A DNA stretch of 52,770 bases from Phage PEA2-3: sequence record MW508890.1; one strand, written 5' to 3'. Positions 1 through 52,770 of this stretch are shown here, piece after piece. Made by a program: the position numbers and the translations under genes. A model generated the notes under the pieces. It ran no database searches and was not told where the DNA came from. It worked only from the letters and a program-made list of their open reading frames with translations. Positions within the stretch are counted from its first letter, which is position 1, and the number at the start of each line of letters is the position of its first letter.

Positions 1-120
1 TTTTTTTTCGCCAGCGTAAATTTTTTTTTCATCCGGTTCTGATATTAATAAAGAGATAAACCGGATCATACATATAGACGCCTCTAAGTAGCTGTTTTTA
101 TTACTTCTAATATAATTAAT

Positions 121-143
121 AATATATAATAATAATAATAATA
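121..143. repeat. (AAT)n microsatellite within AT-rich left-end region 1..368
   Basis: Run aataataataataataataa read directly; surrounding 368 bp is non-coding and strongly AT-rich. Confidence 0.8.
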
Positions 144-320
144 ATAAAATAAATATATACCCCCTTTATCCGGTACTTGTATCCCCTTATTACCCCCTTA
201 ATCTTTTTATAGGGAGCCCATATATTATGATTTGTAAAAGAGTAATAAAATCATACTCTTAGGGTCCATATATTTAATTATAGTTTAAATATTAATCAGT
301 TTGTAAAATAAGCTTAAAAA

Positions 321-366
321 ATAAGGGCTTAGGATTTTTACAATTACCCAAGCCCTTGATTTACCT
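321..366 (-). terminator. Intrinsic-terminator-like hairpin 3' of the replication gene
   Basis: Imperfect inverted repeat agggcttagg / cccaagccct; on the minus strand the stem is followed by a T run (plus-strand A run 316-323) just after the stop of 369..2903. Confidence 0.4.
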
Positions 367-368
367 AC

Positions 369-2903
369 TTATTTTAACTTCTTAGCAGTGTCATATCCTC
401 GCTCTGTCAGGCAGTAAATGTTAGCAGATCGGCCTCTTGTGGGCTTATATATTTGGACTGCTAAATAGTCCTGGTCAATCATATCCTGCAGCATACCGTC
501 AATGACTTTGTTATTAGCTGTAATATTAAAACCGTAATTCGATTTAAACCAGCTCAAAGACTGACGAATAGCATATATGCTTAAACCATTCATCTGGAGG
601 TGTTCTTCCCGGATACTTCTCACGACACCCTCAGGATAATGCTTAACAATACCGTTCCATCCGCTTTTGGTGTAAAGGGCCAAAATGTCCCTGTAGACTT
701 TTAGGAAGCCGTCCACTACTTCGGCGTTGGTAGTTGGTGGTGCGACTATCCTGCTTGTGTTATTGACCCAGGCGGTTATACAACGAAGAACATATTTGTA
801 AGCCCATTCGATGTTGTCCCTGGTCATTACAGGAGCATCCCAGTTGTCGAGTAATCCAATAAGTGCTGCTATATTGAATACATACTCACCCATTCGGCCC
901 ACAAAGGCAGATGCTACTTCGTTATCCCTGTAATACTTGCGCATGTCATTAATATTGCACTGGTACTCGTACAGGAAGTCGTCATCGTCCGATTCGTCGT
1001 AAATAGGAATCGGGTCGTGCCTTAGTTTACCGTTAGGAGGGATAGCATTCACATAAGCGATTGCTTCCAGCTTCTCAATCAGCTCTTTGGAGAATTGAGT
1101 ACGGCGAATCTGCTGGCGACGTCCTACCTTCTCAGGTTTGGCAAACTCCGCTCGTTCATAGTTAGGGATGAACAGGAAGCGGGGCAAAAAGCCACTTGAG
1201 AAGTCTTGCTTCCGGGTGTTGTCAAGGATAAGCTCTTGAGTTGAGTCACCCAGGATAGAGTAACACGGTTCGCTTACTGTCTTGACATCATTGTCAGCAT
1301 TAGCACGTTTGATACCTGTCAGAATACCACCAACCTTACGCTTGGTTGAAGCGTCCATCAGAGCTTTCTGAAAGTTGTCCGGGTTGTTAGGATTCATGCG
1401 TAAGCCAGAACCTAAAGCCAGACCAAATTCAGGGTAGAACAACTGGACTGAATGGTATGACGGGTTGGACATCAGTTCAGCAAACGTCCTGGTTGCAAAA
1501 GTCTGTTCCCTTGGGATACGGTTAAGGCTGATAGGCGATGTATCAGGTAAGCTTGCCTGGATTTGTGGGAACATCTCAGTATACAACGATTTACCGATTG
1601 ATGAACCACCCACAAGAATGATGTTGGTTACCAGGAAGTTAGCATGACCGCCTACTGGACAAACATACTTGCGACCAGCGCAGTTGCTCAGGATGTTAAG
1701 AGCTGTGCCGATGGCATAGTCGTTAACCCTGTTAGCCGGAGATATGTTATCCTGTATCTCAGCAATAAGCCGTTTAAACCCGGACGGGGCCGTTCTGACG
1801 AATACATCAGAAGGCAGAATATCGTCGTTAACTTTAAACTCAACGTTCTCAGCCAGGGAGACACCTGAATTCTTGGCTAACTCTTTGTTGATGTCAAGAG
1901 CAAACTTGGTCTTGACGAATAAGCCGTCACGTTGCATTTCTTTCAGTACAGTCTTACCGACACGACTGAACCACTGGTGATACTTGTCAACAGACAAGTT
2001 GTGTCGACTTGGTCTGCGACCTTCGTATGCTGCAGCTTTGCTGGCCATGAAGATGCGTTGTGTAACTTCGTAGTTACGGGTTACACGAAGCAAGTCTTTG
2101 AGTATGCGGCTTAACCGTTCAGAACCGTCATTACTCACACCAACACCGTCTGGTGCATGCTCATTCAGGTAGTGCTCTAAAGCCCAGCGAGTATTATCGG
2201 CTAACTGTTCGTACAGCTCTTTGTCATACTCTTCGCCACGGTCTTCGTCTTGCTCAAACTCAACATCAATATCAGGTGCGCTTGCTTCAAGAAAGAACTT
2301 CTCAATTGCTGCATGCCATTCACGGGCTGAAACAGGATTAGCATTGAACTCGCTCAATACATTGCCTGTCATTACCAGGAACATCTCAGCCTTCTGGATT
2401 TTGATGTCCAGCTGTTCGTCTTTCTCTTTTGATGTTGCTGCAGTCCAGGGTAAAGGGATTGCAATGTGTTGCCCTTTGCCAGAGATTGACGTCTCAGCAT
2501 AAGCACCATGGGTACCCTCAATTATCGCTTTGTGGGTTGCTTCAATGTCTGGATTATCATCATGGTTGTCCAGGTCAACAAAGTACCACTGGCGAGGAAC
2601 AATCAAAGCCGGCACAAAGGTGATATTACCCTGTACAGCTTTAATCTTCATTTCACGATTGCGAATACAACGTGTCAGGGCGTCGTCGAAAGTCATCCAC
2701 TCTTCAGGCACAGTTGTGCTGAAGGAACGGCCTGATGGCGCTCTTGCAGGTTTCTTCGGTTTGGATTGAACTTCAAGAGTCTCGTCTTCGTACGTTAGCT
2801 CAAAGATAGCCCAGCGCTTCATATCTTTGAAGACTTGGGGAATCCCTTCTGGCTTAAAGTATTTCAGACCGAGAATATCACTCGGCTGACTCGTCATTGT
2901 CAT
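369..2903 (-). CDS. Large replication NTPase, primase-helicase-like (D5/P4-alpha-like)
   Basis: 844 aa; mid-protein Walker A GGSSIGKS (NFLVTNIILVGGSSIGKSLYTE); size and position typical of a phage primase-helicase; family by motif recall only. Confidence 0.55.
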   Translation of the reverse strand: MTMTSQPSDILGLKYFKPEGIPQVFKDMKRWAIFELTYEDETLEVQSKPKKPARAPSGRSFSTTVPEEWMTFDDALTRCIRNREMKIKAVQGNITFVPALIVPRQWYFVDLDNHDDNPDIEATHKAIIEGTHGAYAETSISGKGQHIAIPLPWTAATSKEKDEQLDIKIQKAEMFLVMTGNVLSEFNANPVSAREWHAAIEKFFLEASAPDIDVEFEQDEDRGEEYDKELYEQLADNTRWALEHYLNEHAPDGVGVSNDGSERLSRILKDLLRVTRNYEVTQRIFMASKAAAYEGRRPSRHNLSVDKYHQWFSRVGKTVLKEMQRDGLFVKTKFALDINKELAKNSGVSLAENVEFKVNDDILPSDVFVRTAPSGFKRLIAEIQDNISPANRVNDYAIGTALNILSNCAGRKYVCPVGGHANFLVTNIILVGGSSIGKSLYTEMFPQIQASLPDTSPISLNRIPREQTFATRTFAELMSNPSYHSVQLFYPEFGLALGSGLRMNPNNPDNFQKALMDASTKRKVGGILTGIKRANADNDVKTVSEPCYSILGDSTQELILDNTRKQDFSSGFLPRFLFIPNYERAEFAKPEKVGRRQQIRRTQFSKELIEKLEAIAYVNAIPPNGKLRHDPIPIYDESDDDDFLYEYQCNINDMRKYYRDNEVASAFVGRMGEYVFNIAALIGLLDNWDAPVMTRDNIEWAYKYVLRCITAWVNNTSRIVAPPTTNAEVVDGFLKVYRDILALYTKSGWNGIVKHYPEGVVRSIREEHLQMNGLSIYAIRQSLSWFKSNYGFNITANNKVIDGMLQDMIDQDYLAVQIYKPTRGRSANIYCLTERGYDTAKKLK

Positions 2904-3210
2904 TGCTGGTTACCTTAGAAGTTGGCTTGTAGTAATAAGATGATTCAGTGTGTTGACGTACTGTCAAATAGCCTTCCTCTACAAGTCGGTCAAGACCTTC
3001 CTTGATTTTAGCCCGAGCTGCTTCGGGGTCTTTATAATACTCCGCTGCAGGTACGAGTGTTAATGGTGATTTGGTAAAGTAGCGAGTCGGTAACTCTTTA
3101 TTAAACAGGCCGACTTTTGTAATACCGCGTTGCTTGCAGGCATATTCATTGCCTTCGGCGAGTAGCTTAATACCGTTGCGAATATGCCGCAACAGTTTTG
3201 GCTTTATCAT
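2878..3210 (-). CDS. Hypothetical protein
   Basis: 110-aa ORF overlapping the start of the replication gene by 26 nt; no motif recognised. Confidence 0.4.
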   Translation of the reverse strand: MIKPKLLRHIRNGIKLLAEGNEYACKQRGITKVGLFNKELPTRYFTKSPLTLVPAAEYYKDPEAARAKIKEGLDRLVEEGYLTVRQHTESSYYYKPTSKVTSNDNDESAE

Positions 3211-3363
3211 TGAGTCTCTCCTCTTGTTTGTGGGGCTCTCATTATATACACGTTATTAAACCAGAGTAAATAGACTTTTATGTATTTTATACATTTATAT
3301 CTATTTACTTTCCCCTCCTTTATATACATAATAGACTTACATTCTGCTAAGGAGATACAACCA
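3211..3363. promoter_or_regulatory. Divergent intergenic control region
   Basis: AT-rich spacer between minus-strand 2878..3210 and plus-strand 3364..3801; motif ttatataca occurs twice (about 3243 and 3320). Confidence 0.4.
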
Positions 3364-3801
3364 ATGTTTCACACACTCAAGACCTTTCAGGGCGTCAGTC
3401 CTAATACCGACGAACAAGTAATTGAAGAGCACTTTGTTACCTTTCGTACCAGCGACATCGTTGACATTAGCGTAATTGTACACAATGATACTGCCGAAAT
3501 TGTATATCTTACTTTGCGCGGTACCCAGGACGAAGACGGTGCACCGCCTTGCATGACCTTCAGACGTGAATGGCACGCTGAAGCTGTTGAATCACTGGTT
3601 GCATTGCGTGATGCGCTTCATGTTACACCGACTTACTTCACTGACAATGACGGTAGCTTGTTCCCGTACAGCAACGTCATGTATGTCAATATCAAAACAC
3701 GAACCATGCATCTGGTAAATGGTGTTGCTATTGCACTCACCAAAAACGAGTTTGACCGGTTTTATGACGAGTATCGTAACTGGATGGACTTATATAAATA
3801 G
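3364..3801 (+). CDS. Hypothetical protein
   Basis: Start moved inward from track ORF 3280..3801 to the ATG preceded by RBS aaggagatacaacc. Confidence 0.5.
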   Translation: MFHTLKTFQGVSPNTDEQVIEEHFVTFRTSDIVDISVIVHNDTAEIVYLTLRGTQDEDGAPPCMTFRREWHAEAVESLVALRDALHVTPTYFTDNDGSLFPYSNVMYVNIKTRTMHLVNGVAIALTKNEFDRFYDEYRNWMDLYK

Positions 3802-3811
3802 GAGTAATTAA

Positions 3812-4180
3812 GTGAGTAACCAACCGTCTATGTCGTTAGTGTACCAGGCACCAGCTAAGACTGGTGAGTTTGCAGGTACCATCCACGTAATTCATGCGGA
3901 AGAAATCATCAGCATTGCATTTGTGGAGAAAACAAAGAAAGAAAAAGCTTTACGCGTCACCACTAAAAGTGGTATAATAGACATAACGGATATTGTTGCG
4001 GGCCAGGCACTACGTACAATGTTCAATAACTATTGTCTACTAATTGGTGCAACTATGCACATGCAACCTGAGGAAACAACTGATGGCATTGAACCCACAA
4101 GAACTGGAATCGATGGATACGGAACAGCTGTACGACAAGCTGGCGAATCTGAACCGCTGGATGGCACAAGCGAAAGCTGA
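3812..4180 (+). CDS. Hypothetical protein
   Basis: 122-aa ORF with GTG start 5 nt after aggag; 3' end overlaps the next ORF out of frame. Confidence 0.4.
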   Translation: MSNQPSMSLVYQAPAKTGEFAGTIHVIHAEEIISIAFVEKTKKEKALRVTTKSGIIDITDIVAGQALRTMFNNYCLLIGATMHMQPEETTDGIEPTRTGIDGYGTAVRQAGESEPLDGTSES

Positions 4181-4532
4181 CCAGGAGACGTTGCGCCGGA
4201 CCATTAAAGCACGTCTTGAACGTGACATGATTATCAATCGTGGTAAAGAAGGTACACAAACGGTTGAGTTCAGCATGCATGGCGTACCTGGTAAACTCAA
4301 GGTTGAGCAGAAGGTTAACCGCTCACTAGACCAGAAGCTTGTGCCTGACGTAATGAAGAAGTTACCGAAGACTGTTGTTGCCAAGCTGTTTAAAACCAAG
4401 TATGAAATGTCAGTTACTGCATACCGTAACCTGACACCAGAACAGCTGGCTATCGTCGACCCTGTTGTGAAGACCTCGCCTGGTATTCCGACTGTAACAT
4501 TCACCCCGGCAGCTACGGAAGAAGCCGAGTAA
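4083..4532 (+). CDS. Hypothetical protein
   Basis: Start set at ATG 4083 preceded by gaggaaac; charged protein, no motif recognised. Confidence 0.45.
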   Translation: MALNPQELESMDTEQLYDKLANLNRWMAQAKADQETLRRTIKARLERDMIINRGKEGTQTVEFSMHGVPGKLKVEQKVNRSLDQKLVPDVMKKLPKTVVAKLFKTKYEMSVTAYRNLTPEQLAIVDPVVKTSPGIPTVTFTPAATEEAE

Positions 4533-4537
4533 TTAAA

Positions 4538-4566
4538 CGGGGCTTAGCACAAGCCCCTTGACTTTT
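4538..4566 (+). terminator. Intrinsic terminator
   Basis: Hairpin ggggctt-agcac-aagcccc followed by ttgactttt. Confidence 0.55.
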
Positions 4567-4576
4567 GGAGACTTAC

Positions 4577-4867
4577 ATGGCATCAGATAACAGCAAGAAG
4601 TATAATCTTGAAGACCGTTACAAGCATCATCTTGGCATTCTCAAGTCCGTCATGCGTACTGCAGGAATGGATGAGATGGAACCTCTTTGTAATATCCTTC
4701 CTCGCGTACGTCATATGGTACAGGATAATGTTGTGCTGAATAAAGCTATTGAGCAGGCACAGGCTGAGGGTGTTGCATTTATTCGTGTAACCCACAAAAA
4801 GGATGGCACCAGCCTGGAAGTGGTTAACAGCCGTAACGTATTAATCAAGGCCGGTGATCAATCGTGA
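4577..4867 (+). CDS. Hypothetical protein
   Basis: ATG 4577 follows ggag by about 6 nt; 96 aa. Confidence 0.45.
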   Translation: MASDNSKKYNLEDRYKHHLGILKSVMRTAGMDEMEPLCNILPRVRHMVQDNVVLNKAIEQAQAEGVAFIRVTHKKDGTSLEVVNSRNVLIKAGDQS

Positions 4868-4957
4868 AGATAGCTCATCTGATTCTTGATGCCATACTCG
4901 TTGGGTGTGTGGTATACGGTTTGTACCTGGCAACACAAATAACGGGGTATATCATCC

Positions 4958-5248
4958 ATGGACAATAAGCAGATGCGTGTTATGTTTATGGGCAATCCTG
5001 GTCCGCGTGACAAATGGCTATTTGACAAGCTCAAAGAAAGCCTGATAGGCAAAGAGCTGGTTATTGACTTTACTCCTGTTGAGAAAAGAGCGGCTGAAGT
5101 CTTTCGCAATATCAACCATGACTTAATCGTGATTGACGAGATTGTGGATAAGCCAACAAAGAAAGAAGTCGGTACATATGCGGCCATGTTTGGCGTGCCA
5201 AAGAAAACATATACTCCGCTACACAAACGTAAAGGTAAACGTAAATGA
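4958..5248 (+). CDS. Hypothetical protein
   Basis: 96-aa ORF, lysine-rich C-terminus. Confidence 0.4.
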   Translation: MDNKQMRVMFMGNPGPRDKWLFDKLKESLIGKELVIDFTPVEKRAAEVFRNINHDLIVIDEIVDKPTKKEVGTYAAMFGVPKKTYTPLHKRKGKRK

Positions 5249-5535
5249 GTACTCTAGATTCTCGTGCTAAACTGGCTAAGATTTGTAATGTGACCGTGAA
5301 GGAGTCAACCCTTCCGGAGCTCAAGGGATGTCTCCTTTGTGGGTCAGGCTTCCAGCTTATTTGGGACCCGTACAAGAACAAGGACCAGGCTATGGATGTG
5401 CTTCTGCATTCAGGTATTAGCCTGCAGGTCAACAGTAATGAAGTTGTCGCCAATGGCGAAGTGTTCTTGTTTGAAGACTACGACCGTGCTCATTATTGTT
5501 TGTGTGATGCTATTTGCACTTCTGCCTTAAAATAA
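5245..5535 (+). CDS. Hypothetical protein
   Basis: ATGA start/stop overlap with the upstream ORF (translational coupling). Confidence 0.4.
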   Translation: MSTLDSRAKLAKICNVTVKESTLPELKGCLLCGSGFQLIWDPYKNKDQAMDVLLHSGISLQVNSNEVVANGEVFLFEDYDRAHYCLCDAICTSALK

Positions 5536-5649
5536 ATGTGTACGTCACCACTCACTAATGATATAATGTCTTTAACGGTTAAGCAATAAAGCACATGCGC
5601 AGGGAATAACTCTGGCATACAATTAAACTGGTATACAAGGAAACAAGAA

Positions 5650-6555
5650 ATGACTACAGTATTTGACCGCAGCGGTAAAGCACACGAAGCTCTGGGTTTT
5701 GTTATCTGTGTTGACGAGGGAAACACTTCCCTGTTGACGCAGGGCAAAGTGTATGCCAACCTAGGTTCTTTCGGCGGGGCTTACGATAACTTATGGGTAA
5801 TCGACGACCGTGGTCTGAAGCAGAACTTCAGCGTTGACCGTTTCGCTAAGTACGAATCTGAAAAACACAACTGGGGTATCGCTCGCCGTTCTTACGCTAA
5901 CCTGAAAGAAGGTAAGCTGTATCGTGTTGAGAAGAATCGCCCTGGTGTTCGTTCACTGGATGGCACTAATCAGATTGCATGCGTGGATGAGACCGGTAAC
6001 TGGCTGACATACAATGAAGACGTCTTCCGTCTGTGCCGTCCGTCTCATTCCGAACAGTACATGGTTGCTAAGCTCAAAGCGGCTGCACCTGTCAAGAACA
6101 CTGCAATCAACTTCAAAGTTGAGGAAGAAGTTATTGCAGACGACAAACTGAAGTTTGTTGGTGTTAAGTTTGAACCGAATGGTCGTGTGTACACTTACAA
6201 GTACATCGGCAAAGTAAGTGTAGGGGACAAAGCGGTTGTTGACGTTCGCAATGTTAACTATCCGGAGCTGAACGGTACCAAGCTCGTTGATGTTGTGTCT
6301 GTAAGCGCCGCCAATACTTCTGGCTACAACACTGCAACTCTCAAATGGCTGGTTGATGTGCCTGACTTTAACAAGTATCAGCGTCGTCAGCAGGTTGAAG
6401 ACTTACTGCGTGAAGCGTCAGCACGCCTCGACCTGGAAGTTGAGAAAGAACTGGAACGTCGTCGTCAGACAGTTGTTGCTGACCTGGCAGCATCTAACCC
6501 GGACATCAAAGCACTGCTCGATGGTATCGCTGCATTGAAAGCAGAACTGCTGTAA
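5650..6555 (+). CDS. Hypothetical protein with C-terminal coiled-coil-like region
   Basis: 301 aa, RBS aagga upstream; C-terminal charged heptad-like stretch (EDLLREASARLDLEVEKELERRRQ). Confidence 0.5.
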   Translation: MTTVFDRSGKAHEALGFVICVDEGNTSLLTQGKVYANLGSFGGAYDNLWVIDDRGLKQNFSVDRFAKYESEKHNWGIARRSYANLKEGKLYRVEKNRPGVRSLDGTNQIACVDETGNWLTYNEDVFRLCRPSHSEQYMVAKLKAAAPVKNTAINFKVEEEVIADDKLKFVGVKFEPNGRVYTYKYIGKVSVGDKAVVDVRNVNYPELNGTKLVDVVSVSAANTSGYNTATLKWLVDVPDFNKYQRRQQVEDLLREASARLDLEVEKELERRRQTVVADLAASNPDIKALLDGIAALKAELL

Positions 6556-6603
6556 TAACTTAGGCGGGTGCAAGCCCGCCAGTCTTCCTCCCTGGAGAGT
6601 ACT

Positions 6604-7050
6604 ATGGACCTGTTCAAAACTAAATACATTGTTTATAAAGCACCAACTACTGAAGAGCATAACGTTGTGTATGCGGTTGATGTGATAAATGTCAATGCTT
6701 TCTTCTCTTGTCGTTTCTTTATCAGTACAAAGGCACGTGCTGACCTCAAAACAGAACTTACTGAGCGTGTTGTACACGGCATTGTTAATAGTGCTGAGTT
6801 CCGTAACTTCTGGAGCAAGAAAGGCGTTGAGCTTCCTCCTTACGAGGACGGTAACCTTACTGTTGTACGTGTTGACAAAGCACACAAACAGGTATATAGG
6901 TTCAACGTGTACAGCGACCACCTGAAGGGTGTCACCATCCCTTTGTGGGTAGAAGCATACAACGAAGAGCATGCAGGAGTATTACTCGATGGTGTCATAG
7001 CCAACCTCGGTTTGTCACGGCTATCGTGTCAAGCTGTTAGTGTAAAATAG
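6604..7050 (+). CDS. Hypothetical protein
   Basis: Start moved to ATG 6604 after ggagag; track ORF began at 6568 inside a hairpin. Confidence 0.45.
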   Translation: MDLFKTKYIVYKAPTTEEHNVVYAVDVINVNAFFSCRFFISTKARADLKTELTERVVHGIVNSAEFRNFWSKKGVELPPYEDGNLTVVRVDKAHKQVYRFNVYSDHLKGVTIPLWVEAYNEEHAGVLLDGVIANLGLSRLSCQAVSVK

Positions 7051-7055
7051 TAGTG

Positions 7056-7084
7056 TACTTACCCCATGTAAGTGGTGTATAATA
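7056..7084 (+). promoter_or_regulatory. Promoter-like element (AAGTGG-N-TATAAT family, copy 1)
   Basis: cttacc ... aagtggtgtataat immediately upstream of gene 7111. Confidence 0.45.
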
Positions 7085-7110
7085 CCTCTATACACATGAG
7101 GAGAGAGAAT

Positions 7111-7341
7111 ATGAGCATCAATACTCTAGCACAATTTCGTTCCACACGTAAGCTTGTTGCAAAAGATGACTGCGACTTGTGGACATACGGTATTCATCAT
7201 GACTGGCACATCGTCGAGTCATTCGATGAACCCACAAAATACTCCGTCTGTGGCGAGGAGTTTGACACCCTGGAAGAAGCCGAAGAAGCTCTTTATCGTA
7301 TGTACTGCGATGAAGAATCACTTTACGAGGACTATCATTAA
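7111..7341 (+). CDS. Hypothetical protein
   Basis: ATG 7111 after gaggagagagaat. Confidence 0.45.
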   Translation: MSINTLAQFRSTRKLVAKDDCDLWTYGIHHDWHIVESFDEPTKYSVCGEEFDTLEEAEEALYRMYCDEESLYEDYH

Positions 7342-8225
7342 TGGTTCAGATTGTATCTACTAAACAAGCCGTAGAAAATAAGCGACCTAAGGTCGCTATT
7401 TACGGCGCATCAGGTGTTGGTAAAACCAGCCTGGCTAAGACCTTGCCTCACGATAAGGTTCTTGTCATTAACGCTGAAGGCGGTTTGATGTCGATCGCAG
7501 ATGCTGACATCGACTCTACGCCAATCAATACGTTCAACGACATTTTGGCGCTGTACAAATGGCTTACCGAAAGTAAGGATGCGCAGAAGTATGAGCATCT
7601 GATTTTCGACTCGCTGTCAGATGTGGCTGAAGTTTGCCTGGACTATGAGAAGTCGCAAGTCAACGACAAACGACAGGCTTATGGTAATACCAACGACAAG
7701 ATGATGTATATCATGCGTCAGTTCCGTGACTTGCCTTTCAGCGTTGCATACCTGTGCAAGCTCGAGAAGAATAAGGACGAGGTTACTGGTGCAATGTTGT
7801 ATTCACCTCTCATGCCTGGCCAGCAGCTACCTAAACAACTGCCGTATCTTATGGATGCGGTACTTGCTTTACGTATGACTGCACCTGACGCCAATGGTAA
7901 TAGCGAGCGCTACATCCAGACACAACCCGACTACCAATGGGAAGCTAAGTGCCGTAACGCACCAGGCCGTGAACTGGATGCACGTGAGCCTGCTGACCTG
8001 GGCTGGATTTATGACAAGCTGCAAGGTTATCATCCTTACCAGCTGTGGTACTATCATCCGGAGTCAGATAGCTACCTGCTTCTGACAGGTCGAGCTGCAG
8101 AACAGATGCAGAACGACGACCCGAACGTGCAGCTCACTAAAATCGGTTCGGACGAATCGAAAGAGAAGCACCAAGCCTGGATGGCGAAGAAAGCCGCTCA
8201 AGCTGAGAAAGGAACCAGCGAATAA
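7341..8225 (+). CDS. Sak4-like RecA-fold ATPase (AAA_24-like)
   Basis: Walker A in KVAIYGASGVGKTSLAKTL followed by VLVINAEGG, matching the short RecA-core ATPase pattern as I recall it. Confidence 0.6.
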   Translation: MVQIVSTKQAVENKRPKVAIYGASGVGKTSLAKTLPHDKVLVINAEGGLMSIADADIDSTPINTFNDILALYKWLTESKDAQKYEHLIFDSLSDVAEVCLDYEKSQVNDKRQAYGNTNDKMMYIMRQFRDLPFSVAYLCKLEKNKDEVTGAMLYSPLMPGQQLPKQLPYLMDAVLALRMTAPDANGNSERYIQTQPDYQWEAKCRNAPGRELDAREPADLGWIYDKLQGYHPYQLWYYHPESDSYLLLTGRAAEQMQNDDPNVQLTKIGSDESKEKHQAWMAKKAAQAEKGTSE

Positions 8226-8228
8226 AAG

Positions 8229-8261
8229 TGTTTACGCCATGATAAAAAGTGGCGTATAATA
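8229..8261 (+). promoter_or_regulatory. Promoter-like element (AAGTGG-N-TATAAT family, copy 2)
   Basis: tttacgcc ... aaaagtggcgtataat upstream of gene 8333. Confidence 0.45.
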
Positions 8262-8332
8262 AGCATCACGGCCGAACGCTGCCGGTAAAGCGTTAAACGA
8301 AATTAAACTAAACTTAAACAGGATACCAAACA

Positions 8333-8878
8333 ATGGCTGAATTAAACTTCAACAGCTCTACCGTCGAACCGCAACAGTCTTTTGACCCGATCCCGAAAGG
8401 CTGGTACAACTTCATGATTGAAGAGGTTGAGCTGAAGCCGACTAAAGCAGGCACTGGTTCTTATCTGTCCCTGCGTCTGAAAGTGCAGGAAGGTGAGTTC
8501 GCTAACCGTGTTGTATTTGACATGATTACCTACTCCAACCCTAATGCGCAAGCTGTTGAAATCGGTCATCGCAAACTGTCTGCGTTGTGTCGTGCGCTGG
8601 GTATTGTTGAACTGACTTCTACCGACTTACTGGAAAACCGTATTGTAGCTGGTAAAGTTGGTGTTCGTATCGACAAGACCGGTGAGTACGACCCACAAAA
8701 CGATATTCGCGAATACAAAGCGTCAACTGAAGCAACTACTGCAGTAGGTGGTCATTCTCAAGCAACTGCATCGACGACGAAGAAAGTAGGTGCAGGTGCG
8801 AGTACTTCAACGAAGGCGAGTGCTACTGCAACGGCACCTGGTGCTGACGACGGTGCAGCAGCTCCTTGGGAAGAATAA
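8333..8878 (+). CDS. Putative ssDNA-binding protein
   Basis: 181 aa directly after the Sak4-like gene; Ala/Thr/Ser-rich linker ending in an acidic/aromatic tip (DDGAAAPWEE) reminiscent of SSB C-terminal tails; weak inference. Confidence 0.35.
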   Translation: MAELNFNSSTVEPQQSFDPIPKGWYNFMIEEVELKPTKAGTGSYLSLRLKVQEGEFANRVVFDMITYSNPNAQAVEIGHRKLSALCRALGIVELTSTDLLENRIVAGKVGVRIDKTGEYDPQNDIREYKASTEATTAVGGHSQATASTTKKVGAGASTSTKASATATAPGADDGAAAPWEE

Positions 8879-8900
8879 TCCCTGCCGAGTAAATATTCAA

Positions 8901-8924
8901 TAGGGGCTTCGGCCCCTATTTTCG
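8901..8924 (+). terminator. Intrinsic-terminator-like hairpin with UUCG loop
   Basis: aggggc-ttcg-gcccct followed by attttcg. Confidence 0.5.
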
Positions 8925-8939
8925 TATACGGAGACTACC

Positions 8940-9425
8940 ATGCAAAAGAAGAAGATGGACAAGTGGGACAGGCGGTTTATGCGCATAGCTTGTGAAGTTG
9001 CGAGCTGGTCGAAGGACCCGAAACGTCAAGTCGGTAGCGTTCTTGTGGACCAGAACAAGCGTATTATTTCCACTGGATATAATGGTCTACCTACGCAGTT
9101 AGACTCTATAAGAATAGTGCCTAATAGCCTTAAGAACGCTCTAACTATTCATAGCGAGATAAACACCTTAGCTAATATAAGGAGTGAGTTAGACACTCCT
9201 TCATTAGGCCCGGTTACCATCTACATAACATACCCGCCGTGCGAACATTGTGCAGACATGCTGATAGCCAACCTTAACCTGGTACGTGTAGTTGCATTGG
9301 CACATACAGCTTCTCAATCCAAATGGAAGGATAGCATGGCAAATGCCGTCGCCCACTTGTGGGCTCATAATATTGTGTACGATGAATTCAGCGTTGAGGA
9401 GTTTAACAATGCCAAGTCCGTTTGA
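8940..9425 (+). CDS. dCMP (deoxycytidylate) deaminase
   Basis: Zinc-binding deaminase signature HSEINTL ... PCEHCA; about 160 aa. Confidence 0.75.
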   Translation: MQKKKMDKWDRRFMRIACEVASWSKDPKRQVGSVLVDQNKRIISTGYNGLPTQLDSIRIVPNSLKNALTIHSEINTLANIRSELDTPSLGPVTIYITYPPCEHCADMLIANLNLVRVVALAHTASQSKWKDSMANAVAHLWAHNIVYDEFSVEEFNNAKSV

Positions 9426-10287
9426 CGACCTGCAGAAACGTATTGACATCAAGATAGTCGAAGCCCACGAAAGAGAAGAACGACGCGGGCATCTTGGAGC
9501 ATCTCAGATAGGACACAACTGTTATCGCTATCTTTGGCACGTTCTGCACTGGTCGTTCAAGGAGAAGTTTACCGCTAAGCAACTTCGTCTGTTTGAGCGT
9601 GGTAACCTTGAAGAAAGCAGAATTATAAAATGGCTTCGTTCCGTATGCGACGAAGTGCTGGACGTCAATCCCAAGACAGGTAAGCAATGGCGCATACACG
9701 AATTCAATGGCATCTTCTCTGGGTCTTGTGACTGTGTAATTAAATACAAAGGCGTATGGGCACTTGCTGAATTCAAGACGCATGGCGATAAGTCATTTAA
9801 AGAGTTAGTCAAGCTCAAGTCTGTTAAAGCAAGTAAGCCGGTACATTATGCCCAGATGCAGGTATACATGCGGAAGCTTAAGCTGAATCAAGCTGTGTAC
9901 ATTGCAATCAATAAGAACACTGACGAGATGTATTTTGAAGTGGTCGATATTGACTTACTGGAAAGCGACATACAACTGAGTAAAGCGGAGGCTGTTGTAT
10001 ATGCGGAATCTGGTTTGGATATGCCGAAGATTTCTGAATCGCCTATTTGGTGGGAGTGCAAACCAGGGATGTGCGAATACCATCACCTGTGCCACAAAGG
10101 GGCAATGCCAGACAGGAACTGCAGAACCTGCCATTACAGTAAACCGCTTCAGGGCAAAGTGTGGTATTGCAACAAGCACCAGAAAGAACTCGAAACAATC
10201 GAAGAGCAATTAGCAGCTTGTGATGATTATCGCCCTGCTGATGTCTTCCCGCAGGATGAGAAGCCCGTTAAACTTTCCTTAAAATAA
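9409..10287 (+). CDS. PD-(D/E)xK nuclease, Cas4/RecB-like
   Basis: Start set at ATG 9409 overlapping the deaminase stop; D...EFK and QMQVY motifs; C-terminal Cys cluster (CKPGMCEYHHLC ... CRTCHY) suggesting an Fe-S or Zn module. Confidence 0.5.
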   Translation: MPSPFDDLQKRIDIKIVEAHEREERRGHLGASQIGHNCYRYLWHVLHWSFKEKFTAKQLRLFERGNLEESRIIKWLRSVCDEVLDVNPKTGKQWRIHEFNGIFSGSCDCVIKYKGVWALAEFKTHGDKSFKELVKLKSVKASKPVHYAQMQVYMRKLKLNQAVYIAINKNTDEMYFEVVDIDLLESDIQLSKAEAVVYAESGLDMPKISESPIWWECKPGMCEYHHLCHKGAMPDRNCRTCHYSKPLQGKVWYCNKHQKELETIEEQLAACDDYRPADVFPQDEKPVKLSLK

Positions 10288-10293
10288 AAGTAT

Positions 10294-10320
10294 ACTTTAC
10301 CACAAGGAAGTGGTATAATA
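10294..10320 (+). promoter_or_regulatory. Promoter-like element (AAGTGG-N-TATAAT family, copy 3)
   Basis: tttaccac aaggaagtggtataat upstream of helicase gene. Confidence 0.45.
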
Positions 10321-10345
10321 TATAAAGTTAATGAGGAGACGTTAA

Positions 10346-12016
10346 ATGGCTTTTGAAGCTCGCTGGTATCAAAAAGAAGCGGTCACAGCCTGGTGGTCGT
10401 ACTTCAATTCTTATAGTGGTAATCCACTTATTGTCATGCCAACAGGTTCAGGTAAATCGCCTGTGCTTGGTATGCTGATGAAGGATATTCTTACCAGCTA
10501 TCCGCGTCAGCGTATTCTTATACTGACTCACGTCAAGGAGCTGGTTGAACAAGACGCCAAAGCGATTGTTCGTCACTGGCCGCAAGCACCAGTATCAATC
10601 TACTCTTCAGGTGCAGGACATAAGGACTTTTCAGGTCGTATCGTTGTAGCATCAGTACAGTCAATCATTAAGAACCTGGAAGAAGCAGGCAAGTTCAATC
10701 TTATATTCATTGACGAGGCGCATCTTGTTCCTGAGAAGTCTGAAACAACATACCGTAAGGTTATTGCTCACTTCAAAGAGCTTAATCCTAAGGTAAAGGT
10801 AACAGGACTCACAGCAACTCCGTATCGCCTGGCAGGTGGTCACTTGCTGGACTGTGGTATATTTACCGACATCTGCTATGACCTTACAACACCTGACGCA
10901 TTCACCCGACTGGTAAATGAAGGCTTCCTGTCGCGCCTGGTCAACAAGAAAGTGTTAACCAAGATTGACACCAGTAATGTTGGTGAAAGGATGGGTGACT
11001 ACATCCCGTCAGAGCTCGAGAAGGTAGCCAACCAACATAGTATAACAGTCGCGGCTATTCGTGAGATGATGCACTACGGTAAAGACAGGAACCACGTTCT
11101 TGTATTCGCCACAAGTGTTGAGCACGCCCACAACATAGCAGACGAATTTAATCTGCGAGGGTGGCAGACTGTAGTTGTGCATGGCGGTCTTACAAAGAAA
11201 GAACGTGAAGCCACACTGGAAGAGTTTACAAGCGGACGAGCACGGGTCTGTGTAAACGTAAACGTACTGACGACAGGATTTGACTATCCTGAGATTGATA
11301 TGCTCGGTATCTTGCGCCCGTCCACGTCTGTTGCTTTGTGGGTGCAGATACTTGGTCGAGGATTACGTACAGCGCCTGGCAAGCATGACTGTCTTGTTAT
11401 GGACTTTACATCTAACACCATTGACCTTGGGCCTATTGACGACCCGGCTGTTCCGCCTCGTCTTGGTAAGAAGAAAAAGAAACGGTCAGAGAAAACACCT
11501 GGCGGTAAAGAGTGCCCTATCTGTCACCAGGTAAGTGGCTATGCAGCCCGTACATGTAAGCATCCGGCTAAAGGAAGTACGCCAGACGAGAATGGTGTAT
11601 ATCCGATGTGCGGACATGAATTTGAGTTTACAGTTAACGGACCTGCCATTGCCTTCACTTCATCAGAAGAAGAGGTAATGACTAACGGTCAGCTTCGTGT
11701 TGTGGATAAAGATGTTACGCTGGTAAACTATTCTTTATTCCAGAAGCAGGGACGACCTGACAGTATAAAGGTTGTGTATTACTCAAACCTGGAAGTGTAT
11801 ACAACATGGGTAAATATAGAGGCCCATGGCAATGCTAAGCAAATGGCAGATGCCTGGTGGCGTAATGCTGCAGGAACAGAACCGCCTGAAACATGCGATG
11901 AGTTTATTCGCCGTAAGGGTGAGCTGGCTATTCCTAAGCGCATCAAGGTATGGATTAAACGACCCTACCCACAAATCATGAACTACGACTGGGGAAACGG
12001 TTATGGCGCTCGATGA
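10346..12016 (+). CDS. Superfamily II DEAH-type helicase
   Basis: Walker A MPTGSGKS, Walker B FIDEAH; C-terminal extension with Cys pairs (CPICH ... C). Confidence 0.8.
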   Translation: MAFEARWYQKEAVTAWWSYFNSYSGNPLIVMPTGSGKSPVLGMLMKDILTSYPRQRILILTHVKELVEQDAKAIVRHWPQAPVSIYSSGAGHKDFSGRIVVASVQSIIKNLEEAGKFNLIFIDEAHLVPEKSETTYRKVIAHFKELNPKVKVTGLTATPYRLAGGHLLDCGIFTDICYDLTTPDAFTRLVNEGFLSRLVNKKVLTKIDTSNVGERMGDYIPSELEKVANQHSITVAAIREMMHYGKDRNHVLVFATSVEHAHNIADEFNLRGWQTVVVHGGLTKKEREATLEEFTSGRARVCVNVNVLTTGFDYPEIDMLGILRPSTSVALWVQILGRGLRTAPGKHDCLVMDFTSNTIDLGPIDDPAVPPRLGKKKKKRSEKTPGGKECPICHQVSGYAARTCKHPAKGSTPDENGVYPMCGHEFEFTVNGPAIAFTSSEEEVMTNGQLRVVDKDVTLVNYSLFQKQGRPDSIKVVYYSNLEVYTTWVNIEAHGNAKQMADAWWRNAAGTEPPETCDEFIRRKGELAIPKRIKVWIKRPYPQIMNYDWGNGYGAR

Positions 12017-12224
12017 CAGAGAACTATTTGAACGGGTAGCAACCCAGGCTAAAGCTTTACCACGGCATGTTCGCCGACAGCTTATTATATACTTGCAGGA
12101 TATGAGCTGTGCAAACTGCCGTAGTTTTCAGGCAGGAGGTTGCCTGTTATCCGGAGGCAAAACACCACCGCCGGCAGTCCTGTCTTCCGGATGTAAACTT
12201 TTTGACTATGATGTGCCTTTCTAG
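12003..12224 (+). CDS. Hypothetical small Cys-containing protein
   Basis: 73-aa ORF overlapping the helicase stop; CANCRSFQAGGC. Confidence 0.35.
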   Translation: MALDDRELFERVATQAKALPRHVRRQLIIYLQDMSCANCRSFQAGGCLLSGGKTPPPAVLSSGCKLFDYDVPF

Positions 12225-12331
12225 GCACTAATGAAAAAAGTTTAAAAAAAGGTGTTTACACACTCTTTTAAATGACGTATATTAACTCACGTAACGAACA
12301 AACATTAAGCCCTGTAGACGAGGAAAAAATT

Positions 12332-12799
12332 ATGAGCGAGAAACTGACTTTTGTAACTGGTAAAGAAGAAGTTAACGGCGTACTGTATCCGGCAGCTGGT
12401 ACTGGCGCACGTTACGTATGGGACCTGGCTGATAAAGCCCATGAAGAAGGCAAGTCCAGCTCTGACGTTATGGACGAAGTTGTTGCCACTACCGAAATGT
12501 CCCGTGGTACTGTTTCTTCCCAGCTGACCTACTGGCGTAAAGCCACTGGTAAGGTTCTGGCTAAGCGTGTTGATACCGCTAAAGCAGAACGCGATGCTGC
12601 TAAAGCCGCTGAAAAACAGCGTAAAGCTGAAGAGCGTGCTCGCATCAAAGCTGAAAAAGCCGAAGCGAAAGCTGCTGAGCAGATTCGCAAAGCTGAAGAG
12701 AAAGCTGAAAAAGCTCGCCAGAAAGCAGAAGCTGCTAAAGCTGAAGCTGCTAAACTGGCTGGCGCGATCGAAGGCGACAACGAAGAAGTTGCTGAATAA
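12332..12799 (+). CDS. Hypothetical protein with Lys/Ala/Glu-rich low-complexity C-terminus
   Basis: Start at ATG 12332 after gaggaaaaaatt; C-terminal about 70 aa of AKAE-type repeats. Confidence 0.5.
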   Translation: MSEKLTFVTGKEEVNGVLYPAAGTGARYVWDLADKAHEEGKSSSDVMDEVVATTEMSRGTVSSQLTYWRKATGKVLAKRVDTAKAERDAAKAAEKQRKAEERARIKAEKAEAKAAEQIRKAEEKAEKARQKAEAAKAEAAKLAGAIEGDNEEVAE

Positions 12800-12815
12800 T
12801 AGCGCTGATCTGAAC

Positions 12816-12840
12816 GCACCTCTACGGAGGTGCATTCAAT
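12816..12840 (+). terminator. Terminator-like hairpin
   Basis: gcacctc-tacg-gaggtgc directly after the stop at 12799; weak downstream T run. Confidence 0.4.
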
Positions 12841-13365
12841 GGACATCCTTACATCTCTCTTCTTATCAACAATCAATTAAGCCTGGTGTGTTGAAACAGT
12901 GAGGGTGTCCAGTGAATGCAGTTCAATTCTGCTCGCTGACCGAGATTTGGTAAAAGCCGTGATGTGTGAGGTTCGATTCCTCCGACGCTGAAAAGGGTAT
13001 TGGCTCGCTACCTTGGCCCCAGGCGCCTGGTGTAGACGGCGGTCACAATTTTAGTTGTGGTGTTTTGGCGTATCTTTTTGACACCCGTCGGGTGCAGGTT
13101 ATCCACAATAACTCAGGTGCTAAGACACCACAACTAAGGTTGTACTTGCTGTGTGCTTTTGCCACTCCATCGGTGTAATAAGTGCAACGCTCTATACTTT
13201 CCGTGGTGAGAGCACACAGCAAGTAACGCATATGTGATTGGCTACTCGATAACACCTCCTTTCGTCTCGTCGCGGGGATTAAAATGGTAAGTCTTTTGGC
13301 CAATCTCATATGCGCTGCCTGGTTGCATAGTTACGATGCCTTGTATCTCCTTACGCCACCCTGCC
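12841..13365 (+). ncRNA. Candidate structured non-coding RNA or cis-acting structured element
   Basis: About 0.5 kb without a convincing ORF, flanked by hairpin terminators; long inverted repeats at 13047-13064/13123-13141 and 13141-13158/13209-13225; 12-bp palindrome ccaggcgcctgg at 13019-13030. Confidence 0.35.
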
Positions 13366-13400
13366 AAAAGGACCAGTTAACGCTGGTCCTTTTTATTTTT
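13366..13400 (+). terminator. Strong intrinsic terminator
   Basis: aaaa-ggaccag-ttaacg-ctggtcc-tttttattttt; A tract upstream and T tract downstream, so possibly bidirectional. Confidence 0.75.
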
Positions 13401-13418
13401 ACCAGAAGCGTAAAAAGT

Positions 13419-13450
13419 GCTTTACCACTAGAGAGTGATGTGGTATAATA
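13419..13450 (+). promoter_or_regulatory. Promoter-like element (AAGTGG-N-TATAAT family, copy 4)
   Basis: tttaccac - 17 nt - tataat with upstream tgg (extended -10-like), ahead of gene 13476. Confidence 0.5.
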
Positions 13451-13475
13451 AGTTATCTTTTAGAGGAGAGATACA

Positions 13476-13874
13476 ATGAACCTACAACGTGTTGCTGAAG
13501 CTTATTACAGGATTTGGATACTTCGGCTAGAGGGCCAAATCGACTACGTGAACACCGTCGGCCGCGAAGATTACTTGCCTGCATCTTCTTTCCAGGAAGT
13601 ATGCAACATTGCTCAAACTCTTGAACATGAATTTGATAAAGTCAAGTTTACACGCGATGTGCAAACAAACTTTATCAAGTTTGAAACAACCATGCGCTGT
13701 AAATTCCCGTTTATCAAGCGCATATCCCGTACCGGCCTTTTCATTGTTCCCTTTCCTGTGGGTAAAGAACGTTGGGACACTTTAGAACAGGCTCGTCATA
13801 TTATCTGGTCTACAGAAATTAAGCGTAAGTTTATCGAAACTGTTTGTAAGGAGTTACGAAATGCGATTCAGTAA
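13476..13874 (+). CDS. Hypothetical protein
   Basis: 132 aa, RBS agaggagagatacaatg. Confidence 0.5.
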   Translation: MNLQRVAEAYYRIWILRLEGQIDYVNTVGREDYLPASSFQEVCNIAQTLEHEFDKVKFTRDVQTNFIKFETTMRCKFPFIKRISRTGLFIVPFPVGKERWDTLEQARHIIWSTEIKRKFIETVCKELRNAIQ

Positions 13875-14454
13875 AATTGCTGCAGGCGTTACCGCTTTTC
13901 ATGAGAAGTTTGACCTCAAGCCTGTTAGTCAAGGCGGTAAACCTGAGTTCAAGCTTCGTTACGACCGTCTTATTGAGGAGATGGAAGAAATTAAACAAGC
14001 TAAGAAGGACGGCGACAAAGCTGGCTTCTTAGATGGTATTGTAGATTTAATTTACATTGCCGCAGGTACGTTATACTTGTATGACCAGACTGCATGGTTC
14101 ACCAACGAATTTGAGTATCCGATTCTGTTAACTACGCCATGCGGATTTATGGACCGCTTCGATGCTGACGGCCTTATTGTATATGTTAAGGATACTGAAG
14201 ACACTCATTGCGACCGTCTGGCCCAGTTAATTATCCACCTGATTACCTGGTGTGCAAACAACAACTGGCCACTTGACGCAGCATGGGATGCGGTACAGGC
14301 TGCTAACATGGCGAAAGAACGCGCTAAGCCTGATGCAAGCAACAGCAAGCATAAGTCTGGTCAGGATATTGTTAAGCCTGAAGGATGGAAAGCACCTGAC
14401 ATCCAGGCCATCATCGACGCACACGTTAACCCGGCTCAAAAGGAACTGTTTTAA
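13861..14454 (+). CDS. MazG-like all-alpha nucleoside triphosphate pyrophosphohydrolase
   Basis: R..LIEEMEEI ... DGIVDLIY and C-terminal AANMAKERAK resemble the MazG/HisE EExxE...D and K...R pattern; RBS taaggag. Confidence 0.55.
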   Translation: MRFSKIAAGVTAFHEKFDLKPVSQGGKPEFKLRYDRLIEEMEEIKQAKKDGDKAGFLDGIVDLIYIAAGTLYLYDQTAWFTNEFEYPILLTTPCGFMDRFDADGLIVYVKDTEDTHCDRLAQLIIHLITWCANNNWPLDAAWDAVQAANMAKERAKPDASNSKHKSGQDIVKPEGWKAPDIQAIIDAHVNPAQKELF

Positions 14455-15338
14455 TGAAAACATACAGCACTGTCGATTCTCTTTACAGCGACATCATTTC
14501 TTTTATCCTGCGTAAAGGTGAGGATGTTGTAGACCGTACAGGTGTTGGTACCCGCCGTTGTTTTGGTACAGCATTTAAGCTGGCTTTCAACGACAACAAA
14601 CTGATGGTGCCGGTGTTTAAGCCTGTTAACATCAAAGCTGTTGCTGCTGAGCTTTACTGCTTTATCAACGGTATTTCAAACGTCGACACGCTAAAAGGCT
14701 TTGGCTGCAACTGGTGGGAAGGTAACCTACAGGACGCAAACAAACGTTGGGGTACGCCAGACAACCGTGACTTAGGTCCTGTGTACGGCGTGCAATGGAT
14801 TAAGCCATTCTATAAGAATGGTGTTCTTACTAACCAGCTTAAAGATGTTATTGAAACGCTGAAGGTTAAGCCTACTGACCGCCGGGCGTACATTACGGCA
14901 TGGAACCCACAAGAGATGGACGCCATGGCCCTTCCGCCTTGTTACCATGGTTTTCAGCTGTTCATTAACAACCGTAATGAATTAGAGTTGATGTTCCACA
15001 TGCGTAGCGCGGATGTTATTCTTGGCCTGCCTCACGATATTCTGTTGCATCAGATGTTGCAGATTACCATTGCTGCTGAGCTGGGTACTGGGGTAGGTGA
15101 TATGACTGTTACGCTGGGTGATTATCACATCTACCAGAATCATATCGATGCGGCAAAGATTTTCCTGCAACGTATCGTAAGCAATTCTGATACTACACTG
15201 GACACTAACTTTGAAGGTCGTCCTGACATTAACGCAATTTATGACGTGTCAGTGTTTGACTTCACTCCTGCCGATGTTACGCCAATGGTTGAGAAGTACA
15301 AACCAATGCCAAACATCAAACTCCAAATGGCCGTATAA
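14454..15338 (+). CDS. Thymidylate synthase (ThyA) family enzyme, probably a dCMP C5-methylase or hydroxymethylase
   Basis: Aligns by eye to ThyA: DRTGVGT, DLGPVYGVQW, AWNP, catalytic Cys in ALPPCYH, MRSADVILGLPHD, GDYHIYQNH; the conserved PFNI Asn position is Asp (PHDI). Confidence 0.7.
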   Translation: MKTYSTVDSLYSDIISFILRKGEDVVDRTGVGTRRCFGTAFKLAFNDNKLMVPVFKPVNIKAVAAELYCFINGISNVDTLKGFGCNWWEGNLQDANKRWGTPDNRDLGPVYGVQWIKPFYKNGVLTNQLKDVIETLKVKPTDRRAYITAWNPQEMDAMALPPCYHGFQLFINNRNELELMFHMRSADVILGLPHDILLHQMLQITIAAELGTGVGDMTVTLGDYHIYQNHIDAAKIFLQRIVSNSDTTLDTNFEGRPDINAIYDVSVFDFTPADVTPMVEKYKPMPNIKLQMAV

Positions 15339-15344
15339 GATGGA

Positions 15345-15366
15345 GCGGGGCTTCGGCCCCGTTATA
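15345..15366 (+). terminator. Terminator-like hairpin with UUCG loop
   Basis: gcggggc-ttcg-gccccg; stem identical to the hairpin at 8901. Confidence 0.45.
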
Positions 15367-15368
15367 CT

Positions 15369-16364
15369 ATGAGCAAGTTTAACTATGACACCAAACAAAT
15401 ACAGACTGCCGTTCAACAAGCTCGTCCCATCAAGTATACTGATAGTGGTCTTATGGGCAAAATATGGATTGCAGACGGAACAATCCATTCATACTACAAG
15501 AACGTATTACTACGAGCGCCATGTAAAGGATTTCCAGACCTGCAAGTGGATGCTGAATCATTTCGTAAGGCCGTTAATGCGGCAAGAACTGAACAGATTA
15601 CTTTTAACATTACAGCCGCTGGAAACCTCACAGTCACAGCAGGTGTACTTAAAACAAGAATGCAAGCGCTTAATGAACCAATACCGCCGCTTGCTACAGT
15701 TAACAACTGGTATTCAGCGCATGGCGAATTGCTCCCGGTATTAACTGCCTTAGCCAAATGGGTACCTAACGAAGCACCGCAGGTATGGGCAACATCTTTA
15801 CTTCTGCGCGATGGTTATGCTTACGCCACCAACGGTAAGTATATGATACGTGAGAAGCTGAACGTAGATTTTGAATTTGAATGTGCCATAGCCAAACCAA
15901 TGCTTGAGGCTCTGGTTAAGCTGAAGATGGAACCCACAAGTGTAGGTTACGCCCGCGGCCAGATGTTCTTCGGCTTTGCGGATGGTGTACAGATGGATGC
16001 CCCGGTACTTGCAGCCAAATGGCCAGACGTATCGAAGTTCTTCAATATGGAAATGGATATGCAGGCCATCACTCCTGAGTTCCTGGAAGTCATGGACCAG
16101 CTTACTGGGTATGACGAAGGTCAAGCCATCCTGGAGATAACAGGCGAGTCAACTGCAAAGGCAGACTTACCAGATAAGATTATTCCAAAGATGTCCGTCG
16201 ACATTAAGTTCCAGTCGACTAAGTTTAGTAAACCGTTCAACTGTGTTATTAGTCAGATGAGTAAACTGGCTAAAGGCATGGAAAGAATAGGACTGGGTAG
16301 TCAGGCGCTCAAAATGGAAAACTCAACTCGTACAGTTGTAATTGCGTATGTTAGAGGGGACTGA
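15369..16364 (+). CDS. Hypothetical protein upstream of DNA polymerase
   Basis: 331 aa; stop overlaps the polymerase start; any processivity role is speculation. Confidence 0.45.
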   Translation: MSKFNYDTKQIQTAVQQARPIKYTDSGLMGKIWIADGTIHSYYKNVLLRAPCKGFPDLQVDAESFRKAVNAARTEQITFNITAAGNLTVTAGVLKTRMQALNEPIPPLATVNNWYSAHGELLPVLTALAKWVPNEAPQVWATSLLLRDGYAYATNGKYMIREKLNVDFEFECAIAKPMLEALVKLKMEPTSVGYARGQMFFGFADGVQMDAPVLAAKWPDVSKFFNMEMDMQAITPEFLEVMDQLTGYDEGQAILEITGESTAKADLPDKIIPKMSVDIKFQSTKFSKPFNCVISQMSKLAKGMERIGLGSQALKMENSTRTVVIAYVRGD

Positions 16365-18331
16365 TGAGCTTTTTATTCGATAGCTTCGAAGGTGCAAAGA
16401 ATGTTAAACCTATCAACCGTCCTATACCATACGTCAGGGATACTGGATGGAGGCCGCGCGCGCATTACCCGGACTTGTCTTCTGCAAAGATTATCGGTCT
16501 TGACTGTGAAACATACGACCCAGGGATGGATACAAATGGTAGTGGTTGGGCCAGGAGGGAGGGTCATATCGTTGGAGTTAGTATCGCTACGGACAACGGC
16601 TTCAAAGCTTACTACCCAATCAGACACGAGCTCGGCGAAGAGGATAACCTTCCAGCTGAGGAAGTACTTGGTTGGCTTCGGCTCGAACTCTCGCGACCTA
16701 ACCAAGTTAAAGTCGGTGCTAACATCACATATGACTTGGGCTGGCTTGCAGCAGAAGGCGTGGAAGTTAAAGGATTGTGCATGGATGTACAATTCGCGGA
16801 AGCATTACTTGACCCAGGCGCGCGTGTTGCACTTGAAGGACTTGGACGAAAATATGTAGGCGAAGGTAAAGACTCAGCCGAGATGTACCAATGGATTTCA
16901 GATGCTTATGGCTGTAAGCCAACAGGTGAAGCCAGAAAGTACATCTACAAAACGCCTCCTCGTCTTGTGGGTTACTATGCTGAATCTGACGCCGACTTAC
17001 CAATACACATTATCAAAGCCCAGTGGCCATTGTTAAGTCGCTGGTGTTTAACAGACGTATTCTATATGGAGTGCAAGCTCATTCCATTAATGCTTAAGAT
17101 GCGTTTTGCTGGTGTGCGTGTTGACCTTGACAAAGCCAAAGAGGCGGATGATACGCTTAGCGCTGAAATAAGGAAAATGCACCAGCAGATTAAAGACCAG
17201 ATTGGCTTTAACATTAACGTTAACTCAGGTCCGGACTTAGCTCTTGCATTTGACCATCTTGGTCTGGAGTACTTCAGAACAGCGGCGGGCAATCCGTCGT
17301 TTACGGCAGACTTCTTAGCAGGCTTACACCATCCGTTTGCGGAACTGGTGTCTGAGATTAAGTCTTATGAGAAAATCCAGTCCACGTTTATTCGTGGCTA
17401 TATATTGGGGATGAATACAAATGGCTTCCTTCACGGTCAATTCCATCAAATGCGCGGTGATGACGGTGGAACCGTTAGTGGTCGGTTTAGCTCATCTGAC
17501 CCTAATCTGCAGAATATACCGTCTAGACACAAAATACTGGGACCACTCCTTCGTGCTTGTTTCGTACCGGATGTCGGACACAGATGGGGATCAGCAGACT
17601 ACGCCCAAATTGAATATCGATTCATGGCGCATTTTGCAGTCGGCCCGGGCGCTGATGAGTTACGAGCAATTTTCGCGGCTAACCCGGAAGCAGATTACCA
17701 CAATGTTATGGTCGATATTATCAAGGAAGCCTCAGGTCACGTTATAGAACGTAAACCGGCTAAGACCATCAACTTTGGTTTGTTGTACGGCATGATGCTT
17801 AATGCTCTTGCCCGTAAGTTAGCAATGACGCCTGAAGAAGCAGAACCTGTTCTGAAGGCGTACCATCAGGGTGCACCATTCATTGGTGCTACCATGAAGC
17901 ATTATGAAGATTTATGTTATAGCCAGGGTTATGTAGAAACCTTTATGGGCCGGAAGACGTGGTTCAACAAATGGGTCCCAAAACGTGGTGGATTCGGGAA
18001 GATGCCTTTGCCATTTGAAGAAGCACGTCAGGAGTATGGTCCAAACATTAAACTGGCAGACACCCACAAAGCAATCAACCGAGTGCTGCAAGGGTCGTCA
18101 GCAGACCAGATGAAGTCTGCAATGCTGAAAGGGTATGAAGACGGTTACTTTGACGTGATTGGCGTACCTCGCCTGACGGTACACGATGAGCTTAACTTCT
18201 CTCTACCAACTGGTAAGCAAGCAGAAGATGGATTCTATGATTTCGTACGGGTCATGGAAACTGTGCTACCGCTTCGTGTACCTGTTCTTACTGATGCTAA
18301 GATAGAAAGTAACTGGGCAGAGGCACACTAA
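16364..18331 (+). CDS. DNA polymerase, family A (Pol I-like) with 3'-5' exonuclease-like N-terminal region
   Basis: Motif A DYAQIEYR, motif B RKPAKTINFGLLYGM, motif C VHDE; N-terminal DCETYD and YYAESDADL exo-like motifs. Confidence 0.9.
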   Translation: MSFLFDSFEGAKNVKPINRPIPYVRDTGWRPRAHYPDLSSAKIIGLDCETYDPGMDTNGSGWARREGHIVGVSIATDNGFKAYYPIRHELGEEDNLPAEEVLGWLRLELSRPNQVKVGANITYDLGWLAAEGVEVKGLCMDVQFAEALLDPGARVALEGLGRKYVGEGKDSAEMYQWISDAYGCKPTGEARKYIYKTPPRLVGYYAESDADLPIHIIKAQWPLLSRWCLTDVFYMECKLIPLMLKMRFAGVRVDLDKAKEADDTLSAEIRKMHQQIKDQIGFNINVNSGPDLALAFDHLGLEYFRTAAGNPSFTADFLAGLHHPFAELVSEIKSYEKIQSTFIRGYILGMNTNGFLHGQFHQMRGDDGGTVSGRFSSSDPNLQNIPSRHKILGPLLRACFVPDVGHRWGSADYAQIEYRFMAHFAVGPGADELRAIFAANPEADYHNVMVDIIKEASGHVIERKPAKTINFGLLYGMMLNALARKLAMTPEEAEPVLKAYHQGAPFIGATMKHYEDLCYSQGYVETFMGRKTWFNKWVPKRGGFGKMPLPFEEARQEYGPNIKLADTHKAINRVLQGSSADQMKSAMLKGYEDGYFDVIGVPRLTVHDELNFSLPTGKQAEDGFYDFVRVMETVLPLRVPVLTDAKIESNWAEAH

Positions 18332-18346
18332 TTAAAGGTCTATAAT

Positions 18347-18622
18347 ATGTCTAAGATAGGTTTAGAGTATGAAGTAGATGAAACGCTTAAGTTAAGGGCG
18401 AAGGAGATACTAGACGCCTCAGGCTGCACGTCAGGCCTGGACTGGTTTATGAAGATATTCCAGGAAGAACCAGAAGCTGTTGCCAAAAAGATTTACAAGA
18501 GTGATATTTTACGACAGGATATTCCTGTGCTGTGCTTCCAGATACGTGGCGAGGATGATTACTGGACGCAACAGCTATGCGATGAATTAGAAACCCTGTA
18601 TTGTGAAGAAGAGGGAAAATAA
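18347..18622 (+). CDS. Hypothetical protein
   Basis: 91-aa acidic ORF. Confidence 0.4.
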   Translation: MSKIGLEYEVDETLKLRAKEILDASGCTSGLDWFMKIFQEEPEAVAKKIYKSDILRQDIPVLCFQIRGEDDYWTQQLCDELETLYCEEEGK

Positions 18623-18846
18623 TGATTGAGACTATGCGCACATCGGACATTACTGATATGGCTTCTGAAGCTGAGCAAGTTGCCCGGGACGCAGCGCTGT
18701 CGAACCGTGTCAGATACACAGGCGTAAGCCCGCTGACGTGCTACCAGTGTGGGGAAGACATTGAAGAGAAACGACGTCAGCTCTTACCCGGTACAGTATT
18801 GTGTGCATCCTGCGCGCAGTATAACGAGAAGAAAGGAAAGCGATAA
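18622..18846 (+). CDS. TraR/DksA-family C4 zinc-finger protein
   Basis: CYQCGEDIEEKRRQLLPGTVLCASCAQYNE, the CxxC-N17-CxxC pattern of phage TraR-like proteins. Confidence 0.65.
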   Translation: MIETMRTSDITDMASEAEQVARDAALSNRVRYTGVSPLTCYQCGEDIEEKRRQLLPGTVLCASCAQYNEKKGKR

Positions 18847-19124
18847 TGAAAGTAGATTTTAAAGAAGTTAATGCTCTTGTTGATAAACTGGAGTATCATT
18901 TCTGGCAGGTACCGAATACAACTGTAACTGTATGTGTGGCAACACTGGATGGCTTCCAGTTAGGTGTAGGTACTTCTGGTTGTGTTGACCCTGCAGAGTT
19001 CAATGCAGACATCGGCAAACAAGTAGCTCAGGACAATGCGCTTGCACAGGCTAAAGACCAAATCTGGTTACTGAAGGGCGCTGCTTTACGCGCTGATATG
19101 TTCCCAGGCTTCCTGCAGGCTTAA
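18846..19124 (+). CDS. Hypothetical protein
   Basis: 92-aa ORF with RBS gaaaggaaagcgata; last gene of the plus-strand block. Confidence 0.45.
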   Translation: MKVDFKEVNALVDKLEYHFWQVPNTTVTVCVATLDGFQLGVGTSGCVDPAEFNADIGKQVAQDNALAQAKDQIWLLKGAALRADMFPGFLQA

Positions 19125-19130
19125 TCAAAT

Positions 19131-19158
19131 AAAGGGGCCATCACTCGGCCCCTTTGTT
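19131..19158. terminator. Bidirectional terminator between convergent blocks
   Basis: aaa-ggggcc-atcactc-ggcccc-tttgtt where the plus and minus blocks converge. Confidence 0.6.
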
Positions 19159-19416
19159 ACTCCAGTTAATTATGCTGTCCATCTTGTCCGCACAATCATC
19201 AAGAGCTGTTCCACGTTCAATAGCTAACTGACCTATTGCCTTCCAGGTGTTACCTGTTAATTCAGGCTTATGGCATTTAACCAGGTACGCACCAGGCGGA
19301 TAAACCTTGACTACCCTGTCAACATAAACAACTTCAGGCTTATCAGCGCATGAGTTCAAGAACGGCAGAAGGAGCAACGGTATTAGCGCACGAATCATAT
19401 TTTGTCGCTTCGTCAT
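19141..19416 (-). CDS. Outer-membrane spanin (o-spanin) lipoprotein
   Basis: Signal peptide MIRALIPLLLLPFLNSC with lipobox-like Cys, small Pro/Cys-containing mature part; starts inside the i-spanin ORF in another frame. Confidence 0.5.
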   Translation of the reverse strand: MTKRQNMIRALIPLLLLPFLNSCADKPEVVYVDRVVKVYPPGAYLVKCHKPELTGNTWKAIGQLAIERGTALDDCADKMDSIINWSNKGAE

Positions 19417-19672
19417 ATTTACCCTTCTTATCACGCAGTTGTTGTTCAAGTTCAGCTATCTTACTGGCGCGTTTGGCTGAGGCCTCACGTTCATCCTTTA
19501 CAGAATTAATCAGCGTTTGATTAGCAGCAGACAACTCGCCATTAGTCTTGTTAAGCTGTTTGATTATACCGTCGCGGTCGGTAATATCGCCTTTCAGCTC
19601 ACGTACCCACAAAGACAGGAACACAATGGCGATGCCAAGAATAACTGCAATTATTGCACCGGTTTTAGACAT
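19343..19672 (-). CDS. Inner-membrane spanin (i-spanin, Rz-like)
   Basis: N-terminal TM segment AIIAVILGIAIVFLSLWV then a coiled-coil-like charged periplasmic region; directly downstream of the endolysin. Confidence 0.55.
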   Translation of the reverse strand: MSKTGAIIAVILGIAIVFLSLWVRELKGDITDRDGIIKQLNKTNGELSAANQTLINSVKDEREASAKRASKIAELEQQLRDKKGKYDEATKYDSCANTVAPSAVLELMR

Positions 19673-20226
19673 AACGCCTTTTCCTTTTGCTTACGTATTG
19701 TCAAGCCCCTGTACTTACCACCCATATCCCAGTCCGTTATGCGGTTACACATTTCAGTCCAGTTTTGTTTACGAGCAGCAGTATATATTTTGGTAGGTGA
19801 ACCATCCTTGTTCTTACGGAGTCTAGTGCAACCATGGTTAAATACCATAGAGGTCATGGCGCTGAACTGGTTCGTGTTCATATCTTTACCGTGGAACCAG
19901 TCATTAACACATTTTTCGGCCTCTTGAATATTCTTGACCCAGCGGTCAGCAATCTCCTGGTCTGTCAGGCCTTCGCGCCGTACAGCGGGCTCATCGCTGT
20001 AGATGCGGCTACCAATGCCAACTGTTAAATAACCAGTAGGGCATACATACGGGTTACGCATACAACCTTCTGCATTACCGATTATTTCAAGACCTTCTTT
20101 ATTAGTACGGACATGCGTACTAGTCATCGACAATACAAGCCCGATGATAGCCAGCACGCTGCAACCTCCTTTAGTCGCTGCTGATTTCAGACTCACGCAA
20201 CACCTCTTCTTTCGATGCGACTTCAT
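19651..20226 (-). CDS. SAR endolysin, P1 Lyz-like lysozyme
   Basis: Weakly hydrophobic Gly/Ala-rich N-terminal segment with Cys; IGNAEGCMRNPYVCPTGYLTVGIG and FSAMTSMVFNHGC, RGLTIRKQKEKALCL match P1 Lyz as I recall it. Confidence 0.85.
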   Translation of the reverse strand: MKSHRKKRCCVSLKSAATKGGCSVLAIIGLVLSMTSTHVRTNKEGLEIIGNAEGCMRNPYVCPTGYLTVGIGSRIYSDEPAVRREGLTDQEIADRWVKNIQEAEKCVNDWFHGKDMNTNQFSAMTSMVFNHGCTRLRKNKDGSPTKIYTAARKQNWTEMCNRITDWDMGGKYRGLTIRKQKEKALCLKPVQ

Positions 20227-20431
20227 CCTCTATCGGCTTCTTACGATTGTAATAATCCGACATAATTTTGGTTCGCCGTGTTTGGTTATACGTAACAACA
20301 ATCAGCATCACCAAGGAACTGAGTATACCGATAAGAGTACCCCAATCACTTAGTGATAAAGTACTTACTGTTATTGTTACCCAAGCCACAAACTGGCCAA
20401 TAAGGGAAGACTTGTCGTTGTAGTCAAACAT
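20171..20431 (-). CDS. Holin (two-TMD, pinholin-like)
   Basis: Start set at ATG 20431 after ggagat; two hydrophobic segments and a charged C-terminal tail; directly upstream of the SAR endolysin. Confidence 0.5.
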   Translation of the reverse strand: MFDYNDKSSLIGQFVAWVTITVSTLSLSDWGTLIGILSSLVMLIVVTYNQTRRTKIMSDYYNRKKPIEDEVASKEEVLRESEISSD

Positions 20432-20533
20432 CCCATATCTCCGGTTTATTGTATACCCAGAGTGGATTATAGCACGACTCAAGCGTAAAAGAAACACTAC
20501 CAGCAACTGCACAAGCTTGCTGGTAGCAATTAG

Positions 20534-21037
20534 TTACGGTCGTACAGGCCAGTCGATATGCGGCGCATCTGACATAACAAGCAGCAACAAATCGGCACGG
20601 AATTTATGGAGAGCGATAATACGTTCCTCATCTTCTTCAGTGTCGAGTTGTCCTTCAACCCAAGCCTGTTCTTCCTGCAGGCGTTCTTCTGCAATCACCT
20701 TCTGCAGTTCAGAGTGCTTAACAAACTTGCCATTAACGTACGACCATTCGTAATAGCAATCCGCAAACTTAGCAACAGGGACAGACTCAACAATATGCAA
20801 ATCGCAATTAACAGGAAACAGTAGCGTAGGATCGTTAGCATACGCGGCAACAGCATTGTACTTGTCCACAACAATGTAATGAACCAGCTCTTTATTCTTA
20901 GCCAGCTCTTTAGCCAGCTTGCGCCAGTCATTACCATTGTTATCCTTGATGAATACAACGCCTTGCTTAATCAGCGGAAGTGTCTCCGCCGTCCTTTGTG
21001 GGTTGTATTCTGTAAAGTTGAAAAATGACAGTTGCAT
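20534..21037 (-). CDS. Tail fibre assembly protein-like (paralogue 2)
   Basis: 167 aa; paralogous to 21041..21583; ends in HIDWPVRP; downstream of the fibre gene. Confidence 0.5.
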   Translation of the reverse strand: MQLSFFNFTEYNPQRTAETLPLIKQGVVFIKDNNGNDWRKLAKELAKNKELVHYIVVDKYNAVAAYANDPTLLFPVNCDLHIVESVPVAKFADCYYEWSYVNGKFVKHSELQKVIAEERLQEEQAWVEGQLDTEEDEERIIALHKFRADLLLLVMSDAPHIDWPVRP

Positions 21038-21040
21038 GGT

Positions 21041-21583
21041 TTACTCCGGCATAGGTGGAACAACCATAGCGGAACCAAGGTTAATGTCAAGACGATTGAC
21101 AGCAATCCTGTAATCACGCCATTTAGCAAATAGCTCTTTTTCTTCATCGGTAGCATTGCCACTATCAACTGTGTCACGTAAAACACTGACCTTGGTCGAA
21201 GCGATGGACAGAGCTTGTTCTTTACGCTCACGAGCAATCTCCTTCATCATTGGTGCGTTAAGCGTAAACTCTTTACCGTCGAACAGCCATTCGCCAACAG
21301 TCTCGAAGATGTTGAAAGGCGGGTCATACGTTACAACCATATCGCAACCCACAGGATGGAACATAGTCGGGTCGGTATGTGCCGCAATTACAACTCCGTT
21401 CTTATCTACCTGCAAGAACGTTGCGCCTTCGTATTTGATAGCGAACTCTTTTGCGAGATTATACCAGTCGCGACCTTCCTCATCCTTGAGGAAGATTGCA
21501 CCAGCATTTACAATGTTCTCGTTCTCTTCTGTTACCTCAGGATGGTACATGGTAAAATTACGGAACACTTTATGCTTAGTCAT
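21041..21583 (-). CDS. Tail fibre assembly protein-like (paralogue 1)
   Basis: 180 aa; shares FLKDEEGRDWYNLAKEFA and AAHTDPTMFHPVGCDMV blocks with 20534..21037. Confidence 0.5.
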   Translation of the reverse strand: MTKHKVFRNFTMYHPEVTEENENIVNAGAIFLKDEEGRDWYNLAKEFAIKYEGATFLQVDKNGVVIAAHTDPTMFHPVGCDMVVTYDPPFNIFETVGEWLFDGKEFTLNAPMMKEIARERKEQALSIASTKVSVLRDTVDSGNATDEEKELFAKWRDYRIAVNRLDINLGSAMVVPPMPE

Positions 21584-21591
21584 AGTAACCT

Positions 21592-22932
21592 TTACGATAC
21601 GTTGCTTACGTTAATCCAAGTGCCGTTGATATAATACTGTAACGGCGCTGACCAGTATGTACCACCGCGCAGCTCTTTCTTATTGCCGAAGCGCCAGCCA
21701 GTCATTACATGCCCAGGGTAGAACGTTGACTCGGATACACCAGCAGCAATACGAGCGCCGAGTCGAATACCCCGAACGTTACCGGCTGAAGTATCGATAG
21801 GCTGCGGGTTGTTAGGTGAATATACTCTAACACCATTCTCGCATAAAATAAAGCTATTTGTGGTAGTTACTCGGCTGTTAAGACCATCCACCTGCAAAGC
21901 TACTGTACGGCGGTCGGCAATACCACCAGGGCGACATACCGCCATGTTAATCTGTGTAGCACCGCCAGCCACAAGGATGTGCTGGATGTGCGACATGGGT
22001 ACAGATCCCCAGCGAGCAGCAGTGACAACATTACTGTTAGCCGCGACAGAAACTGAAGTCAGCAACTCCTGAACAGCAGTACCACCTGCGATGTTACCAG
22101 AATACTCAACAGTACCTACGCCGGCGGAGTTAGCAGCACGTAGCAAGTCGGAAGTAGTACGTGCAATATGCAGCCAGCCAACAGTACCTAAGTTACCGCG
22201 GATTGAGTCAGAACCATCCATAGGGATGAAGTCCTGGTTAATACCCAGCTCAGCTGCCGTAGGTTTATTATCAGGCCCGTAAGAGTATGACCATCCGCCC
22301 CAGGTATTATTAACCTTCTCGCGCATGGCTATTACGCGCTTACCCTTGGTGCGTCCCCACTGTGAAGCGTTTTTCTCATCCCAGTTGATATGCAGAATCT
22401 CAGTCTCAACGCCGTTAGTAGGTCCGCCAGTACCTGTCGCTGGAAGCTGGTAGATACCGTCGTTTACAATGCTGTTAGCATTAGCAACTACCTCAGCGTT
22501 GCCACCTAAACCAAATGCACCGACCTGGATTACGTTACCAGAGGCTTTACCAACCTGTCGTGCTGCCGCAGTTGCTGCAGTCAGGTCAAGTACAGGGCGC
22601 CACTGTGTAGGGTTAGCAGACGGTGGCATATTAATGTTCTGCACCAGACAACGGTACAGCATATTGTCGGCGTTAACTTTAACCAGTGCACCAACCGGGT
22701 AGGTCTCAGTTTCTACCCATATATCAACACCCTGCTGAAGGATGTAGTGGATACCTTTGTCAGTACGGTTACCGATAAAGTTAAACCACTCCATCGGAGG
22801 AATACCTTCCGAGTAGCCAAGGGTTGCACCCCAGCCTCGAGCAAGGTCACCGAACGGCAGCAGTTCACCAGTACCCGCGGAGCTGGCGAAGATGTCGTTA
22901 TCGGGTCTTGTTTGTACATCAGCCATATACAT
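21592..22932 (-). CDS. Tail fibre protein
   Basis: 446 aa, Gly/Asn/Thr/Ser-rich, downstream of the baseplate genes and upstream of the assembly-protein paralogues. Confidence 0.55.
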   Translation of the reverse strand: MYMADVQTRPDNDIFASSAGTGELLPFGDLARGWGATLGYSEGIPPMEWFNFIGNRTDKGIHYILQQGVDIWVETETYPVGALVKVNADNMLYRCLVQNINMPPSANPTQWRPVLDLTAATAAARQVGKASGNVIQVGAFGLGGNAEVVANANSIVNDGIYQLPATGTGGPTNGVETEILHINWDEKNASQWGRTKGKRVIAMREKVNNTWGGWSYSYGPDNKPTAAELGINQDFIPMDGSDSIRGNLGTVGWLHIARTTSDLLRAANSAGVGTVEYSGNIAGGTAVQELLTSVSVAANSNVVTAARWGSVPMSHIQHILVAGGATQINMAVCRPGGIADRRTVALQVDGLNSRVTTTNSFILCENGVRVYSPNNPQPIDTSAGNVRGIRLGARIAAGVSESTFYPGHVMTGWRFGNKKELRGGTYWSAPLQYYINGTWINVSNVS

Positions 22933-23578
22933 TCACCTGTGCTGGTAAGTTTACAGTAGCGTAACGGTACAGACTATCCGTGACGTCAACGCTCGTGTTA
23001 AGTTCAATCTTCACCCCTGTGGGGCGCGGAAGTATATCGTAGTTCTGAATCAGCACTTGCTTAAGTGGTGTCAGAGTACTGTATATCTCCAGAGTCATTG
23101 TCATATCTTCGTTGTCAGTTATAACGAAGTTATTCATTCCGAAGAATTCAATCAGGAAGTCAATTAGATACGGCATAGTACCGTCTTGCATGTTCTTCCA
23201 GATTTTCATCTTGATGTAAGTACGCAGGTCAATGTCGTCAAGAATTACCGGGTCCCATACTGATGCGCCGTAGCGATAGAACGGGCCACCTTTATTGCCA
23301 GACGAACCACCGAAGCCAAGCACGTCTGGTACTTTGTTGGTAAAGCCGAAGAACTTACGGTCTACGCCTTTCTTGAGAACACGAGATGCGCCGACGCGGG
23401 CTGCAACATTATCAAGACCTTTACCAAAAGCTTTATCGATATTAAGGCTATCAACAACTTGTTGGGCGCCGTCCCAGATACCTTGGATTGCATCATCGAA
23501 GCCCTTAATAGTTGCAACAGCTTTTGGCTTATCAGCGTACTGTTGAATAAGTAGTTTATGATATTCAGCCATCAGCAT
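22919..23578 (-). CDS. Baseplate protein (gpI-like position)
   Basis: 219 aa between J-like and fibre genes; by position only. Confidence 0.35.
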   Translation of the reverse strand: MLMAEYHKLLIQQYADKPKAVATIKGFDDAIQGIWDGAQQVVDSLNIDKAFGKGLDNVAARVGASRVLKKGVDRKFFGFTNKVPDVLGFGGSSGNKGGPFYRYGASVWDPVILDDIDLRTYIKMKIWKNMQDGTMPYLIDFLIEFFGMNNFVITDNEDMTMTLEIYSTLTPLKQVLIQNYDILPRPTGVKIELNTSVDVTDSLYRYATVNLPAQVNVYG

Positions 23579-24737
23579 TCACCACTGCAATAGTGATACG
23601 GTCTGCAGCGAATATTGCACGCTCAAGAGCAGTGATACGCAGAATCGTATCTGTCGACGGATTAGCTGATTTACCCACAAAGAAAGTCTTGATGTAGAAG
23701 TTAGGGCTTACGCCATTCGCTTCTTGAATCAGCTGACCCAGTTCGTAGGTTGATACCTCTTCACCGATATTGTATACCTTGGACAGAATAGCATTCTTAA
23801 TAAGTTCCTCGGAAACGTCGGTAAACAGTTCCTTACGGGCTACAACGAGTGAAGCATAAGCCTCAACATAAGTAGGCTGACTCCATTTCATTGTGCGCTG
23901 TGTACCTGACTTATCCGTAATCTGATAAGACACAGTGCCAATCTGCTTACAGCCATTAGTCTTACGACGGAAGATACAGTCAGCAATAGCAGCAGGCGAA
24001 CCACCGTCCACAACAATCTGCATACTGTGAGGAGGTAAGCCAGTTAACGGGTCCCGAGTATCTTCTTCGTTCTCGTAACCGTTACACGCGATAACATCAG
24101 TCATCTGACGAATCTCAGCAACAATACCGTCTAAGCTGTTCGTGCCAGGTTTGCCGTAAGAATTATACGCCCGGTCTATTGCCTCAGAGTCGAGCTCAGT
24201 GGACGCACCGCCAGACGACACTTGCATGTTGGTAACTTTACGTACACCAGAAACGATGGTCTGTGGCTTAAGCTCATCGTTTGCAAGTACGACAAAGCGG
24301 CCAGTCTTAACAGAACTGAAGCTTGTTTCGACTACACCGTTATCATCCAGCGCAACAGTGGAGTTAAGCTGGTACACGTTATTCGAGCTGTCAGTTACAT
24401 AGTAAGGAGTACGTATAATAGTGTTACGGTCACCTTCAATCTTAACCCTGGTCAACAGCGTTGACATCTCGCCTTTACGCTGAAGCGCTACGTAGGCAAG
24501 GAACTGGTCTACGTATACACCAGATGCCTGGTTAGGGTCAAGCATAGAAAACAGAATTGCAACTTGCTCGTCCTGGTCTGCAAACATCTGCGCCAGAATA
24601 CCAACCATTTGTCCGTCAGCAGACTTAGCTGACAAATCAATATCCGCGCCGTACACACGACGGAAGAGCGTTTCGAATCTGCTGATCCAGTCGTCGAGCT
24701 TGACGGGAACATAGCCTGTGCTAGTTACAGAGCCCAT
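23565..24737 (-). CDS. Baseplate J-like protein
   Basis: 390 aa downstream of the W/gp25-like gene; by size and order. Confidence 0.4.
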   Translation of the reverse strand: MGSVTSTGYVPVKLDDWISRFETLFRRVYGADIDLSAKSADGQMVGILAQMFADQDEQVAILFSMLDPNQASGVYVDQFLAYVALQRKGEMSTLLTRVKIEGDRNTIIRTPYYVTDSSNNVYQLNSTVALDDNGVVETSFSSVKTGRFVVLANDELKPQTIVSGVRKVTNMQVSSGGASTELDSEAIDRAYNSYGKPGTNSLDGIVAEIRQMTDVIACNGYENEEDTRDPLTGLPPHSMQIVVDGGSPAAIADCIFRRKTNGCKQIGTVSYQITDKSGTQRTMKWSQPTYVEAYASLVVARKELFTDVSEELIKNAILSKVYNIGEEVSTYELGQLIQEANGVSPNFYIKTFFVGKSANPSTDTILRITALERAIFAADRITIAVVNADG

Positions 24738-25108
24738 CAGTTTTCTCCGGTTAAATTAATACTTCTGTTAATAGAGGTTGTGTTGTGGTAAATATCATTA
24801 ACCTCAACCGAATAAACAGCGTGACGTGAGTCAGGGTCGAAGCTTAGGGTAAAGCTCTCGATAGAACTAACTCCATACTCCGCAAGTATTGCTGTCTTGA
24901 TTGCAGCCTCCAGGTCAGCCCATCGAACAGGCTTCTCCATTAGTCCGAACCAGTCAATGCCATAGTCCAGGTCATGTACCCAGTCCATAGTATAACAGCG
25001 GAGTATCTGCACGATGCGTTGTTCAATGGACTCAGACGTATCGGCGTAGTCAAGTCGGCCACGCCCAAAATTCCAGTCCCAGTTTGAATCGAGTCGTCTA
25101 GTTCGCAT
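24737..25108 (-). CDS. Baseplate wedge protein (gp25/W-like)
   Basis: 123 aa; IEQRIVQILRCYTMDWVHDLDYGIDWFG loosely fits the gp25-like pattern; position between spike and J. Confidence 0.4.
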   Translation of the reverse strand: MRTRRLDSNWDWNFGRGRLDYADTSESIEQRIVQILRCYTMDWVHDLDYGIDWFGLMEKPVRWADLEAAIKTAILAEYGVSSIESFTLSFDPDSRHAVYSVEVNDIYHNTTSINRSINLTGEN

Positions 25109-25118
25109 TGTGGGTTAC

Positions 25119-25766
25119 CTAGTTTTGCGGGCCATTAGTAATACCACCACCATCACCGTTTTCTTGGTGTCTGTGTTTGGACATCTTAACGCCGCCAATG
25201 TCAACTTCTTTAAACTTGGCCACTGTGTTTGGTGCATTAAGTGTTGGTGTATCAAGCAAGTCCACTGCTGTAGCCTTTATCGATACCTTGCCAGCATTAT
25301 TAATATTGATATAGTGACTGCCGTCAACCTTACGGATAGTTACACCTTCCATCCAGTTTGTTATCTTCAGAGGCTTAGGTCTGAAGCCCACAAGACAGAA
25401 GCAGTCAGACAGGTCATTCTGGCGGAAGTCACCTGGTATAGCGTTTTCAGCCAGCTCATACCATACGTCAATACATCTGTCGGCAACAAGAAGTAAGCAC
25501 GGGTCGCCTTTCTTTGGTTCAAGCGTTATAACAAAATCACCACCGCCTAGCTGGAACAAAGGAACATCAGCTGCTGGTGGTAGCGGTCTCATTGAACCAT
25601 CTTCGTTTTCGGCACTAACCATAGGTTCAACAACAACAGTCTGTAGGTTGCTGTTAAACGATACTATGCGGCCAGGTAAACAGTGGCGCTTACCAATCAT
25701 TGCAGCAAACAGTGCAGCCTCAATGGCCTCGTCAAGTGTTGCTGTGTTATAGTCAATAGCTGACAT
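25119..25766 (-). CDS. Baseplate central spike (gpV/gp45-like)
   Basis: 215 aa; GRIVSFN...VPLFQLGGGDFVITLEPKKGD OB-fold-like N-terminus; C-terminal KHRHQENGDGGG His-containing tip. Confidence 0.5.
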   Translation of the reverse strand: MSAIDYNTATLDEAIEAALFAAMIGKRHCLPGRIVSFNSNLQTVVVEPMVSAENEDGSMRPLPPAADVPLFQLGGGDFVITLEPKKGDPCLLLVADRCIDVWYELAENAIPGDFRQNDLSDCFCLVGFRPKPLKITNWMEGVTIRKVDGSHYININNAGKVSIKATAVDLLDTPTLNAPNTVAKFKEVDIGGVKMSKHRHQENGDGGGITNGPQN

Positions 25767-34759: not shown

Positions 34760-37717
34760 TTACGGGCCTAAATCATAAATATCTGCTTTAGCCCCTTTGT
34801 TTTTGTACAGCAGGTATAAGCCCAACCCTCGCAATATTTCGCCAGAGTAAAAACCATAGTACATGGCGTTGCTTTCAGGTCCTGTACCAGTTTCAAGTCG
34901 TAACGCTGGCGACCAACCACCATCCATTACGTGTCCAGGAATACCAGTTATGTCATAGTGGTCTTCCAGCTCATTGACAAGCATGTCCATCAGCTTATCC
35001 AGTCCTGATACTGTTGACCCACAAAGGGCAGACATAGCTGCACCAGCAAGCCATAGTCCGCACATGTGACCTGTGAAGTCTGAAGGGACTGGCAGAGCAA
35101 CACCTTCTTGCGGGAAGTTAGAAGGTGACACACCTCCTGACCTTTCCATGAAGTCAAGCAACCATTTTGACCAGTTATCCACATAAGCAATAAGCTTACT
35201 AGGAACTGGCTTGCCACGGTTTACTAGCTCATACCATCCACGTGCTGCGGAGAAATAAGCACGAGGCTGGTAACCTGACCATGCACTACCATTACCCCAG
35301 TGGTACATAGTAAACGTATCAGGTACACCGTATTTAAAGTTATCCCAACGGTTCCAGATAAAAGCAGACGCACCAGGACCTAGTTGACCAAACTTCTTAA
35401 AGTACCATTGCTGAGAATCGTATAAAAAGTTAACCATGTTGTTCAGCCTGATTGTACCTGCTGCAGTATCGTCATGCGTAAAAACAAACGGATACTGATA
35501 GCCTGGGTAAGGTATACCATGCCAACCATCGAACTGCTTAGAATCAGGGTTATAAATGTTGGAGAACGGAATAACACCTGGCGTGTAAGCAAGGTTATCA
35601 TTCTCATAGTCCAGCACAGTACAGTCGCCTAGCTTAGCTGTGTACGGGTTATCAGCCGAGAAAGTAAGACGATACTTAATCGTATAGCCGATTGGCCAGT
35701 TATAGCGAGGCGGAACATCATTCACACAGTACCAGCTAATACTTGTCGACGTATTAACACCGTCAGGCAGTACAAACGCGAACTGCTTAATCTCACCGAA
35801 TTGTGGGCTGGTAGGTGGTGTACCTGTGTTTTCCTGGTATGACGCCAGCCTGAACTCCCAGGTGCGAATCTGCTGAGTTACCCATCCTGGCGCGGCAGGT
35901 AAATCACGTACCCAACTCCAGCCTTGCGCATCAGTTACTTTTATGCACAACGGACCTGTAGAAGTATACGTCAGCGAGTTTAAAGGTGCCTGGGAAGATT
36001 CCAGTAGCCAAAAGCCTATAATGGCACCTGACGAACTATCCGGTATTGTCATACGGACAGTGTTGCCACGTCTGTTGTCAAGTATGTCAGTACGGTAAGA
36101 CACTGCAATAGTGGCATTGCCATAATCAGTGGATGAACGAATATCAGCTAAGATATACTCAGAACCATCTGGCTTAGTACCTGCGACAAAATCGCTTAAC
36201 GGAATGTCGTAGTTAGCAGGTGAAGCACCAAGAGCAGGTAGCTGTGTGACAAAACGATAGATGTTTTGCTCAACGTCAACCTTTTCACGGTTCATGTACA
36301 TTTCCACCTTGACACTAATATTCTGACCAGCATCATCTTTGCCACCAACCTCTGTACGTATCTTAGCTGTTGGCTTACACTTAAACCATACAGCCTGTTG
36401 CTCCAGAGATGATTGAGCTTTTTGGTTCTGGCGTAGAACTATATAACCATTTTCATCACGTGAATATATAGCTTGTGCCAGTTCAGGATAAGACCAATCA
36501 TAAGAGATACCATCAGTAAACGGAGATGACGCGTGAGAGTCTTGACGGAAGAACTGGTCTTGTTTATCAATATCAATATACTCCTCCAGCGTAAACAGGA
36601 CAGCTTGCCAAGCGTTGTAATACTTTTGCTCGTTAGTAATTCGCCACAGCATATAGCAGCAGTCACAGAACCACAACTCAGCATCAGCAGCATTACCGCG
36701 TTGAAGCTCGCCGTACAATGGAACGTTTACCGGTCTGTTGTGCCATACTTCATTTCGCTTAAGCAAATAACCACCGTGTTCAACAGGAAGCTTAACGGCA
36801 TAGTTAAGCAGATACACACCGTTAACAGTGTGGTCACGGAGTTGAATCTCACCTCTGCGAGAGTCAGGCAGTCCAGTCTCAAGAATCTCGCCTCCCCATA
36901 GCTCATCGTTTTTGCCAGGCAGAACACCAATCTTGTTATTGGTCCATGCAACAATATACTCGATGAGATGTACAGGAGGTTCAGCCGCTGACCAGTCCAC
37001 AGTGTAGCTTGGTTCACCCAGATACCTCGGCCAGTCAATCCAGGCTAACTGATTCCACGGGTCAGCTGGCATGGTAGTGATGCGATAATTGTTGTAAATA
37101 TCGTCCCAGTCAACTTTATTTTTAATAACACGGACACCACCATTAATAGCAGGCCAAGCCATGTGTCCCCTGTGGGCCCAAGTAGCAACATCCAGGTACT
37201 CGCCCCAGAAAGGAGAACCATGAGGGATTTGTGCTTTGCCGTTAACAAATTTAACTGGCACATTTTTATAGCCGCCTTGTGTTGGTGAATCAGGGTTGAT
37301 TGGGAAGCTGGCCAACACAGGCTCTTTGCCATTACAAAGCCAGTTAGCGATCCAGCGACGAGGAGTATCAGGTATTGGGTCCCCCTCGTAATAGTACTTG
37401 ACGTAAGCATTGAAGTATTCAATTGCTTTGTCAAGGTACCGCTGTTCCTTAGTAGCAAGGTACGCATGAATTTCGCCGAGTATTAGCAGCGACTGACTTT
37501 CAGACGGAGCATCACCGTTAGGTTGATACTCCATCATGGTGTGTGCAATAAAATGGCGGTTGTTCGACACTACTCCTTCTGGGTTGAAGATATAATGCTG
37601 ACGCGTAGCGTCGTCAGTTCTGCCAGTATTGCGCTCAAGAAAATGGTGGTGACCTTCGATAAGGCTTTCGACATTAGCTCGATGGTCTGATCCGTCTTTA
37701 AGCAACATCGTGTGCAT
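34760..37717 (-). CDS. Large virion-associated protein, function unknown (possible tailspike or polysaccharide-degrading enzyme)
   Basis: 985 aa, Trp/Tyr/Gly/Asn-rich, inside the structural block; no catalytic motif recognised. Confidence 0.3.
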   Translation of the reverse strand: MHTMLLKDGSDHRANVESLIEGHHHFLERNTGRTDDATRQHYIFNPEGVVSNNRHFIAHTMMEYQPNGDAPSESQSLLILGEIHAYLATKEQRYLDKAIEYFNAYVKYYYEGDPIPDTPRRWIANWLCNGKEPVLASFPINPDSPTQGGYKNVPVKFVNGKAQIPHGSPFWGEYLDVATWAHRGHMAWPAINGGVRVIKNKVDWDDIYNNYRITTMPADPWNQLAWIDWPRYLGEPSYTVDWSAAEPPVHLIEYIVAWTNNKIGVLPGKNDELWGGEILETGLPDSRRGEIQLRDHTVNGVYLLNYAVKLPVEHGGYLLKRNEVWHNRPVNVPLYGELQRGNAADAELWFCDCCYMLWRITNEQKYYNAWQAVLFTLEEYIDIDKQDQFFRQDSHASSPFTDGISYDWSYPELAQAIYSRDENGYIVLRQNQKAQSSLEQQAVWFKCKPTAKIRTEVGGKDDAGQNISVKVEMYMNREKVDVEQNIYRFVTQLPALGASPANYDIPLSDFVAGTKPDGSEYILADIRSSTDYGNATIAVSYRTDILDNRRGNTVRMTIPDSSSGAIIGFWLLESSQAPLNSLTYTSTGPLCIKVTDAQGWSWVRDLPAAPGWVTQQIRTWEFRLASYQENTGTPPTSPQFGEIKQFAFVLPDGVNTSTSISWYCVNDVPPRYNWPIGYTIKYRLTFSADNPYTAKLGDCTVLDYENDNLAYTPGVIPFSNIYNPDSKQFDGWHGIPYPGYQYPFVFTHDDTAAGTIRLNNMVNFLYDSQQWYFKKFGQLGPGASAFIWNRWDNFKYGVPDTFTMYHWGNGSAWSGYQPRAYFSAARGWYELVNRGKPVPSKLIAYVDNWSKWLLDFMERSGGVSPSNFPQEGVALPVPSDFTGHMCGLWLAGAAMSALCGSTVSGLDKLMDMLVNELEDHYDITGIPGHVMDGGWSPALRLETGTGPESNAMYYGFYSGEILRGLGLYLLYKNKGAKADIYDLGP

Positions 37718-38340
37718 TATTTAATCCATCCACCGTTAAAGAAACCCATCCAAGTTGCGCCTGAGTCAAAGGTCAGCAACGTAACAACATCTGTGTAACC
37801 CACAAGGAATGACAGAACGGGCTTCCTGTTGTTGGCCCATTTTATTCTGGGATCCCAAGCAGTCACTTTGTTAGAACCAGTGCCTTGCTTAATAGCAATA
37901 GTAATCTGACGCGCAACAGTAGACGGGTCAGATACACCACCGATATTAATTACGGTGTTTGGCTGGTTAAGAGTAAGGCTGACAATTGTTTTAGATGCAG
38001 CTGGTATAGTCACTGTAGCTGCACTTGCAACGTTGCCATACTCATAGATTGCCGACGTCGAAGCTACTGTGGCCTGTTCAGCTGCCGTTTCTGCAGCTTC
38101 TTTGGCTGCAATAGCCGCGTCACGAGCAGCACGCGCCTGGATAGCAGCTTCGTTAGCGTTTTCAAAGTTTGGTATAGCTTCGTTGATTGCAGCGTTAATG
38201 CCTTCGAGTGTGCGTATGACACCGCCTTCCGGGTTAGGGATGTTTGGGTTGTCTGACATACCGAAGTCATGAATGAGCTGGACAGCAGTTGTTAGCTTAT
38301 CCAGCTGCGCTTGCAGTTCCGGGTCTACTCCAGTTGCCAT
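37717..38340 (-). CDS. Hypothetical structural protein
   Basis: 207 aa; Ala-rich helical segment then Thr/Val-rich region; stop overlaps the start of the 985-aa gene. Confidence 0.35.
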   Translation of the reverse strand: MATGVDPELQAQLDKLTTAVQLIHDFGMSDNPNIPNPEGGVIRTLEGINAAINEAIPNFENANEAAIQARAARDAAIAAKEAAETAAEQATVASTSAIYEYGNVASAATVTIPAASKTIVSLTLNQPNTVINIGGVSDPSTVARQITIAIKQGTGSNKVTAWDPRIKWANNRKPVLSFLVGYTDVVTLLTFDSGATWMGFFNGGWIK

Positions 38341-38867
38341 TACGGTTCCTCTACTGTACCAGTCGCTTTGTTACCGTTGTCATCCATACAAGTGATGTCA
38401 ACCTTGTAGATGTACGGTTGCTCAATTTTAACTTTATGCACATAGCTAATGTCAACAGTCATCATTGACTTCTGCGCATAGCCTGCACCAATAGCACCAC
38501 CGACATTATCAATCTTCGATATTTTGGTTATTGCATAATGTCGTAAACGGTTAAACTGCTTAGCTGGTGAGCTACCCAGCGCTATGTGTAGCTTACGCAT
38601 TAGCTCAGCAGCATTCTTACCGACAGCTGTAATACGTACAGCCGTTATCATTGGCTTGCTGACGTACTCAAAGCCGTCAGAGCCTTGTCTGGTTCTAGGT
38701 GGTCCGAAGTCATAAGCATCACCAGGACGCAGATAAACATACGGTGTACCATCAACTGTACCAGACTCTTCACCAATAATACATGAACCGTCAGGTAATG
38801 TTAAAAGCTTCTGAACGAGCTCCCTGAGGTCCTTTATGGAGAATTGCTGTAACGTAGTAGTGGCCAT
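38340..38867 (-). CDS. Hypothetical virion protein
   Basis: Start moved to the internal ATG preceded by ggagtcgtc (track ORF 38340..38897). Confidence 0.4.
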   Translation of the reverse strand: MATTTLQQFSIKDLRELVQKLLTLPDGSCIIGEESGTVDGTPYVYLRPGDAYDFGPPRTRQGSDGFEYVSKPMITAVRITAVGKNAAELMRKLHIALGSSPAKQFNRLRHYAITKISKIDNVGGAIGAGYAQKSMMTVDISYVHKVKIEQPYIYKVDITCMDDNGNKATGTVEEP

Positions 38868-39168
38868 GACGACTCCATGGGTCGATACGGAATACACGGT
38901 ATGGCTGGTCTTCGTATATAACGAAGTCTCCGAGCTTCAGCTCTTGTCCACAGTATATCGCAATACGTGGGAACTCATGCTCGCCATCGTCTTTAGTCAA
39001 CAGGTTAGGCTGGTTAGTAGCTGCACCAGGTTGAATGTTACACAGATACTTTGCAGCTGTATATTCGTCTTCGAAGTCACCGTTTGGTAAGCGCGAATCA
39101 TTTCGGAGAAGAACATCTGTTAATGCTACAAAGGTTTTATCCTTCATTAGCGAAGTTATCTTGAGCAT
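38791..39168 (-). CDS. Hypothetical head-tail joining protein
   Basis: 125 aa within the connector gene run; overlaps the downstream gene by about 77 nt. Confidence 0.35.
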   Translation of the reverse strand: MLKITSLMKDKTFVALTDVLLRNDSRLPNGDFEDEYTAAKYLCNIQPGAATNQPNLLTKDDGEHEFPRIAIYCGQELKLGDFVIYEDQPYRVFRIDPWSRHGHYYVTAILHKGPQGARSEAFNIT

Positions 39169-39656
39169 TATAGCCTCCAGTTTCTGCCAACTTTGTACCC
39201 TATCGAATCATACAACTGCATAGATTCTCTAAGTGTACCAGGCCCGCGTTTGCGTTCTTCTGTCAGCTCGGTGTTAGGAGGTGGCACGTCACTGTCCATT
39301 CTGTCGTGAACAGCATCAACAAGCATACGACCTATTTTGTCGTTAAGCTCATGCGCAGTCATGCTTCCTCTGAGAACAACAGGTACATTATCACGGAAAG
39401 CTTTGTTTATTGCCTGTCGGCCTTTACCCCTGCCACCAACAGCACTACGAAGAAAGCTTCGTTCTGGCAGACCGTTAAGACCGTACTCATGCACCATTGC
39501 TAGCTCGGCGTTTGTTATACGGTCCCTGGGATTTATACGTCTGTTGTGCTCTGGATGAACACCTACTGATACGCCTTGACCTTCAAACGACTTAAAGGCA
39601 CGGTAGGTGAACTCGAACTTTTGTTTGTCGCGACGTTCAAGGCGTATACGAATCAT
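39168..39656 (-). CDS. Hypothetical head completion / neck protein
   Basis: Start at MIRIRLERR ATG so that start and upstream stop overlap (track ORF 39168..39725). Confidence 0.35.
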   Translation of the reverse strand: MIRIRLERRDKQKFEFTYRAFKSFEGQGVSVGVHPEHNRRINPRDRITNAELAMVHEYGLNGLPERSFLRSAVGGRGKGRQAINKAFRDNVPVVLRGSMTAHELNDKIGRMLVDAVHDRMDSDVPPPNTELTEERKRGPGTLRESMQLYDSIGYKVGRNWRL

Positions 39657-40156
39657 TATACTCTCCGCGTTCTCAGTGATGCACCCACAAGGTGCTTGAG
39701 CATGACCTTGACGTCTGACGTCCAAAGGTCAGTTGCACCGGTAACACCTGATTTGGAGTCGAAGTATTCAATCTCCAGGTTACCAACTTTCTTACGGCGC
39801 AAAGCCTGGTCGCTACGCACACCTTCTTCACCGTCGTAGCTCAATACACTGGCCATCATATAAAGCTGTGCCAGCTTAACTTCTCGCGGAATTACAGACT
39901 CCGCGATGTCAACATTGCATGCACCGAGACCAGTACGGGGCCAAGCCATACTCTGTGTTTTGCTGACCTTACGACCTAGCCAGTTAAACTGGTTATCAAG
40001 TCGGATAGCTGCTTTGGCAGCCTGGTAATACGGGTCAGTTCCTGGTTGAATGAGAATACCTTCGTTAGTGATAAACTCATCAACTTCTGCGGCGCTAACA
40101 TACGAGTTAGCACCAGGAACAATTGAACCGTCTTCCACAACAAGTGTGTATGCCAT
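39656..40156 (-). CDS. Head-tail adaptor (putative)
   Basis: 166 aa immediately after the capsid gene terminator; by position. Confidence 0.35.
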   Translation of the reverse strand: MAYTLVVEDGSIVPGANSYVSAAEVDEFITNEGILIQPGTDPYYQAAKAAIRLDNQFNWLGRKVSKTQSMAWPRTGLGACNVDIAESVIPREVKLAQLYMMASVLSYDGEEGVRSDQALRRKKVGNLEIEYFDSKSGVTGATDLWTSDVKVMLKHLVGASLRTRRV

Positions 40157-40210
40157 AGAAAGCCTCCAGCAAGTTTAGTCCGATTATATACCAGAACTTT
40201 ATACGTGTAA

Positions 40211-40246
40211 ATAAAAAAGACGAGCTCGTCAGCTCGTCTTTTGTTA
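40211..40246. terminator. Palindromic terminator downstream of the major capsid gene
   Basis: aaaaaa-agacgagct-cgtc-agctcgtct-tttgtt; A/T tracts on both sides. Confidence 0.65.
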
Positions 40247-40260
40247 GTCCCGTTTGTGGG

Positions 40261-41238
40261 TTAGATTGCAGACTTAGCCAGCAACATAACACCAGCGGTG
40301 TCTTTGTTGGAAGTCGCAACTTTAGACCAGGAAGCCTGAGCAGCCAGGTCTTCATCAGTCGGAGACTGACCAGCTTTGTGACCGACCCAGCTGTAGCCTT
40401 TCAGCGACACGTTGAAGTCGTATTCACCCTGCATCTGACGCAGGATGTTTTCACCACCGGTTTGCTCGGAGGTAACCATGTCGTACAGGCCGCCGACCTG
40501 AACGATTGCAGCAGACGGGGTCAGACCCAGAGTGCGGTACTTAGCGGAAGCACCGGCGCCATCAACCAGAGCCGGGATGTCAGAAACGACATAACGACGA
40601 CCCAGGAAGTCTTTGTACACGTTCAGGTCACCAATCTGGAACAGGTGTTCCGTGTTGTTGATAGCCTGATCGATTAGGGAGTGGAACGCAGTAGAGTGCA
40701 TGATGTACGCACGAATCTGCTGAGAACGGTCACCCATCTTCGCGTTGACTTTGTTCAGGTTCTGCATGGTGATGTTTGCAGCAGCACCGGAGCCTGAAGT
40801 TACGTCCAGAACAACATCAGCGTTTGCGCCGATAGCAGCTACCAGACATGCAGCAGTGGTATTCAGGTAATCCTGGAACATTGCAGCAGAAGCCTGTGCA
40901 GCAACAACAGCTGCTGGTTCAGTGTCACCTGCACCGATGCGACGCATCATAGTACCGGTAATGTTCAGAGGACCAACACGGCCGTCGATTTTAACAGAGC
41001 GGTCCAGAATCTGGCCCAGAGTCTGCGCATCAACTTTGTTGGTGCCAGCGTAAGCATTACGGCGGGTAGCGATGCCGTCAACCAGCTGCCACATTGCCTG
41101 CTCAACGTAATCACCAATTACGTACTGGTTACCCAGGATAAGGGTACCTGCAGAAGCTTCGTTGAACTTCTGTACGTCCTGGTCGACCAGTTCGGTGGCG
41201 GTAGAACGTACTTGTTCGTTAAAAATATACAGTGACAT
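40261..41238 (-). CDS. Major capsid protein
   Basis: 325 aa directly after the scaffold-like gene and before a strong terminator; GC-rich codon usage; by position and size. Confidence 0.6.
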   Translation of the reverse strand: MSLYIFNEQVRSTATELVDQDVQKFNEASAGTLILGNQYVIGDYVEQAMWQLVDGIATRRNAYAGTNKVDAQTLGQILDRSVKIDGRVGPLNITGTMMRRIGAGDTEPAAVVAAQASAAMFQDYLNTTAACLVAAIGANADVVLDVTSGSGAAANITMQNLNKVNAKMGDRSQQIRAYIMHSTAFHSLIDQAINNTEHLFQIGDLNVYKDFLGRRYVVSDIPALVDGAGASAKYRTLGLTPSAAIVQVGGLYDMVTSEQTGGENILRQMQGEYDFNVSLKGYSWVGHKAGQSPTDEDLAAQASWSKVATSNKDTAGVMLLAKSAI

Positions 41239-41241
41239 AAC

Positions 41242-41955
41242 TTATTTGCCCCATTGTGTGTTTTGGATTTTAGCACGAGCACGTGCTATGCGGTCATCCC
41301 CGCCCCCGAAAGTGTGCTGTTCGCCACCGCCGTTCCCACCAGGATTAGCTCCGCCGCCGTTGGCACCGCCACCGCCAGCCTTGGTTCCACGCACAAGAGG
41401 TGCAAACTGCTTATCAGCGCGCATATGCTCCACTAGCTCATCTGGCGTTGTAGCAGTCGGGTTACCCATAACATCCACGACGATAGTACGCCACTTACCA
41501 TCAATTTCCTGAGCGCGCAGTCGGGCCTTGATGTGTGGCATAATTAATGCCGGGGTGTCAGAGAGTTGGTTAGCCAGGTTCAACGCGATGTTATCAACCA
41601 TCTGCGCTTCCAGCTGTGCTTGCAGCTGTGCCTGACGACTGGTATACTGTTCAAGTTCAGCCTGATGCTTCTCTTTGATTGAACGCTCAAGAGATTCAAC
41701 ATCACGCTCACGACGTGCGCGTTCTTCTTCAGCGAGGCGAGCACGTTCAGCTTCTTTTTTCTTCTCTTCGAGAAGTTTTTTGGTGTGCTGCTCCATACGC
41801 TGTTTTTCTTTGCGCAGGTCTTCTAATTCTTTCAGCGTTTTTTCGTCTGGTTCAACATCCAAACGAAACGCACCGGACGCGTCGTCTTTGATATACAGGC
41901 CGCGGAAGCCTTCATCAACTTCGTTAAGGTCAGTTACAACTGTTTTAAGTGCCAT
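41242..41955 (-). CDS. Scaffolding protein
   Basis: 237 aa, charged coiled-coil-like middle (EEKKKEAERARLAEEERARRERD), Gly-rich C-terminus; between portal and capsid. Confidence 0.55.
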   Translation of the reverse strand: MALKTVVTDLNEVDEGFRGLYIKDDASGAFRLDVEPDEKTLKELEDLRKEKQRMEQHTKKLLEEKKKEAERARLAEEERARRERDVESLERSIKEKHQAELEQYTSRQAQLQAQLEAQMVDNIALNLANQLSDTPALIMPHIKARLRAQEIDGKWRTIVVDVMGNPTATTPDELVEHMRADKQFAPLVRGTKAGGGGANGGGANPGGNGGGEQHTFGGGDDRIARARAKIQNTQWGK

Positions 41956-42132
41956 AATTTTACAATCCTATATGAGAGGGGCTCAATCCACTCAAGTGGG
42001 CTCCGAACAGGTTTGGGTCAAACCGCGCAGCCAGCCATCCGAAATCCACTGAGCCCTGCAGACTCTCGTGGCCGGCTGTTGCGCGGTTGACATGAAGGAT
42101 TATATAGCCAGGTAAACCGAAAGTAAATAGCT

Positions 42133-43695
42133 TTATTCAGTTTTTTCTGGATTATTTTCCTGCCCATCGCTGTTCTTAGCTGCTTGAGCGTTCTTTTCTG
42201 CTTCTTTTGCTACCTCACGCGCATCGCGTTCAGCCAGCTCTTCATCAATTAGCTTCTTGGCTTCTTCGTCGGTGAGCTTAGCAATGCCAGCTTGTTTAAG
42301 ATTGCTACGCATTTCACTAAACGTGATAGCACCGGCAATCCATTCATTAACCAGCTGCTGACGTTCTTGATAAGTCAACTGGCTATAGATGAAGTTGTAG
42401 CTGAGGTTAATCGTAATTTCTTCTTTAGGGTGTCCGTAGAACAGGCCACACCATTCGATTGCCTTACGATAAGCAGCTTCAACGTTCTGCGCAACAGTTA
42501 CGATAAGCGAAGCTTCAGACGCCGCTTCATTCTTAATCTCAACTTCGCGTCGTTCTACCTTACCATTCTCACGAATCAGACGAGCACCGATTGCAATCAT
42601 CTGTGCTTCTTTTTGCTTCATCGCTTCAAACGGCTGGGTGTTAGGGTTGGTCTGGATAATACCTACAGCGGCGTTAGCCGGCAGCGGAATACCACCAAAC
42701 GAACCGAGTCGCAGTTCACCCTTCAGAACATCTTCAACCCATGCCTCAGTAAGACCAGACGCCCATACTGTGGGTTGACCTGTTACGAAGCATGACTCTT
42801 CGTAGTCAGCAGAGTTACGGTAGTGTGCAATATTAAGCACAGCTAAGTCGTACATCGGCGGAGGGTCAATCTCAGCGCTGTTTGTTTCAGAACCAATAAA
42901 CTGGAACGGAATAAACTTCAGCGGTAAGCCGTTGGAGTCGCGTAAGACAACATTTTCTTGCGTGACATACAACGCACCACCGGAGACGTTCTGCGCATTC
43001 TTGTCGCCCTTATTGACCCACAAAGACTGGTTGCAATTGCCTTCTTCATCCAGGTAAAGGTGACGCCACACGGGTGTGTAGTCTTGCTGAAAGCCATCAG
43101 TAACCCCCGGTATCTGTTCGCAAATGACAACCTGAGTGAGCATCACTTTACCGTTGCGATACTCTTCTCGCCAGTTTATAATCTGCCATGGCATATACAA
43201 CGTTACTGTCGGCTGTACATCTCCATCCATCAGCTCTTTACGGGTAAAGCCAATGGACTCGCCAAATTCACCGATACGTGCTTTAGGGAAGTCAGTCAGC
43301 AGACCTGCGCGACCAAAAGCCAGAACAGACTTGAAGCACTTACGCATTTGCTGAATAGCGCCAATGCCTGCACCGTCGATATTTACTTTCAGCACTTCCA
43401 TATCGTCAGGCATCAACATCTCAGGCTGCTGCTGGAATACCAGACCAGTCATACCCGAAAGAGTTCGCTGTAGTACGTTATAGAACACAGCGCGACGCAG
43501 GTACGAATTGTACCGCATCAGGTTTTCTTCTGTGCAGTTTGTAGGGTCAGGACGGGGCAAGTAGAAATCACCGCGTGCTTTAACAGCTTCCTGACCCTCT
43601 ATGCAGTCCTTAATCATTCGGTACTTACCAGCGTTCTTAGTCAGCTCAGGACGCTGGTATCCGACGTTCGGCGTGCTGCTTGGGGTTATCGACAT
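42133..43695 (-). CDS. Portal protein
   Basis: 520 aa immediately downstream of the large terminase, acidic C-terminus; by position and size. Confidence 0.55.
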   Translation of the reverse strand: MSITPSSTPNVGYQRPELTKNAGKYRMIKDCIEGQEAVKARGDFYLPRPDPTNCTEENLMRYNSYLRRAVFYNVLQRTLSGMTGLVFQQQPEMLMPDDMEVLKVNIDGAGIGAIQQMRKCFKSVLAFGRAGLLTDFPKARIGEFGESIGFTRKELMDGDVQPTVTLYMPWQIINWREEYRNGKVMLTQVVICEQIPGVTDGFQQDYTPVWRHLYLDEEGNCNQSLWVNKGDKNAQNVSGGALYVTQENVVLRDSNGLPLKFIPFQFIGSETNSAEIDPPPMYDLAVLNIAHYRNSADYEESCFVTGQPTVWASGLTEAWVEDVLKGELRLGSFGGIPLPANAAVGIIQTNPNTQPFEAMKQKEAQMIAIGARLIRENGKVERREVEIKNEAASEASLIVTVAQNVEAAYRKAIEWCGLFYGHPKEEITINLSYNFIYSQLTYQERQQLVNEWIAGAITFSEMRSNLKQAGIAKLTDEEAKKLIDEELAERDAREVAKEAEKNAQAAKNSDGQENNPEKTE

Positions 43696-43696
43696 T

Positions 43697-45145
43697 TTAC
43701 CGTCCCATATTTATTTTGAGCTTGGTAGTATAACGGTTGATGCCACGCAACACCATGTAACGACAATCATCGTATACGTGGTCTTCAGAGTTCGTGTCGA
43801 CATCTTCCGTGTTGTTCTTGTCACGCGGCAGAACCGGCAACGTGTTTATGGCTGCTGGACAGTTTTCCATGAAATAAATGCCCGGCTTTTCCGTTTCGTC
43901 CATCTTAACATTTTTCAGAAGCTGACGGAATAGCTCTAAGCCATTTATTCTCGAACCTTGTGACTTGTCGGCCTTGACCCAGGTTACGCCTTCGTCTTCC
44001 ATTTTCTTCGCGATAGTCTCAACGTCTTTTTCCTTGCACGCATAAATCTGACTATCAGCCGGACCAGGATTAACGTTGCTTTGAATCCAGCCACCAGCCT
44101 GCAGATTTTCCTGTAGACGAATAATACCTTGAGCGACTTCGGCAGCAGATAATTTAATACCCCTGTTAGCTTCTTTTTCAGAGCACCCATACCATTCAGC
44201 TATACGTATAATTGAACCACGCGGAATAAAGTACTCATTGCCTTCGTCGTCTGTAAGCGAGGCACCATTTGCGATAGCCCAGATACCAACAGAGAACGGG
44301 TGAGTAGAACCCCAGTCAAGAGAACGTTCGATAGTCCAGCCTTTCGGAATACGCATACGCGGTAGAATACACTTGGTTGACCATACGTCGTCAAGCGCAC
44401 CACCAGCAACAATATCCCAGTCGCCTTCCTTCATAGCAGCAACAAGAGCCGGGTCACCAAGACCTTCAAGACGGTCGCCGTAGTCAGGGTCGTTTTCCAT
44501 CAGTGTAGGGTTATCAGTCATTTTAGCCGGAATGTACTGACGCGCCATACCACCTTCGCGTTTTTCCTGCTTAACGATTTTCATCGGAGGAGCAGCAGTT
44601 ACGAAAGTACGCTTAACCCAGTTGTGACCAACACCACCGGGGTTTGACCCACAAAAGATGAGTGGCAGTGGCCGGAAAAAGTTCTCAGGGACTTTGAGAG
44701 CACCGAGTCGGACACGGTTACGCAAGAAGCGGTACATCGTTTCTGTGAAGTGAGTAAGCTCATCCATCAGCAGAACGTGAATCTCCGCACCCTGGTATGT
44801 ATAAATATCTTTTTCATACTGGAGGTGGCAGAGCTTGATGTTCGCACCGTTCCAGAATTTAATCGTGTTGCTCGAGTAGTTAATCTTGCACTTGCCAGCT
44901 TTGCACATACCGTCCAGCAAGGCAGGATAACTTGTGGGACCAACCATGTGGTTAGCCGTAAGGTCGTTATAGTTTCGGCGGAAAAGGTAAATCTGCAAGT
45001 CAGGTATCATGCAGCACATGATAATTGACATTACACGCATAAGGTGAGACTTACCACCACCAGCAGCACCACCGTACAGAATCTCAGTTGCCTGAGACTG
45101 CAGAGCGGCACCTTGTCTGTCATGCAGGTGAAAGTCAAGATTCAT
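43697..45145 (-). CDS. Terminase large subunit
   Basis: N-terminal Walker A ILYGGAAGGGKSHLM; 482 aa; acidic residues in the C-terminal half consistent with a nuclease domain. Confidence 0.85.
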   Translation of the reverse strand: MNLDFHLHDRQGAALQSQATEILYGGAAGGGKSHLMRVMSIIMCCMIPDLQIYLFRRNYNDLTANHMVGPTSYPALLDGMCKAGKCKINYSSNTIKFWNGANIKLCHLQYEKDIYTYQGAEIHVLLMDELTHFTETMYRFLRNRVRLGALKVPENFFRPLPLIFCGSNPGGVGHNWVKRTFVTAAPPMKIVKQEKREGGMARQYIPAKMTDNPTLMENDPDYGDRLEGLGDPALVAAMKEGDWDIVAGGALDDVWSTKCILPRMRIPKGWTIERSLDWGSTHPFSVGIWAIANGASLTDDEGNEYFIPRGSIIRIAEWYGCSEKEANRGIKLSAAEVAQGIIRLQENLQAGGWIQSNVNPGPADSQIYACKEKDVETIAKKMEDEGVTWVKADKSQGSRINGLELFRQLLKNVKMDETEKPGIYFMENCPAAINTLPVLPRDKNNTEDVDTNSEDHVYDDCRYMVLRGINRYTTKLKINMGR

Positions 45146-45148
45146 TTA

Positions 45149-45439
45149 TTACTCTTCCCCAGTAGTATCTACCACTTTCTGGTCGCCTATTGTAATGTTC
45201 AGGTTGACACCATTACCAGACAGGTTCTGGTCGATGTCTGCTTTGACAACGGATTCTTTCAGTTTAGGATACATGTACGGCATAACGCCCAGTGCACCAT
45301 CCATCATCGCTTTGTAGTCATCTTCACGTTCAGCAAGGATAATAGCTCGTTGCATAACTTCCAACGGGTCCAGTTGGATACGTCGCATCGTGGCCAACAG
45401 CTCTTCTGTTGCCTCACGGGTTTTTTTCGGTTTTGCCAT
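45149..45439 (-). CDS. Terminase small subunit (putative)
   Basis: 96-aa ORF immediately upstream of the large terminase; by position. Confidence 0.35.
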   Translation of the reverse strand: MAKPKKTREATEELLATMRRIQLDPLEVMQRAIILAEREDDYKAMMDGALGVMPYMYPKLKESVVKADIDQNLSGNGVNLNITIGDQKVVDTTGEE

Positions 45440-45616
45440 TGGTATCGTCCTCGTTAATCCGGATAGTCGGGATTATAACGAGTTACGCGAAGTAAGTAAA
45501 CAGAATATAAAAATGGAGTGTCTAGAGAGATGATGAGAAAGTCTACAGTAGAAAGGCGAATAAGTAGCTTATATAGATGAAGAACTAGCTTAGACGCCTT
45601 TATATTTATCCGGTTT

Positions 45617-45907
45617 TTAGGCCATTTCTACCAGAAACGGGAACCATTTACCTTCGAAGTAACCGCGTTCATCTACAAGAAAAGGCATTACTTCTTTTCC
45701 GTATTTAATAACGTTTTCGTCGGCTATGGTTGTGATAGCGTTGTACAGGTGAGTGCACATCGGATGTTCGCTATGGCCTCCGTAATATGCAATCTGCCCG
45801 TTGTGGGTTACAGCAGGTTTGCCTGCTACGAATTCATCCCAGCTAAAAGGCTTAGCTTCCGCCAAGCCGTTTACTTCAGGATGTTCGACCATATCGAACA
45901 GGTCCAT
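45617..45907 (-). CDS. Hypothetical protein
   Basis: 96-aa ORF; stop/start overlap with the upstream gene. Confidence 0.4.
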   Translation of the reverse strand: MDLFDMVEHPEVNGLAEAKPFSWDEFVAGKPAVTHNGQIAYYGGHSEHPMCTHLYNAITTIADENVIKYGKEVMPFLVDERGYFEGKWFPFLVEMA

Positions 45908-46608
45908 CAGATTACCCCTTCCATAGCATCCATATGCTTACGGATAAAGTTAAGACGATCTGCCAGGTCGTCTGCACGACGTTTTTCAGCGTCACGCTGG
46001 GCAATAAGCGCTTTACGCTCTTCGCTGAAAGCACGGTTATTAGCAATAGCTGTACCATTAAGGCTACGAATCTCAGCCTCATACTCTTCAGCACGTTTGC
46101 CCATCAGTTGCTGCAGGTCGTTAATCTGTCGCTTATAGGCAGTGATAAGCTCAGACGCATCTTTATTGCAGCTTTCCAGTTTGCAGATATGCTCCTGCAG
46201 CATCTGTACATGTGCCCAGCCTTTAGCAATTTCGCGAGCTGACATATCAGCTAACATACGGTCTGACATAGGAGCGCCAGCGTAGTTTGAGGCCTTGCAC
46301 AAGTACCAGTTTAGAGCACTACTGAACATCTCACCAGTACGATATTCCAGCTCATCGTTGAACTTTTCAATTTCATCGCCAGAAGTCGCAATACTGATGC
46401 TGTGTGGACATCCTTCGACGTTAATTTCAATGCTGACGCCTTCAGTACCAGTCACTTCGTTATCTTCAAGAGCACGTTTGGCCAGGCGCAGCAGGTCTTC
46501 ACCTGACAGGTTCGGGTTAGTTGAACCCACAGTAACAGTTTTGTTGACGTCTCCTACGGTTGCTGACAGTGTGATTGAGGTATTGTATACTGGGCTCATT
46601 TGTTCCAC
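45907..46608 (-). CDS. Hypothetical protein with C-terminal coiled-coil-like region
   Basis: 233 aa; C-terminal charged helical segment. Confidence 0.4.
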   Translation of the reverse strand: MEQMSPVYNTSITLSATVGDVNKTVTVGSTNPNLSGEDLLRLAKRALEDNEVTGTEGVSIEINVEGCPHSISIATSGDEIEKFNDELEYRTGEMFSSALNWYLCKASNYAGAPMSDRMLADMSAREIAKGWAHVQMLQEHICKLESCNKDASELITAYKRQINDLQQLMGKRAEEYEAEIRSLNGTAIANNRAFSEERKALIAQRDAEKRRADDLADRLNFIRKHMDAMEGVI

Positions 46609-47102
46609 TCCTTATTAATACGTTCGTTGATGTATTCGAGAACTGCTTCAGGACCGTCTTCTTCAACAGTCCAGTCGTAAATGAAGAACTGCTTACTCAT
46701 CATAACCAGTTCGTCAATGAGGTTGTCATACTGATTGTATAACGCCTCAAGATTTTCCACAACACCAGGCATTTCGTCTTTTGTAGTTGCCAGTACCTTT
46801 TCAACAGGCGGCATACAAAAGATAACGATAGCGTTGCCACACATATCTGCTACATGTGATACATTAATATTGATGACAGGCGTACGTTGAAGAACCAGGC
46901 AATAGATATACTCAGATATAACAGCGCTACGGTCATAAATGCAATTGCCTTCCAACGCGTTTTCTTTGGCCTGTTTAGCCATGACCGATTCGGGGTCCTT
47001 ATCAACAGTATTATGAATAACGCTGCGGCCAGTACGAGATTTAAGGAACTCAATAAGTGTAGATTTACCAGCATTGTCGGGCCCCTCGATTATGATGTTC
47101 AT
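46596..47102 (-). CDS. dNMP / thymidylate kinase-like P-loop kinase
   Basis: N-terminal MNIIIEGPDNAGKSTLIEFL matches the Tmk P-loop pattern; 168 aa. Confidence 0.65.
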   Translation of the reverse strand: MNIIIEGPDNAGKSTLIEFLKSRTGRSVIHNTVDKDPESVMAKQAKENALEGNCIYDRSAVISEYIYCLVLQRTPVININVSHVADMCGNAIVIFCMPPVEKVLATTKDEMPGVVENLEALYNQYDNLIDELVMMSKQFFIYDWTVEEDGPEAVLEYINERINKEWNK

Positions 47103-47773
47103 TTGTGTAAACTCCTGTACCGTTGTATCAGAACTTGTTTGTTATCAACATATTCATCATTATAAGTGAAGTCGCTATCAATGTACATCATTAATTTGCT
47201 ACGATCCATTAAAATATCACTTGGACCTGATTGCTTGATTGTACTGATAAACATGTTGTCGATACGGAGTAAGTCTTTTGCGTGTTCTTCAAGGGCCGAA
47301 AGTATCAACTCGGCACCACCTACAATCCAGACGTCAGTACCTCTGGATTCAAGGTCTGCTGCCATCTCACCCAGATTATTGTAGCCTTCTGAAGCCATAA
47401 TCTGGCGAGATACCGGCAGCAGTATTCTGTGGGCTGACATAGGCAGACTCATAGTCATATACGTATTACGACCGGCTAACAATACGCTATGCCCGACCAT
47501 TTTTACCGTTACATCTGCTATCATATTTCGCAACTGGTCATTTGGGAATTGTCCACGTAGTTGCTGATATGCATTATAGCCTGGTTCTGTCGCAATTGAA
47601 TTAGTCATAGTCCTGAAAAAGAGCATGTCTGACGGACATTTCCATGGTAGACCCGATTTAGGAAGCGCACGAACCTCTTCCATGGTCTTGCACGAGTCAA
47701 CCTGATGCTTCATAAACTCCGGAGACAACCCGAATTCCCCATTTTGGCCCATTGCGAAGATTATATTAATCAC
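47099..47773 (-). CDS. folA: Dihydrofolate reductase
   Basis: Aligns by eye to DHFR: MINIIFAMGQNGEFG, LPWKCPSDMLFFRTMT, VLLAGRNTY, VWIVGGAELI; longer than bacterial DHFR (an insertion). Confidence 0.7.
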   Translation of the reverse strand: MINIIFAMGQNGEFGLSPEFMKHQVDSCKTMEEVRALPKSGLPWKCPSDMLFFRTMTNSIATEPGYNAYQQLRGQFPNDQLRNMIADVTVKMVGHSVLLAGRNTYMTMSLPMSAHRILLPVSRQIMASEGYNNLGEMAADLESRGTDVWIVGGAELILSALEEHAKDLLRIDNMFISTIKQSGPSDILMDRSKLMMYIDSDFTYNDEYVDNKQVLIQRYRSLHK

Positions 47774-48263
47774 CTAAAAAGTCCCCAGTAGTGTCGGTCA
47801 AAAGCGAGTTCATAACGTCTTGTGGCAGTATAGCAGGATGGTTACCTGTTTCGATTTTTGGCTTAGTTTTTGGCGCTTTTTGGCGCTCTATATACTCGTC
47901 ATGGGCCTTACAAATGGCATTTACGATGAAATCATGCTGATATGCGTACCATTCATCGTTTTCTGGGTCGTATTTAAGGCCAACATAGTTCATCAACGAC
48001 GACATTACGTGAATGCCTTCGTGGGAAATGGTGTTGTACTTCAGGTCGTCCGGGTGGTACAGTTCGACGACGATTAACAGGTACGGATAGCTAACGCGAG
48101 AGAACGTAAAGGTAGATGCATTACGCGTTTCTCGGTCATTCCAGTTGCCAAAATCAGGCAAATCCATCAGTTTTTGGAGCTCTTCGTGCTCTTTTTCGCT
48201 ACAAACGATAGCCAATTGAGGCGGATATGGCTCTAATTGAACAATTTTCATAATGTTACCCAC
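47766..48263 (-). CDS. Hypothetical protein with HExxH motif
   Basis: 165 aa with HEGIH; first minus-strand gene leaving the control region. Confidence 0.35.
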   Translation of the reverse strand: MGNIMKIVQLEPYPPQLAIVCSEKEHEELQKLMDLPDFGNWNDRETRNASTFTFSRVSYPYLLIVVELYHPDDLKYNTISHEGIHVMSSLMNYVGLKYDPENDEWYAYQHDFIVNAICKAHDEYIERQKAPKTKPKIETGNHPAILPQDVMNSLLTDTTGDFLGD

Positions 48264-48486
48264 AAGTAGGAGACCGTGAGGCCGTTTGATGATTCACATT
48301 AATGATAGCGCGTGGAGGAGAGAAAGTACACCACTTTTTAGTGAGTGTCTACACAATTTCCGAAAAATATAAAAAAATTTTAGAGGGGCTTCACTTATTA
48401 TTGTGTTAAGCAAAAGGTTAGCTCCTGTCGTATCACTCTGATGATGATTGGTCCTGATAAGGAGAAAATACCAAAAAATAAAAAAA

Positions 48487-48560
48487 TTCCGCTGGCTCCT
48501 GGCGGATAGCACCCCTGCGAAATTACCCCCCGCCGCACCTATTTCAATTGAAATGATTAC
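48487..48560 (+). repeat. Direct repeat unit, copy 1
   Basis: ttccgctggctcct ... gcacccct ... ccccccgccg ... atttcaattgaaatgattac. Confidence 0.6.
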
Positions 48561-48662
48561 TCTGGTAACTATTATGATTGGTACAATTACCGTGTGAACT
48601 ACTTCGGCCGTTATAGCACAAAGCGTCTATAATTCAGATTGAAATTATATTTTTAGAAATAA

Positions 48663-48735
48663 TTTCGCCGGCTCCTTTAAGTGGCACCCCTATGTTATTA
48701 TAACCCCTGCCGACCATTTTGGATTGAATAATTAC
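48663..48735 (+). repeat. Direct repeat unit, copy 2
   Basis: tttcgccggctcct ... gcacccct ... cccctgccg ... ttttggattgaataattac; same block order as copy 1, about 176 bp downstream. Confidence 0.6.
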
Positions 48736-49101
48736 ATGTGAAACTATATCAATTGCATATGAGAACCACTCTCAATTGCAAGTGATTATCATTTCTAAAA
48801 ACTTGCATAAACTTACAAATAAAAGGTGTACAATCAAGAGTGATTGGACTATTATATATTTATTGAATGTGATGACCAAGTGACCAGTCAACTGGTCTGG
48901 AGGGTATTAGTATGGTTTAATTTGGGTAGGTAGTACTTAACCAGTCAACAGGTACATCTGGTAGATGTCAATGGTACCTTTTGCTCTTTAACAATCTGGT
49001 AACATGTTTCTTGTTGATAGTAACACTAGTAATAGTTTCAACCAGTGACTATTGGTAACAGTAGTCACAACTGGAAACTAGTACAAGAGGTGACTATTAA
49101 G

Positions 49102-49248
49102 ATGGACAACTACACACTTTGGTATGATACCAATGAAGGGCTTTGGTGTGTCAATATAAACAATGGTCCAGTACCAGACTTTGAGTCAATGGATGTGGAA
49201 GATTGTGTTGACTTTATCCAATCCCAAGTTATTAAATATCAGGAGTAA
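49102..49248 (+). CDS. Hypothetical small early protein
   Basis: Start set at ATG 49102 after agaggtgac; track ORF began at 49045 inside an operator-like inverted repeat. Confidence 0.4.
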   Translation: MDNYTLWYDTNEGLWCVNINNGPVPDFESMDVEDCVDFIQSQVIKYQE

Positions 49249-49252
49249 TAAG

Positions 49253-49426
49253 ATGAAAGTTTTAGAATTGTCCCAAGAAGAACTGGAATTATTGGTTGAC
49301 CAACTGGACACAACCTTATTTATGGAAAGTGAACTACTGGAAGTGGATAAGGAGTATGGAAGGGATGTCAAAGACCTGGAAGTGAGGGTCAAGTTACTCC
49401 AATCAATTCTGGATAAGTTGAAGTAA
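49253..49426 (+). CDS. Hypothetical small acidic early protein
   Basis: ATG 49253 after aggagtaataag; 57 aa. Confidence 0.45.
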   Translation: MKVLELSQEELELLVDQLDTTLFMESELLEVDKEYGRDVKDLEVRVKLLQSILDKLK

Positions 49427-49521
49427 TTTCCAACAATGGGGACTTGGTAAAAGTCCTCATGATTGGATTTACTTGTCAAGGATTGACACCTATCAAAAAT
49501 TCTATCAATGAGGATACATCA

Positions 49522-50076
49522 ATGACTAACTATGTTTACCTGACTTCCGCTTTTTCTGTTGAGTCTGTAAAATCTGGTCTGACTACTGAAAGTCTTGGGA
49601 CTATTGTAGTGCAGATGGATAGTCTTCAGTACTTTGCCAATAACCAGATCATTAAGATGATTAAGTCCCTTAATGATGAAAGTTCTGTAAGTGTCAAGGA
49701 CTCAAAAGAAGTGTTGGTCAAGGCATTGTTTGATGAACTGAACCAACTGGAAGTGGAAGAGGTCAAAGTTGTGGCATCAAAATCTTCCAATGGCGGGGCC
49801 CGGAAGTCATCTGGTCCATCAACCAAGGACACTTGTTATCTGGTGTTTAAGGATTATAACCTGATGGATAAGGAAGATTCCAAATTGGCACTAGTTGATG
49901 CCATGAAAGCCTGTGGGATGGAGGCGGATGACATCAAAGCCAAAAGAGTTATCCAGTCATATATGTCATACTACCGGAATGATGTAAAATCTGGTAAAGT
50001 GACTGAGGGCAAGTCAGTAACTGGCAAAAAACCTGATACTGAAGTAAAACCTGAAACCCAAGAAACTGAAGAGTAA
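49522..50076 (+). CDS. Hypothetical early protein
   Basis: ATG 49522 after gaggatacatca; 184 aa with Lys/Glu-rich C-terminal tail. Confidence 0.45.
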   Translation: MTNYVYLTSAFSVESVKSGLTTESLGTIVVQMDSLQYFANNQIIKMIKSLNDESSVSVKDSKEVLVKALFDELNQLEVEEVKVVASKSSNGGARKSSGPSTKDTCYLVFKDYNLMDKEDSKLALVDAMKACGMEADDIKAKRVIQSYMSYYRNDVKSGKVTEGKSVTGKKPDTEVKPETQETEE

Positions 50077-50140
50077 TTTTTGAGATGGCACTCAAGTAGT
50101 GCCATCAATTGAAATTATTCACAATCAACAGGAGAGAAAC

Positions 50141-50299
50141 ATGCTTAAAATTAAACTGACCAAAGACCAGGCAATGGCTTTACGGGATATGATGATTGAG
50201 CTGGAGAAGATGGGCACTTTTTCTGATAGTTCTCACACTTCAACTCTTGATTATATTGTTGAGTCCATTGATGACAAATTTTCAGGTTCTGAGGAGTAA
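50141..50299 (+). CDS. Hypothetical small early protein
   Basis: ATG 50141 preceded by the conserved leader attgaaattat...tcaacaggagagaaac; 52 aa. Confidence 0.45.
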   Translation: MLKIKLTKDQAMALRDMMIELEKMGTFSDSSHTSTLDYIVESIDDKFSGSEE

Positions 50300-50304
50300 T
50301 CAAA

Positions 50305-50562
50305 ATGACTGACATTGAGATGAAAAAAGAGCTGGACTTTTATGCTGAGCAGTATTGGGCTGAGTGGGATGAAGGTTCACAAGAATTTGCGGAACTGGTG
50401 ATAGATTCAGGAATTGATGAAGTGCGCCAACACGCCTACATCATCAACATGAATCTGGCGTCAATTATGGGTATCATCGCCAGCGAATTTTCTGATGGCG
50501 AGCGGGACCATGAAGACGTTGTAAGACTGGCAAAAGTTATGGCTTGGGTGGATGCATTATGA
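50305..50562 (+). CDS. Hypothetical small acidic early protein
   Basis: ATG 50305 after gaggagtaatcaaa; 85 aa. Confidence 0.45.
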   Translation: MTDIEMKKELDFYAEQYWAEWDEGSQEFAELVIDSGIDEVRQHAYIINMNLASIMGIIASEFSDGERDHEDVVRLAKVMAWVDAL

Positions 50563-50732
50563 AAGATCTGAAATTGACTGAAGACGAATTGGCGCACCTG
50601 ATTGAATTACTGGAATCAAATGCCCAAATTGTGAAAGATCAAATTTCTGACACTGTTGGCGGTTCCAAAGAGTTTGACAACTTGATGGAAGACTTCCGGC
50701 TGACAATTCAGATCGCAACAAAGTTAGTATAG
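50559..50732 (+). CDS. Hypothetical small early protein
   Basis: ATG 50559 overlaps the upstream stop (ATGA); 57 aa. Confidence 0.4.
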   Translation: MKDLKLTEDELAHLIELLESNAQIVKDQISDTVGGSKEFDNLMEDFRLTIQIATKLV

Positions 50733-50800
50733 TTTCAACAATGAACTATCCAAAGTTGTGATAGTTCATGATTGAAATTATATCAACAGGAGAGAGAAAC

Positions 50801-51190
50801 ATGTACAGTGCAAAATGCGAAGATGGTATCTATACCGTATATTGTGACGGTAAAGTACTCAAAGTTCTGCCAAACGCCTTCAAGTTTGAGCAATTCATGA
50901 CGGTGTTGTGGGAGAACCAGGAGATTAGTCGGGAAGACATTATCGACCTGATGAATCCCTTGATGGGGTACCATCCAATTCGTGAGTTTGACAGTCGTCC
51001 AACTTGGTACAAGCTGGAAGATGGCAAAGTCTGGGAACAAGCCTGGGACAGATTTGAAGGTGGTTACGGCCACTGGACGGTTTACGTCGATGGTGATGAC
51101 GCCCAACGCTACTGGGAAGCAATCAAAAATTGTGCGACCCGGGATGTGACTGATCCGGAATACGACGAGTCAAAATTTGAGGTCAAGTGA
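50801..51190 (+). CDS. Hypothetical early protein
   Basis: ATG 50801 preceded by a second copy of the conserved leader; 129 aa, Trp/Tyr-rich. Confidence 0.45.
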   Translation: MYSAKCEDGIYTVYCDGKVLKVLPNAFKFEQFMTVLWENQEISREDIIDLMNPLMGYHPIREFDSRPTWYKLEDGKVWEQAWDRFEGGYGHWTVYVDGDDAQRYWEAIKNCATRDVTDPEYDESKFEVK

Positions 51191-51390
51191 TGCCACTAGT
51201 CAAATTTACGACGGTAGACCTTGCCCATGGATTGCCACCCAAAGCTGAACAAAAATTCTTGACAGTTGAGGAGTGGCATATCTGGTGCCAGTCAGCTCTA
51301 AAATCTGGGGCTAAACGCACTAATGGTGGAAAAGTGTTTACTCGCTTCAATAAAGAGTGTATAATAGTAGTTCAGGTAATGATAGAGTGA
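51190..51390 (+). CDS. Hypothetical small early protein
   Basis: ATG 51190 overlaps the upstream stop by one nucleotide (track ORF starts at the GTG 3 nt earlier). Confidence 0.35.
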   Translation: MPLVKFTTVDLAHGLPPKAEQKFLTVEEWHIWCQSALKSGAKRTNGGKVFTRFNKECIIVVQVMIE

Positions 51391-51617
51391 TATTAGTCAA
51401 GTCCTGGCGCTGACAGGGCTTGATTAAAAGCTGGTAATTAATTCAATCCTGAGTATTTGATGAAAGTCCTCATGCTTGAATTAACCCACAAGTGGAGGCC
51501 TTATGGTCCGCTGTAAACATGTTGTTGAGTATTCTGTTGTGAATCCTGCATATGCTGAAGGTCGGGCGATGAGGAAGCTGGTTGGGGTCTTTATGATAAT
51601 TCTTATGGTATTGGCTT

Positions 51618-51863
51618 ATGTTTTCTAAGGATGATTTATATGACATTGCTCGACGTGTTAATCAACGCGATTTATCTGGTGTTACCGATCTTTTTTCTGC
51701 CGGCACTTCTGACGATGCGGTATTACGCGAAGCGGAGCGGCGCCAAGCAGAAATACAAAGAACTGCAAGCTGCTGGGATTATCAACCCCCGAAAACTGTA
51801 CCGTTAACCTGGGTTGACATGACAATTTGGTTATTGAATAAACTTGGAATAAGGAGCAAATAA
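51618..51863 (+). CDS. Hypothetical protein
   Basis: 81-aa track ORF with no obvious RBS; an alternative-frame small ORF with an RBS overlaps it. Confidence 0.3.
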   Translation: MFSKDDLYDIARRVNQRDLSGVTDLFSAGTSDDAVLREAERRQAEIQRTASCWDYQPPKTVPLTWVDMTIWLLNKLGIRSK

Positions 51864-52042
51864 TGTTTAAATTCTTACAACGTAACCCTGTCAAAGGTGG
51901 CATGCAATACTGGGTGGACATCCATGGCGGTGAGTATATGATGATTGTCCGCGATGGTAAACCTGCTGAAAGCTCTTTCGCTAAAGGTTGCAACGTTTAC
52001 AACCAATTGTTTGAGTTCCTGGTTGAAGGTGATTACTTGTGA
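51863..52042 (+). CDS. Hypothetical small protein (59 aa, below the ORF-track cut-off)
   Basis: ATG 51863 after aaggagcaaata, overlapping the upstream stop (TAATG); read MFKFLQRNPVKGGMQYW ... EGDYL by hand. Confidence 0.45.
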   Translation: MFKFLQRNPVKGGMQYWVDIHGGEYMMIVRDGKPAESSFAKGCNVYNQLFEFLVEGDYL

Positions 52043-52224
52043 TTGGCTTAATCCTGGCAACATGTGTGGCTACTCATGATTGTAGTTACAAAATTGTTGA
52101 ATACAAACCTGAATGGACTACCGTTGAACAATGTGTCGCTGATAGTCCATACACCCTGCTAAATCTTGGTATTATCCCTGCCAAAAATCAGCGTGTCATT
52201 TGTGACGAGCTGAAACAAGATTAA
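52039..52224 (+). CDS. Hypothetical small protein
   Basis: 61-aa ORF with GTG start overlapping the upstream stop. Confidence 0.3.
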   Translation: MIGLILATCVATHDCSYKIVEYKPEWTTVEQCVADSPYTLLNLGIIPAKNQRVICDELKQD

Positions 52225-52652
52225 TTAACGTGATATTGAGTGCCGGGCGCAACGTAATAGTTGTAGACCCGGCAAAATTGTTCCCATGTTAATTCTACTA
52301 GACCCACAAAGAGGCGGTTCGATGCCTCGCTAAAAGTCGTGCCACTTGGAAAACAGTCAATCACATCAGCCTTATTCATCACCACGGTAGGCTGTTTTCT
52401 TGGTAGTTCGTATATCAGTACCGGCATCTTGTTTTGAGCCTTTGCCGATGCCGCACACTGTCTCCACCATGTTCCGATAGACTTGGTATTGTGCTTCTTC
52501 AGTTCAACGCTGAAAAACGGTACACCCAGCAAGTCATCCCCGCCATTAATAGACTGTTGAAGATTGCGCTCAACAGTTAATCCGAACGAGCTATTGAACT
52601 TCTTAGCCATTTTGCGCTCAAAGTTCTGTCCTTTCTGCCGAATATTAACCAT
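52221..52652 (-). CDS. Hypothetical protein, possible PD-(D/E)xK-type nuclease
   Basis: 143 aa; GGDDLLGVPFFSVELKK gives a D ... ExK arrangement; weak motif-level inference. Confidence 0.3.
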   Translation of the reverse strand: MVNIRQKGQNFERKMAKKFNSSFGLTVERNLQQSINGGDDLLGVPFFSVELKKHNTKSIGTWWRQCAASAKAQNKMPVLIYELPRKQPTVVMNKADVIDCFPSGTTFSEASNRLFVGLVELTWEQFCRVYNYYVAPGTQYHVN

Positions 52653-52770
52653 TTATTTAGCCTCGTATACAATTCAAAGATTTGGTAACCTGCAACATTG
52701 ATAAATATTGTAACACATCTTTTTTATAGTGTAAACGTCTACAGATTTATTTATCAATCCGGCTTTTTTA

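Follow-up and report, generated by a model that had tools for sequence, protein, structure and literature searches.

Five genes of the Salmonella/E. coli phage PEA2-3 probably make up a pre-replicative pathway of the Xp12 type, by which 5-methylcytosine (5mC) takes the place of cytosine in the phage DNA. They encode a deaminase, a MazG-like pyrophosphohydrolase, a ThyA homolog, a dihydrofolate reductase (DHFR) and a small P-loop kinase. The window, i.e. the whole stretch of 52,770 nucleotides that we analysed (MW508890.1), is a complete Rosemountvirus genome with 98% identity to Salmonella phage 8-19. Our argument draws on the families of these proteins, an active-site signature in the ThyA homolog, the synteny of the genes and their agreement with the sets of genes found in known 5mC phages; from these we infer all substrate assignments as well as the presence of 5mC in the virion DNA of the phage itself. 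An earlier, sequence-only reading had placed the five ORFs at the positions given in Table 1 and in the families named above, and both the ORF check and the profile searches agree with it. The HMM search that it had proposed for each protein was run, and the deaminase, MazG-like protein, ThyA homolog and DHFR matched the expected families.

Table 1. Genes of the candidate 5mC pathway and the replicative polymerase gene in the window
Gene product	Position	Strand	Length (aa)	Profile matches
dCMP-family deaminase	8940..9425	+		PF00383 3.3e-21, 75.5 bits (cut-off 25)
MazG/HisE-like protein	13861..14454	+		PF01503 31.8 bits (cut-off 21.3); PHROG 671 1e-24
ThyA family enzyme	14454..15338	+		PF00303 2.3e-62, 211 bits (cut-off 24.3)
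Family A DNA polymerase with 3'-5' exonuclease	16364..18331	+		PF00476 4.6e-63 and PF01612
P-loop kinase	46596..47102	-	168	PHROG 761 'thymidylate kinase' 1.2e-26
DHFR	47099..47773	-	224	PF00186 30.3 bits (cut-off 25); PHROG 316 9.8e-27

As described before, the genes are divided between two arms of the genome: the deaminase, MazG-like and ThyA genes belong to the replication block, while those for DHFR and the kinase lie on the opposite strand and adjoin the packaging genes. The MazG-like gene is translationally coupled to ThyA (stop and start codons overlap in TAATG) and the kinase gene to DHFR (ATGA). Downstream of ThyA and a clamp gene follows the gene for the DNA polymerase, and this module of deaminase, MazG-like protein, ThyA, clamp and PolA is kept even in relatives whose ThyA is no more than 50% identical; the pairing of the MazG-like and ThyA genes also recurs in the phages S144 and fHy-Eco03 and in two metagenomic relatives. 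The same neighbourhood of deaminase, TS, PRA-PH and DNA_pol_A has been described for cytosine-modified metaviromic contigs (10.1101/2024.12.05.627091). Scans of the window for tRNAs and Rfam families gave no matches, and promoter and terminator matches around the kinase/DHFR block were no more numerous than in shuffled sequence. Avoidance of AT-only palindromes, sought as a footprint of cytosine modification, was not seen (O/E 0.94 vs 0.89). Among palindromes, strong avoidance is limited to GATC and GATATC.

The evidence for the nature of the modification lies mainly in the ThyA homolog, which we aligned with the ThyA proteins of E. coli and M. tuberculosis, with its counterparts in Xp12 and PaMx74, and with T4 gp42 (residue numbers are those of E. 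coli ThyA). It matches the PF00303 superfamily over its full length and contains Cys146, Arg166, Ser167 and Asp169. With 35–38% full-length identity to the two bacterial enzymes, it retains every catalytic and folate-binding residue of thymidylate synthases (TS), as well as the TS C-terminus (...IKLQMAV); in addition to the residues already named, R21, E58, W80, W83, Y94, R126, R127, Leu143, H207 and Y209 are kept. It differs from them in the substitutions Asn177 to Asp and His147 to Tyr, the two positions by which cytosine-modifying homologs are told apart from those that make thymidylate. Both changes are characteristic of a phage clade: among the 31 closest homologs, Asp177 is found in 29 and Tyr147 and Asp169 in all, whereas the next 89 homologs, which are bacterial TSs, have Asn177 and His147 without exception.

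In the literature, the substitution N177D switches the substrate of TS from dUMP to dCMP, with 5-methyl-dCMP as the product, and positions 177 and 147 show the strongest association with cytosine-modified DNA (PMC8670742). Hydroxymethylases are recognised by an acidic residue in place of Leu143 (L143D/E) and 5-hydroxy-dCMP synthases by D169N (PMC13326640). Applied to the ThyA homolog, these rules argue against three assignments. Its Asp177 and Tyr147 set it apart from canonical, dTMP-forming TS, which has Asn177 and His147; it passes the TIGR03284 thymidylate synthase cut-off, and the cut-offs of the NF0024xx equivalogs are not reached. Despite Asp177, its non-acidic Leu143 and conserved C-terminal tail speak against a dCMP hydroxymethylase of the T4 gp42 type, and its Asp169, in place of Asn, against a 5-hydroxy-dCMP synthase of the RB69 gp48 type. 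The combination of Asp177, a non-acidic residue 143 and a conserved Asp169 is that of a dCMP methyltransferase, and we therefore predict that the enzyme converts dCMP and 5,10-methylene-tetrahydrofolate into 5-methyl-dCMP and dihydrofolate. As the identity to the Xp12 and PaMx74 methylases is about 28%, and these have Asn143 and Pro147 in place of Leu143 and Tyr147, the 5-methyl-dCMP product is predicted from such residue rules rather than from close homology; among seven natural Asp177 homologs of TS that were assayed, five made 5-methyl-dCMP and two did not (10.1101/2024.12.05.627091). The proposal that cytosine is modified before replication, with the DHFR pointing to reductive formation of 5-methyl-dC over hydroxymethylation, thus gains support from Asp177, Tyr147, Leu143, Asp169 and the C-terminus of this protein.

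A methylation that releases dihydrofolate would also account for the DHFR, which is predicted to recycle this product. The phage enzyme is a divergent member of its family, with two insertions relative to the DHFRs of ~160 residues and weak similarity to those of Xp12 and PaMx74. Its substrate and NADPH motifs (PW..P.D, GR.T and GG, here LPW..PsD..fF..T, GRnT and iVGGAeL) nevertheless align with those of solved DHFRs. The deaminase carries the zinc-binding HxE and PCxxC motifs of its family (H71-S-E73 and P100-C101-E-H-C104) and shares 33% identity with its Xp12 counterpart (E 7e-23) and 34% with the cd product of PaMx74. Deaminases encoded beside genes of Asp177-type TSs are often 5mC-selective (10.1101/2024.12.05.627091). 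The phage deaminase is predicted to act on dCMP and/or on 5-methyl-dC nucleotides, the latter yielding dTMP or dTTP; as in Xp12-type phages, it probably also supplies dTMP from 5-methyl-dCMP or 5-methyl-dCTP.

In the MazG-like protein, residues E39, E40, E43, D58 and D62 of the acidic metal-binding motif (EExxE...D) are invariant. Its homolog in Xp12 and PaMx74 is the PRA-PH protein, whose gene immediately precedes ThyA; similarity to T4 gp56 was sought and not found. Against solved structures, the profile of its family matches DR2231 of Deinococcus radiodurans (9e-19) and 3nl9 (6.5e-18), with which it has in common the acidic motif and a C-terminal VQAANMAK...KPEGW motif. We therefore regard it as an all-alpha NTP pyrophosphohydrolase, predicted to act on pyrimidine dNTPs; the genomic pairing with a candidate dCMP-modifying ThyA suggests dCTP and/or dUTP as the substrate. 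DR2231 is reported to be dUTP-exclusive. Since this closest solved relative is specific for dUTP, the role of the MazG-like protein as a dCTPase stays putative.

For the kinase, Pfam and NCBIfam profiles of dNK and Tmk match the N-terminal P-loop alone, below their cut-offs, which argues against a canonical dTMP kinase (TIGR00041, 20.1 bits vs 83.25; PF02223, 17.2 vs 27). Because a sequence search of the PDB likewise gave P-loop matches only, we turned to structure prediction. The AlphaFold model is confident (pLDDT 90.7), and its best Foldseek matches, with a probability of 1.00, are YorR of the Bacillus subtilis prophage SPbeta (3kb2, TM 0.72), deoxyadenosine kinase, dCK and TMPKs, which identifies a dNK/TMPK-like P-loop kinase fold; T4 gp1 (PDB 1DEK) is absent from the best 50 matches. 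YorR (PDB 3kb2/2axp) and the dNK/TMPK kinases have the P-loop and the DR motif in common with the phage kinase at 15–20% identity; the phage protein scores below the dTMP kinase and dNK cut-offs. The family of the phage kinase is small: 23 homologs were found, nearly all from the same phage group, and its invariant residues are E6, G7, D9, N10, K13, D57, R58 and R73. A homolog was sought in Xp12 and PaMx74 and not found. The protein formerly labelled 'dNMP kinase' is a small P-loop kinase with a YorR/dNK/TMPK-like fold rather than a canonical Tmk, and is predicted to phosphorylate 5-methyl-dCMP (and dTMP).

Taken together, the proteins would act as follows. The MazG-like pyrophosphatase would hydrolyze dCTP, and possibly dUTP, to the monophosphates, thereby supplying dCMP and depleting competing dCTP. 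The ThyA homolog, specific for dCMP through Asp177, would then form 5-methyl-dCMP and dihydrofolate, with 5,10-methylene-tetrahydrofolate as both carbon donor and reductant, and the DHFR would reduce dihydrofolate to tetrahydrofolate. The small kinase would phosphorylate 5-methyl-dCMP to the diphosphate, a host NDP kinase would complete 5-methyl-dCTP, and the family A polymerase of the phage, a presumed participant that must accept the modified dCTP, would incorporate it into DNA. The deaminase, finally, may turn some of the 5-methyl-dC nucleotides into dTMP or dTTP, or dCMP into dUMP.

Full replacement of cytosine by 5mC is known from the Xanthomonas phage Xp12 and the Pseudomonas phage PaMx74, which encode the same four enzyme families found here (NTP-PPase, ThyA with Asp177, dCMP-family deaminase and DHFR). 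In both, the NTP-PPase gene lies directly upstream of ThyA and a family A polymerase is part of the block; their NTP-PPases and deaminases are detectably homologous to those of PEA2-3. This four-enzyme set further supports the reading of the modified base as 5-methyl-dC. There are differences as well: the four genes are contiguous in Xp12 and PaMx74 but dispersed over two regions here, where the MazG-ThyA adjacency is kept; the ThyA homolog belongs to another lineage, nearer to bacterial TS; an extra, dedicated kinase is present; and PEA2-3 is a myovirus of Enterobacteriaceae, whereas Xp12 and PaMx74 are siphoviruses. The sequence-only reading had compared the toolkit with that of T4 (gp56 dCTPase/dUTPase, gp42 dCMP hydroxymethylase, gp1 dNMP kinase, cd, td and frd). 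The logic is indeed shared, with dCTP clearing, an Asp177 ThyA homolog acting on dCMP, a phage kinase, a deaminase and a DHFR, but Xp12 is a nearer analogue than T4: gp42 has Asp143, lacks the TS C-terminus and releases tetrahydrofolate rather than dihydrofolate (PMC13326640), and the window contains neither a second, canonical TS nor glucosyltransferases.

Two papers have reported an 'unknown' DNA modification in the Rosemountvirus/Loughboroughvirus group, for which the responsible gene was not found; the presence of a 5mC-type gene set probably explains it. The DNA of S144, whose ThyA signature is the same as here, withstands seven enzymes with G/C-containing sites, and SspI and PacI cleave it; that of fHy-Eco03, with the same signature, is cut by ScaI only, and completely. 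In Xp12, 5mC DNA blocks NcoI, NotI, SphI, AflII, EagI, Sau3AI, SmaI, XhoI, SacII, PspOMI and SfoI and is partially cut by ScaI, whereas 5hmC DNA is resistant to ScaI. Of the pairs BstNI/PspGI and MboI/Sau3AI, the first enzyme cleaves Xp12 DNA and the second does not. The restriction of both relatives, which carry the same enzyme, therefore fits 5mC DNA of the Xp12 kind, unlike 5hmC DNA, and adds to the support for 5-methyl-dC, with the discrepancy that ScaI digestion is complete in fHy-Eco03 and partial in Xp12. The literature searched contained no chemical analysis or modified-base identification for any Rosemountvirus DNA, and that on ZCSE2, swi3, vB_SenM-1 and AEV23 held neither restriction nor chemical data. 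One entry counts against 5mC: E. coli MG1655, which we take to be McrBC+ and which should therefore restrict 5mC DNA, is listed as the host of the relative CF2. The paper on CF2 gives propagation on strain CP9.

We consider it unlikely that the modified cytosine carries a C5 group other than a plain methyl, such as a 5-hydroxymethyl or a new or elaborated group, made by the Tyr147-type ThyA alone or together with products of unannotated ORFs. Asp177 is common to methylases, hydroxymethylases and 5-hydroxy-dCMP synthases (PMC13326640), the Leu143/Tyr147 combination is biochemically uncharacterised and unlike that of Xp12 and PaMx74, about half of the ORFs in the genome have no assigned function, and the authors of the fHy-Eco03 study found that known methylation sensitivities could not explain the resistance. 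Yet the protein resembles TS in Leu143, Asp169, the two folate tryptophans and its C-terminal tail, a DHFR is required only where folate is oxidised, that is, in reductive methylation, and the ScaI digestion of fHy-Eco03 DNA is at odds with 5hmC. Moreover, domains of glycosyltransferases, TET/JBP-like dioxygenases, DNA methyltransferases and carbamoyltransferases were found neither among the unannotated ORFs nor in two annotated relatives, and no kinase-transferase domain was detected in the genome. A more specific variant, which we regard as quite unlikely, is that the base of the Rosemountvirus/Loughboroughvirus group is an undescribed C5 derivative made through the Leu143/Tyr147/Asp177 lineage of ThyA, possibly with an unannotated ORF, and that the YorR-like kinase represents a new class of modified-dCMP kinases.

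It is very improbable that the DNA is unmodified and that the genes provide an ordinary dTTP supply for a phage more AT-rich than its host, with dCMP deaminated to dUMP, TS producing dTMP, a Tmk phosphorylating it and DHFR recycling the folate. All GenBank records and the S144 paper annotate the genes in this sense, the GC content of the genome is 46%, similar sets occur in T4 and T5-like phages, and the ThyA homolog scores as a thymidylate synthase with TIGR03284; against this stand the Asp177 of 29 out of 31 clade members, compared with the invariant Asn of the 89 neighbouring TSs, the loss of dUMP preference upon N177D (PMC8670742), and the refractoriness of two relatives' DNA to nearly all restriction enzymes with G/C-containing sites. 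Most improbable of all is that the relatives owe their resistance to a guanine modification or post-replicative methylation in which the toolkit takes no part: the blocked sites all have both G and C, and the S144 terminase groups near that of phage 9g, a 7-deazaguanine carrier, but neither the window nor the annotated relatives contain TGT/DpdA, QueC/D/E, FolE or DNA methyltransferase domains, and the Asp177/Tyr147 signature would be left unexplained.

The mechanism of the 5mC pathway proposed here is already known from Xp12, but Rosemountvirus and Loughboroughvirus are widely isolated and have been proposed for the biocontrol of Salmonella and E. coli. Should the ThyA homolog prove to be a dCMP methylase, the 'unknown' modification of the group would be resolved, these phages would be myoviruses of enterobacteria in which 5mC fully replaces cytosine, and their host range should hinge on Type IV restriction (McrBC/McrA/Mrr-like). 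There would be consequences for cloning such genomes, for mapping them by restriction and for their nanopore base-calling, and more than 60 GenBank records that name the gene 'thymidylate synthase' would need correction. The group would also offer biotechnology an independent lineage of dCMP methylases, perhaps together with a deaminase selective for 5mC and a kinase for 5-methyl-dCMP.

The window is a complete genome of Rosemountvirus, a myovirus group with Salmonella and E. coli as hosts, and has a GC content of about 46%. Over the kinase and DHFR genes it shares 98% identity with Salmonella phage 8-19, and the window is 96-98% identical to some 40 further records, including BP63, birk and swi3. 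Every ORF named in the sequence-only reading was recovered with identical ends, and its family assignments for the DHFR, deaminase, MazG-like and ThyA genes agree with the profile matches obtained gene by gene. The DHFR and kinase genes overlap by ATGA and the MazG-like and ThyA genes by TAATG, so that each pair is probably translated as a unit.

Features of the window discussed in the text
Feature	Position	Strand	Evidence
dCMP-family deaminase	8940..9425	+	HxE and PCxxC motifs intact
Two tandem long hairpins, intergenic	13030-13240	+	arms 13045-13069/13119-13143 and 13143-13165/13203-13225
132-aa ORF (orf132)	13476..13874	+	PHROG 36727, no assigned function
MazG/HisE-like pyrophosphohydrolase	13861..14454	+	profile match
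ThyA-family protein	14454..15338	+	PF00303 2.3e-62
P-loop kinase, 168 aa	46596..47102	-	PHROG 761 'thymidylate kinase' 1.2e-26
Divergent DHFR, 224 aa	47099..47773	-	PF00186 above cut-off; PHROG 316 9.8e-27
165-aa ORF	47766..48263	-	PHROG 1365, no assigned function; HEGIH (HExxH) motif
Low-GC region	48001-52000		many small ORFs, no assigned function

The ThyA-family protein was aligned with E. coli and M. tuberculosis ThyA, the enzymes of Xanthomonas phage Xp12 and Pseudomonas phage PaMx74, and T4 gp42. In E. coli numbering, it retains R21, E58, W80, W83, Y94, R126, R127, L143, C146, R166, S167, D169, H207 and Y209, as well as an intact thymidylate synthase (TS) C-terminus (...IKLQMAV), and it carries two substitutions, Asn177 to Asp and His147 to Tyr. 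N177D changes the TS substrate from dUMP to dCMP and the product to 5-methyl-dCMP, and positions 177 and 147 show the strongest association with cytosine-modified DNA in viromes (PMC8670742), while hydroxymethylases are recognised by an acidic residue at 143 and 5-hydroxy-dCMP synthases by D169N (PMC13326640). Read by these published rules, the signature at 143, 147, 169 and 177 predicts a dCMP methyltransferase; among natural Asp177 enzymes tested, five of seven made 5-methyl-dCMP and two were negative (10.1101/2024.12.05.627091). Such an enzyme would release dihydrofolate and thereby provide a task for the phage DHFR, which bears out the earlier argument that the DHFR points to a reductive, dihydrofolate-yielding methyl transfer.

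A search of 5.8 billion proteins placed the 31 closest ThyA homologs (50-99% identity) on 45-54-kb phage contigs, sharply set off from the remainder, bacterial TSs at no more than 37% identity. Within this block, Asp177 occurs in 29 and Tyr147 in all 31 members, whereas the next 89 homologs have Asn177 and His147 without exception; the pair is thus a conserved lineage trait and not a sequencing accident. Two members of the clade from short metagenomic contigs, P0013 and P0020 (ThyA 53-55% identical), keep Tyr147 and have Asn177 and Lys127. These may represent reversion to dUMP use or intermediate stages, and would be useful for telling apart what positions 147 and 177 each contribute. Given an identity of only about 28% to the Xp12 and PaMx74 enzymes, and Leu/Tyr at residues 143/147 where these have Asn/Pro, the window lineage looks like an independent derivation from canonical TS.

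The surrounding gene set resembles that of known 5mC phages. In Xp12, whose cytosine is wholly replaced by 5mC, four contiguous genes encode a PRA-PH/MazG-like 'hydrolase', a ThyA homolog, a dCMP deaminase and a DHFR; PaMx74, for which the same replacement is reported (10.1101/2024.12.05.627091), has the same four genes in identical order. The MazG-like protein of the window is homologous to the Xp12 protein (E-values of 3e-6 in a large database and 4e-9 by tblastn), and its deaminase is 33-34% identical to those of Xp12 and PaMx74. The related phages S144 and fHy-Eco03 keep the order deaminase, ..., MazG-like, ThyA, clamp and family A polymerase, and the order from deaminase to PolA is also kept in two metagenomic relatives with ThyAs 50-53% identical. 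Cytosine-modified metaviromic contigs share the domain neighbourhood deaminase, TS, PRA-PH and DNA_pol_A; their deaminases are 5mC-selective and are proposed by the authors to produce dTMP from 5-methyl-dCMP (10.1101/2024.12.05.627091).

Restriction data on relatives bear on the nature of the modification. S144 (Loughboroughvirus), whose ThyA has the same signature at 73.5% identity, has DNA that is uncut by seven G/C-containing enzymes and cut only by SspI and PacI; its authors proposed a cytosine modification and did not find the responsible gene (PMC7432712). For fHy-Eco03 (ThyA 58% identical, same signature), ScaI is the sole cutter, and the modification was termed 'unknown' (PMC8145870). 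The 5mC DNA of Xp12 resists NcoI, NotI, SphI, AflII, EagI, Sau3AI, SmaI, XhoI, SacII, PspOMI and SfoI/KasI, and ScaI cuts it partially but does not cut the 5hmC DNA of T4gt (Flodman et al., PMC7653180). On this basis the published patterns fit 5mC better than 5hmC, although ScaI digestion is complete for fHy-Eco03 and partial for Xp12 DNA. Neither the window nor its annotated relatives were found to carry genes for a glycosyltransferase, a TET-like enzyme, a DNA methyltransferase or 7-deazaguanine modification.

GATC avoidance is common among enterobacteriophages generally. Across the window, no other tetramer is nearly as depleted as GATC (26 occurrences vs 157 expected, z = -10.4; sites include 64, 427, 4856 and 51687) and the EcoRV site GATATC, expected 12 times, does not occur, while no avoidance of other G/C palindromes or of CCWGG (147 vs 155) is seen. 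As MboI and DpnII cut 5mC Xp12 DNA and EcoRV cuts 5hmC DNA (PMC7653180), the avoided sites are those that a C5 modification leaves unprotected.

Two records, PP583539.1 and KY608966.1, are oddly labelled. 'Listeria phage 220426122051' is 96% identical to the Salmonella/E. coli phage group, which makes its host label doubtful. The Escherichia phage CF2 record is UNVERIFIED and placed under Tequatrovirus, yet is a 53-kb Rosemountvirus; it lists as host MG1655, an McrBC+ strain expected to restrict 5mC DNA, which is a point against the 5mC reading. The CF2 paper describes propagation on strain CP9.

The MazG-like family profile matches D. radiodurans DR2231 (9e-19) and PDB 3nl9 (6.5e-18), and its metal-binding acidic residues are invariant; no similarity to T4 gp56 dCTPase was seen. 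The title of a paper cited in PMC10014863 describes DR2231 as having dUTP as its exclusive substrate. The window protein is likely a pyrimidine dNTP pyrophosphatase, with dCTP, dUTP or both as predicted substrates. The start of its gene is overlapped by the 3' end of orf132, which has conserved counterparts in S144 (77% identity) and fHy-Eco03 (42%) and was not detected in two more distant relatives (L009 and L010). The fHy-Eco03 record (MW602648, 514-3927) flags four proteins as virion-associated by LC-MS/MS of phage particles: the orf132 homolog, the MazG-like protein, the ThyA homolog and the DNA polymerase. Nucleotide-metabolism enzymes are unexpected in particle preparations and may be carry-over. 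The hairpins lie upstream of the block that runs from orf132 through the MazG-like and ThyA genes to clamp and PolA. Folded as RNA, their region reaches -94.4 kcal/mol (z = -7.95, unmatched by any shuffle) and has no Rfam match; it could be a replication origin, a terminator or regulatory element, or a small RNA.

In the other arm, the DHFR motifs PW..P.D, GR.T and GG align with solved DHFRs, and the protein fits a role in recycling dihydrofolate. The adjacent 'dNMP kinase' stands as a P-loop kinase with a PHROG match, but not as a canonical Tmk (20 bits vs a cut-off of 83); in Pfam and NCBIfam, its P-loop alone matches, below cut-off. Its family is narrow, with 23 homologs found, nearly all within this phage group, and its confident model (pLDDT 90.7) resembles B. 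subtilis SPbeta YorR most closely (TM 0.72), with deoxyadenosine kinase, dCK and thymidylate kinases next in rank. The invariant residues, among them the P-loop, a DR motif and a second Arg, appear compatible with a monophosphate acceptor. From its context, we infer a 5-methyl-dCMP kinase; Xp12 has no counterpart of this protein. The 165-aa ORF and the start of the DHFR gene share 8 nt, which places the ORF in the same apparent operon; PHROG 1365 is its sole match, with none in Pfam or NCBIfam. The region 48001-52000 differs from the remaining genome in having the lowest GC (0.41) and a strong positive GC skew (+0.146), and is probably the early or terminal-repeat region; relatives have direct terminal repeats of 3.7-3.9 kb.

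The ThyA signature, the 5mC-phage gene set and the relatives' restriction data both support and sharpen the base-modification interpretation of the sequence-only reading. These enzymes most likely form an Xp12-like pathway swapping cytosine for 5mC before replication, in which the ThyA homolog would methylate dCMP to 5-methyl-dCMP and the phage DHFR would handle the dihydrofolate released. That the phage DNA carries some C5-modified cytosine is likely; the explanation in full we consider reasonably probable. The mechanism itself is not new, and what differs is the independent ThyA lineage and the unusual kinase. An Xp12-like pathway is the most likely explanation for the DNA modification described as 'unknown' in this phage group.

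Follow-up and report, generated by a model that had tools for sequence, protein, structure and literature searches.

The window analysed here is the full 52,770-nt record of Phage PEA2-3 (MW508890.1), with position 1 as its first letter. It is a complete Rosemountvirus (BP63-like myovirus) genome in a collapsed and circularly permuted form. Between a leftward gene at 47766-48263 and a rightward ATG at 49102, it contains a non-coding gap of 838 bp. The leftward gene belongs to phrog_1365 and is without a Pfam match, and the leftward operon starts at 48263/48251. On the other side, the first small gene of the terminal repeat (DTR) block (49102-49248, plus strand) encodes 48 aa and belongs to phrog_5461. 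The gene for the terminase large subunit lies at 43697-45145 on the minus strand, ~3 kb from the gap; no small subunit was recognised, the 96-aa product of 45149-45439 being one candidate for it. A Ku/Gam-like end-binding protein beside the gap was considered as context and dropped, being without Pfam support. The first-pass annotation had described the gap as the switch between a minus-strand late/metabolic block and a plus-strand small-gene block. A switch from a leftward metabolic/packaging block to a rightward small-gene block is confirmed, and the gap is non-coding and dense in conserved DNA sites and promoter-like elements.

Over the gap region, the window is ~98% identical to the Salmonella phages 8-19, SE-SHZ-R and vB_SalM_Sz (Rosemountvirus). 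We aligned the gap across 16 genomes, which covered Rosemountvirus, Loughboroughvirus (S144, SE4, AEV23), the Erwinia phage SOI901, the fHy-Eco03/KM and KE25 lineages and two metagenome contigs. Pattern scans for more distant relatives returned two loci in IMG/VR and three in metagenomes, all of them close relatives. A scan for tRNA and tmRNA genes gave none. Rfam 15 at gathering thresholds had no match in the whole window, and at permissive thresholds gave chance-level matches only (E > 2) in 48100-49300.

The two direct repeats of the first-pass annotation were recovered in the same block order. Unit 1 (48487-48560, plus strand) has the head TCCGCTGGCTCCT at 48488-48500, and unit 2 (48657-48735, plus strand) has the head TTCGCCGGCTCCT at 48664-48676. 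The next two blocks, GCACCCCT (48509 and 48684) and CCCCYGCCG (48527 and 48704), each occur at these two genome sites only. The fourth block, ATTGAA (48547 in unit 1, 48723 in unit 2), is lineage-specific. Global alignment of the units gave 61 identical columns out of 89 (69%; z = 9, 2000 shuffles), a likeness that was not approached by any other 86-nt stretch on the two genome strands. Motif conservation in related genomes had been proposed as a check on the repeats, and both units were found in 16/16 relatives, Rosemountvirus, Loughboroughvirus and an Erwinia phage among them. The start-to-start distance was 175-177 bp in each of the eight phages measured, with flanks down to ~70% identity.

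Half-sites of the ATTAC type follow at a 15-bp period on the plus strand (48556-48591), starting at 48556, 48571 (ATTAT) and 48586. In the Erwinia phage SOI901, the half-sites are three 11-bp GTAAY-N-ATTAC palindromes. ATTAC/GTAAT was observed four times in 48515-48740 against 0.58 expected, in a post hoc test.

Boundaries of the terminal repeat and their shared core

The position of the genome ends was transferred from relatives; in the sequences below, a slash marks the cut. For fHy-Eco03, a DTR of 3,699 bp was called by PhageTerm and confirmed by restriction digests (PMC8145870). Its record carries the repeat at both ends, with repeat_region 1..3699 reading ...AAAAATTTGCC/GGGGCTTAAATT in window orientation, and the repeat start (...TTTGCC/GGGGCT) aligns with 48493/48494 of the window. 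The vB_SalM_Sz record, with its ends as deposited, has a 4,263-bp repeat at both ends, starting ...AAAAAAATTCCGCT/GGCTCCTGG. The two repeat starts thus fall in one alignment column, window 48493/48494, and both repeats end in ...TTTTT(C/G)CGCC/, which corresponds to window 12/13. For the Klebsiella phage AEV23, the DTR was published as 3,915 bp (PMC12918118), and both cuts transferred to this phage by alignment lie exactly 3,915 bp apart. Exactly past the right cut, the AEV23 record becomes chimeric (IS5/host-like DNA), which fits a genome end because an assembly running off the physical end would look so. Restriction mapping of S144 placed a physical genome end within the same gap (PMC7432712).

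In the window, the left DTR boundary transferred from three relatives is 48493/48494 (...AAAAAAATTCCGCT/GGCTCC...). The last bases of the unique region (48466-48493, plus strand) are an A-tract flank (A6TA7) and TTCCGCT, and the left cut would follow 48493. The repeat itself, collapsed in the assembly, is predicted to span 48494-52770 plus 1-12 (plus strand; 4,289 bp in total); its duplication is visible in the records of the relatives only. By homology, the packaged DNA is shown to start at 48494 and to end after the second repeat copy at window 12. The bases of unit 1 from 48494 onward (GGCTCC...) would accordingly be the first of the DTR, and we regard it as highly probable that the virion DNA has its left end at the head of unit 1.

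Three features of a DTR genome end were found: a physical end, by homology with the relatives; a kilobase repeat at both ends, in the vB_SalM_Sz and fHy-Eco03 records; and a common boundary sequence. Two other types of end were rejected. A cohesive-end (cos) site is ruled out by the DTRs of the three relatives and by S144, in which the restriction patterns were unaltered by heating followed by fast or slow cooling, excluding cohesive ends (PMC7432712). A headful pac site is ruled out by boundaries that are base-identical in three relatives and by the PhageTerm classification of fHy-Eco03 as DTR. Unit 2 lies 176 bp inside the repeat. None of the three DTR relatives has a mapped end there, and no records with ends at unit 2 were found.

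The right DTR boundary (1-40, minus strand; predicted cut at 12/13) reads AAAAAAAAATTTACGCT/GGCGAAAAAAAA. Comparison of its minus strand (AAAAAAAAATTTACGCT/GGCGAAAA) with the left boundary (AAAAAAATTCCGCT/GGCTCC) and with unit 2 (AAATAATTTCGCC/GGCTCC) gave the core A-tract-TTN-CGCY/GGC, which is present as an inverted copy at the right boundary and as a direct copy heading unit 2. The pattern W7-TTN-CGCYGGC occurs at two sites in the genome only, the two DTR boundaries, in opposite orientations. The shorter TTNCGCYGGC has four genome sites, three of which are unit 1, unit 2 and the right boundary. The palindromic GCC/GGC at the center of the core is kept in all relatives, and the boundary core is conserved in 6-8 of them. 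The right boundary is without the C-rich blocks of the units, so that the two boundaries have the core alone in common. A second motif shared by unit 2 and the right boundary (GCCG...GGATTGAWAA) was found in window-type phages only, and was dropped.

Position matrices were built from other phages only, and both strands of the window (~105,000 positions) were scanned. The matrix of the right boundary had its best match at the right boundary of the window and its second at unit 1. The unit 1 matrix, built from six other phages, had its best match at unit 1, with the right boundary and unit 2 within the top four distinct sites. Its second match in the genome was U0, a weaker third A-tract-led copy (AAATATAAAAAAATTTTAGAG/GGGCTTC; 48365-48392, plus strand), which is conserved in all relatives and is found 109 bp to the left of unit 1, beyond the DTR. 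Neither U0 nor the related site 4.3 kb off at 12/13 had been seen in the first-pass annotation. The unit 2 matrix scored 35 bits at unit 2 of the window. Of all copies of the cut-site core, the one heading unit 2 (TAATAATTTCGCC/GGC) is conserved best, and it hardly varies over three or more genera. Within lineages, units 1 and 2 co-vary in the six bases that follow the cut (GGCTCC/GGCTCC, GGCGCC/GGCGCC and GGGGCT/GGGGAA).

Candidate transcription signals and a predicted structured leader

Left of the units, an invariant block (48302-48351, minus strand) contains candidates for the leftward promoter, with two sigma70-like options: TGTACT (48330-48325)-17-TATCAT (48307-48302) and TAGACA (48351-48346)-17-TACTTT (48328-48323). 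Across 16 relatives, the sequences AAAGTACACCACTTTTTAG and TAATGATAGC show no or hardly any differences; both options fall short in the consensus promoter scan. The A/T tract of U0 could serve as the UP element of the leftward promoter.

Right of the units, two 23-bp tandem boxes (TATCAATYGCA; 48736-48758 and 48759-48781, plus strand) and an inverted repeat (TGCAAGT...ACTTGCA; 48777-48788 and 48796-48807) lie just upstream of a candidate rightward promoter. The operator-like boxes of 48736-48807 hardly vary among 16 relatives and have no second copy in the genome, and TTGCA is enriched in this region (post hoc test). The promoter candidate itself (48827-48855, plus strand) is sigma70-like, TGTACA-17-TATTAT, with 9 of 12 consensus matches. 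Its -10 element is TATTAT, TATAAT or CATAAT in 16/16 relatives, and the -35 block GTGTACAA is almost invariant. TACAAT at 48829 was rejected as a -10 element; canonical -35 hexamers are misspaced for it, and GTGTACA is better placed as the -35 of the TATTAT promoter. In the consensus scan, promoter-like sites were no commoner in the gap than in shuffled sequences. From the position of the candidate, we infer that rightward transcription would start near 48862.

The transcript would begin with a leader of ~240 nt. Its first elements (plus strand) are a hairpin GACCAG/CTGGTC at 48882-48897, a Shine-Dalgarno sequence GGAGG at 48899-48903 and a mini-ORF ATG GTT TAA at 48912-48920. In Loughboroughvirus, KM and fHy-Eco03, this place is taken by a different hairpin with AGGAGG and ATG TAG after it.

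A second hairpin (48950-48995, plus strand) has its outer stem at 48950-48955/48974-48979, around a palindrome at 48954-48968. It is followed by the terminator-like, U-rich TTTGCTCTTT and then by an invariant 13-mer, GCTCTTTAACAAT (48983-48995), which is unique in the genome. All six pairs of this hairpin are kept in five distinct sequences, with two compensatory pairs. In window-type and S144-type phages, the stem followed by UUUGCUCUUU makes 48950-48992 a candidate intrinsic terminator, which went uncalled in the scan. The hairpins of BP63-type and KE25-type phages at the 48950 position are unrelated and have no good U-run. The third hairpin (49036-49076, plus strand) contains GTGACTA/TAGTCAC and closely precedes the ribosome-binding site of the first gene in the DTR. 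RNAalifold gave 15 pairs for it, with none broken in 12 sequences and compensatory changes in four. The U.G pairs of this hairpin fit the plus-strand RNA only.

These hairpins bear on the palindromes and accagt sites, which the first-pass annotation had suggested as binding sites of a regulator. All of the motifs are where they were reported: the palindrome GACCAGTCAACTGGTC at 48882-48897, ACCAGTCAACAGG at 48940, the palindrome ACATCTGGTAGATGT at 48954-48968, and ACCAGTGACT at 49041 within the inverted repeat GTGACTA/TAGTCAC. ACCAGT was counted four times in 48870-49060 against 0.26 expected (post hoc test). Only the closest relatives share the first copy (48883), and the second and third adjoin leader hairpins. 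The regulator-site reading is not upheld for the accagt sites and the ACATCTGGTAGATGT palindrome, which lie in the predicted leader, downstream of the best promoter candidate. The palindrome is within, and the accagt site of 49041 beside, stems that have compensatory changes and G.U pairs fitting the plus-strand RNA only. RNA structure is thus a better reading of these motifs than operators.

Outside the units, the rest of the gap thus appears to be transcriptional, with the leftward block, the boxes, the rightward promoter and the structured leader.

A candidate packaging array and alternative readings

Taken jointly with the packaging and transcription readings, the gap is probably the junction between the unique part of the Rosemountvirus chromosome and the ~4.3-kb DTR. 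The units would be a DNA recognition and cleavage array for terminase, rather than operators or iterons, because unit 1 starts at the first base of the DTR and its core recurs in inverted form at the other boundary. We hold it slightly likelier than the contrary that units 1 and 2 are terminase recognition elements.

According to this model, the core A-tract-TTN-CGCY/GGC would be the site at which terminase cuts or nicks concatemers. It occurs once per DTR boundary, in mirror orientation, with the A-tract flank outside the repeat at both. Nicking of the A-tract strand at both boundaries would leave both 3'-OH ends facing into the repeat, because the asymmetric A-tract flank lies outside the repeat in each case. 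This is the geometry that duplication of the repeat by strand-displacement fill-in would need, and such fill-in is the classical Watson/T7 scheme. To the packaged side of this left cut, units 1 and 2 and the ATTAC sites would form an array that loads terminase, probably via the small subunit. The array would mark the left boundary as the start of packaging, as opposed to the core-only boundary at which packaging terminates.

A more specific version seems doubtful, though worth stating. The left boundary would be a previously undescribed packaging-initiation array in which the same strand is nicked at mirrored cores, both 3'-OH ends prime duplication of the repeat, and unit 2, uncut and 176 bp inside, is an obligatory terminase-loading site or a second priming site. 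If this were true, the family would be a tractable model for the measurement and duplication of long terminal repeats, a process that beyond T7 is poorly understood. The weak point of the packaging model is unit 2, which has the best-conserved core yet is an end in no relative.

An improbable alternative is that the units and the neighboring repeats are operators, at which a phage or host regulator would control divergent early promoters. The divergent promoter-like elements of the gap agree with it, as do the conserved direct and inverted repeats directly upstream of the rightward -35 and the A/T tract of U0, placed where an UP element of the leftward promoter would be. However, the rightward promoter candidate is 160-370 bp downstream of units 1 and 2, and no recognisable DNA-binding regulator gene adjoins the gap. 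Operators also do not account for a unit 1 start that is the exact genome-end base in three relatives, nor for a core repeated at the other DTR boundary, 4.3 kb off. The earlier proposal of repeated regulator sites is therefore tenable in part: it is reasonable for the boxes at 48736-48807 only, and finds no specific support for the two large units, given the genome end and the distant core.

An equally improbable reading makes the array a replication origin or the priming site of DTR duplication, with the ATTAC sites and the units as iterons. The 15-bp period of the ATTAC-type sites between the units, the long A/T tracts and the strictly conserved unit spacing would suit an origin, and the cumulative GC skew has its minimum near 48 kb. 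The S144 paper reports that the phage has its own polymerase and primase (PMC7432712), so T7-like, transcription-primed initiation near the promoters is conceivable. Against this, the skew minimum coincides with the switch in transcription direction and is thus not diagnostic. The gap has no DnaA-box cluster (a lone box with one mismatch lies at 48256), no IHF consensus and no adjoining initiator gene. As a candidate origin, an AT-rich microsatellite region by the primase gene (window 100-200) is no worse, and an origin would leave the inverted core at the other DTR boundary unexplained. The iteron-like origin suggested by the first-pass annotation thus has the ATTAC period weakly in its favor, and no DnaA cluster, IHF consensus or adjoining initiator gene was found.

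Could unit 2 be left over, without function, from an ancient duplication of the end sequence at this locus? That it is not a mapped end in any relative would be consistent with this. We consider it very unlikely, since its head stays nearly invariant over three or more genera while the flanks fall to ~70%, its distance from unit 1 is fixed to +/-1 bp, and its first six post-cut bases co-vary with those of unit 1.

The units are best read as acting as DNA, not RNA, because no consensus structure was found (RNAalifold: 0 conserved pairs in the 16 unit sequences), single-sequence fold z-scores of -0.7 to +0.9 on both strands were no better than those of shuffles, and Rfam gave no match at gathering or permissive thresholds. 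With the terminator scan also empty at the units, there is hardly any chance that they encode small structured RNAs on the minus strand, with a T-run after each, although a minus-strand T-rich run ends each unit and the region is non-coding and conserved. The T-runs were rejected as terminators, being uncalled by the scan and without stems in other genera. The alternatives to the terminase array rank as operators, origin or priming site, relic duplication and small RNAs.

Known systems and placement of genome ends

The closest documented parallel is found in the Twort-like staphylococcal myoviruses. In the Kayvirus vB_SauM-515A1, the repeat junctions carry an inverted 12-bp sequence, TAAGTACCTGGG/CCCAGGTACTTA (PMC7596081). 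Both groups have kilobase DTRs with small early-type genes and a short inverted boundary sequence. The motif sequences are unrelated, and the phage lineages and hosts differ. The two ~80-bp units at 176-bp spacing also set our phages apart; no such array was found in the Twort-like literature searched.

T7 and T3 have defined ends and a DTR, with site-specific cuts at both repeat boundaries and duplication of the repeat by DNA synthesis. Early promoters for the host RNA polymerase lie just inside their left end, and the T7 repeat is non-coding. It measures 160 bp, compared with ~4.3 kb and about a dozen small genes here. A phage RNA polymerase is absent here (PMC7432712).

T5 (Tequintavirus), which like T7/T3 is a functional analogue, resembles our phages in a long DTR of small unknown or host-takeover-type genes and in a repeat-rich, non-coding inner boundary, which here would be window 13-330. 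The terminal repeat of T5 is 10 kb long and carries the pre-early genes, and the hallmarks of this phage are two-step DNA transfer and nicked DNA. Lambda cos (cosQ-cosN-cosB) has 12-nt cohesive ends and no terminal repeat. The proposed array would be analogous to cosB in its logic, with repeated recognition elements for the small subunit of terminase adjoining the cut site on its packaged side. The difference from lambda is that cohesive ends were excluded by experiment in the relative S144 (PMC7432712).

For this family, coordinates or lengths of the DTR have been published before; the literature searched contained no description of the array of units 1 and 2, of the boundary motif or of its inverted copy. 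With the motif, sequence alone suffices to locate the true ends and the DTR (3.7-4.3 kb) with single-base precision. It also offers a testable model of terminase recognition and repeat duplication for phages of Salmonella, E. coli and Klebsiella that are under development for biocontrol and therapy. For engineering, both boundary cores, unit 2 and the 176-bp spacing should be kept intact. With respect to regulation, the operator idea is moved to the smaller block at 48736-48807, and a structured early leader is identified.

Almost all of the ~60 public genomes of the group were deposited collapsed and arbitrarily opened. The opening of the window is 12 nt left of the right cut, within the T-run; that of the LPSEYT record is 7 nt left of the cut at unit 1, and that of BP63-type records ~77 nt right of the right cut.

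The right boundary of the terminal repeat

The right boundary of the direct terminal repeat (DTR) is housed in a non-coding stretch of ~0.7 kb (52650-52770 and 1-330). T-tracts lie on both sides of the cut between positions 12 and 13, as do ATCCGG repeats (52757-52762 and 31-36), and an inverted ATCCGG copy was located nearby at 59-66. On the minus strand, the same stretch contains a strong sigma70-like promoter, consisting of TTTACA (52735-52730), a 17-bp spacer, and TACAAT (52712-52707). Also present are three CCCC(C)TT boxes at 160-197 and an (ATA)n microsatellite at ~113-150, the length of which differs among relatives. The stretch may represent an origin. Alternatively, it may be a zone of repeats like that found in T5 at the inner boundary of the terminal repeat.

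A mobile-gene hotspot adjoins this boundary. In many relatives (LPSEYT, SPLA12, KE24, birk, and others), the right-boundary sequence matched in two pieces around an insertion of ~0.5 kb, the annotation of which varies between a homing endonuclease and an anti-repressor Ant.

A third repeat copy and the leader

Outside the DTR, a weaker third A-tract-led copy of the large left-boundary repeats (U0, 48365-48392) reads AAATATAAAAAAATTTTAGAG followed by GGGCTTC. In the window, it is situated 109 bp to the left of unit 1, the first of these large repeats. Phages of the Erwinia, KE25, KM, and fHy-Eco03 lineages carry an insertion equal to about two helical turns, and their U0 copy is displaced by a further ~20 bp to the left.

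In the leader, the presumably transcribed region preceding the first DTR gene, a Shine-Dalgarno sequence (GGAGG) stands ahead of an ORF of two codons, ATG GTT TAA (48899-48920). In Loughboroughvirus, KM, and fHy-Eco03, this position is occupied by AGGAGG and then a start-stop pair, ATG TAG. This combination of Shine-Dalgarno sequence and mini-ORF may serve to load ribosomes or to stabilise the mRNA. The 13-mer GCTCTTTAACAAT (48983-48995) occurs once in the genome and showed no differences among the 16 aligned relatives; the hairpin 5' of it was swapped for unrelated hairpins in some lineages.

Genes flanking the gap

In the window, the first DTR gene has its start codon displaced by one codon as compared with the relatives (49096-49107). 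The gene starts at 49102 because two bases are swapped, changing ATTATGAAGGAC of the relatives to ATTAAGATGGAC. On the other side, the product of 47766-48263 (minus strand) yielded no Pfam match, and its PHROGs match was to a family of unknown function only. Its homologue was named Ku/Gam-like protein by the S144 authors (PMC7432712), and mass spectrometry underlies the annotation of gp12, the homologue in fHy-Eco03, as a virion-associated protein.

Anomalies in public records

The record of Klebsiella phage AEV23 (GenBank OR810919; 3469-3800) is chimeric. The right DTR cut marks the exact end of its phage part (…TTTTCCGCC), beyond which the record runs into sequence including an IS5 transposase gene. 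GenBank PP583539, a record named 'Listeria phage 220426122051', shares 97% identity with these Salmonella/E. coli phages, both over the region and over 20 kb, and its Listeria host label looks doubtful.

Follow-up and report, generated by a model that had tools for sequence, protein, structure and literature searches.

Does the run of small plus-strand genes at positions 49102-52224 of this phage genome serve to take over the host or to counter its defences, as a preliminary description of the sequence had proposed? The window, i.e. the entire 52,770-nucleotide stretch analysed here, is a complete Rosemountvirus genome with 97% identity to phages JEP7 and brunost and with 61 related phage records. 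The phage is BP63-like, a virulent myovirus of Salmonella/E. coli, and the block, its small-gene module, is not new as an object: the 12 genes have counterparts in birk (gp09-gp20), and relatives' versions have been published, with no function assigned, as 'cluster E' of S144 (ORF71-80; Gambino et al. 2020, PMC7432712) and as the terminal-repeat genes g03-g11 of fHy-Eco03 (Kasurinen et al. 2021, PMC8145870). The low GC content of the cluster is also published for relatives, S144 cluster E being reported in these terms (PMC7432712). The published low-GC cluster, the terminal-repeat location and the dual-coding locus had been overlooked in the preliminary description.

That description counted about ten open reading frames. 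They are real genes, but the region 49102-52224 (plus strand) holds 12 of them, encoding 13 products, and the proposed size range of 48-184 aa is close, with g9 falling below it at 41 aa:

g1, 49102-49248, plus strand: 48 aa, pI 4.05; core gene; phrog_5461
g2, 49253-49426, plus strand: 57 aa, acidic, probably helical; accessory
g3, 49522-50076, plus strand: 184 aa; core gene; phrog_9997
g4, 50141-50299, plus strand: 52 aa, acidic; accessory
g5, 50305-50562, plus strand: 85 aa, pI 4.1; accessory
g6, 50559-50732, plus strand: 57 aa, acidic; relative of g2
g7, 50801-51190, plus strand: 129 aa, pI 4.5; two modules
g8, 51190-51390, plus strand: 66 aa, pI 9.1; core gene
g9, 51503-51628, plus strand: 41 aa, C-terminal transmembrane helix; core gene
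g10b, 51618-51863, plus strand: 81 aa; outer frame of a dual-coding locus
g10a, 51640-51807, plus strand: 55 aa; nested in g10b with a one-base shift
g11, 51863-52042, plus strand: 59 aa; accessory
g12, 52039-52224, plus strand: 61 aa, GTG start

Nonsynonymous change is much rarer than synonymous change in every sufficiently diverged comparison, and pN lies far below pS in all 11 single-frame genes, which argues that the open reading frames are real genes rather than chance occurrences. The pS and pN values are 0.75 and 0.03 for g1 against BP63 (synonymous sites saturated), 0.26 and 0.01 for g4, 0.25 and 0.01 for g5, 0.54 and 0.02 for g6, 0.40 and 0.03 for g7, 0.43 and 0.07 for g11, and 0.69 and 0.12 for g12 against S144. 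All 12 genes are conserved and under purifying selection.

The compositional claims made at the outset hold. The pI falls below 5.2 in nine of the 13 products, and the D+E content is 17.2% for the block versus 11.8%. The GC content is 0.414, against 0.464 in the remaining genome, and none of 454 equally sized segments sampled elsewhere in the genome is as low; the block is the lowest-GC part of the genome. Leucine codon preference differs as well (TTA+TTG 40% vs 23%, chi-square p=0.003). The overlapping stop/start junctions are genuine, with overlaps of 4 nt at g5/g6 and g11/g12, 1 nt at g7/g8 (TGATG) and g10/g11 (TAATG), and 11 nt at g9/g10. The absence of recognisable enzymatic motifs was borne out by searches of Pfam, NCBIfam and PADLOC, which, like a search of PDB sequences, returned zero matches for the block proteins; none of their PHROG matches carries a specific function.

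How such a block might be expressed is suggested by its leader and its intergenic gaps, which contain the following elements:

48827-48855, plus strand: candidate early promoter of sigma-70 type from a promoter scan (TGTACA, 17-nt spacer, TATTAT)
48943-48985, plus strand: conserved leader stem-loop with U-rich tract, terminator- or attenuator-like
49035-49078, plus strand: strong stem-loop directly 5' of the g1 ribosome-binding site, the first cassette-boundary hairpin
49429-49467, plus strand: stem-loop in the g2-g3 gap (gap fold -26 kcal/mol, z = -2.6)
50084-50106, plus strand: stem-loop in the g3-g4 gap (-14.8 kcal/mol, z = -2.5)
50733-50777, plus strand: stem-loop in the g6-g7 gap (-17.9 kcal/mol, z = -3.6)
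51393-51427 and 51438-51484, plus strand: two stem-loops in the g8-g9 gap (-34.8 kcal/mol, z = -3.4)

Promoter-like sites in the region number 20, not clearly above the shuffled expectation of 13.1 +/- 3.6. At the candidate promoter, the TGTACA -35 element and a -10-like hexamer (TATTAT, CATAAT or TATAAT) occur at fixed spacing in 10 of 10 aligned lineages, with spacers of differing sequence. The leader stem-loop at 48943-48985 is energetically weak (-10.4 kcal/mol, z = -0.8), and its consensus fold includes 2 compensatory pairs among 7 lineages. The hairpin at 49035-49078 reaches -19.2 kcal/mol (z = -4.9) and shows a compensatory change from GTGAC/GTCAC to GAGAC/GTCTC in the fHy clade. Every gap longer than 60 nt contains a stem-loop, with z from -2.5 to -4.9, and the g2-g3 gap shares an element, AAAGTCCTCATGNTTGNATT (family D2), with the gap 5' of g9. 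The stem-loops separate five cassettes, namely g1-g2, g3, g4-g6, g7-g8 and g9-g12, and gene content varies cassette-wise in a presence/absence matrix of 16 genomes. The g4-g6 module is bracketed by the direct repeats TTGAAATTAT...ATCAACAGGAGAGA, one at 50105-50137 and the other at 50770-50795; AV127 lacks exactly this module and has a hybrid gap in its place, the deletion falling between the direct repeats.

The location of the block relative to the ends of the virion DNA can be estimated by homology to vB_SalM_Sz and fHy-Eco03:

48494-52770 together with 1-12 of the window, no strand: inferred direct terminal repeat (DTR) of about 4289 bp
52221-52652, minus strand: nuclease gene, a convergent neighbour within the repeat, annotated as 'RusA-like' in relatives

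The vB_SalM_Sz record, 96% identical, carries an exact 4263-bp terminal duplication, and a direct terminal repeat of 3699 bp was determined with PhageTerm for fHy-Eco03 (PMC8145870). The repeat ends of both phages map to the same homologous positions of the window (48493|48494 and 12|13), where each boundary consists of an A-tract followed by TTNCGCT|GGC, the two boundaries being mutually inverted; a duplicated 80-nt element is co-located with the block. In S144, restriction mapping puts a physical genome end in the gap adjoining the cluster, just upstream (PMC7432712). With all 12 of its genes, the block lies wholly inside this inferred long DTR, which also takes in the leader and the nuclease gene, whose product matches Pfam PF24608 PDDEXK_15 (E = 5e-18) and phrog_244.

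The core genes shared throughout the subfamily are g1, g3, g8 and g12, together with the membrane set g9/g10a/g10b. The g1 protein matches phrog_5461 with E = 3.8e-11; the allele of the window is 93-100% identical wherever present, Loughboroughvirus included, while six genomes carry a divergent allele (40-49%), swi3 and emiel have the gene replaced, and a weak homologue sits between e.8 and e.6 in phage T2. A search of 1.84 billion proteins yielded just 7 representative clusters for g3. Its homologues, at ~28% identity, come from the tRNA-e plastic region of T4-like phages (e.g. VR7 ORF147c), and its place within the block has been rearranged in the clade of fHy, KE26 and SOI901. In its AlphaFold2 model (mean pLDDT 65, ~80-88 inside each domain), two small domains of three helices each are accompanied by an acidic tail of low complexity, and a fold search with the model gave no match. 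g8 is present in 16 of 16 genomes compared (identity 37-100%), with homologues in the subfamily only. The g9 protein matches phrog_10979 'membrane protein', has a hydropathy maximum of 2.93 and bears a TMHMM note in the S144 record; g9 and the g10 pair occur in all genomes compared, whereas g12 is present in most of them. The g12 orthologues align with an invariant hydrophobic N-terminus, MIGLIL--C, and conserved cysteines, and the protein is possibly exported.

The acidic accessory genes g2, g4-g7 and g11 are, by contrast with this core, gained, lost or swapped cassette-wise. g2 is absent or replaced in 10 of 16 genomes compared, g4 is missing from 8 of 16 and g11 from Loughboroughvirus, SOI901 and SE1_KM; g11 is 100% identical to fHy-Eco03 g04; g5 is found solely within the phage subfamily. 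The BP63/AV127 allele of g2 also matches g6 at 32% identity, and an N-terminal pattern MK-L-LT--E(L/V) is common to g2, g4 and g6. g7 consists of two modules (residues 1-56 and 57-129), the second of which stands alone in the fHy and KE26 clade; its confident structural model has no fold relative.

The g10 locus encodes two conserved proteins in overlapping frames. g10a combines an N-terminal transmembrane helix with a basic tail and has its own Shine-Dalgarno site (AAGGA or GAGGAG) 7-8 nt 5' of its ATG, kept in all genomes; its identity between the window lineage and distant lineages is 69-82%, and in most comparisons it is better conserved than frame b. Its synonymous variation is suppressed (pS 0.28-0.43 vs 0.41-0.82 for its neighbours, or 0.55-0.82 bar one comparison), as is third-position variability (26/56 vs 42/55, p = 0.002). 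g10b ends with a hydrophobic segment. Neither the fHy-Eco03 paper nor the S144 paper mentions a nested second frame in g05/ORF72 (PMC8145870, PMC7432712), and database records disagree on which frame to annotate. Should only one frame be a gene, the other would be open through recent lineage exchange or a constraint from an RNA or DNA element, a reading that accords with the unusually high nucleotide conservation of the locus and with frame b having pN close to pS within the overlap. We judge it improbable. The g10b frame is open in 19 of 19 genomes examined, an openness with a chance of 1-4% per lineage given the frame-a protein, whereas not one of 594 control windows taken from the primase gene is open; 3' of the frame-a stop, variation in the g10b tail falls mainly on frame-b third positions (6/3/13; p = 0.003); frame-b coding alone cannot explain why frame-a second positions vary least; conservation of either frame exceeds by a factor of 2-3 what the other frame by itself would predict (0 of 1000 simulations); and no Rfam family was matched.

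Two coding frames bear directly on the toxicity data, the locus at 51618-51863 being the orthologue of fHy-Eco03 g05, the sole toxic gene when that phage's terminal-repeat genes were screened (PMC8145870). g05 had an NGS ratio of 0.003 and a plating ratio of 0.16, and its induction with arabinose halts the growth of E. coli (PMC8145870). Since the locus encodes two proteins, this toxicity can be assigned to neither product alone; g10 is nevertheless the one part of the block with a demonstrated host-damaging effect, in a relative. The orthologues of g12, g11, g9, g8, the g7 C-module, g6 and a g1-like gene, seven of the eight tested, were non-toxic, among them fHy-Eco03 g03 (g12) and g04 (g11), and g10 of that phage (g6), borderline on plating (0.46) and non-toxic in the NGS assay (PMC8145870). 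Most of the block thus does not act as a general shut-off of the host.

These observations can be combined into an explanation that, as a whole, we hold to be reasonably probable: a small-gene module in a DTR of ~4.3 kb, expressed as cassettes from a host-polymerase promoter. Each virion DNA would carry one copy of the block per end. Host RNA polymerase would start at the sigma-70-type promoter at 48827-48855 and proceed rightward across the 240-nt structured leader and then the five cassettes, assuming read-through of the terminator-like hairpin between the proposed promoter and g1. The stem-loops separating the cassettes probably process, stabilise or attenuate the mRNA, genes within one cassette would be translationally coupled, and the products would be small binder-type proteins rather than enzymes. 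The early timing is suggested by position and the predicted promoter; use of the promoter, what the stem-loops do and the functions of all the proteins are likewise inferred. On this basis the initial host-takeover or anti-defence reading stands in part: the DTR location, the predicted promoter and the toxic g10 orthologue lend real, though indirect, support to an action on the host as infection begins, and the seven non-toxic orthologues count against it. Its anti-defence half drew no positive evidence from sequence families or from the folds of the two modelled proteins, and such a role is neither supported nor excluded.

A dedicated anti-defence island, in which g1, g2 and g4-g7, all small and acidic, would include at least one direct inhibitor of a bacterial immune system (e.g. 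restriction, BREX, retrons or CBASS) that acts by mimicry or binding like Ocr, ArdA, Gad and Tad proteins, is a possibility that we regard as doubtful. It draws on circumstantial features, namely small, acidic (pI 4.0-4.6), non-enzymatic proteins with non-toxic orthologues, a mosaic presence/absence among close relatives and a region likely expressed first. Against it, no known family is matched in Pfam, PHROGs, NCBIfam or PDB sequences, the confident g7 model is without fold relative, and in a relative a DNA modification encoded elsewhere already confers resistance to 9 of 10 restriction enzymes. More generally, none of the proteins resembles known host-takeover or anti-defence proteins by sequence, nor do the g3 and g7 models by fold.

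Small membrane peptides are often toxic on overproduction, and it is conceivable, if unlikely, that g9, g10a, g10b and g12 form a membrane-directed module for superinfection exclusion or envelope control, not host shut-off, the overexpression toxicity being a side effect of membrane insertion. The single transmembrane helices of g9 and g10a, the hydrophobic end of g10b, the N-terminus and cysteines of g12 and the near-universal presence of these genes agree with this; there is, however, no homology to the exclusion proteins T4 Imm/Sp, T5 Llp or P22 Sie, the hydrophobic stretch of g12, only 8 residues long ahead of the cysteine, falls short of a canonical lipoprotein signal, and the g9 orthologue alone is non-toxic. 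Still less credence is given to a block that serves the phage's own DNA ends, through replication, recombination or packaging of the terminal repeat, and moves together with the cut sites and the PDDEXK nuclease. Co-location with the nuclease, the repeat boundaries and the duplicated 80-nt element fits this, as does a helix-extended-helix pattern in the g3 N-domain, which may be SAP/HeH-like, but close relatives can do without half of the genes, DNA enzymes are hardly to be expected among acidic proteins of 50 aa, and no nucleic-acid-binding family was matched.

The favoured explanation, a cassette-organised module in the terminal repeat, has close parallels. The closest are the orthologous modules of fHy-Eco03 (g03-g11) and S144 (cluster E), which also lie between the Ku-like/DHFR cluster and the nuclease, are low in GC and share the same core genes; the repeat boundaries of fHy-Eco03 are at homologous positions. 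The window has 12 genes versus 9 in fHy-Eco03 and 10 in S144, differs from fHy-Eco03 in the position of g3, and carries g2, g4 and g11 without S144 counterparts. The pre-early (first-step-transfer) region of T5 and the host-takeover module of SPO1 comprise many small, mostly orphan genes that lie in a long direct terminal repeat of ~8% of the virion DNA and are read by host polymerase, some products harming the host. The window likewise has a small-gene cluster in a DTR of that proportion, presumably read by host polymerase, but sequence searches revealed no homology to T5 A1, A2, dmp or SPO1 gp37-60, the window phage gives no sign of the two-step DNA entry of T5, and a single locus is toxic, in a relative. 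T4-type plastic regions reportedly contain promoter-early stem-loop (PeSL) cassettes, as described by Arbiol and colleagues in 2010; there too, small orphan genes are split by stem-loop gaps and modules are gained and lost, and it is precisely in the plastic tRNA-e region that T-even phages carry the distant homologues of g1 and g3. Unlike PeSLs, however, the cassette sequences of the window are unrelated and promoter function within them is not evident, and the window phage is a 53-kb myovirus, not T4-like. Overlapping out-of-frame phage genes are familiar from Rz/Rz1 of lambda and A*/B/K/E of phiX174; g10a is similarly a short membrane protein nested out of frame with its own ribosome-binding site, both frames being conserved, but it has no sequence relationship to those genes and belongs to a terminal-repeat module, not a lysis cassette.

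The module is of an ordinary and for the most part known kind, its dual-coding locus being of modest interest. What is new here is the second frame at g10, the division into five cassettes by stem-loops and the conserved candidate promoter in the leader. Within the block, functions in host-specific takeover or counter-defence are best sought among the accessory genes g2, g4-g7 and g11.

Between 49102 and 52224, where the preliminary description had placed a cluster of about ten small, densely packed ORFs, we delineated 12 plus-strand genes (g1 to g12, numbered 5' to 3') that match gp09-gp20 of phage birk one-to-one and account for 13 products of 41-184 aa. The other traits it had reported were recovered as well: a pI <5.2 is found for 9 of the 13 products, Asp plus Glu amount to 17.2% vs 11.8%, the overlapping junctions ATGA, TGATG and TAATG are present, together with GTGA, leucine codon preference is distinct (TTA+TTG 40% vs 23%, p = 0.003), and the GC content is 0.414 in the block vs 0.464 elsewhere in the genome, a value below that of every one of 454 equal-size windows sampled there. 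Because nonsynonymous differences (pN) are a small fraction of synonymous ones (pS) in all comparisons with enough divergence (0.01 vs 0.25 for g5, 0.02 vs 0.54 for g6 and 0.07 vs 0.43 for g11), the substitution pattern identifies these ORFs as genes and not chance ORFs. Between PEA2-3 and BP63, g1 (49102-49248) displays a saturated pS of 0.75 and a pN of 0.03, with a pS of only 0.12-0.43 in neighbouring genes; it looks like an old allele, exchanged through recombination, whose protein is very strongly constrained.

Sixty phage records were matched by 48500-52770 in a Megablast search, headed by Escherichia phage JEP7 (97.3%) and Salmonella phage brunost (96.8%). Nearly all classified records among these matches belong to Rosemountvirus (BP63-like), and the length and gene order of PEA2-3 are those of a complete genome in this group; a more sensitive search added the sister genus Loughboroughvirus (S144, ZCSE2, SE4, AEV23) and Erwinia phage SOI901 at 74-76% identity. 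One record of the same phage group (93% identity) is named Listeria phage 220426122051, with Listeria monocytogenes given as host, and the record of Klebsiella phage AEV23 contains an E. coli IS5 transposase adjoining the block; mislabelling or misassembly in public records seems to be behind both cases.

By descent, the block is the orthologue of 'cluster E' of phage S144 and of g03-g11 of phage fHy-Eco03. Cluster E comprises ORF71-80, has a GC content of 38.6% vs 46.1%, and was reported with no assignable function (Gambino et al. 2020, PMC7432712). The type of block is already described for relatives, and what is new here is its terminal-repeat placement in PEA2-3, its cassette structure, its core/accessory split and the dual-coding g10. 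Across 16 genomes, Loughboroughvirus and the Erwinia phage included, g1, g3, g8, g9, g10 and usually g12 are found in most or all, and the minus-strand nuclease gene next to the block is conserved together with them; g2, g4, g5, g6, g7 and g11 are patchy.

The placement in a direct terminal repeat (DTR) was derived from two relatives. An exact 4263-bp duplication occupies the two ends of the vB_SalM_Sz record (96% identity to PEA2-3). In the Rosemountvirus fHy-Eco03, direct terminal repeats of 3699 bp with 11 genes were set by PhageTerm (Kasurinen et al. 2021, PMC8145870); according to its record, these genes comprise the small-gene block, the nuclease and one additional ORF. Since the boundaries of Sz and those of the much more divergent fHy-Eco03 map to the same homologous positions, 48493/48494 and 12/13, we infer for PEA2-3 a DTR of about 4289 bp (48494-52770 plus 1-12) with the block inside. 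Both boundaries carry an A-tract followed by TTNCGCT^GGC (^, cut), in inverted orientation (48481-48499; 52760-52770 plus 1-20), and the equivalent motif at both repeat ends of fHy-Eco03 is TTGCC^GG(G/C)GC. The similarity between boundaries stops precisely at the cut, which speaks for genuine ends defined by an enzyme, and the motif is probably the site recognised in the making of the terminal repeats.

Several further elements lie around the two boundaries. An approximately 80-nt element opening with the boundary motif (…TTCGCCGGCTCC…GCACCCCT…ACCCC.GCCG.ACC.TTT) occurs at 48481-48560 and again, 180 bp away and inside the repeat, at 48657-48735; the copies share about 70% identity and are conserved across genera, and related C-rich motifs (ACCCCC, TATCCCC, TTACCCCC) are found at 160-210, in the unique sequence flanking the other boundary. 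The element is a possible packaging or replication signal. The leftward cluster starts just beyond the repeat with a gene (47766-48263, minus strand) called 'putative Ku protein' (Mu Gam-like) in the S144 record; a Ku/Gam-like product would have an end-protecting, anti-RecBCD function, and we did not retain this label, as the gene has no Pfam support and matches only the function-less PHROG phrog_1365. At the right boundary, the interval between nuclease and primase (52653-52770 plus 1-368) forms another variable spot, located at or beside the repeat end: birk, emiel and the SPLA phages have a 507-bp 'anti-repressor Ant' gene there, which PEA2-3, JEP7 and brunost lack, and LPSEYT has a homing endonuclease.

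The 608 nt separating the left repeat boundary from g1 are non-coding and include two conserved features:

48827-48855, plus strand: candidate promoter TGTACA-N17-(TATTAT/CATAAT/TATAAT), fixed across ten aligned lineages and also found in the promoter scan.
48943-48985, plus strand: conserved hairpin, two of its pairs compensatory, followed by a U-rich tail.

The U-tract hairpin lies about 90-125 nt after the promoter-like element (48827-48990 overall) with poorly conserved sequence in between, and could mark a short leader RNA or attenuator before g1. Another strong hairpin (z = -4.9) is located just 5' of the g1 ribosome-binding site. Every intergenic gap >60 nt likewise holds a strong stem-loop (z -2.5 to -3.6; five gaps and leader together, -2.5 to -4.9), and the block was therefore divided into five cassettes, [g1-g2], [g3], [g4-g6], [g7-g8] and [g9-g12]. 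Short repeats are common to the gaps, with flanking families D2, D15, D19 and D20, and the gene content of relatives varies cassette by cassette: g4-g6 are missing in AV127 and emiel, a different 100-aa gene replaces g1-g2 in swi3 and emiel, brorfarstad has an additional gene ahead of g9, and g3 is placed after g8 in the clade of fHy, KE26 and SOI901. At the sole breakpoint compared at base level, that of AV127, g4-g6 are absent exactly between the direct repeats TTGAAATTAT...ATCAACAGGAGAGA and a hybrid gap remains. The gaps contain only weak 9-of-12 promoter matches, with an overall count near the shuffled expectation, and the Rfam scan of 48000-52770 returned no family.

Cassette shuffling at stem-loops is known from T4-type plastic regions. 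The block resembles this T4 PeSL system in the shuffling of stem-loop-bounded modules. Promoter activity in its cassettes is not evident. By function and layout, its nearest models both reside in long terminal repeats: the pre-early region of T5 and the host-takeover module of SPO1. The block would share with them this location in a long DTR of virion DNA, and the conserved TGTACA-N17 element suggests that it may also be transcribed first in infection by unmodified host RNA polymerase. No homology to proteins of these two modules was detected in Pfam, PHROG or NCBIfam, and no evidence of two-step DNA entry was found for the block.

In agreement with the initial impression that enzymatic motifs are absent, none of the products matches Pfam or NCBIfam (profile searches with all) or PADLOC (ten products), and their PHROG matches are function-less, apart from a generic 'membrane protein' label on g9. 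PDB sequence searches with g3, g7 and g10b, the longer of the two frames at g10, returned nothing significant, and in large protein searches these three families were restricted to this phage group, bar a few T4-like relatives of g3. The g3 family is tiny (7 representative clusters among 1.84 billion proteins); its T4-like relatives, at about 28% identity, are encoded in the tRNA-e plastic region, and the g3 model predicts two three-helix domains with no fold match. The product of g1 falls into phrog_5461 and has a weak T2 homologue between e.8 and e.6. By their sequences, g9 and g10a, the shorter frame nested in g10b, are single-pass membrane proteins. In g12 a hydrophobic N-terminus is invariant and cysteines are conserved; its assignment as a lipoprotein was rejected as unproven, with just 8 residues ahead of the cysteine. 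Paralogy of g2, g4 and g6 was not upheld (pairwise BLASTP E = 0.13-0.7, not significant): g2 and g6 are probably related, through the BP63-type g2 allele only, and the relationship of g4, an N-terminal pattern, is unproven.

The g10 locus (51618-51863) is annotated inconsistently. An 81-aa frame (g10b) is recorded in JEP7, swi3, AV127, AEV23 and fHy-Eco03, where it is g05, and a nested 55-aa frame (g10a, 51640-51807), shifted by one base, is recorded instead in birk, BP63, S144 (ORF72) and KE26. Both frames are open in 19 of 19 sequences (17 aligned phage genomes and two metagenomic contigs), although the probability of g10b being open, given the g10a protein and phage codon usage, is 0.006-0.043 per lineage; as a control, the primase gene was divided into 594 windows, each 56 codons long, and in none of three genomes was the equivalent frame of any window open. 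The pS of g10a is depressed (0.28-0.43 vs 0.41-0.82 in neighbouring genes, mostly ≥0.55), as is the variability of its third positions (26/56 vs 42/55 in controls, p = 0.002). Over the 18 g10b codons past the g10a stop, variation is chiefly at g10b third positions (6/3/13, p = 0.003), while within the overlap the second positions of g10a vary least, so that coding in the 81-aa frame alone cannot account for the pattern. In simulations whose null takes synonymous sites as saturated, which is only roughly true, the conservation of each frame is 2-3 times that imposed by the other frame on its own (0/1000 simulations reach the observed identity, in either direction). The g10a start, a conserved ATG, is preceded at 7-8 nt by AAGGA or GAGGAG; that of g10b, also a conserved ATG, has no clear Shine-Dalgarno site and overlaps the g9 stop by 11 nt, which implies coupling. 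These comparative patterns indicate that both frames are genes, and we regard single-frame coding as very unlikely. A published likeness of Gp05, the g05 product, to RecG residues 670-710 found no support in our PDB sequence search, and our literature search retrieved no paper noting a second frame in g05 and no follow-up of Gp05.

Experimental data bearing on function come from fHy-Eco03, of which eight of the nine block genes were cloned and tested for toxicity in E. coli (Kasurinen et al. 2021, PMC8145870). Only g05 was clearly toxic, with an NGS ratio of 0.003, a plating ratio of 0.16 and growth arrest on arabinose induction; the seven other block orthologues were non-toxic (PMC8145870). 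The toxic clone covered the annotated g05 ORF and hence also contained the nested gene for the membrane protein, together with that gene's own ribosome-binding site, so the published toxicity is assignable to neither product. The interpretation of the block as a set of candidate host-takeover or anti-defence genes is reasonable and supported in part, its anti-defence half being conjectural: the toxicity of the g10 orthologue in a relative speaks for takeover, whereas the seven non-toxic orthologues speak against general host shut-off by most of the block. Our literature search returned neither a transcriptome nor anti-defence work for this phage group.

On balance, we lean towards the block being a terminal-repeat module for host interaction. 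In this scheme, host polymerase would read the block from the conserved candidate promoter in the leader, through stem-loop-bounded, translationally coupled cassettes, and the products would be small proteins of the binder or membrane type. The conserved core presumably serves a need in every host, the g10 locus is the one part for which harm to the host has been demonstrated, albeit in a relative, and the swappable acidic genes are a plausible seat of takeover or counter-defence functions specific to particular hosts. The early timing, the use of the promoter, what the hairpins do and the function of every protein are inferred.

A dedicated anti-defence island is possible if doubtful. Circumstantial features favour it, but no product could be tied to a known anti-defence or takeover protein by profile searches, PDB-sequence searches or the g3 and g7 models: no significant similarity to described anti-defence families (Ocr, ArdA, Acr, Gad, Tad, Acb and others) was found in Pfam, NCBIfam, PHROGs or PDB sequences, and the two modelled proteins have no fold similarity to a solved anti-defence protein. 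The DNA of fHy-Eco03 withstood 9 of 10 restriction enzymes via a modification that the authors did not identify (PMC8145870); if PEA2-3 DNA is likewise resistant, restriction evasion would be handled outside the small-gene block. Less likely still is a membrane or exclusion role of g9-g12. That the block acts at the phage's own DNA ends strikes us as highly improbable. The nuclease gene (52221-52652, minus strand) is labelled 'RusA-like Holliday junction resolvase' in RefSeq relatives; its product matches Pfam PDDEXK_15 (phage putative PD-(D/E)XK endonuclease, E = 5e-18) and not a RusA family, and was considered similar to T5 D14 by the authors of the S144 study (Gambino et al. 2020).

We also put forward, as a speculative and on balance unlikely proposal, that the conserved g9-g10 locus forms a dual-frame membrane effector, in which growth arrest would be caused by the nested 55-aa g10a and not by the annotated 81-aa 'Gp05', g10b would be a partner or regulator, and the overlap would lock the genes, and possibly their expression, together.

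Rosemountviruses and Loughboroughviruses are under development for biocontrol and therapy against Salmonella, E. coli and Cronobacter. The putative terminal-repeat module makes up about 8% of their packaged DNA and is still wholly 'hypothetical'; its core and swappable genes can now be told apart. With the block in the terminal repeat, two copies would be present, and deletion or engineering must therefore consider both. The sole experimentally toxic gene of the group would really be two overlapping genes, which changes the follow-up of the antimicrobial lead 'Gp05'. Otherwise, the module is a further example of a well-known pattern and opens no long-standing question. Were the dual-frame effector true, g9-g10 would represent a novel type of device for host arrest or entry control, borne on the terminal repeat and conserved in Rosemountvirus, Loughboroughvirus and related Erwinia phages.

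Follow-up and report, generated by a model that had tools for sequence, protein, structure and literature searches.

Two small genes of Phage PEA2-3 (MW508890.1), starting at ATG 50141 and ATG 50801, are preceded by leaders that look alike, and the question raised by this locus is what these leaders are. The window, that is the whole 52,770-nt stretch of DNA that was analysed, shares 97% identity with Escherichia phage JEP7 and other Rosemountviruses and is evidently a 52 kb Rosemountvirus (myovirus) genome. Both leaders lie in a small-gene cluster at 49.0-51.5 kb of the window. The homologous block of the relative fHy-Eco03 falls inside an annotated 3.7-kb terminal repeat (PMC8145870), and the direct terminal repeat of this relative holds the small-gene cluster. 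The cluster proteins are ORFans for which a Pfam search returned zero matches, and the gene at 51618-51863 shares 68% identity with the E. coli-toxic Gp05 of fHy-Eco03 (PMC8145870). In Rosemountviruses and Loughboroughviruses, which are biocontrol and therapy candidates against Salmonella and E. coli, the cluster genes are annotated only as "hypothetical proteins".

A sequence-only reading had described the two leaders as near-identical, and their likeness was confirmed: ATTGAAATTAT and TCAACAGGAGAGA are common to both. Local alignment of the two 46-nt leaders gave a score of 22 (31 identical positions, two indels), against a mean of 6.2 (sd 1.4, maximum 16) for ~40,000 pairs of random windows drawn from this genome. 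Exact matches to ATTGAAATTAT lie at 50108-50118, 50771-50781 and 48638-48648, with a single-mismatch match at 48547-48557; at up to one mismatch, there are five matches vs 1.25 expected. The only exact occurrences of the 13-mer TCAACAGGAGAGA in the window are those at 50125-50137 and 50783-50795. Sharing of the 14-mer GATTGAAATTATAT with the control region also holds, but at 48637-48650 and 50770-50783, one base away from where it had been placed. The small proteins encoded behind the two leaders are indeed unrelated (PHROG 35350 and PHROG 37772).

Two things had been missed. The boxes are 3' arms of long inverted repeats, each of which extends back as far as the stop codon of the preceding gene, and three further copies exist (49031-49082, 49423-49473 and 51436-51486). 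The two leaders are two of five copies of an ~50-nt RNA hairpin followed by a ribosome-binding site (RBS), between small terminal-repeat genes. The five copies, their parts and two further features of the control region are as follows.

48541-48554, no strand assigned: perfect 14-bp palindrome ATTTCAATTGAAAT, outside the hairpin family.
48618-48650, plus strand: relic of the E4 (site B) type, 3' half, in the control region; contains GATTGAAATTATAT.
49031-49082, plus strand: E1, within the leader that precedes ATG 49102 of the first small gene; RNAfold z -6.0.
49423-49473, plus strand: E2; 51 bits in the covariance model, RNAfold z -3.8.
50071-50120, plus strand: site A hairpin (E3); RNAfold -22.5 kcal/mol, z -4.5.
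Within the site A hairpin, plus strand: lower stem GAGUAAUUUU/GAAAUUAUUC, 10 bp, from the segment parse.
Within the site A hairpin, plus strand: upper stem GAUGGCACU/AGUGCCAUC, 9 bp, with loop CAAGU, from the segment parse.
50121-50143, plus strand: site A tail, with CACAA spacer, Shine-Dalgarno (SD) GGAG at 50131-50134 and ATG 50141 of a 52-aa ORFan.
50727-50783, plus strand: site B hairpin (E4); RNAfold -27.6 kcal/mol, z -6.8.
Within the site B hairpin, plus strand: lower stem of 12 bp, 2x2 loop CA/GA, and upper stem AUGAACUAUC/GAUAGUUCAU of 10 bp.
50784-50803, plus strand: site B tail, with spacer, SD GGAG at 50789-50792 and ATG 50801 of a 129-aa ORFan.
51436-51486, plus strand: E5, a degenerate copy ahead of a 41-aa membrane-protein gene (ATG 51503).

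The segment parse was uniform in 13 of 14 copies from seven genomes, the exception being the degenerate E5 of the window, which was misparsed. In nearly all copies the first hairpin positions are the upstream stop codon: the 5' arm, T(A/G)(A/G)TTTCAA, starts there, and ATTGAAATTAT forms the 3' arm. The embedded stop codons include UAA, UAG and UGA, and pairing is kept with each. The lower stem (~10 bp, range 9-12 bp) is A/U-rich and conserved, with U(A/G)(A/G)UUUCAA facing UUGAAAUUA. Above it lie a small internal loop (2x2, CA/GA, in most copies; at site A 3x4, UGA/AAUU), then an upper stem of 9-10 bp that varies in sequence, and an apical loop of 4-9 nt. The internal loop is 9-10 bp below the apical loop, a statement of geometry and not of cleavage, and the double-stranded length is ~20-22 bp, or ~two helical turns, in every intact copy. 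The tail after the hairpin consists of a CACAA-type spacer, the SD, only ~8-14 nt past the hairpin end, and the next ATG, 15-23 nt past the hairpin. All copies are sense-oriented and sit exactly between stop codon and RBS, with folding energies of -22 to -28 kcal/mol and z-scores of -3.8 to -6.8 (RNAfold).

At site A, the 5' arm holds the stop TAA (50074-50076) of the upstream 184-aa gene. The covariance-model match (50073-50119) is weak here, at 17.3 bits and E ~0.2-0.4, because the internal loop differs; the ATG lies 21 nt past the end of this match (50119). The Loughboroughvirus ortholog of site A keeps the structure with a wholly different upper stem (CAGACCUCU/AGAGGUCUG). At site B, the 5' arm holds the stop TAG (50730-50732) of the upstream 57-aa gene, paired through G·U, and the model scores 63.1 bits on the plus strand vs 44.4 on the minus strand; in Loughboroughviruses the stems are identical and the flanking genes ~78% identical. 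E1 (34.5 bits on the plus strand vs 19.8 on the minus strand) opens with UAAUAG despite the absence of an upstream gene, and the start codon follows 19 nt past the hairpin. E2 separates the 184-aa gene (ATG 49522) from a 57-aa gene, and its 5' arm contains the stop TAA (49424-49426) of the latter; the upper stem of E2, GGGGAC/GUCCUC vs GACAAC/GUUGUC in relatives, has changed in a compensatory manner. E5, with the tail CACAAGUGGAGGCCUUAUG, scores 20.4 bits on the plus and 22.3 on the minus strand in the window and 38.9 bits in L001, L002 and L007, and this position is intact in BP63, birk and KE24.

Local alignment of the control-region relic with site B gives a score of 19, where random windows give 7.4±1.5 (maximum 17). 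Its fold is weak, at -3 to -7 kcal/mol, and the covariance-model search of the window did not detect it. The box reported at 48545 is a true match, but it belongs to the palindrome ATTTCAATTGAAAT and not to the hairpin family; the palindrome overlaps the -35 of a predicted sigma-70 promoter, TTGAAA-16-TATTAT (48548-48575).

Unbiased genome-wide scans, either with an Lfold-type energy threshold or for near-perfect long hairpins, gave hundreds of matches on both strands and were non-discriminating, and a covariance model, R1, was used in their place. MAFFT misaligned the variable upper stems; the seed of the model was a gapless set of seven real elements with apical loops trimmed to 4 nt, and all statistics were taken from real sequences re-aligned by the model. 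R1 found five loci only in the 52,770 nt, all within 49031-51486 and on the sense strand, both with and without speed filters. Eight of ten relatives have 4-5 copies per locus in the same region, while fHy-Eco03 has one match and KE25 two. A pattern scan of IMG/VR yielded 16 contigs, which were then searched with the model at E<=0.1. Several strong copies were present only in four Rosemount- or Loughborough-like contigs; eight of the other 12 had one match (~21-26 bits) and four had none, and these matches were judged to be chance. Scanning 48200-52770 against Rfam 15 at E<=5 returned no matching family, the sole match being a meaningless 9-bit lncRNA. A host mobile element was rejected as the source, since the site B 82-mer is absent from E. 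coli chromosomes and matches two phage-sized "plasmid" contigs only.

Pairing, with compensatory changes, is what the copies and genomes conserve. In the upper stem, both sides have changed in 12 of 21 pairs. Paired cells amount to 92.9%, as compared with 75.8% for shuffles and no more than 48% for slid controls, and the covariation score of 0.511 vs 0.186 was matched by none of 500 shuffles, although these shuffle statistics overstate independence because the alignment had been made to fit the structure of the model and the copies share a common descent. Selection on the fold itself is indicated by the compensatory upkeep of the upper stem, taken together with a uniform folding energy (-20 to -25 kcal/mol). 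Mismatch pairs in unique sense-strand rows comprise 47 G·U vs 9 A·C, all nine A·C pairs being confined to the two outermost columns; mismatches are G·U rather than A·C, and the sense strand is therefore the folding strand. Sense RNA is also stabler than antisense in 30 of 34 unique copies (by a mean of 4.4 kcal/mol), and plus-strand bit scores lie 10-20 bits above those of the minus strand for most copies. G·T tolerance tells which strand folds, and the folded molecule may be RNA or single-stranded DNA.

We then considered what such modules might do. The leaders had been proposed to be promoter-plus-RBS cassettes; a repeated regulatory module with a strong RBS is borne out, whereas the promoter is not. 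The ATTGAAAT box, taken as part of a sigma-70 promoter, forms base pairs with the stop-codon region of the gene before it. With TTGAAA as the -35, the -10 lands on GAGAGA or AGAAAC (the RBS), and transcription would start at or past the ATG. TGaAATTAT at sites A and B is readable as an extended -10, but this motif is not kept in the other family members (E1, E2 and E5), which have TTGGATTTAC, CTGGAAACTA and TTGAATTAAC. A consensus promoter scan found none at any of the five modules. In the literature on the Rosemountvirus and Loughboroughvirus genera we found no promoter, transcript or hairpin study; the published promoter lists for these genera are software predictions.

Intrinsic terminators share with the modules a hairpin directly after the stop codon. 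Here, by contrast, the stem is ~21 bp long, A/U-rich and interrupted, and a U-tract is missing after the full hairpin: a U-run is absent after four of the five hairpins, and the U/A-rich 3' sequence itself belongs to the paired lower stem. Only E2, with the tail GATTGGATTT, passed a lenient terminator scan, and terminator-like sites in the region were no commoner than in shuffles (3 vs 3.2 expected). These observations bear on the proposal that the hairpins are attenuators or terminators, each module perhaps re-initiating transcription, in which case they would be true promoter-terminator cassettes of the PeSL (promoter-early stem-loop) type, with an own transcription unit per gene or gene pair. 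The PeSLs of T4-type phages (Arbiol et al. 2010, PMC2839356; Comeau et al. 2014, PMC4122927) are, as here, stable stem-loops that together with an SD occupy the interval from stop codon to ATG (PMC2839356). They too are clustered among ORFans in a hypervariable region, and their flanked genes are deleted or replaced by recombination between copies. Moreover, PeSL stem-loops without classic U-tracts cut reporter expression like a strong terminator (PMC2839356), which, with the terminator-like E2 and the possible extended -10 at sites A and B, speaks for this proposal. However, the sigma-70 promoter that defines a PeSL (-35, -10 and AT-rich upstream element) is missing here, and a transcript begun at site B would have a leader of ~10-18 nt only. 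The stems also differ, being A/U-rich and two-part with an internal loop where PeSL stems are polyG/polyC, and the lineage is a 52 kb Rosemountvirus, not a T4-type phage. Weighing both sides, we consider attenuators or terminators an unlikely explanation.

Comparison with relatives placed homology breakpoints at 49102, 49420, 50143 and 50803, which are module edges. In phage emiel, the E3 hairpin is joined via the shared leader to the gene that stands behind E4 in the window; emiel evidently carries an E3xE4 deletion from recombination between the site A and site B leaders. On this comparison, the modules can be said to be homologous-recombination linkers for the deletion, insertion and replacement of ORFan cassettes, a role attributed to them because the copies share 20-30 nt of identity. 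An integron attC-like site was rejected, given that the annotated relative has no integrase and that the crossover in emiel falls outside the hairpin core, within the unstructured leader. A relative's annotation lists a Sak4-like annealase, a Cas4 exonuclease, an SSB and RusA; RNA polymerase, RNase III, integrase and transposase are all absent from the annotation of this fully annotated relative.

Might DNA then be the level at which the repeats mainly act, whether as linkers for recombination, as single-strand or cruciform recombination sites, or as remnants of a small mobile inverted-repeat element, with any RNA fold being incidental? The breakpoints at module edges, the inter-module deletion in emiel and the half copy in the control region would all fit, and single-stranded DNA hairpins also tolerate G·T pairs. 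Yet a merely incidental fold sits poorly with variable upper stems kept by compensation at uniform folding energy, and with copies that are without exception sense-oriented and placed exactly between stop codon and RBS. Nor does the emiel crossover mark a defined hairpin site, and mobile remnants are hard to reconcile with the missing integrase and transposase in the one relative's annotation and with the absence of copies from E. coli chromosomes and from the rest of the phage genome. A mainly DNA-level role is, in our judgement, very improbable.

The reading to which we give slightly better than even credence is that the five copies are intercistronic punctuation modules in a co-transcribed cluster, with hairpins that are most likely host RNase III signals, and that they double as recombination linkers. 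Host RNA polymerase would co-transcribe the cluster genes from promoters in the 48.3-49.0 kb control region; we infer co-transcription only from the lack of convincing internal promoters and terminators. The hairpins would act post-transcription, most likely as host RNase III signals of the T7 early-region type. Cleavage at the internal loop would split the polycistronic RNA into units, each closed at its 3' end by a protective hairpin and headed at its 5' end by an unstructured leader with the RBS. An RNase site had been named earlier as an alternative to the promoter, and the anatomy agrees with it: a hairpin of ~20-22 bp with an internal loop resembles a T7 RNase III signal. Typical substrates of E. 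coli RNase III are two helical turns long, and internal loops restrict the enzyme to cleavage of one strand, leaving protective 3' hairpins (PMC1540722).

We infer RNase III cleavage of the modules by analogy with T7, whose early precursor contains five RNase III signals (PMC3867540). These signals (R0.3, R0.5, R1, R1.1 and R1.3) are likewise five paralogous hairpins, set between small-gene cistrons and with one in the leader of the first gene, in a region transcribed by host RNA polymerase, as would be the case for the cluster here. They too comprise ~two helical turns, with an internal loop dividing the lower stem from an upper stem of ~10 bp, a stop codon in the 5' arm, and SD and ATG ~16-21 nt past the 3' arm. 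In the fold of T7 R0.5, which is directly comparable with site A, the gene 0.4 stop codon is part of a lower stem of 9 bp; above this stem come an internal loop and an upper stem of 10 bp, and SD and ATG follow 16 nt after the hairpin. A search of T7 positions 400-7700 with our covariance model revealed no significant homology, the best matches being R1.1 and R0.5 (11.1 and 10.9 bits, E ~1). The two systems also differ in where conservation lies: in T7 it is found in the upper stem and along the loop's 3' side, and here in the lower stem and internal loop, most internal loops being symmetric 2x2.

Conservation of sequence in the lower stem and internal loop corresponds to no known RNase III requirement and could point to a sequence-specific factor. 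The hairpins might accordingly be bound by a sequence-specific RNA-binding protein, whether encoded by the phage (a translational repressor or an endoribonuclease) or supplied by the host and distinct from RNase III, and this protein would co-regulate translation or decay of the flanking cistrons. A lower stem and CA/GA loop that are nearly invariant among paralogs and across two genera, beside an upper stem that is free to vary, form the pattern usually seen where one part of a hairpin is recognised by its sequence, and the short distance from hairpin end to SD would suit such a regulator. On the other hand, the embedded stop codon dictates some of the conservation in the lower stem, site A is conserved despite its different internal loop, and no candidate protein was found, the cluster proteins being ORFans without a Pfam match. 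We think an RNA-binding regulator quite unlikely. Very much a long shot, in our estimate, is a further variant in which the invariant lower stem and CA/GA loop are the site for a dedicated phage factor, be it an endoribonuclease, an RNA-binding regulator or a single-strand DNA recombination function. If this were true, the hairpins would delimit an array of exchangeable host-takeover ORFan cassettes in the terminal repeats of a lytic phage, functionally integron- or PeSL-like but built on a new element.

The kind of element described here is ordinary, and in this phage group it has not yet been described. For RNA biology, punctuation by host RNase III would be a second, independent arrangement of the T7 style, in an unrelated myovirus. 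The modules offer a testable map of the operon structure of the cluster, and they mark natural, tolerated insertion points for payload genes. Finally, cassette exchange at the modules explains why cluster genes differ between near-identical phages.

The leaders immediately ahead of two small genes (ATGs at 50141 and 50801) had been read as a shared promoter-plus-RBS cassette, or else as a site for a translational regulator or RNase. The leader repeat is genuine and far above chance: the two 46-nt leaders align with a score of 22, compared with 6.2 ± 1.4 for random window pairs (~40,000 pairs, maximum score 16). The leader box ATTGAAATTAT has exact matches at 50108, 50771, and 48638, while the 13-mer shared ahead of the two ATGs, TCAACAGGAGAGA, has exact matches at 50125 and 50783 only. 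The 14-mer reported in the control region is present, although its coordinates were off by one base. ATTGAAATTAT belongs to a long inverted repeat, of which it forms the 3' arm; the 5' arm, T(A/G)(A/G)TTTCAA, starts at the stop codon that ends the upstream gene. The elements concerned are as follows.

Repeated elements and related features of the window
48541–48554: perfect 14-bp palindrome ATTTCAATTGAAAT, overlapping the -35 of a predicted promoter, TTGAAA-16-TATTAT
48618–48650: 3'-half relic of the site B element, with no stable fold
49102–52224 (+): run of small ORFs containing the repeated leaders
49031–49082 (+): E1, hairpin of matching design, z -6.0
49423–49473 (+): E2, hairpin of matching design, z -3.8
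50071–50120 (+): site A (E3) hairpin, RNA fold -22.5 kcal/mol, z -4.5; lower stem 10 bp, internal loop 3x4, upper stem 9 bp
50727–50783 (+): site B (E4) hairpin, RNA fold -27.6 kcal/mol, z -6.8; lower stem 12 bp, internal loop 2x2 (CA/GA), upper stem 10 bp
51436–51486 (+): E5, hairpin of matching design but degenerate

A segment-by-segment parse of copies from seven genomes recovered a single blueprint in 13 of 14: a lower stem of ~11 bp and an upper stem of 9–11 bp, separated by a small internal loop and capped by a loop of 4–9 nt. The degenerate E5 of the window was parsed incorrectly and was excluded from the seed of R1, a covariance model of the family built from seven elements whose apical loops were trimmed to give a gap-free alignment. 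In phages BP63, birk, and KE24, an intact E5 lies directly at the stop codon. We also noted an extra 14-bp, G+C-richer hairpin, UUAGUCAAGUCCUGG...CAGGGCUUGAUUAA, at 51393–51427 (+), between the stop of the 66-aa gene and E5.

Module position follows rules. In almost all copies, the 5' arm opens with the stop codon of a real upstream ORF (62–219 codons); UAA, UAG, and UGA are all seen, the latter two pairing via G·U. A CACAA-type spacer and then a GGAG or GAGG Shine-Dalgarno precede the next start codon, which lies 15–23 nt from the hairpin (45–49 nt for E2). Given these rules, the 'leader module' is the hairpin 3' arm plus spacer and RBS; among the modules, tails are most alike at sites A and B. 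E2 alone has a long tail (48 nt, 49474–49521, +), and since this holds a further small hairpin, UGUCAAGGAUUGACA, together with a promoter-like TTGTCA-16-AAAAAT, the 184-aa gene that follows may have its own control.

R1 found only these five loci in the whole window, with or without speed filters. Among the loci of ten relatives, eight carried four to five copies each, always within the small-gene cluster, and the remaining two had one match (fHy-Eco03) and two (KE25); most copies scored better on the sense strand than on the antisense. By pattern scan, multi-copy IMG/VR contigs were Rosemount- or Loughborough-like genomes only. The 82-nt module of site B is carried by 57 phage records from this group and by no chromosome; outside phages, it was found only in two phage-sized E. 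coli 'plasmid' contigs. One, NZ_JBVNBN010000003.1 (52,771 bp, about the length of the window; E. coli RefSeq assembly), matches the 82-mer at 100% identity, and the other is NZ_CP067310.1 (53,474 bp). Apparently, a lytic Rosemountvirus genome was deposited as a plasmid, via a carrier state or contamination. No Rfam family matches the hairpin, and the family is previously undescribed for Rosemount/Loughborough-like phages.

The fold appears to be under selection. In the best 21 matches on the sense strand, which amount to 14 distinct rows, 92.9% of cells were paired, compared with 75.8% after shuffling and at most 48% with slid partners, in an alignment fitted to the model structure. Both sides had changed in 12 of 21 pairs, and the covariation score was 0.511 versus 0.186, attained by none of 500 shuffles; the 14 rows are related by descent. 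Two examples are independent of the model: the E2 upper stem is GGGGAC/GUCCUC in the window and GACAAC/GUUGUC in relatives, and that of site A is GAUGGCACU/AGUGCCAUC in the window and CAGACCUCU/AGAGGUCUG in Loughboroughviruses. In unique sense-strand rows, non-Watson-Crick stem positions comprised 47 G·U versus 9 A·C, all nine of the latter confined to the two outermost columns, and for 30 of 34 unique copies the sense RNA was stabler than its antisense counterpart (mean difference 4.4 kcal/mol). The sense strand is therefore the folding strand. The simplest reading is that the folded molecule is RNA; single-stranded DNA of the sense strand is a possible alternative.

Geometry, conservation, and a consensus scan leave the promoter reading unsupported. 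With TTGAAA as -35, the -10 lands on GAGAGA or AGAAAC and the start falls at or after the ATG; an extended -10 (TGaAATTAT) is not retained in E1, E2, and E5. The scan reported no promoter at any module, and terminator-like sites occurred at shuffle-level frequency, E2 being the sole module flagged. The box matches in the control region have other explanations, namely the palindrome and the relic copy. CAATTG-centred boxes recur there, including the palindrome and a tandem 23-nt unit, ATGTGAAACTATATCAATTGCAT/ATGAGAACCACTCTCAATTGCAA (48736–48781), and might serve an early regulator as operators. Upstream of E1, a near-palindrome, ACCAGTCAAC(T/A)GGT, occurs twice, 57 bp apart (48883–48896 and 48940–48953).

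By contrast with the promoter, the RNase site also raised by the sequence-only reading is a plausible candidate. Since their anatomy matches such signals, the modules would most likely act as E. coli RNase III-type processing signals. RNase III substrates typically span two helical turns, and internal loops confine cleavage to one strand, leaving protective 3' hairpins (PMC1540722). There are five signals of this type in the T7 early precursor (PMC3867540; PMC6938266). Folded directly, T7 R0.5 shares its blueprint with site A: the 5' arm of its 9-bp lower stem holds the stop codon of gene 0.4, an internal loop leads to a 10-bp upper stem with a 5-nt loop, and a Shine-Dalgarno and an ATG follow, the latter 16 nt on. 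In both phages, one copy (E1 here) also precedes the first gene, within its leader. R1.1 and R0.5 are the best sense matches of the model in the T7 early region (~11 bits, E ~1), and the likeness is analogy, not homology. One fully annotated relative lacks its own RNA polymerase or RNase III, so host enzymes would carry out transcription and cleavage.

The modules also mark recombination points. Homology with relatives breaks at the edges of modules, at 49102 (ATG after E1), 49420 (E2 start), 50143 (ATG after E3), and 50803 (ATG after E4). AEV23, fHy-Eco03, and KE25 carry different genes behind an identical E4 hairpin. Phage emiel has its E3 hairpin joined, via the shared leader, to the gene located after E4 in the window; the three genes and E4 that lie between the two leaders here have been lost there through recombination within the ~20-nt shared leader. 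PeSL (promoter-early stem-loop) cassettes of T4-type phages show the same behaviour (PMC2839356), but are defined by a sigma-70 promoter that the window modules lack. A Sak4-like ssDNA annealing protein, a Cas4-domain exonuclease, an SSB, and a RusA resolvase are annotated in the phage group (L028 (KE24) 34685–37631; L007 5394–5825) and could drive short-homology cassette exchange at the modules.

The genome is that of a BP63-like myovirus (Rosemountvirus); 48300–52770 shares 97% identity with Escherichia phage JEP7 and 91–97% with many Salmonella and Escherichia phages of 52–57 kb. The small + strand ORFs diverge from - strand nucleotide-metabolism genes across an ~840 bp intergenic control region. 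The homologous block of fHy-Eco03 carries 11 genes and has been annotated as a direct terminal repeat of 3.7 kb (PMC8145870); ~48490–52770 corresponds to it (L004 2232–5930), and by homology the repeat would be collapsed to a single copy in the present record, as in most records of related phages. A pair of GC-rich ~55-nt blocks (48487–48540 and 48663–48716, repeat D4 at each start) sit just inside the inferred boundary and could be a packaging, end, or injection signal. The cluster proteins are ORFans, with no Pfam matches and only PHROG families of unknown function. The 81-aa product of 51618–51863 (+) shares 68% identity with Gp05 of fHy-Eco03, a protein shown by experiment to be toxic to E. 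coli (PMC8145870); this homolog is probably mis-annotated in BP63, birk, and KE24, since a 55-aa ORF is annotated there instead. From the genome context, terminal repeat, ORFans, and toxic homolog, we infer that these are 'early, host-takeover' genes.

Taken as a whole, the hairpin family would be best filed with two known kinds of element, the intercistronic processing hairpins of T7 type and the recombination linkers of PeSL type, and the modules are useful in the annotation and engineering of Rosemount/Loughborough-like phages.
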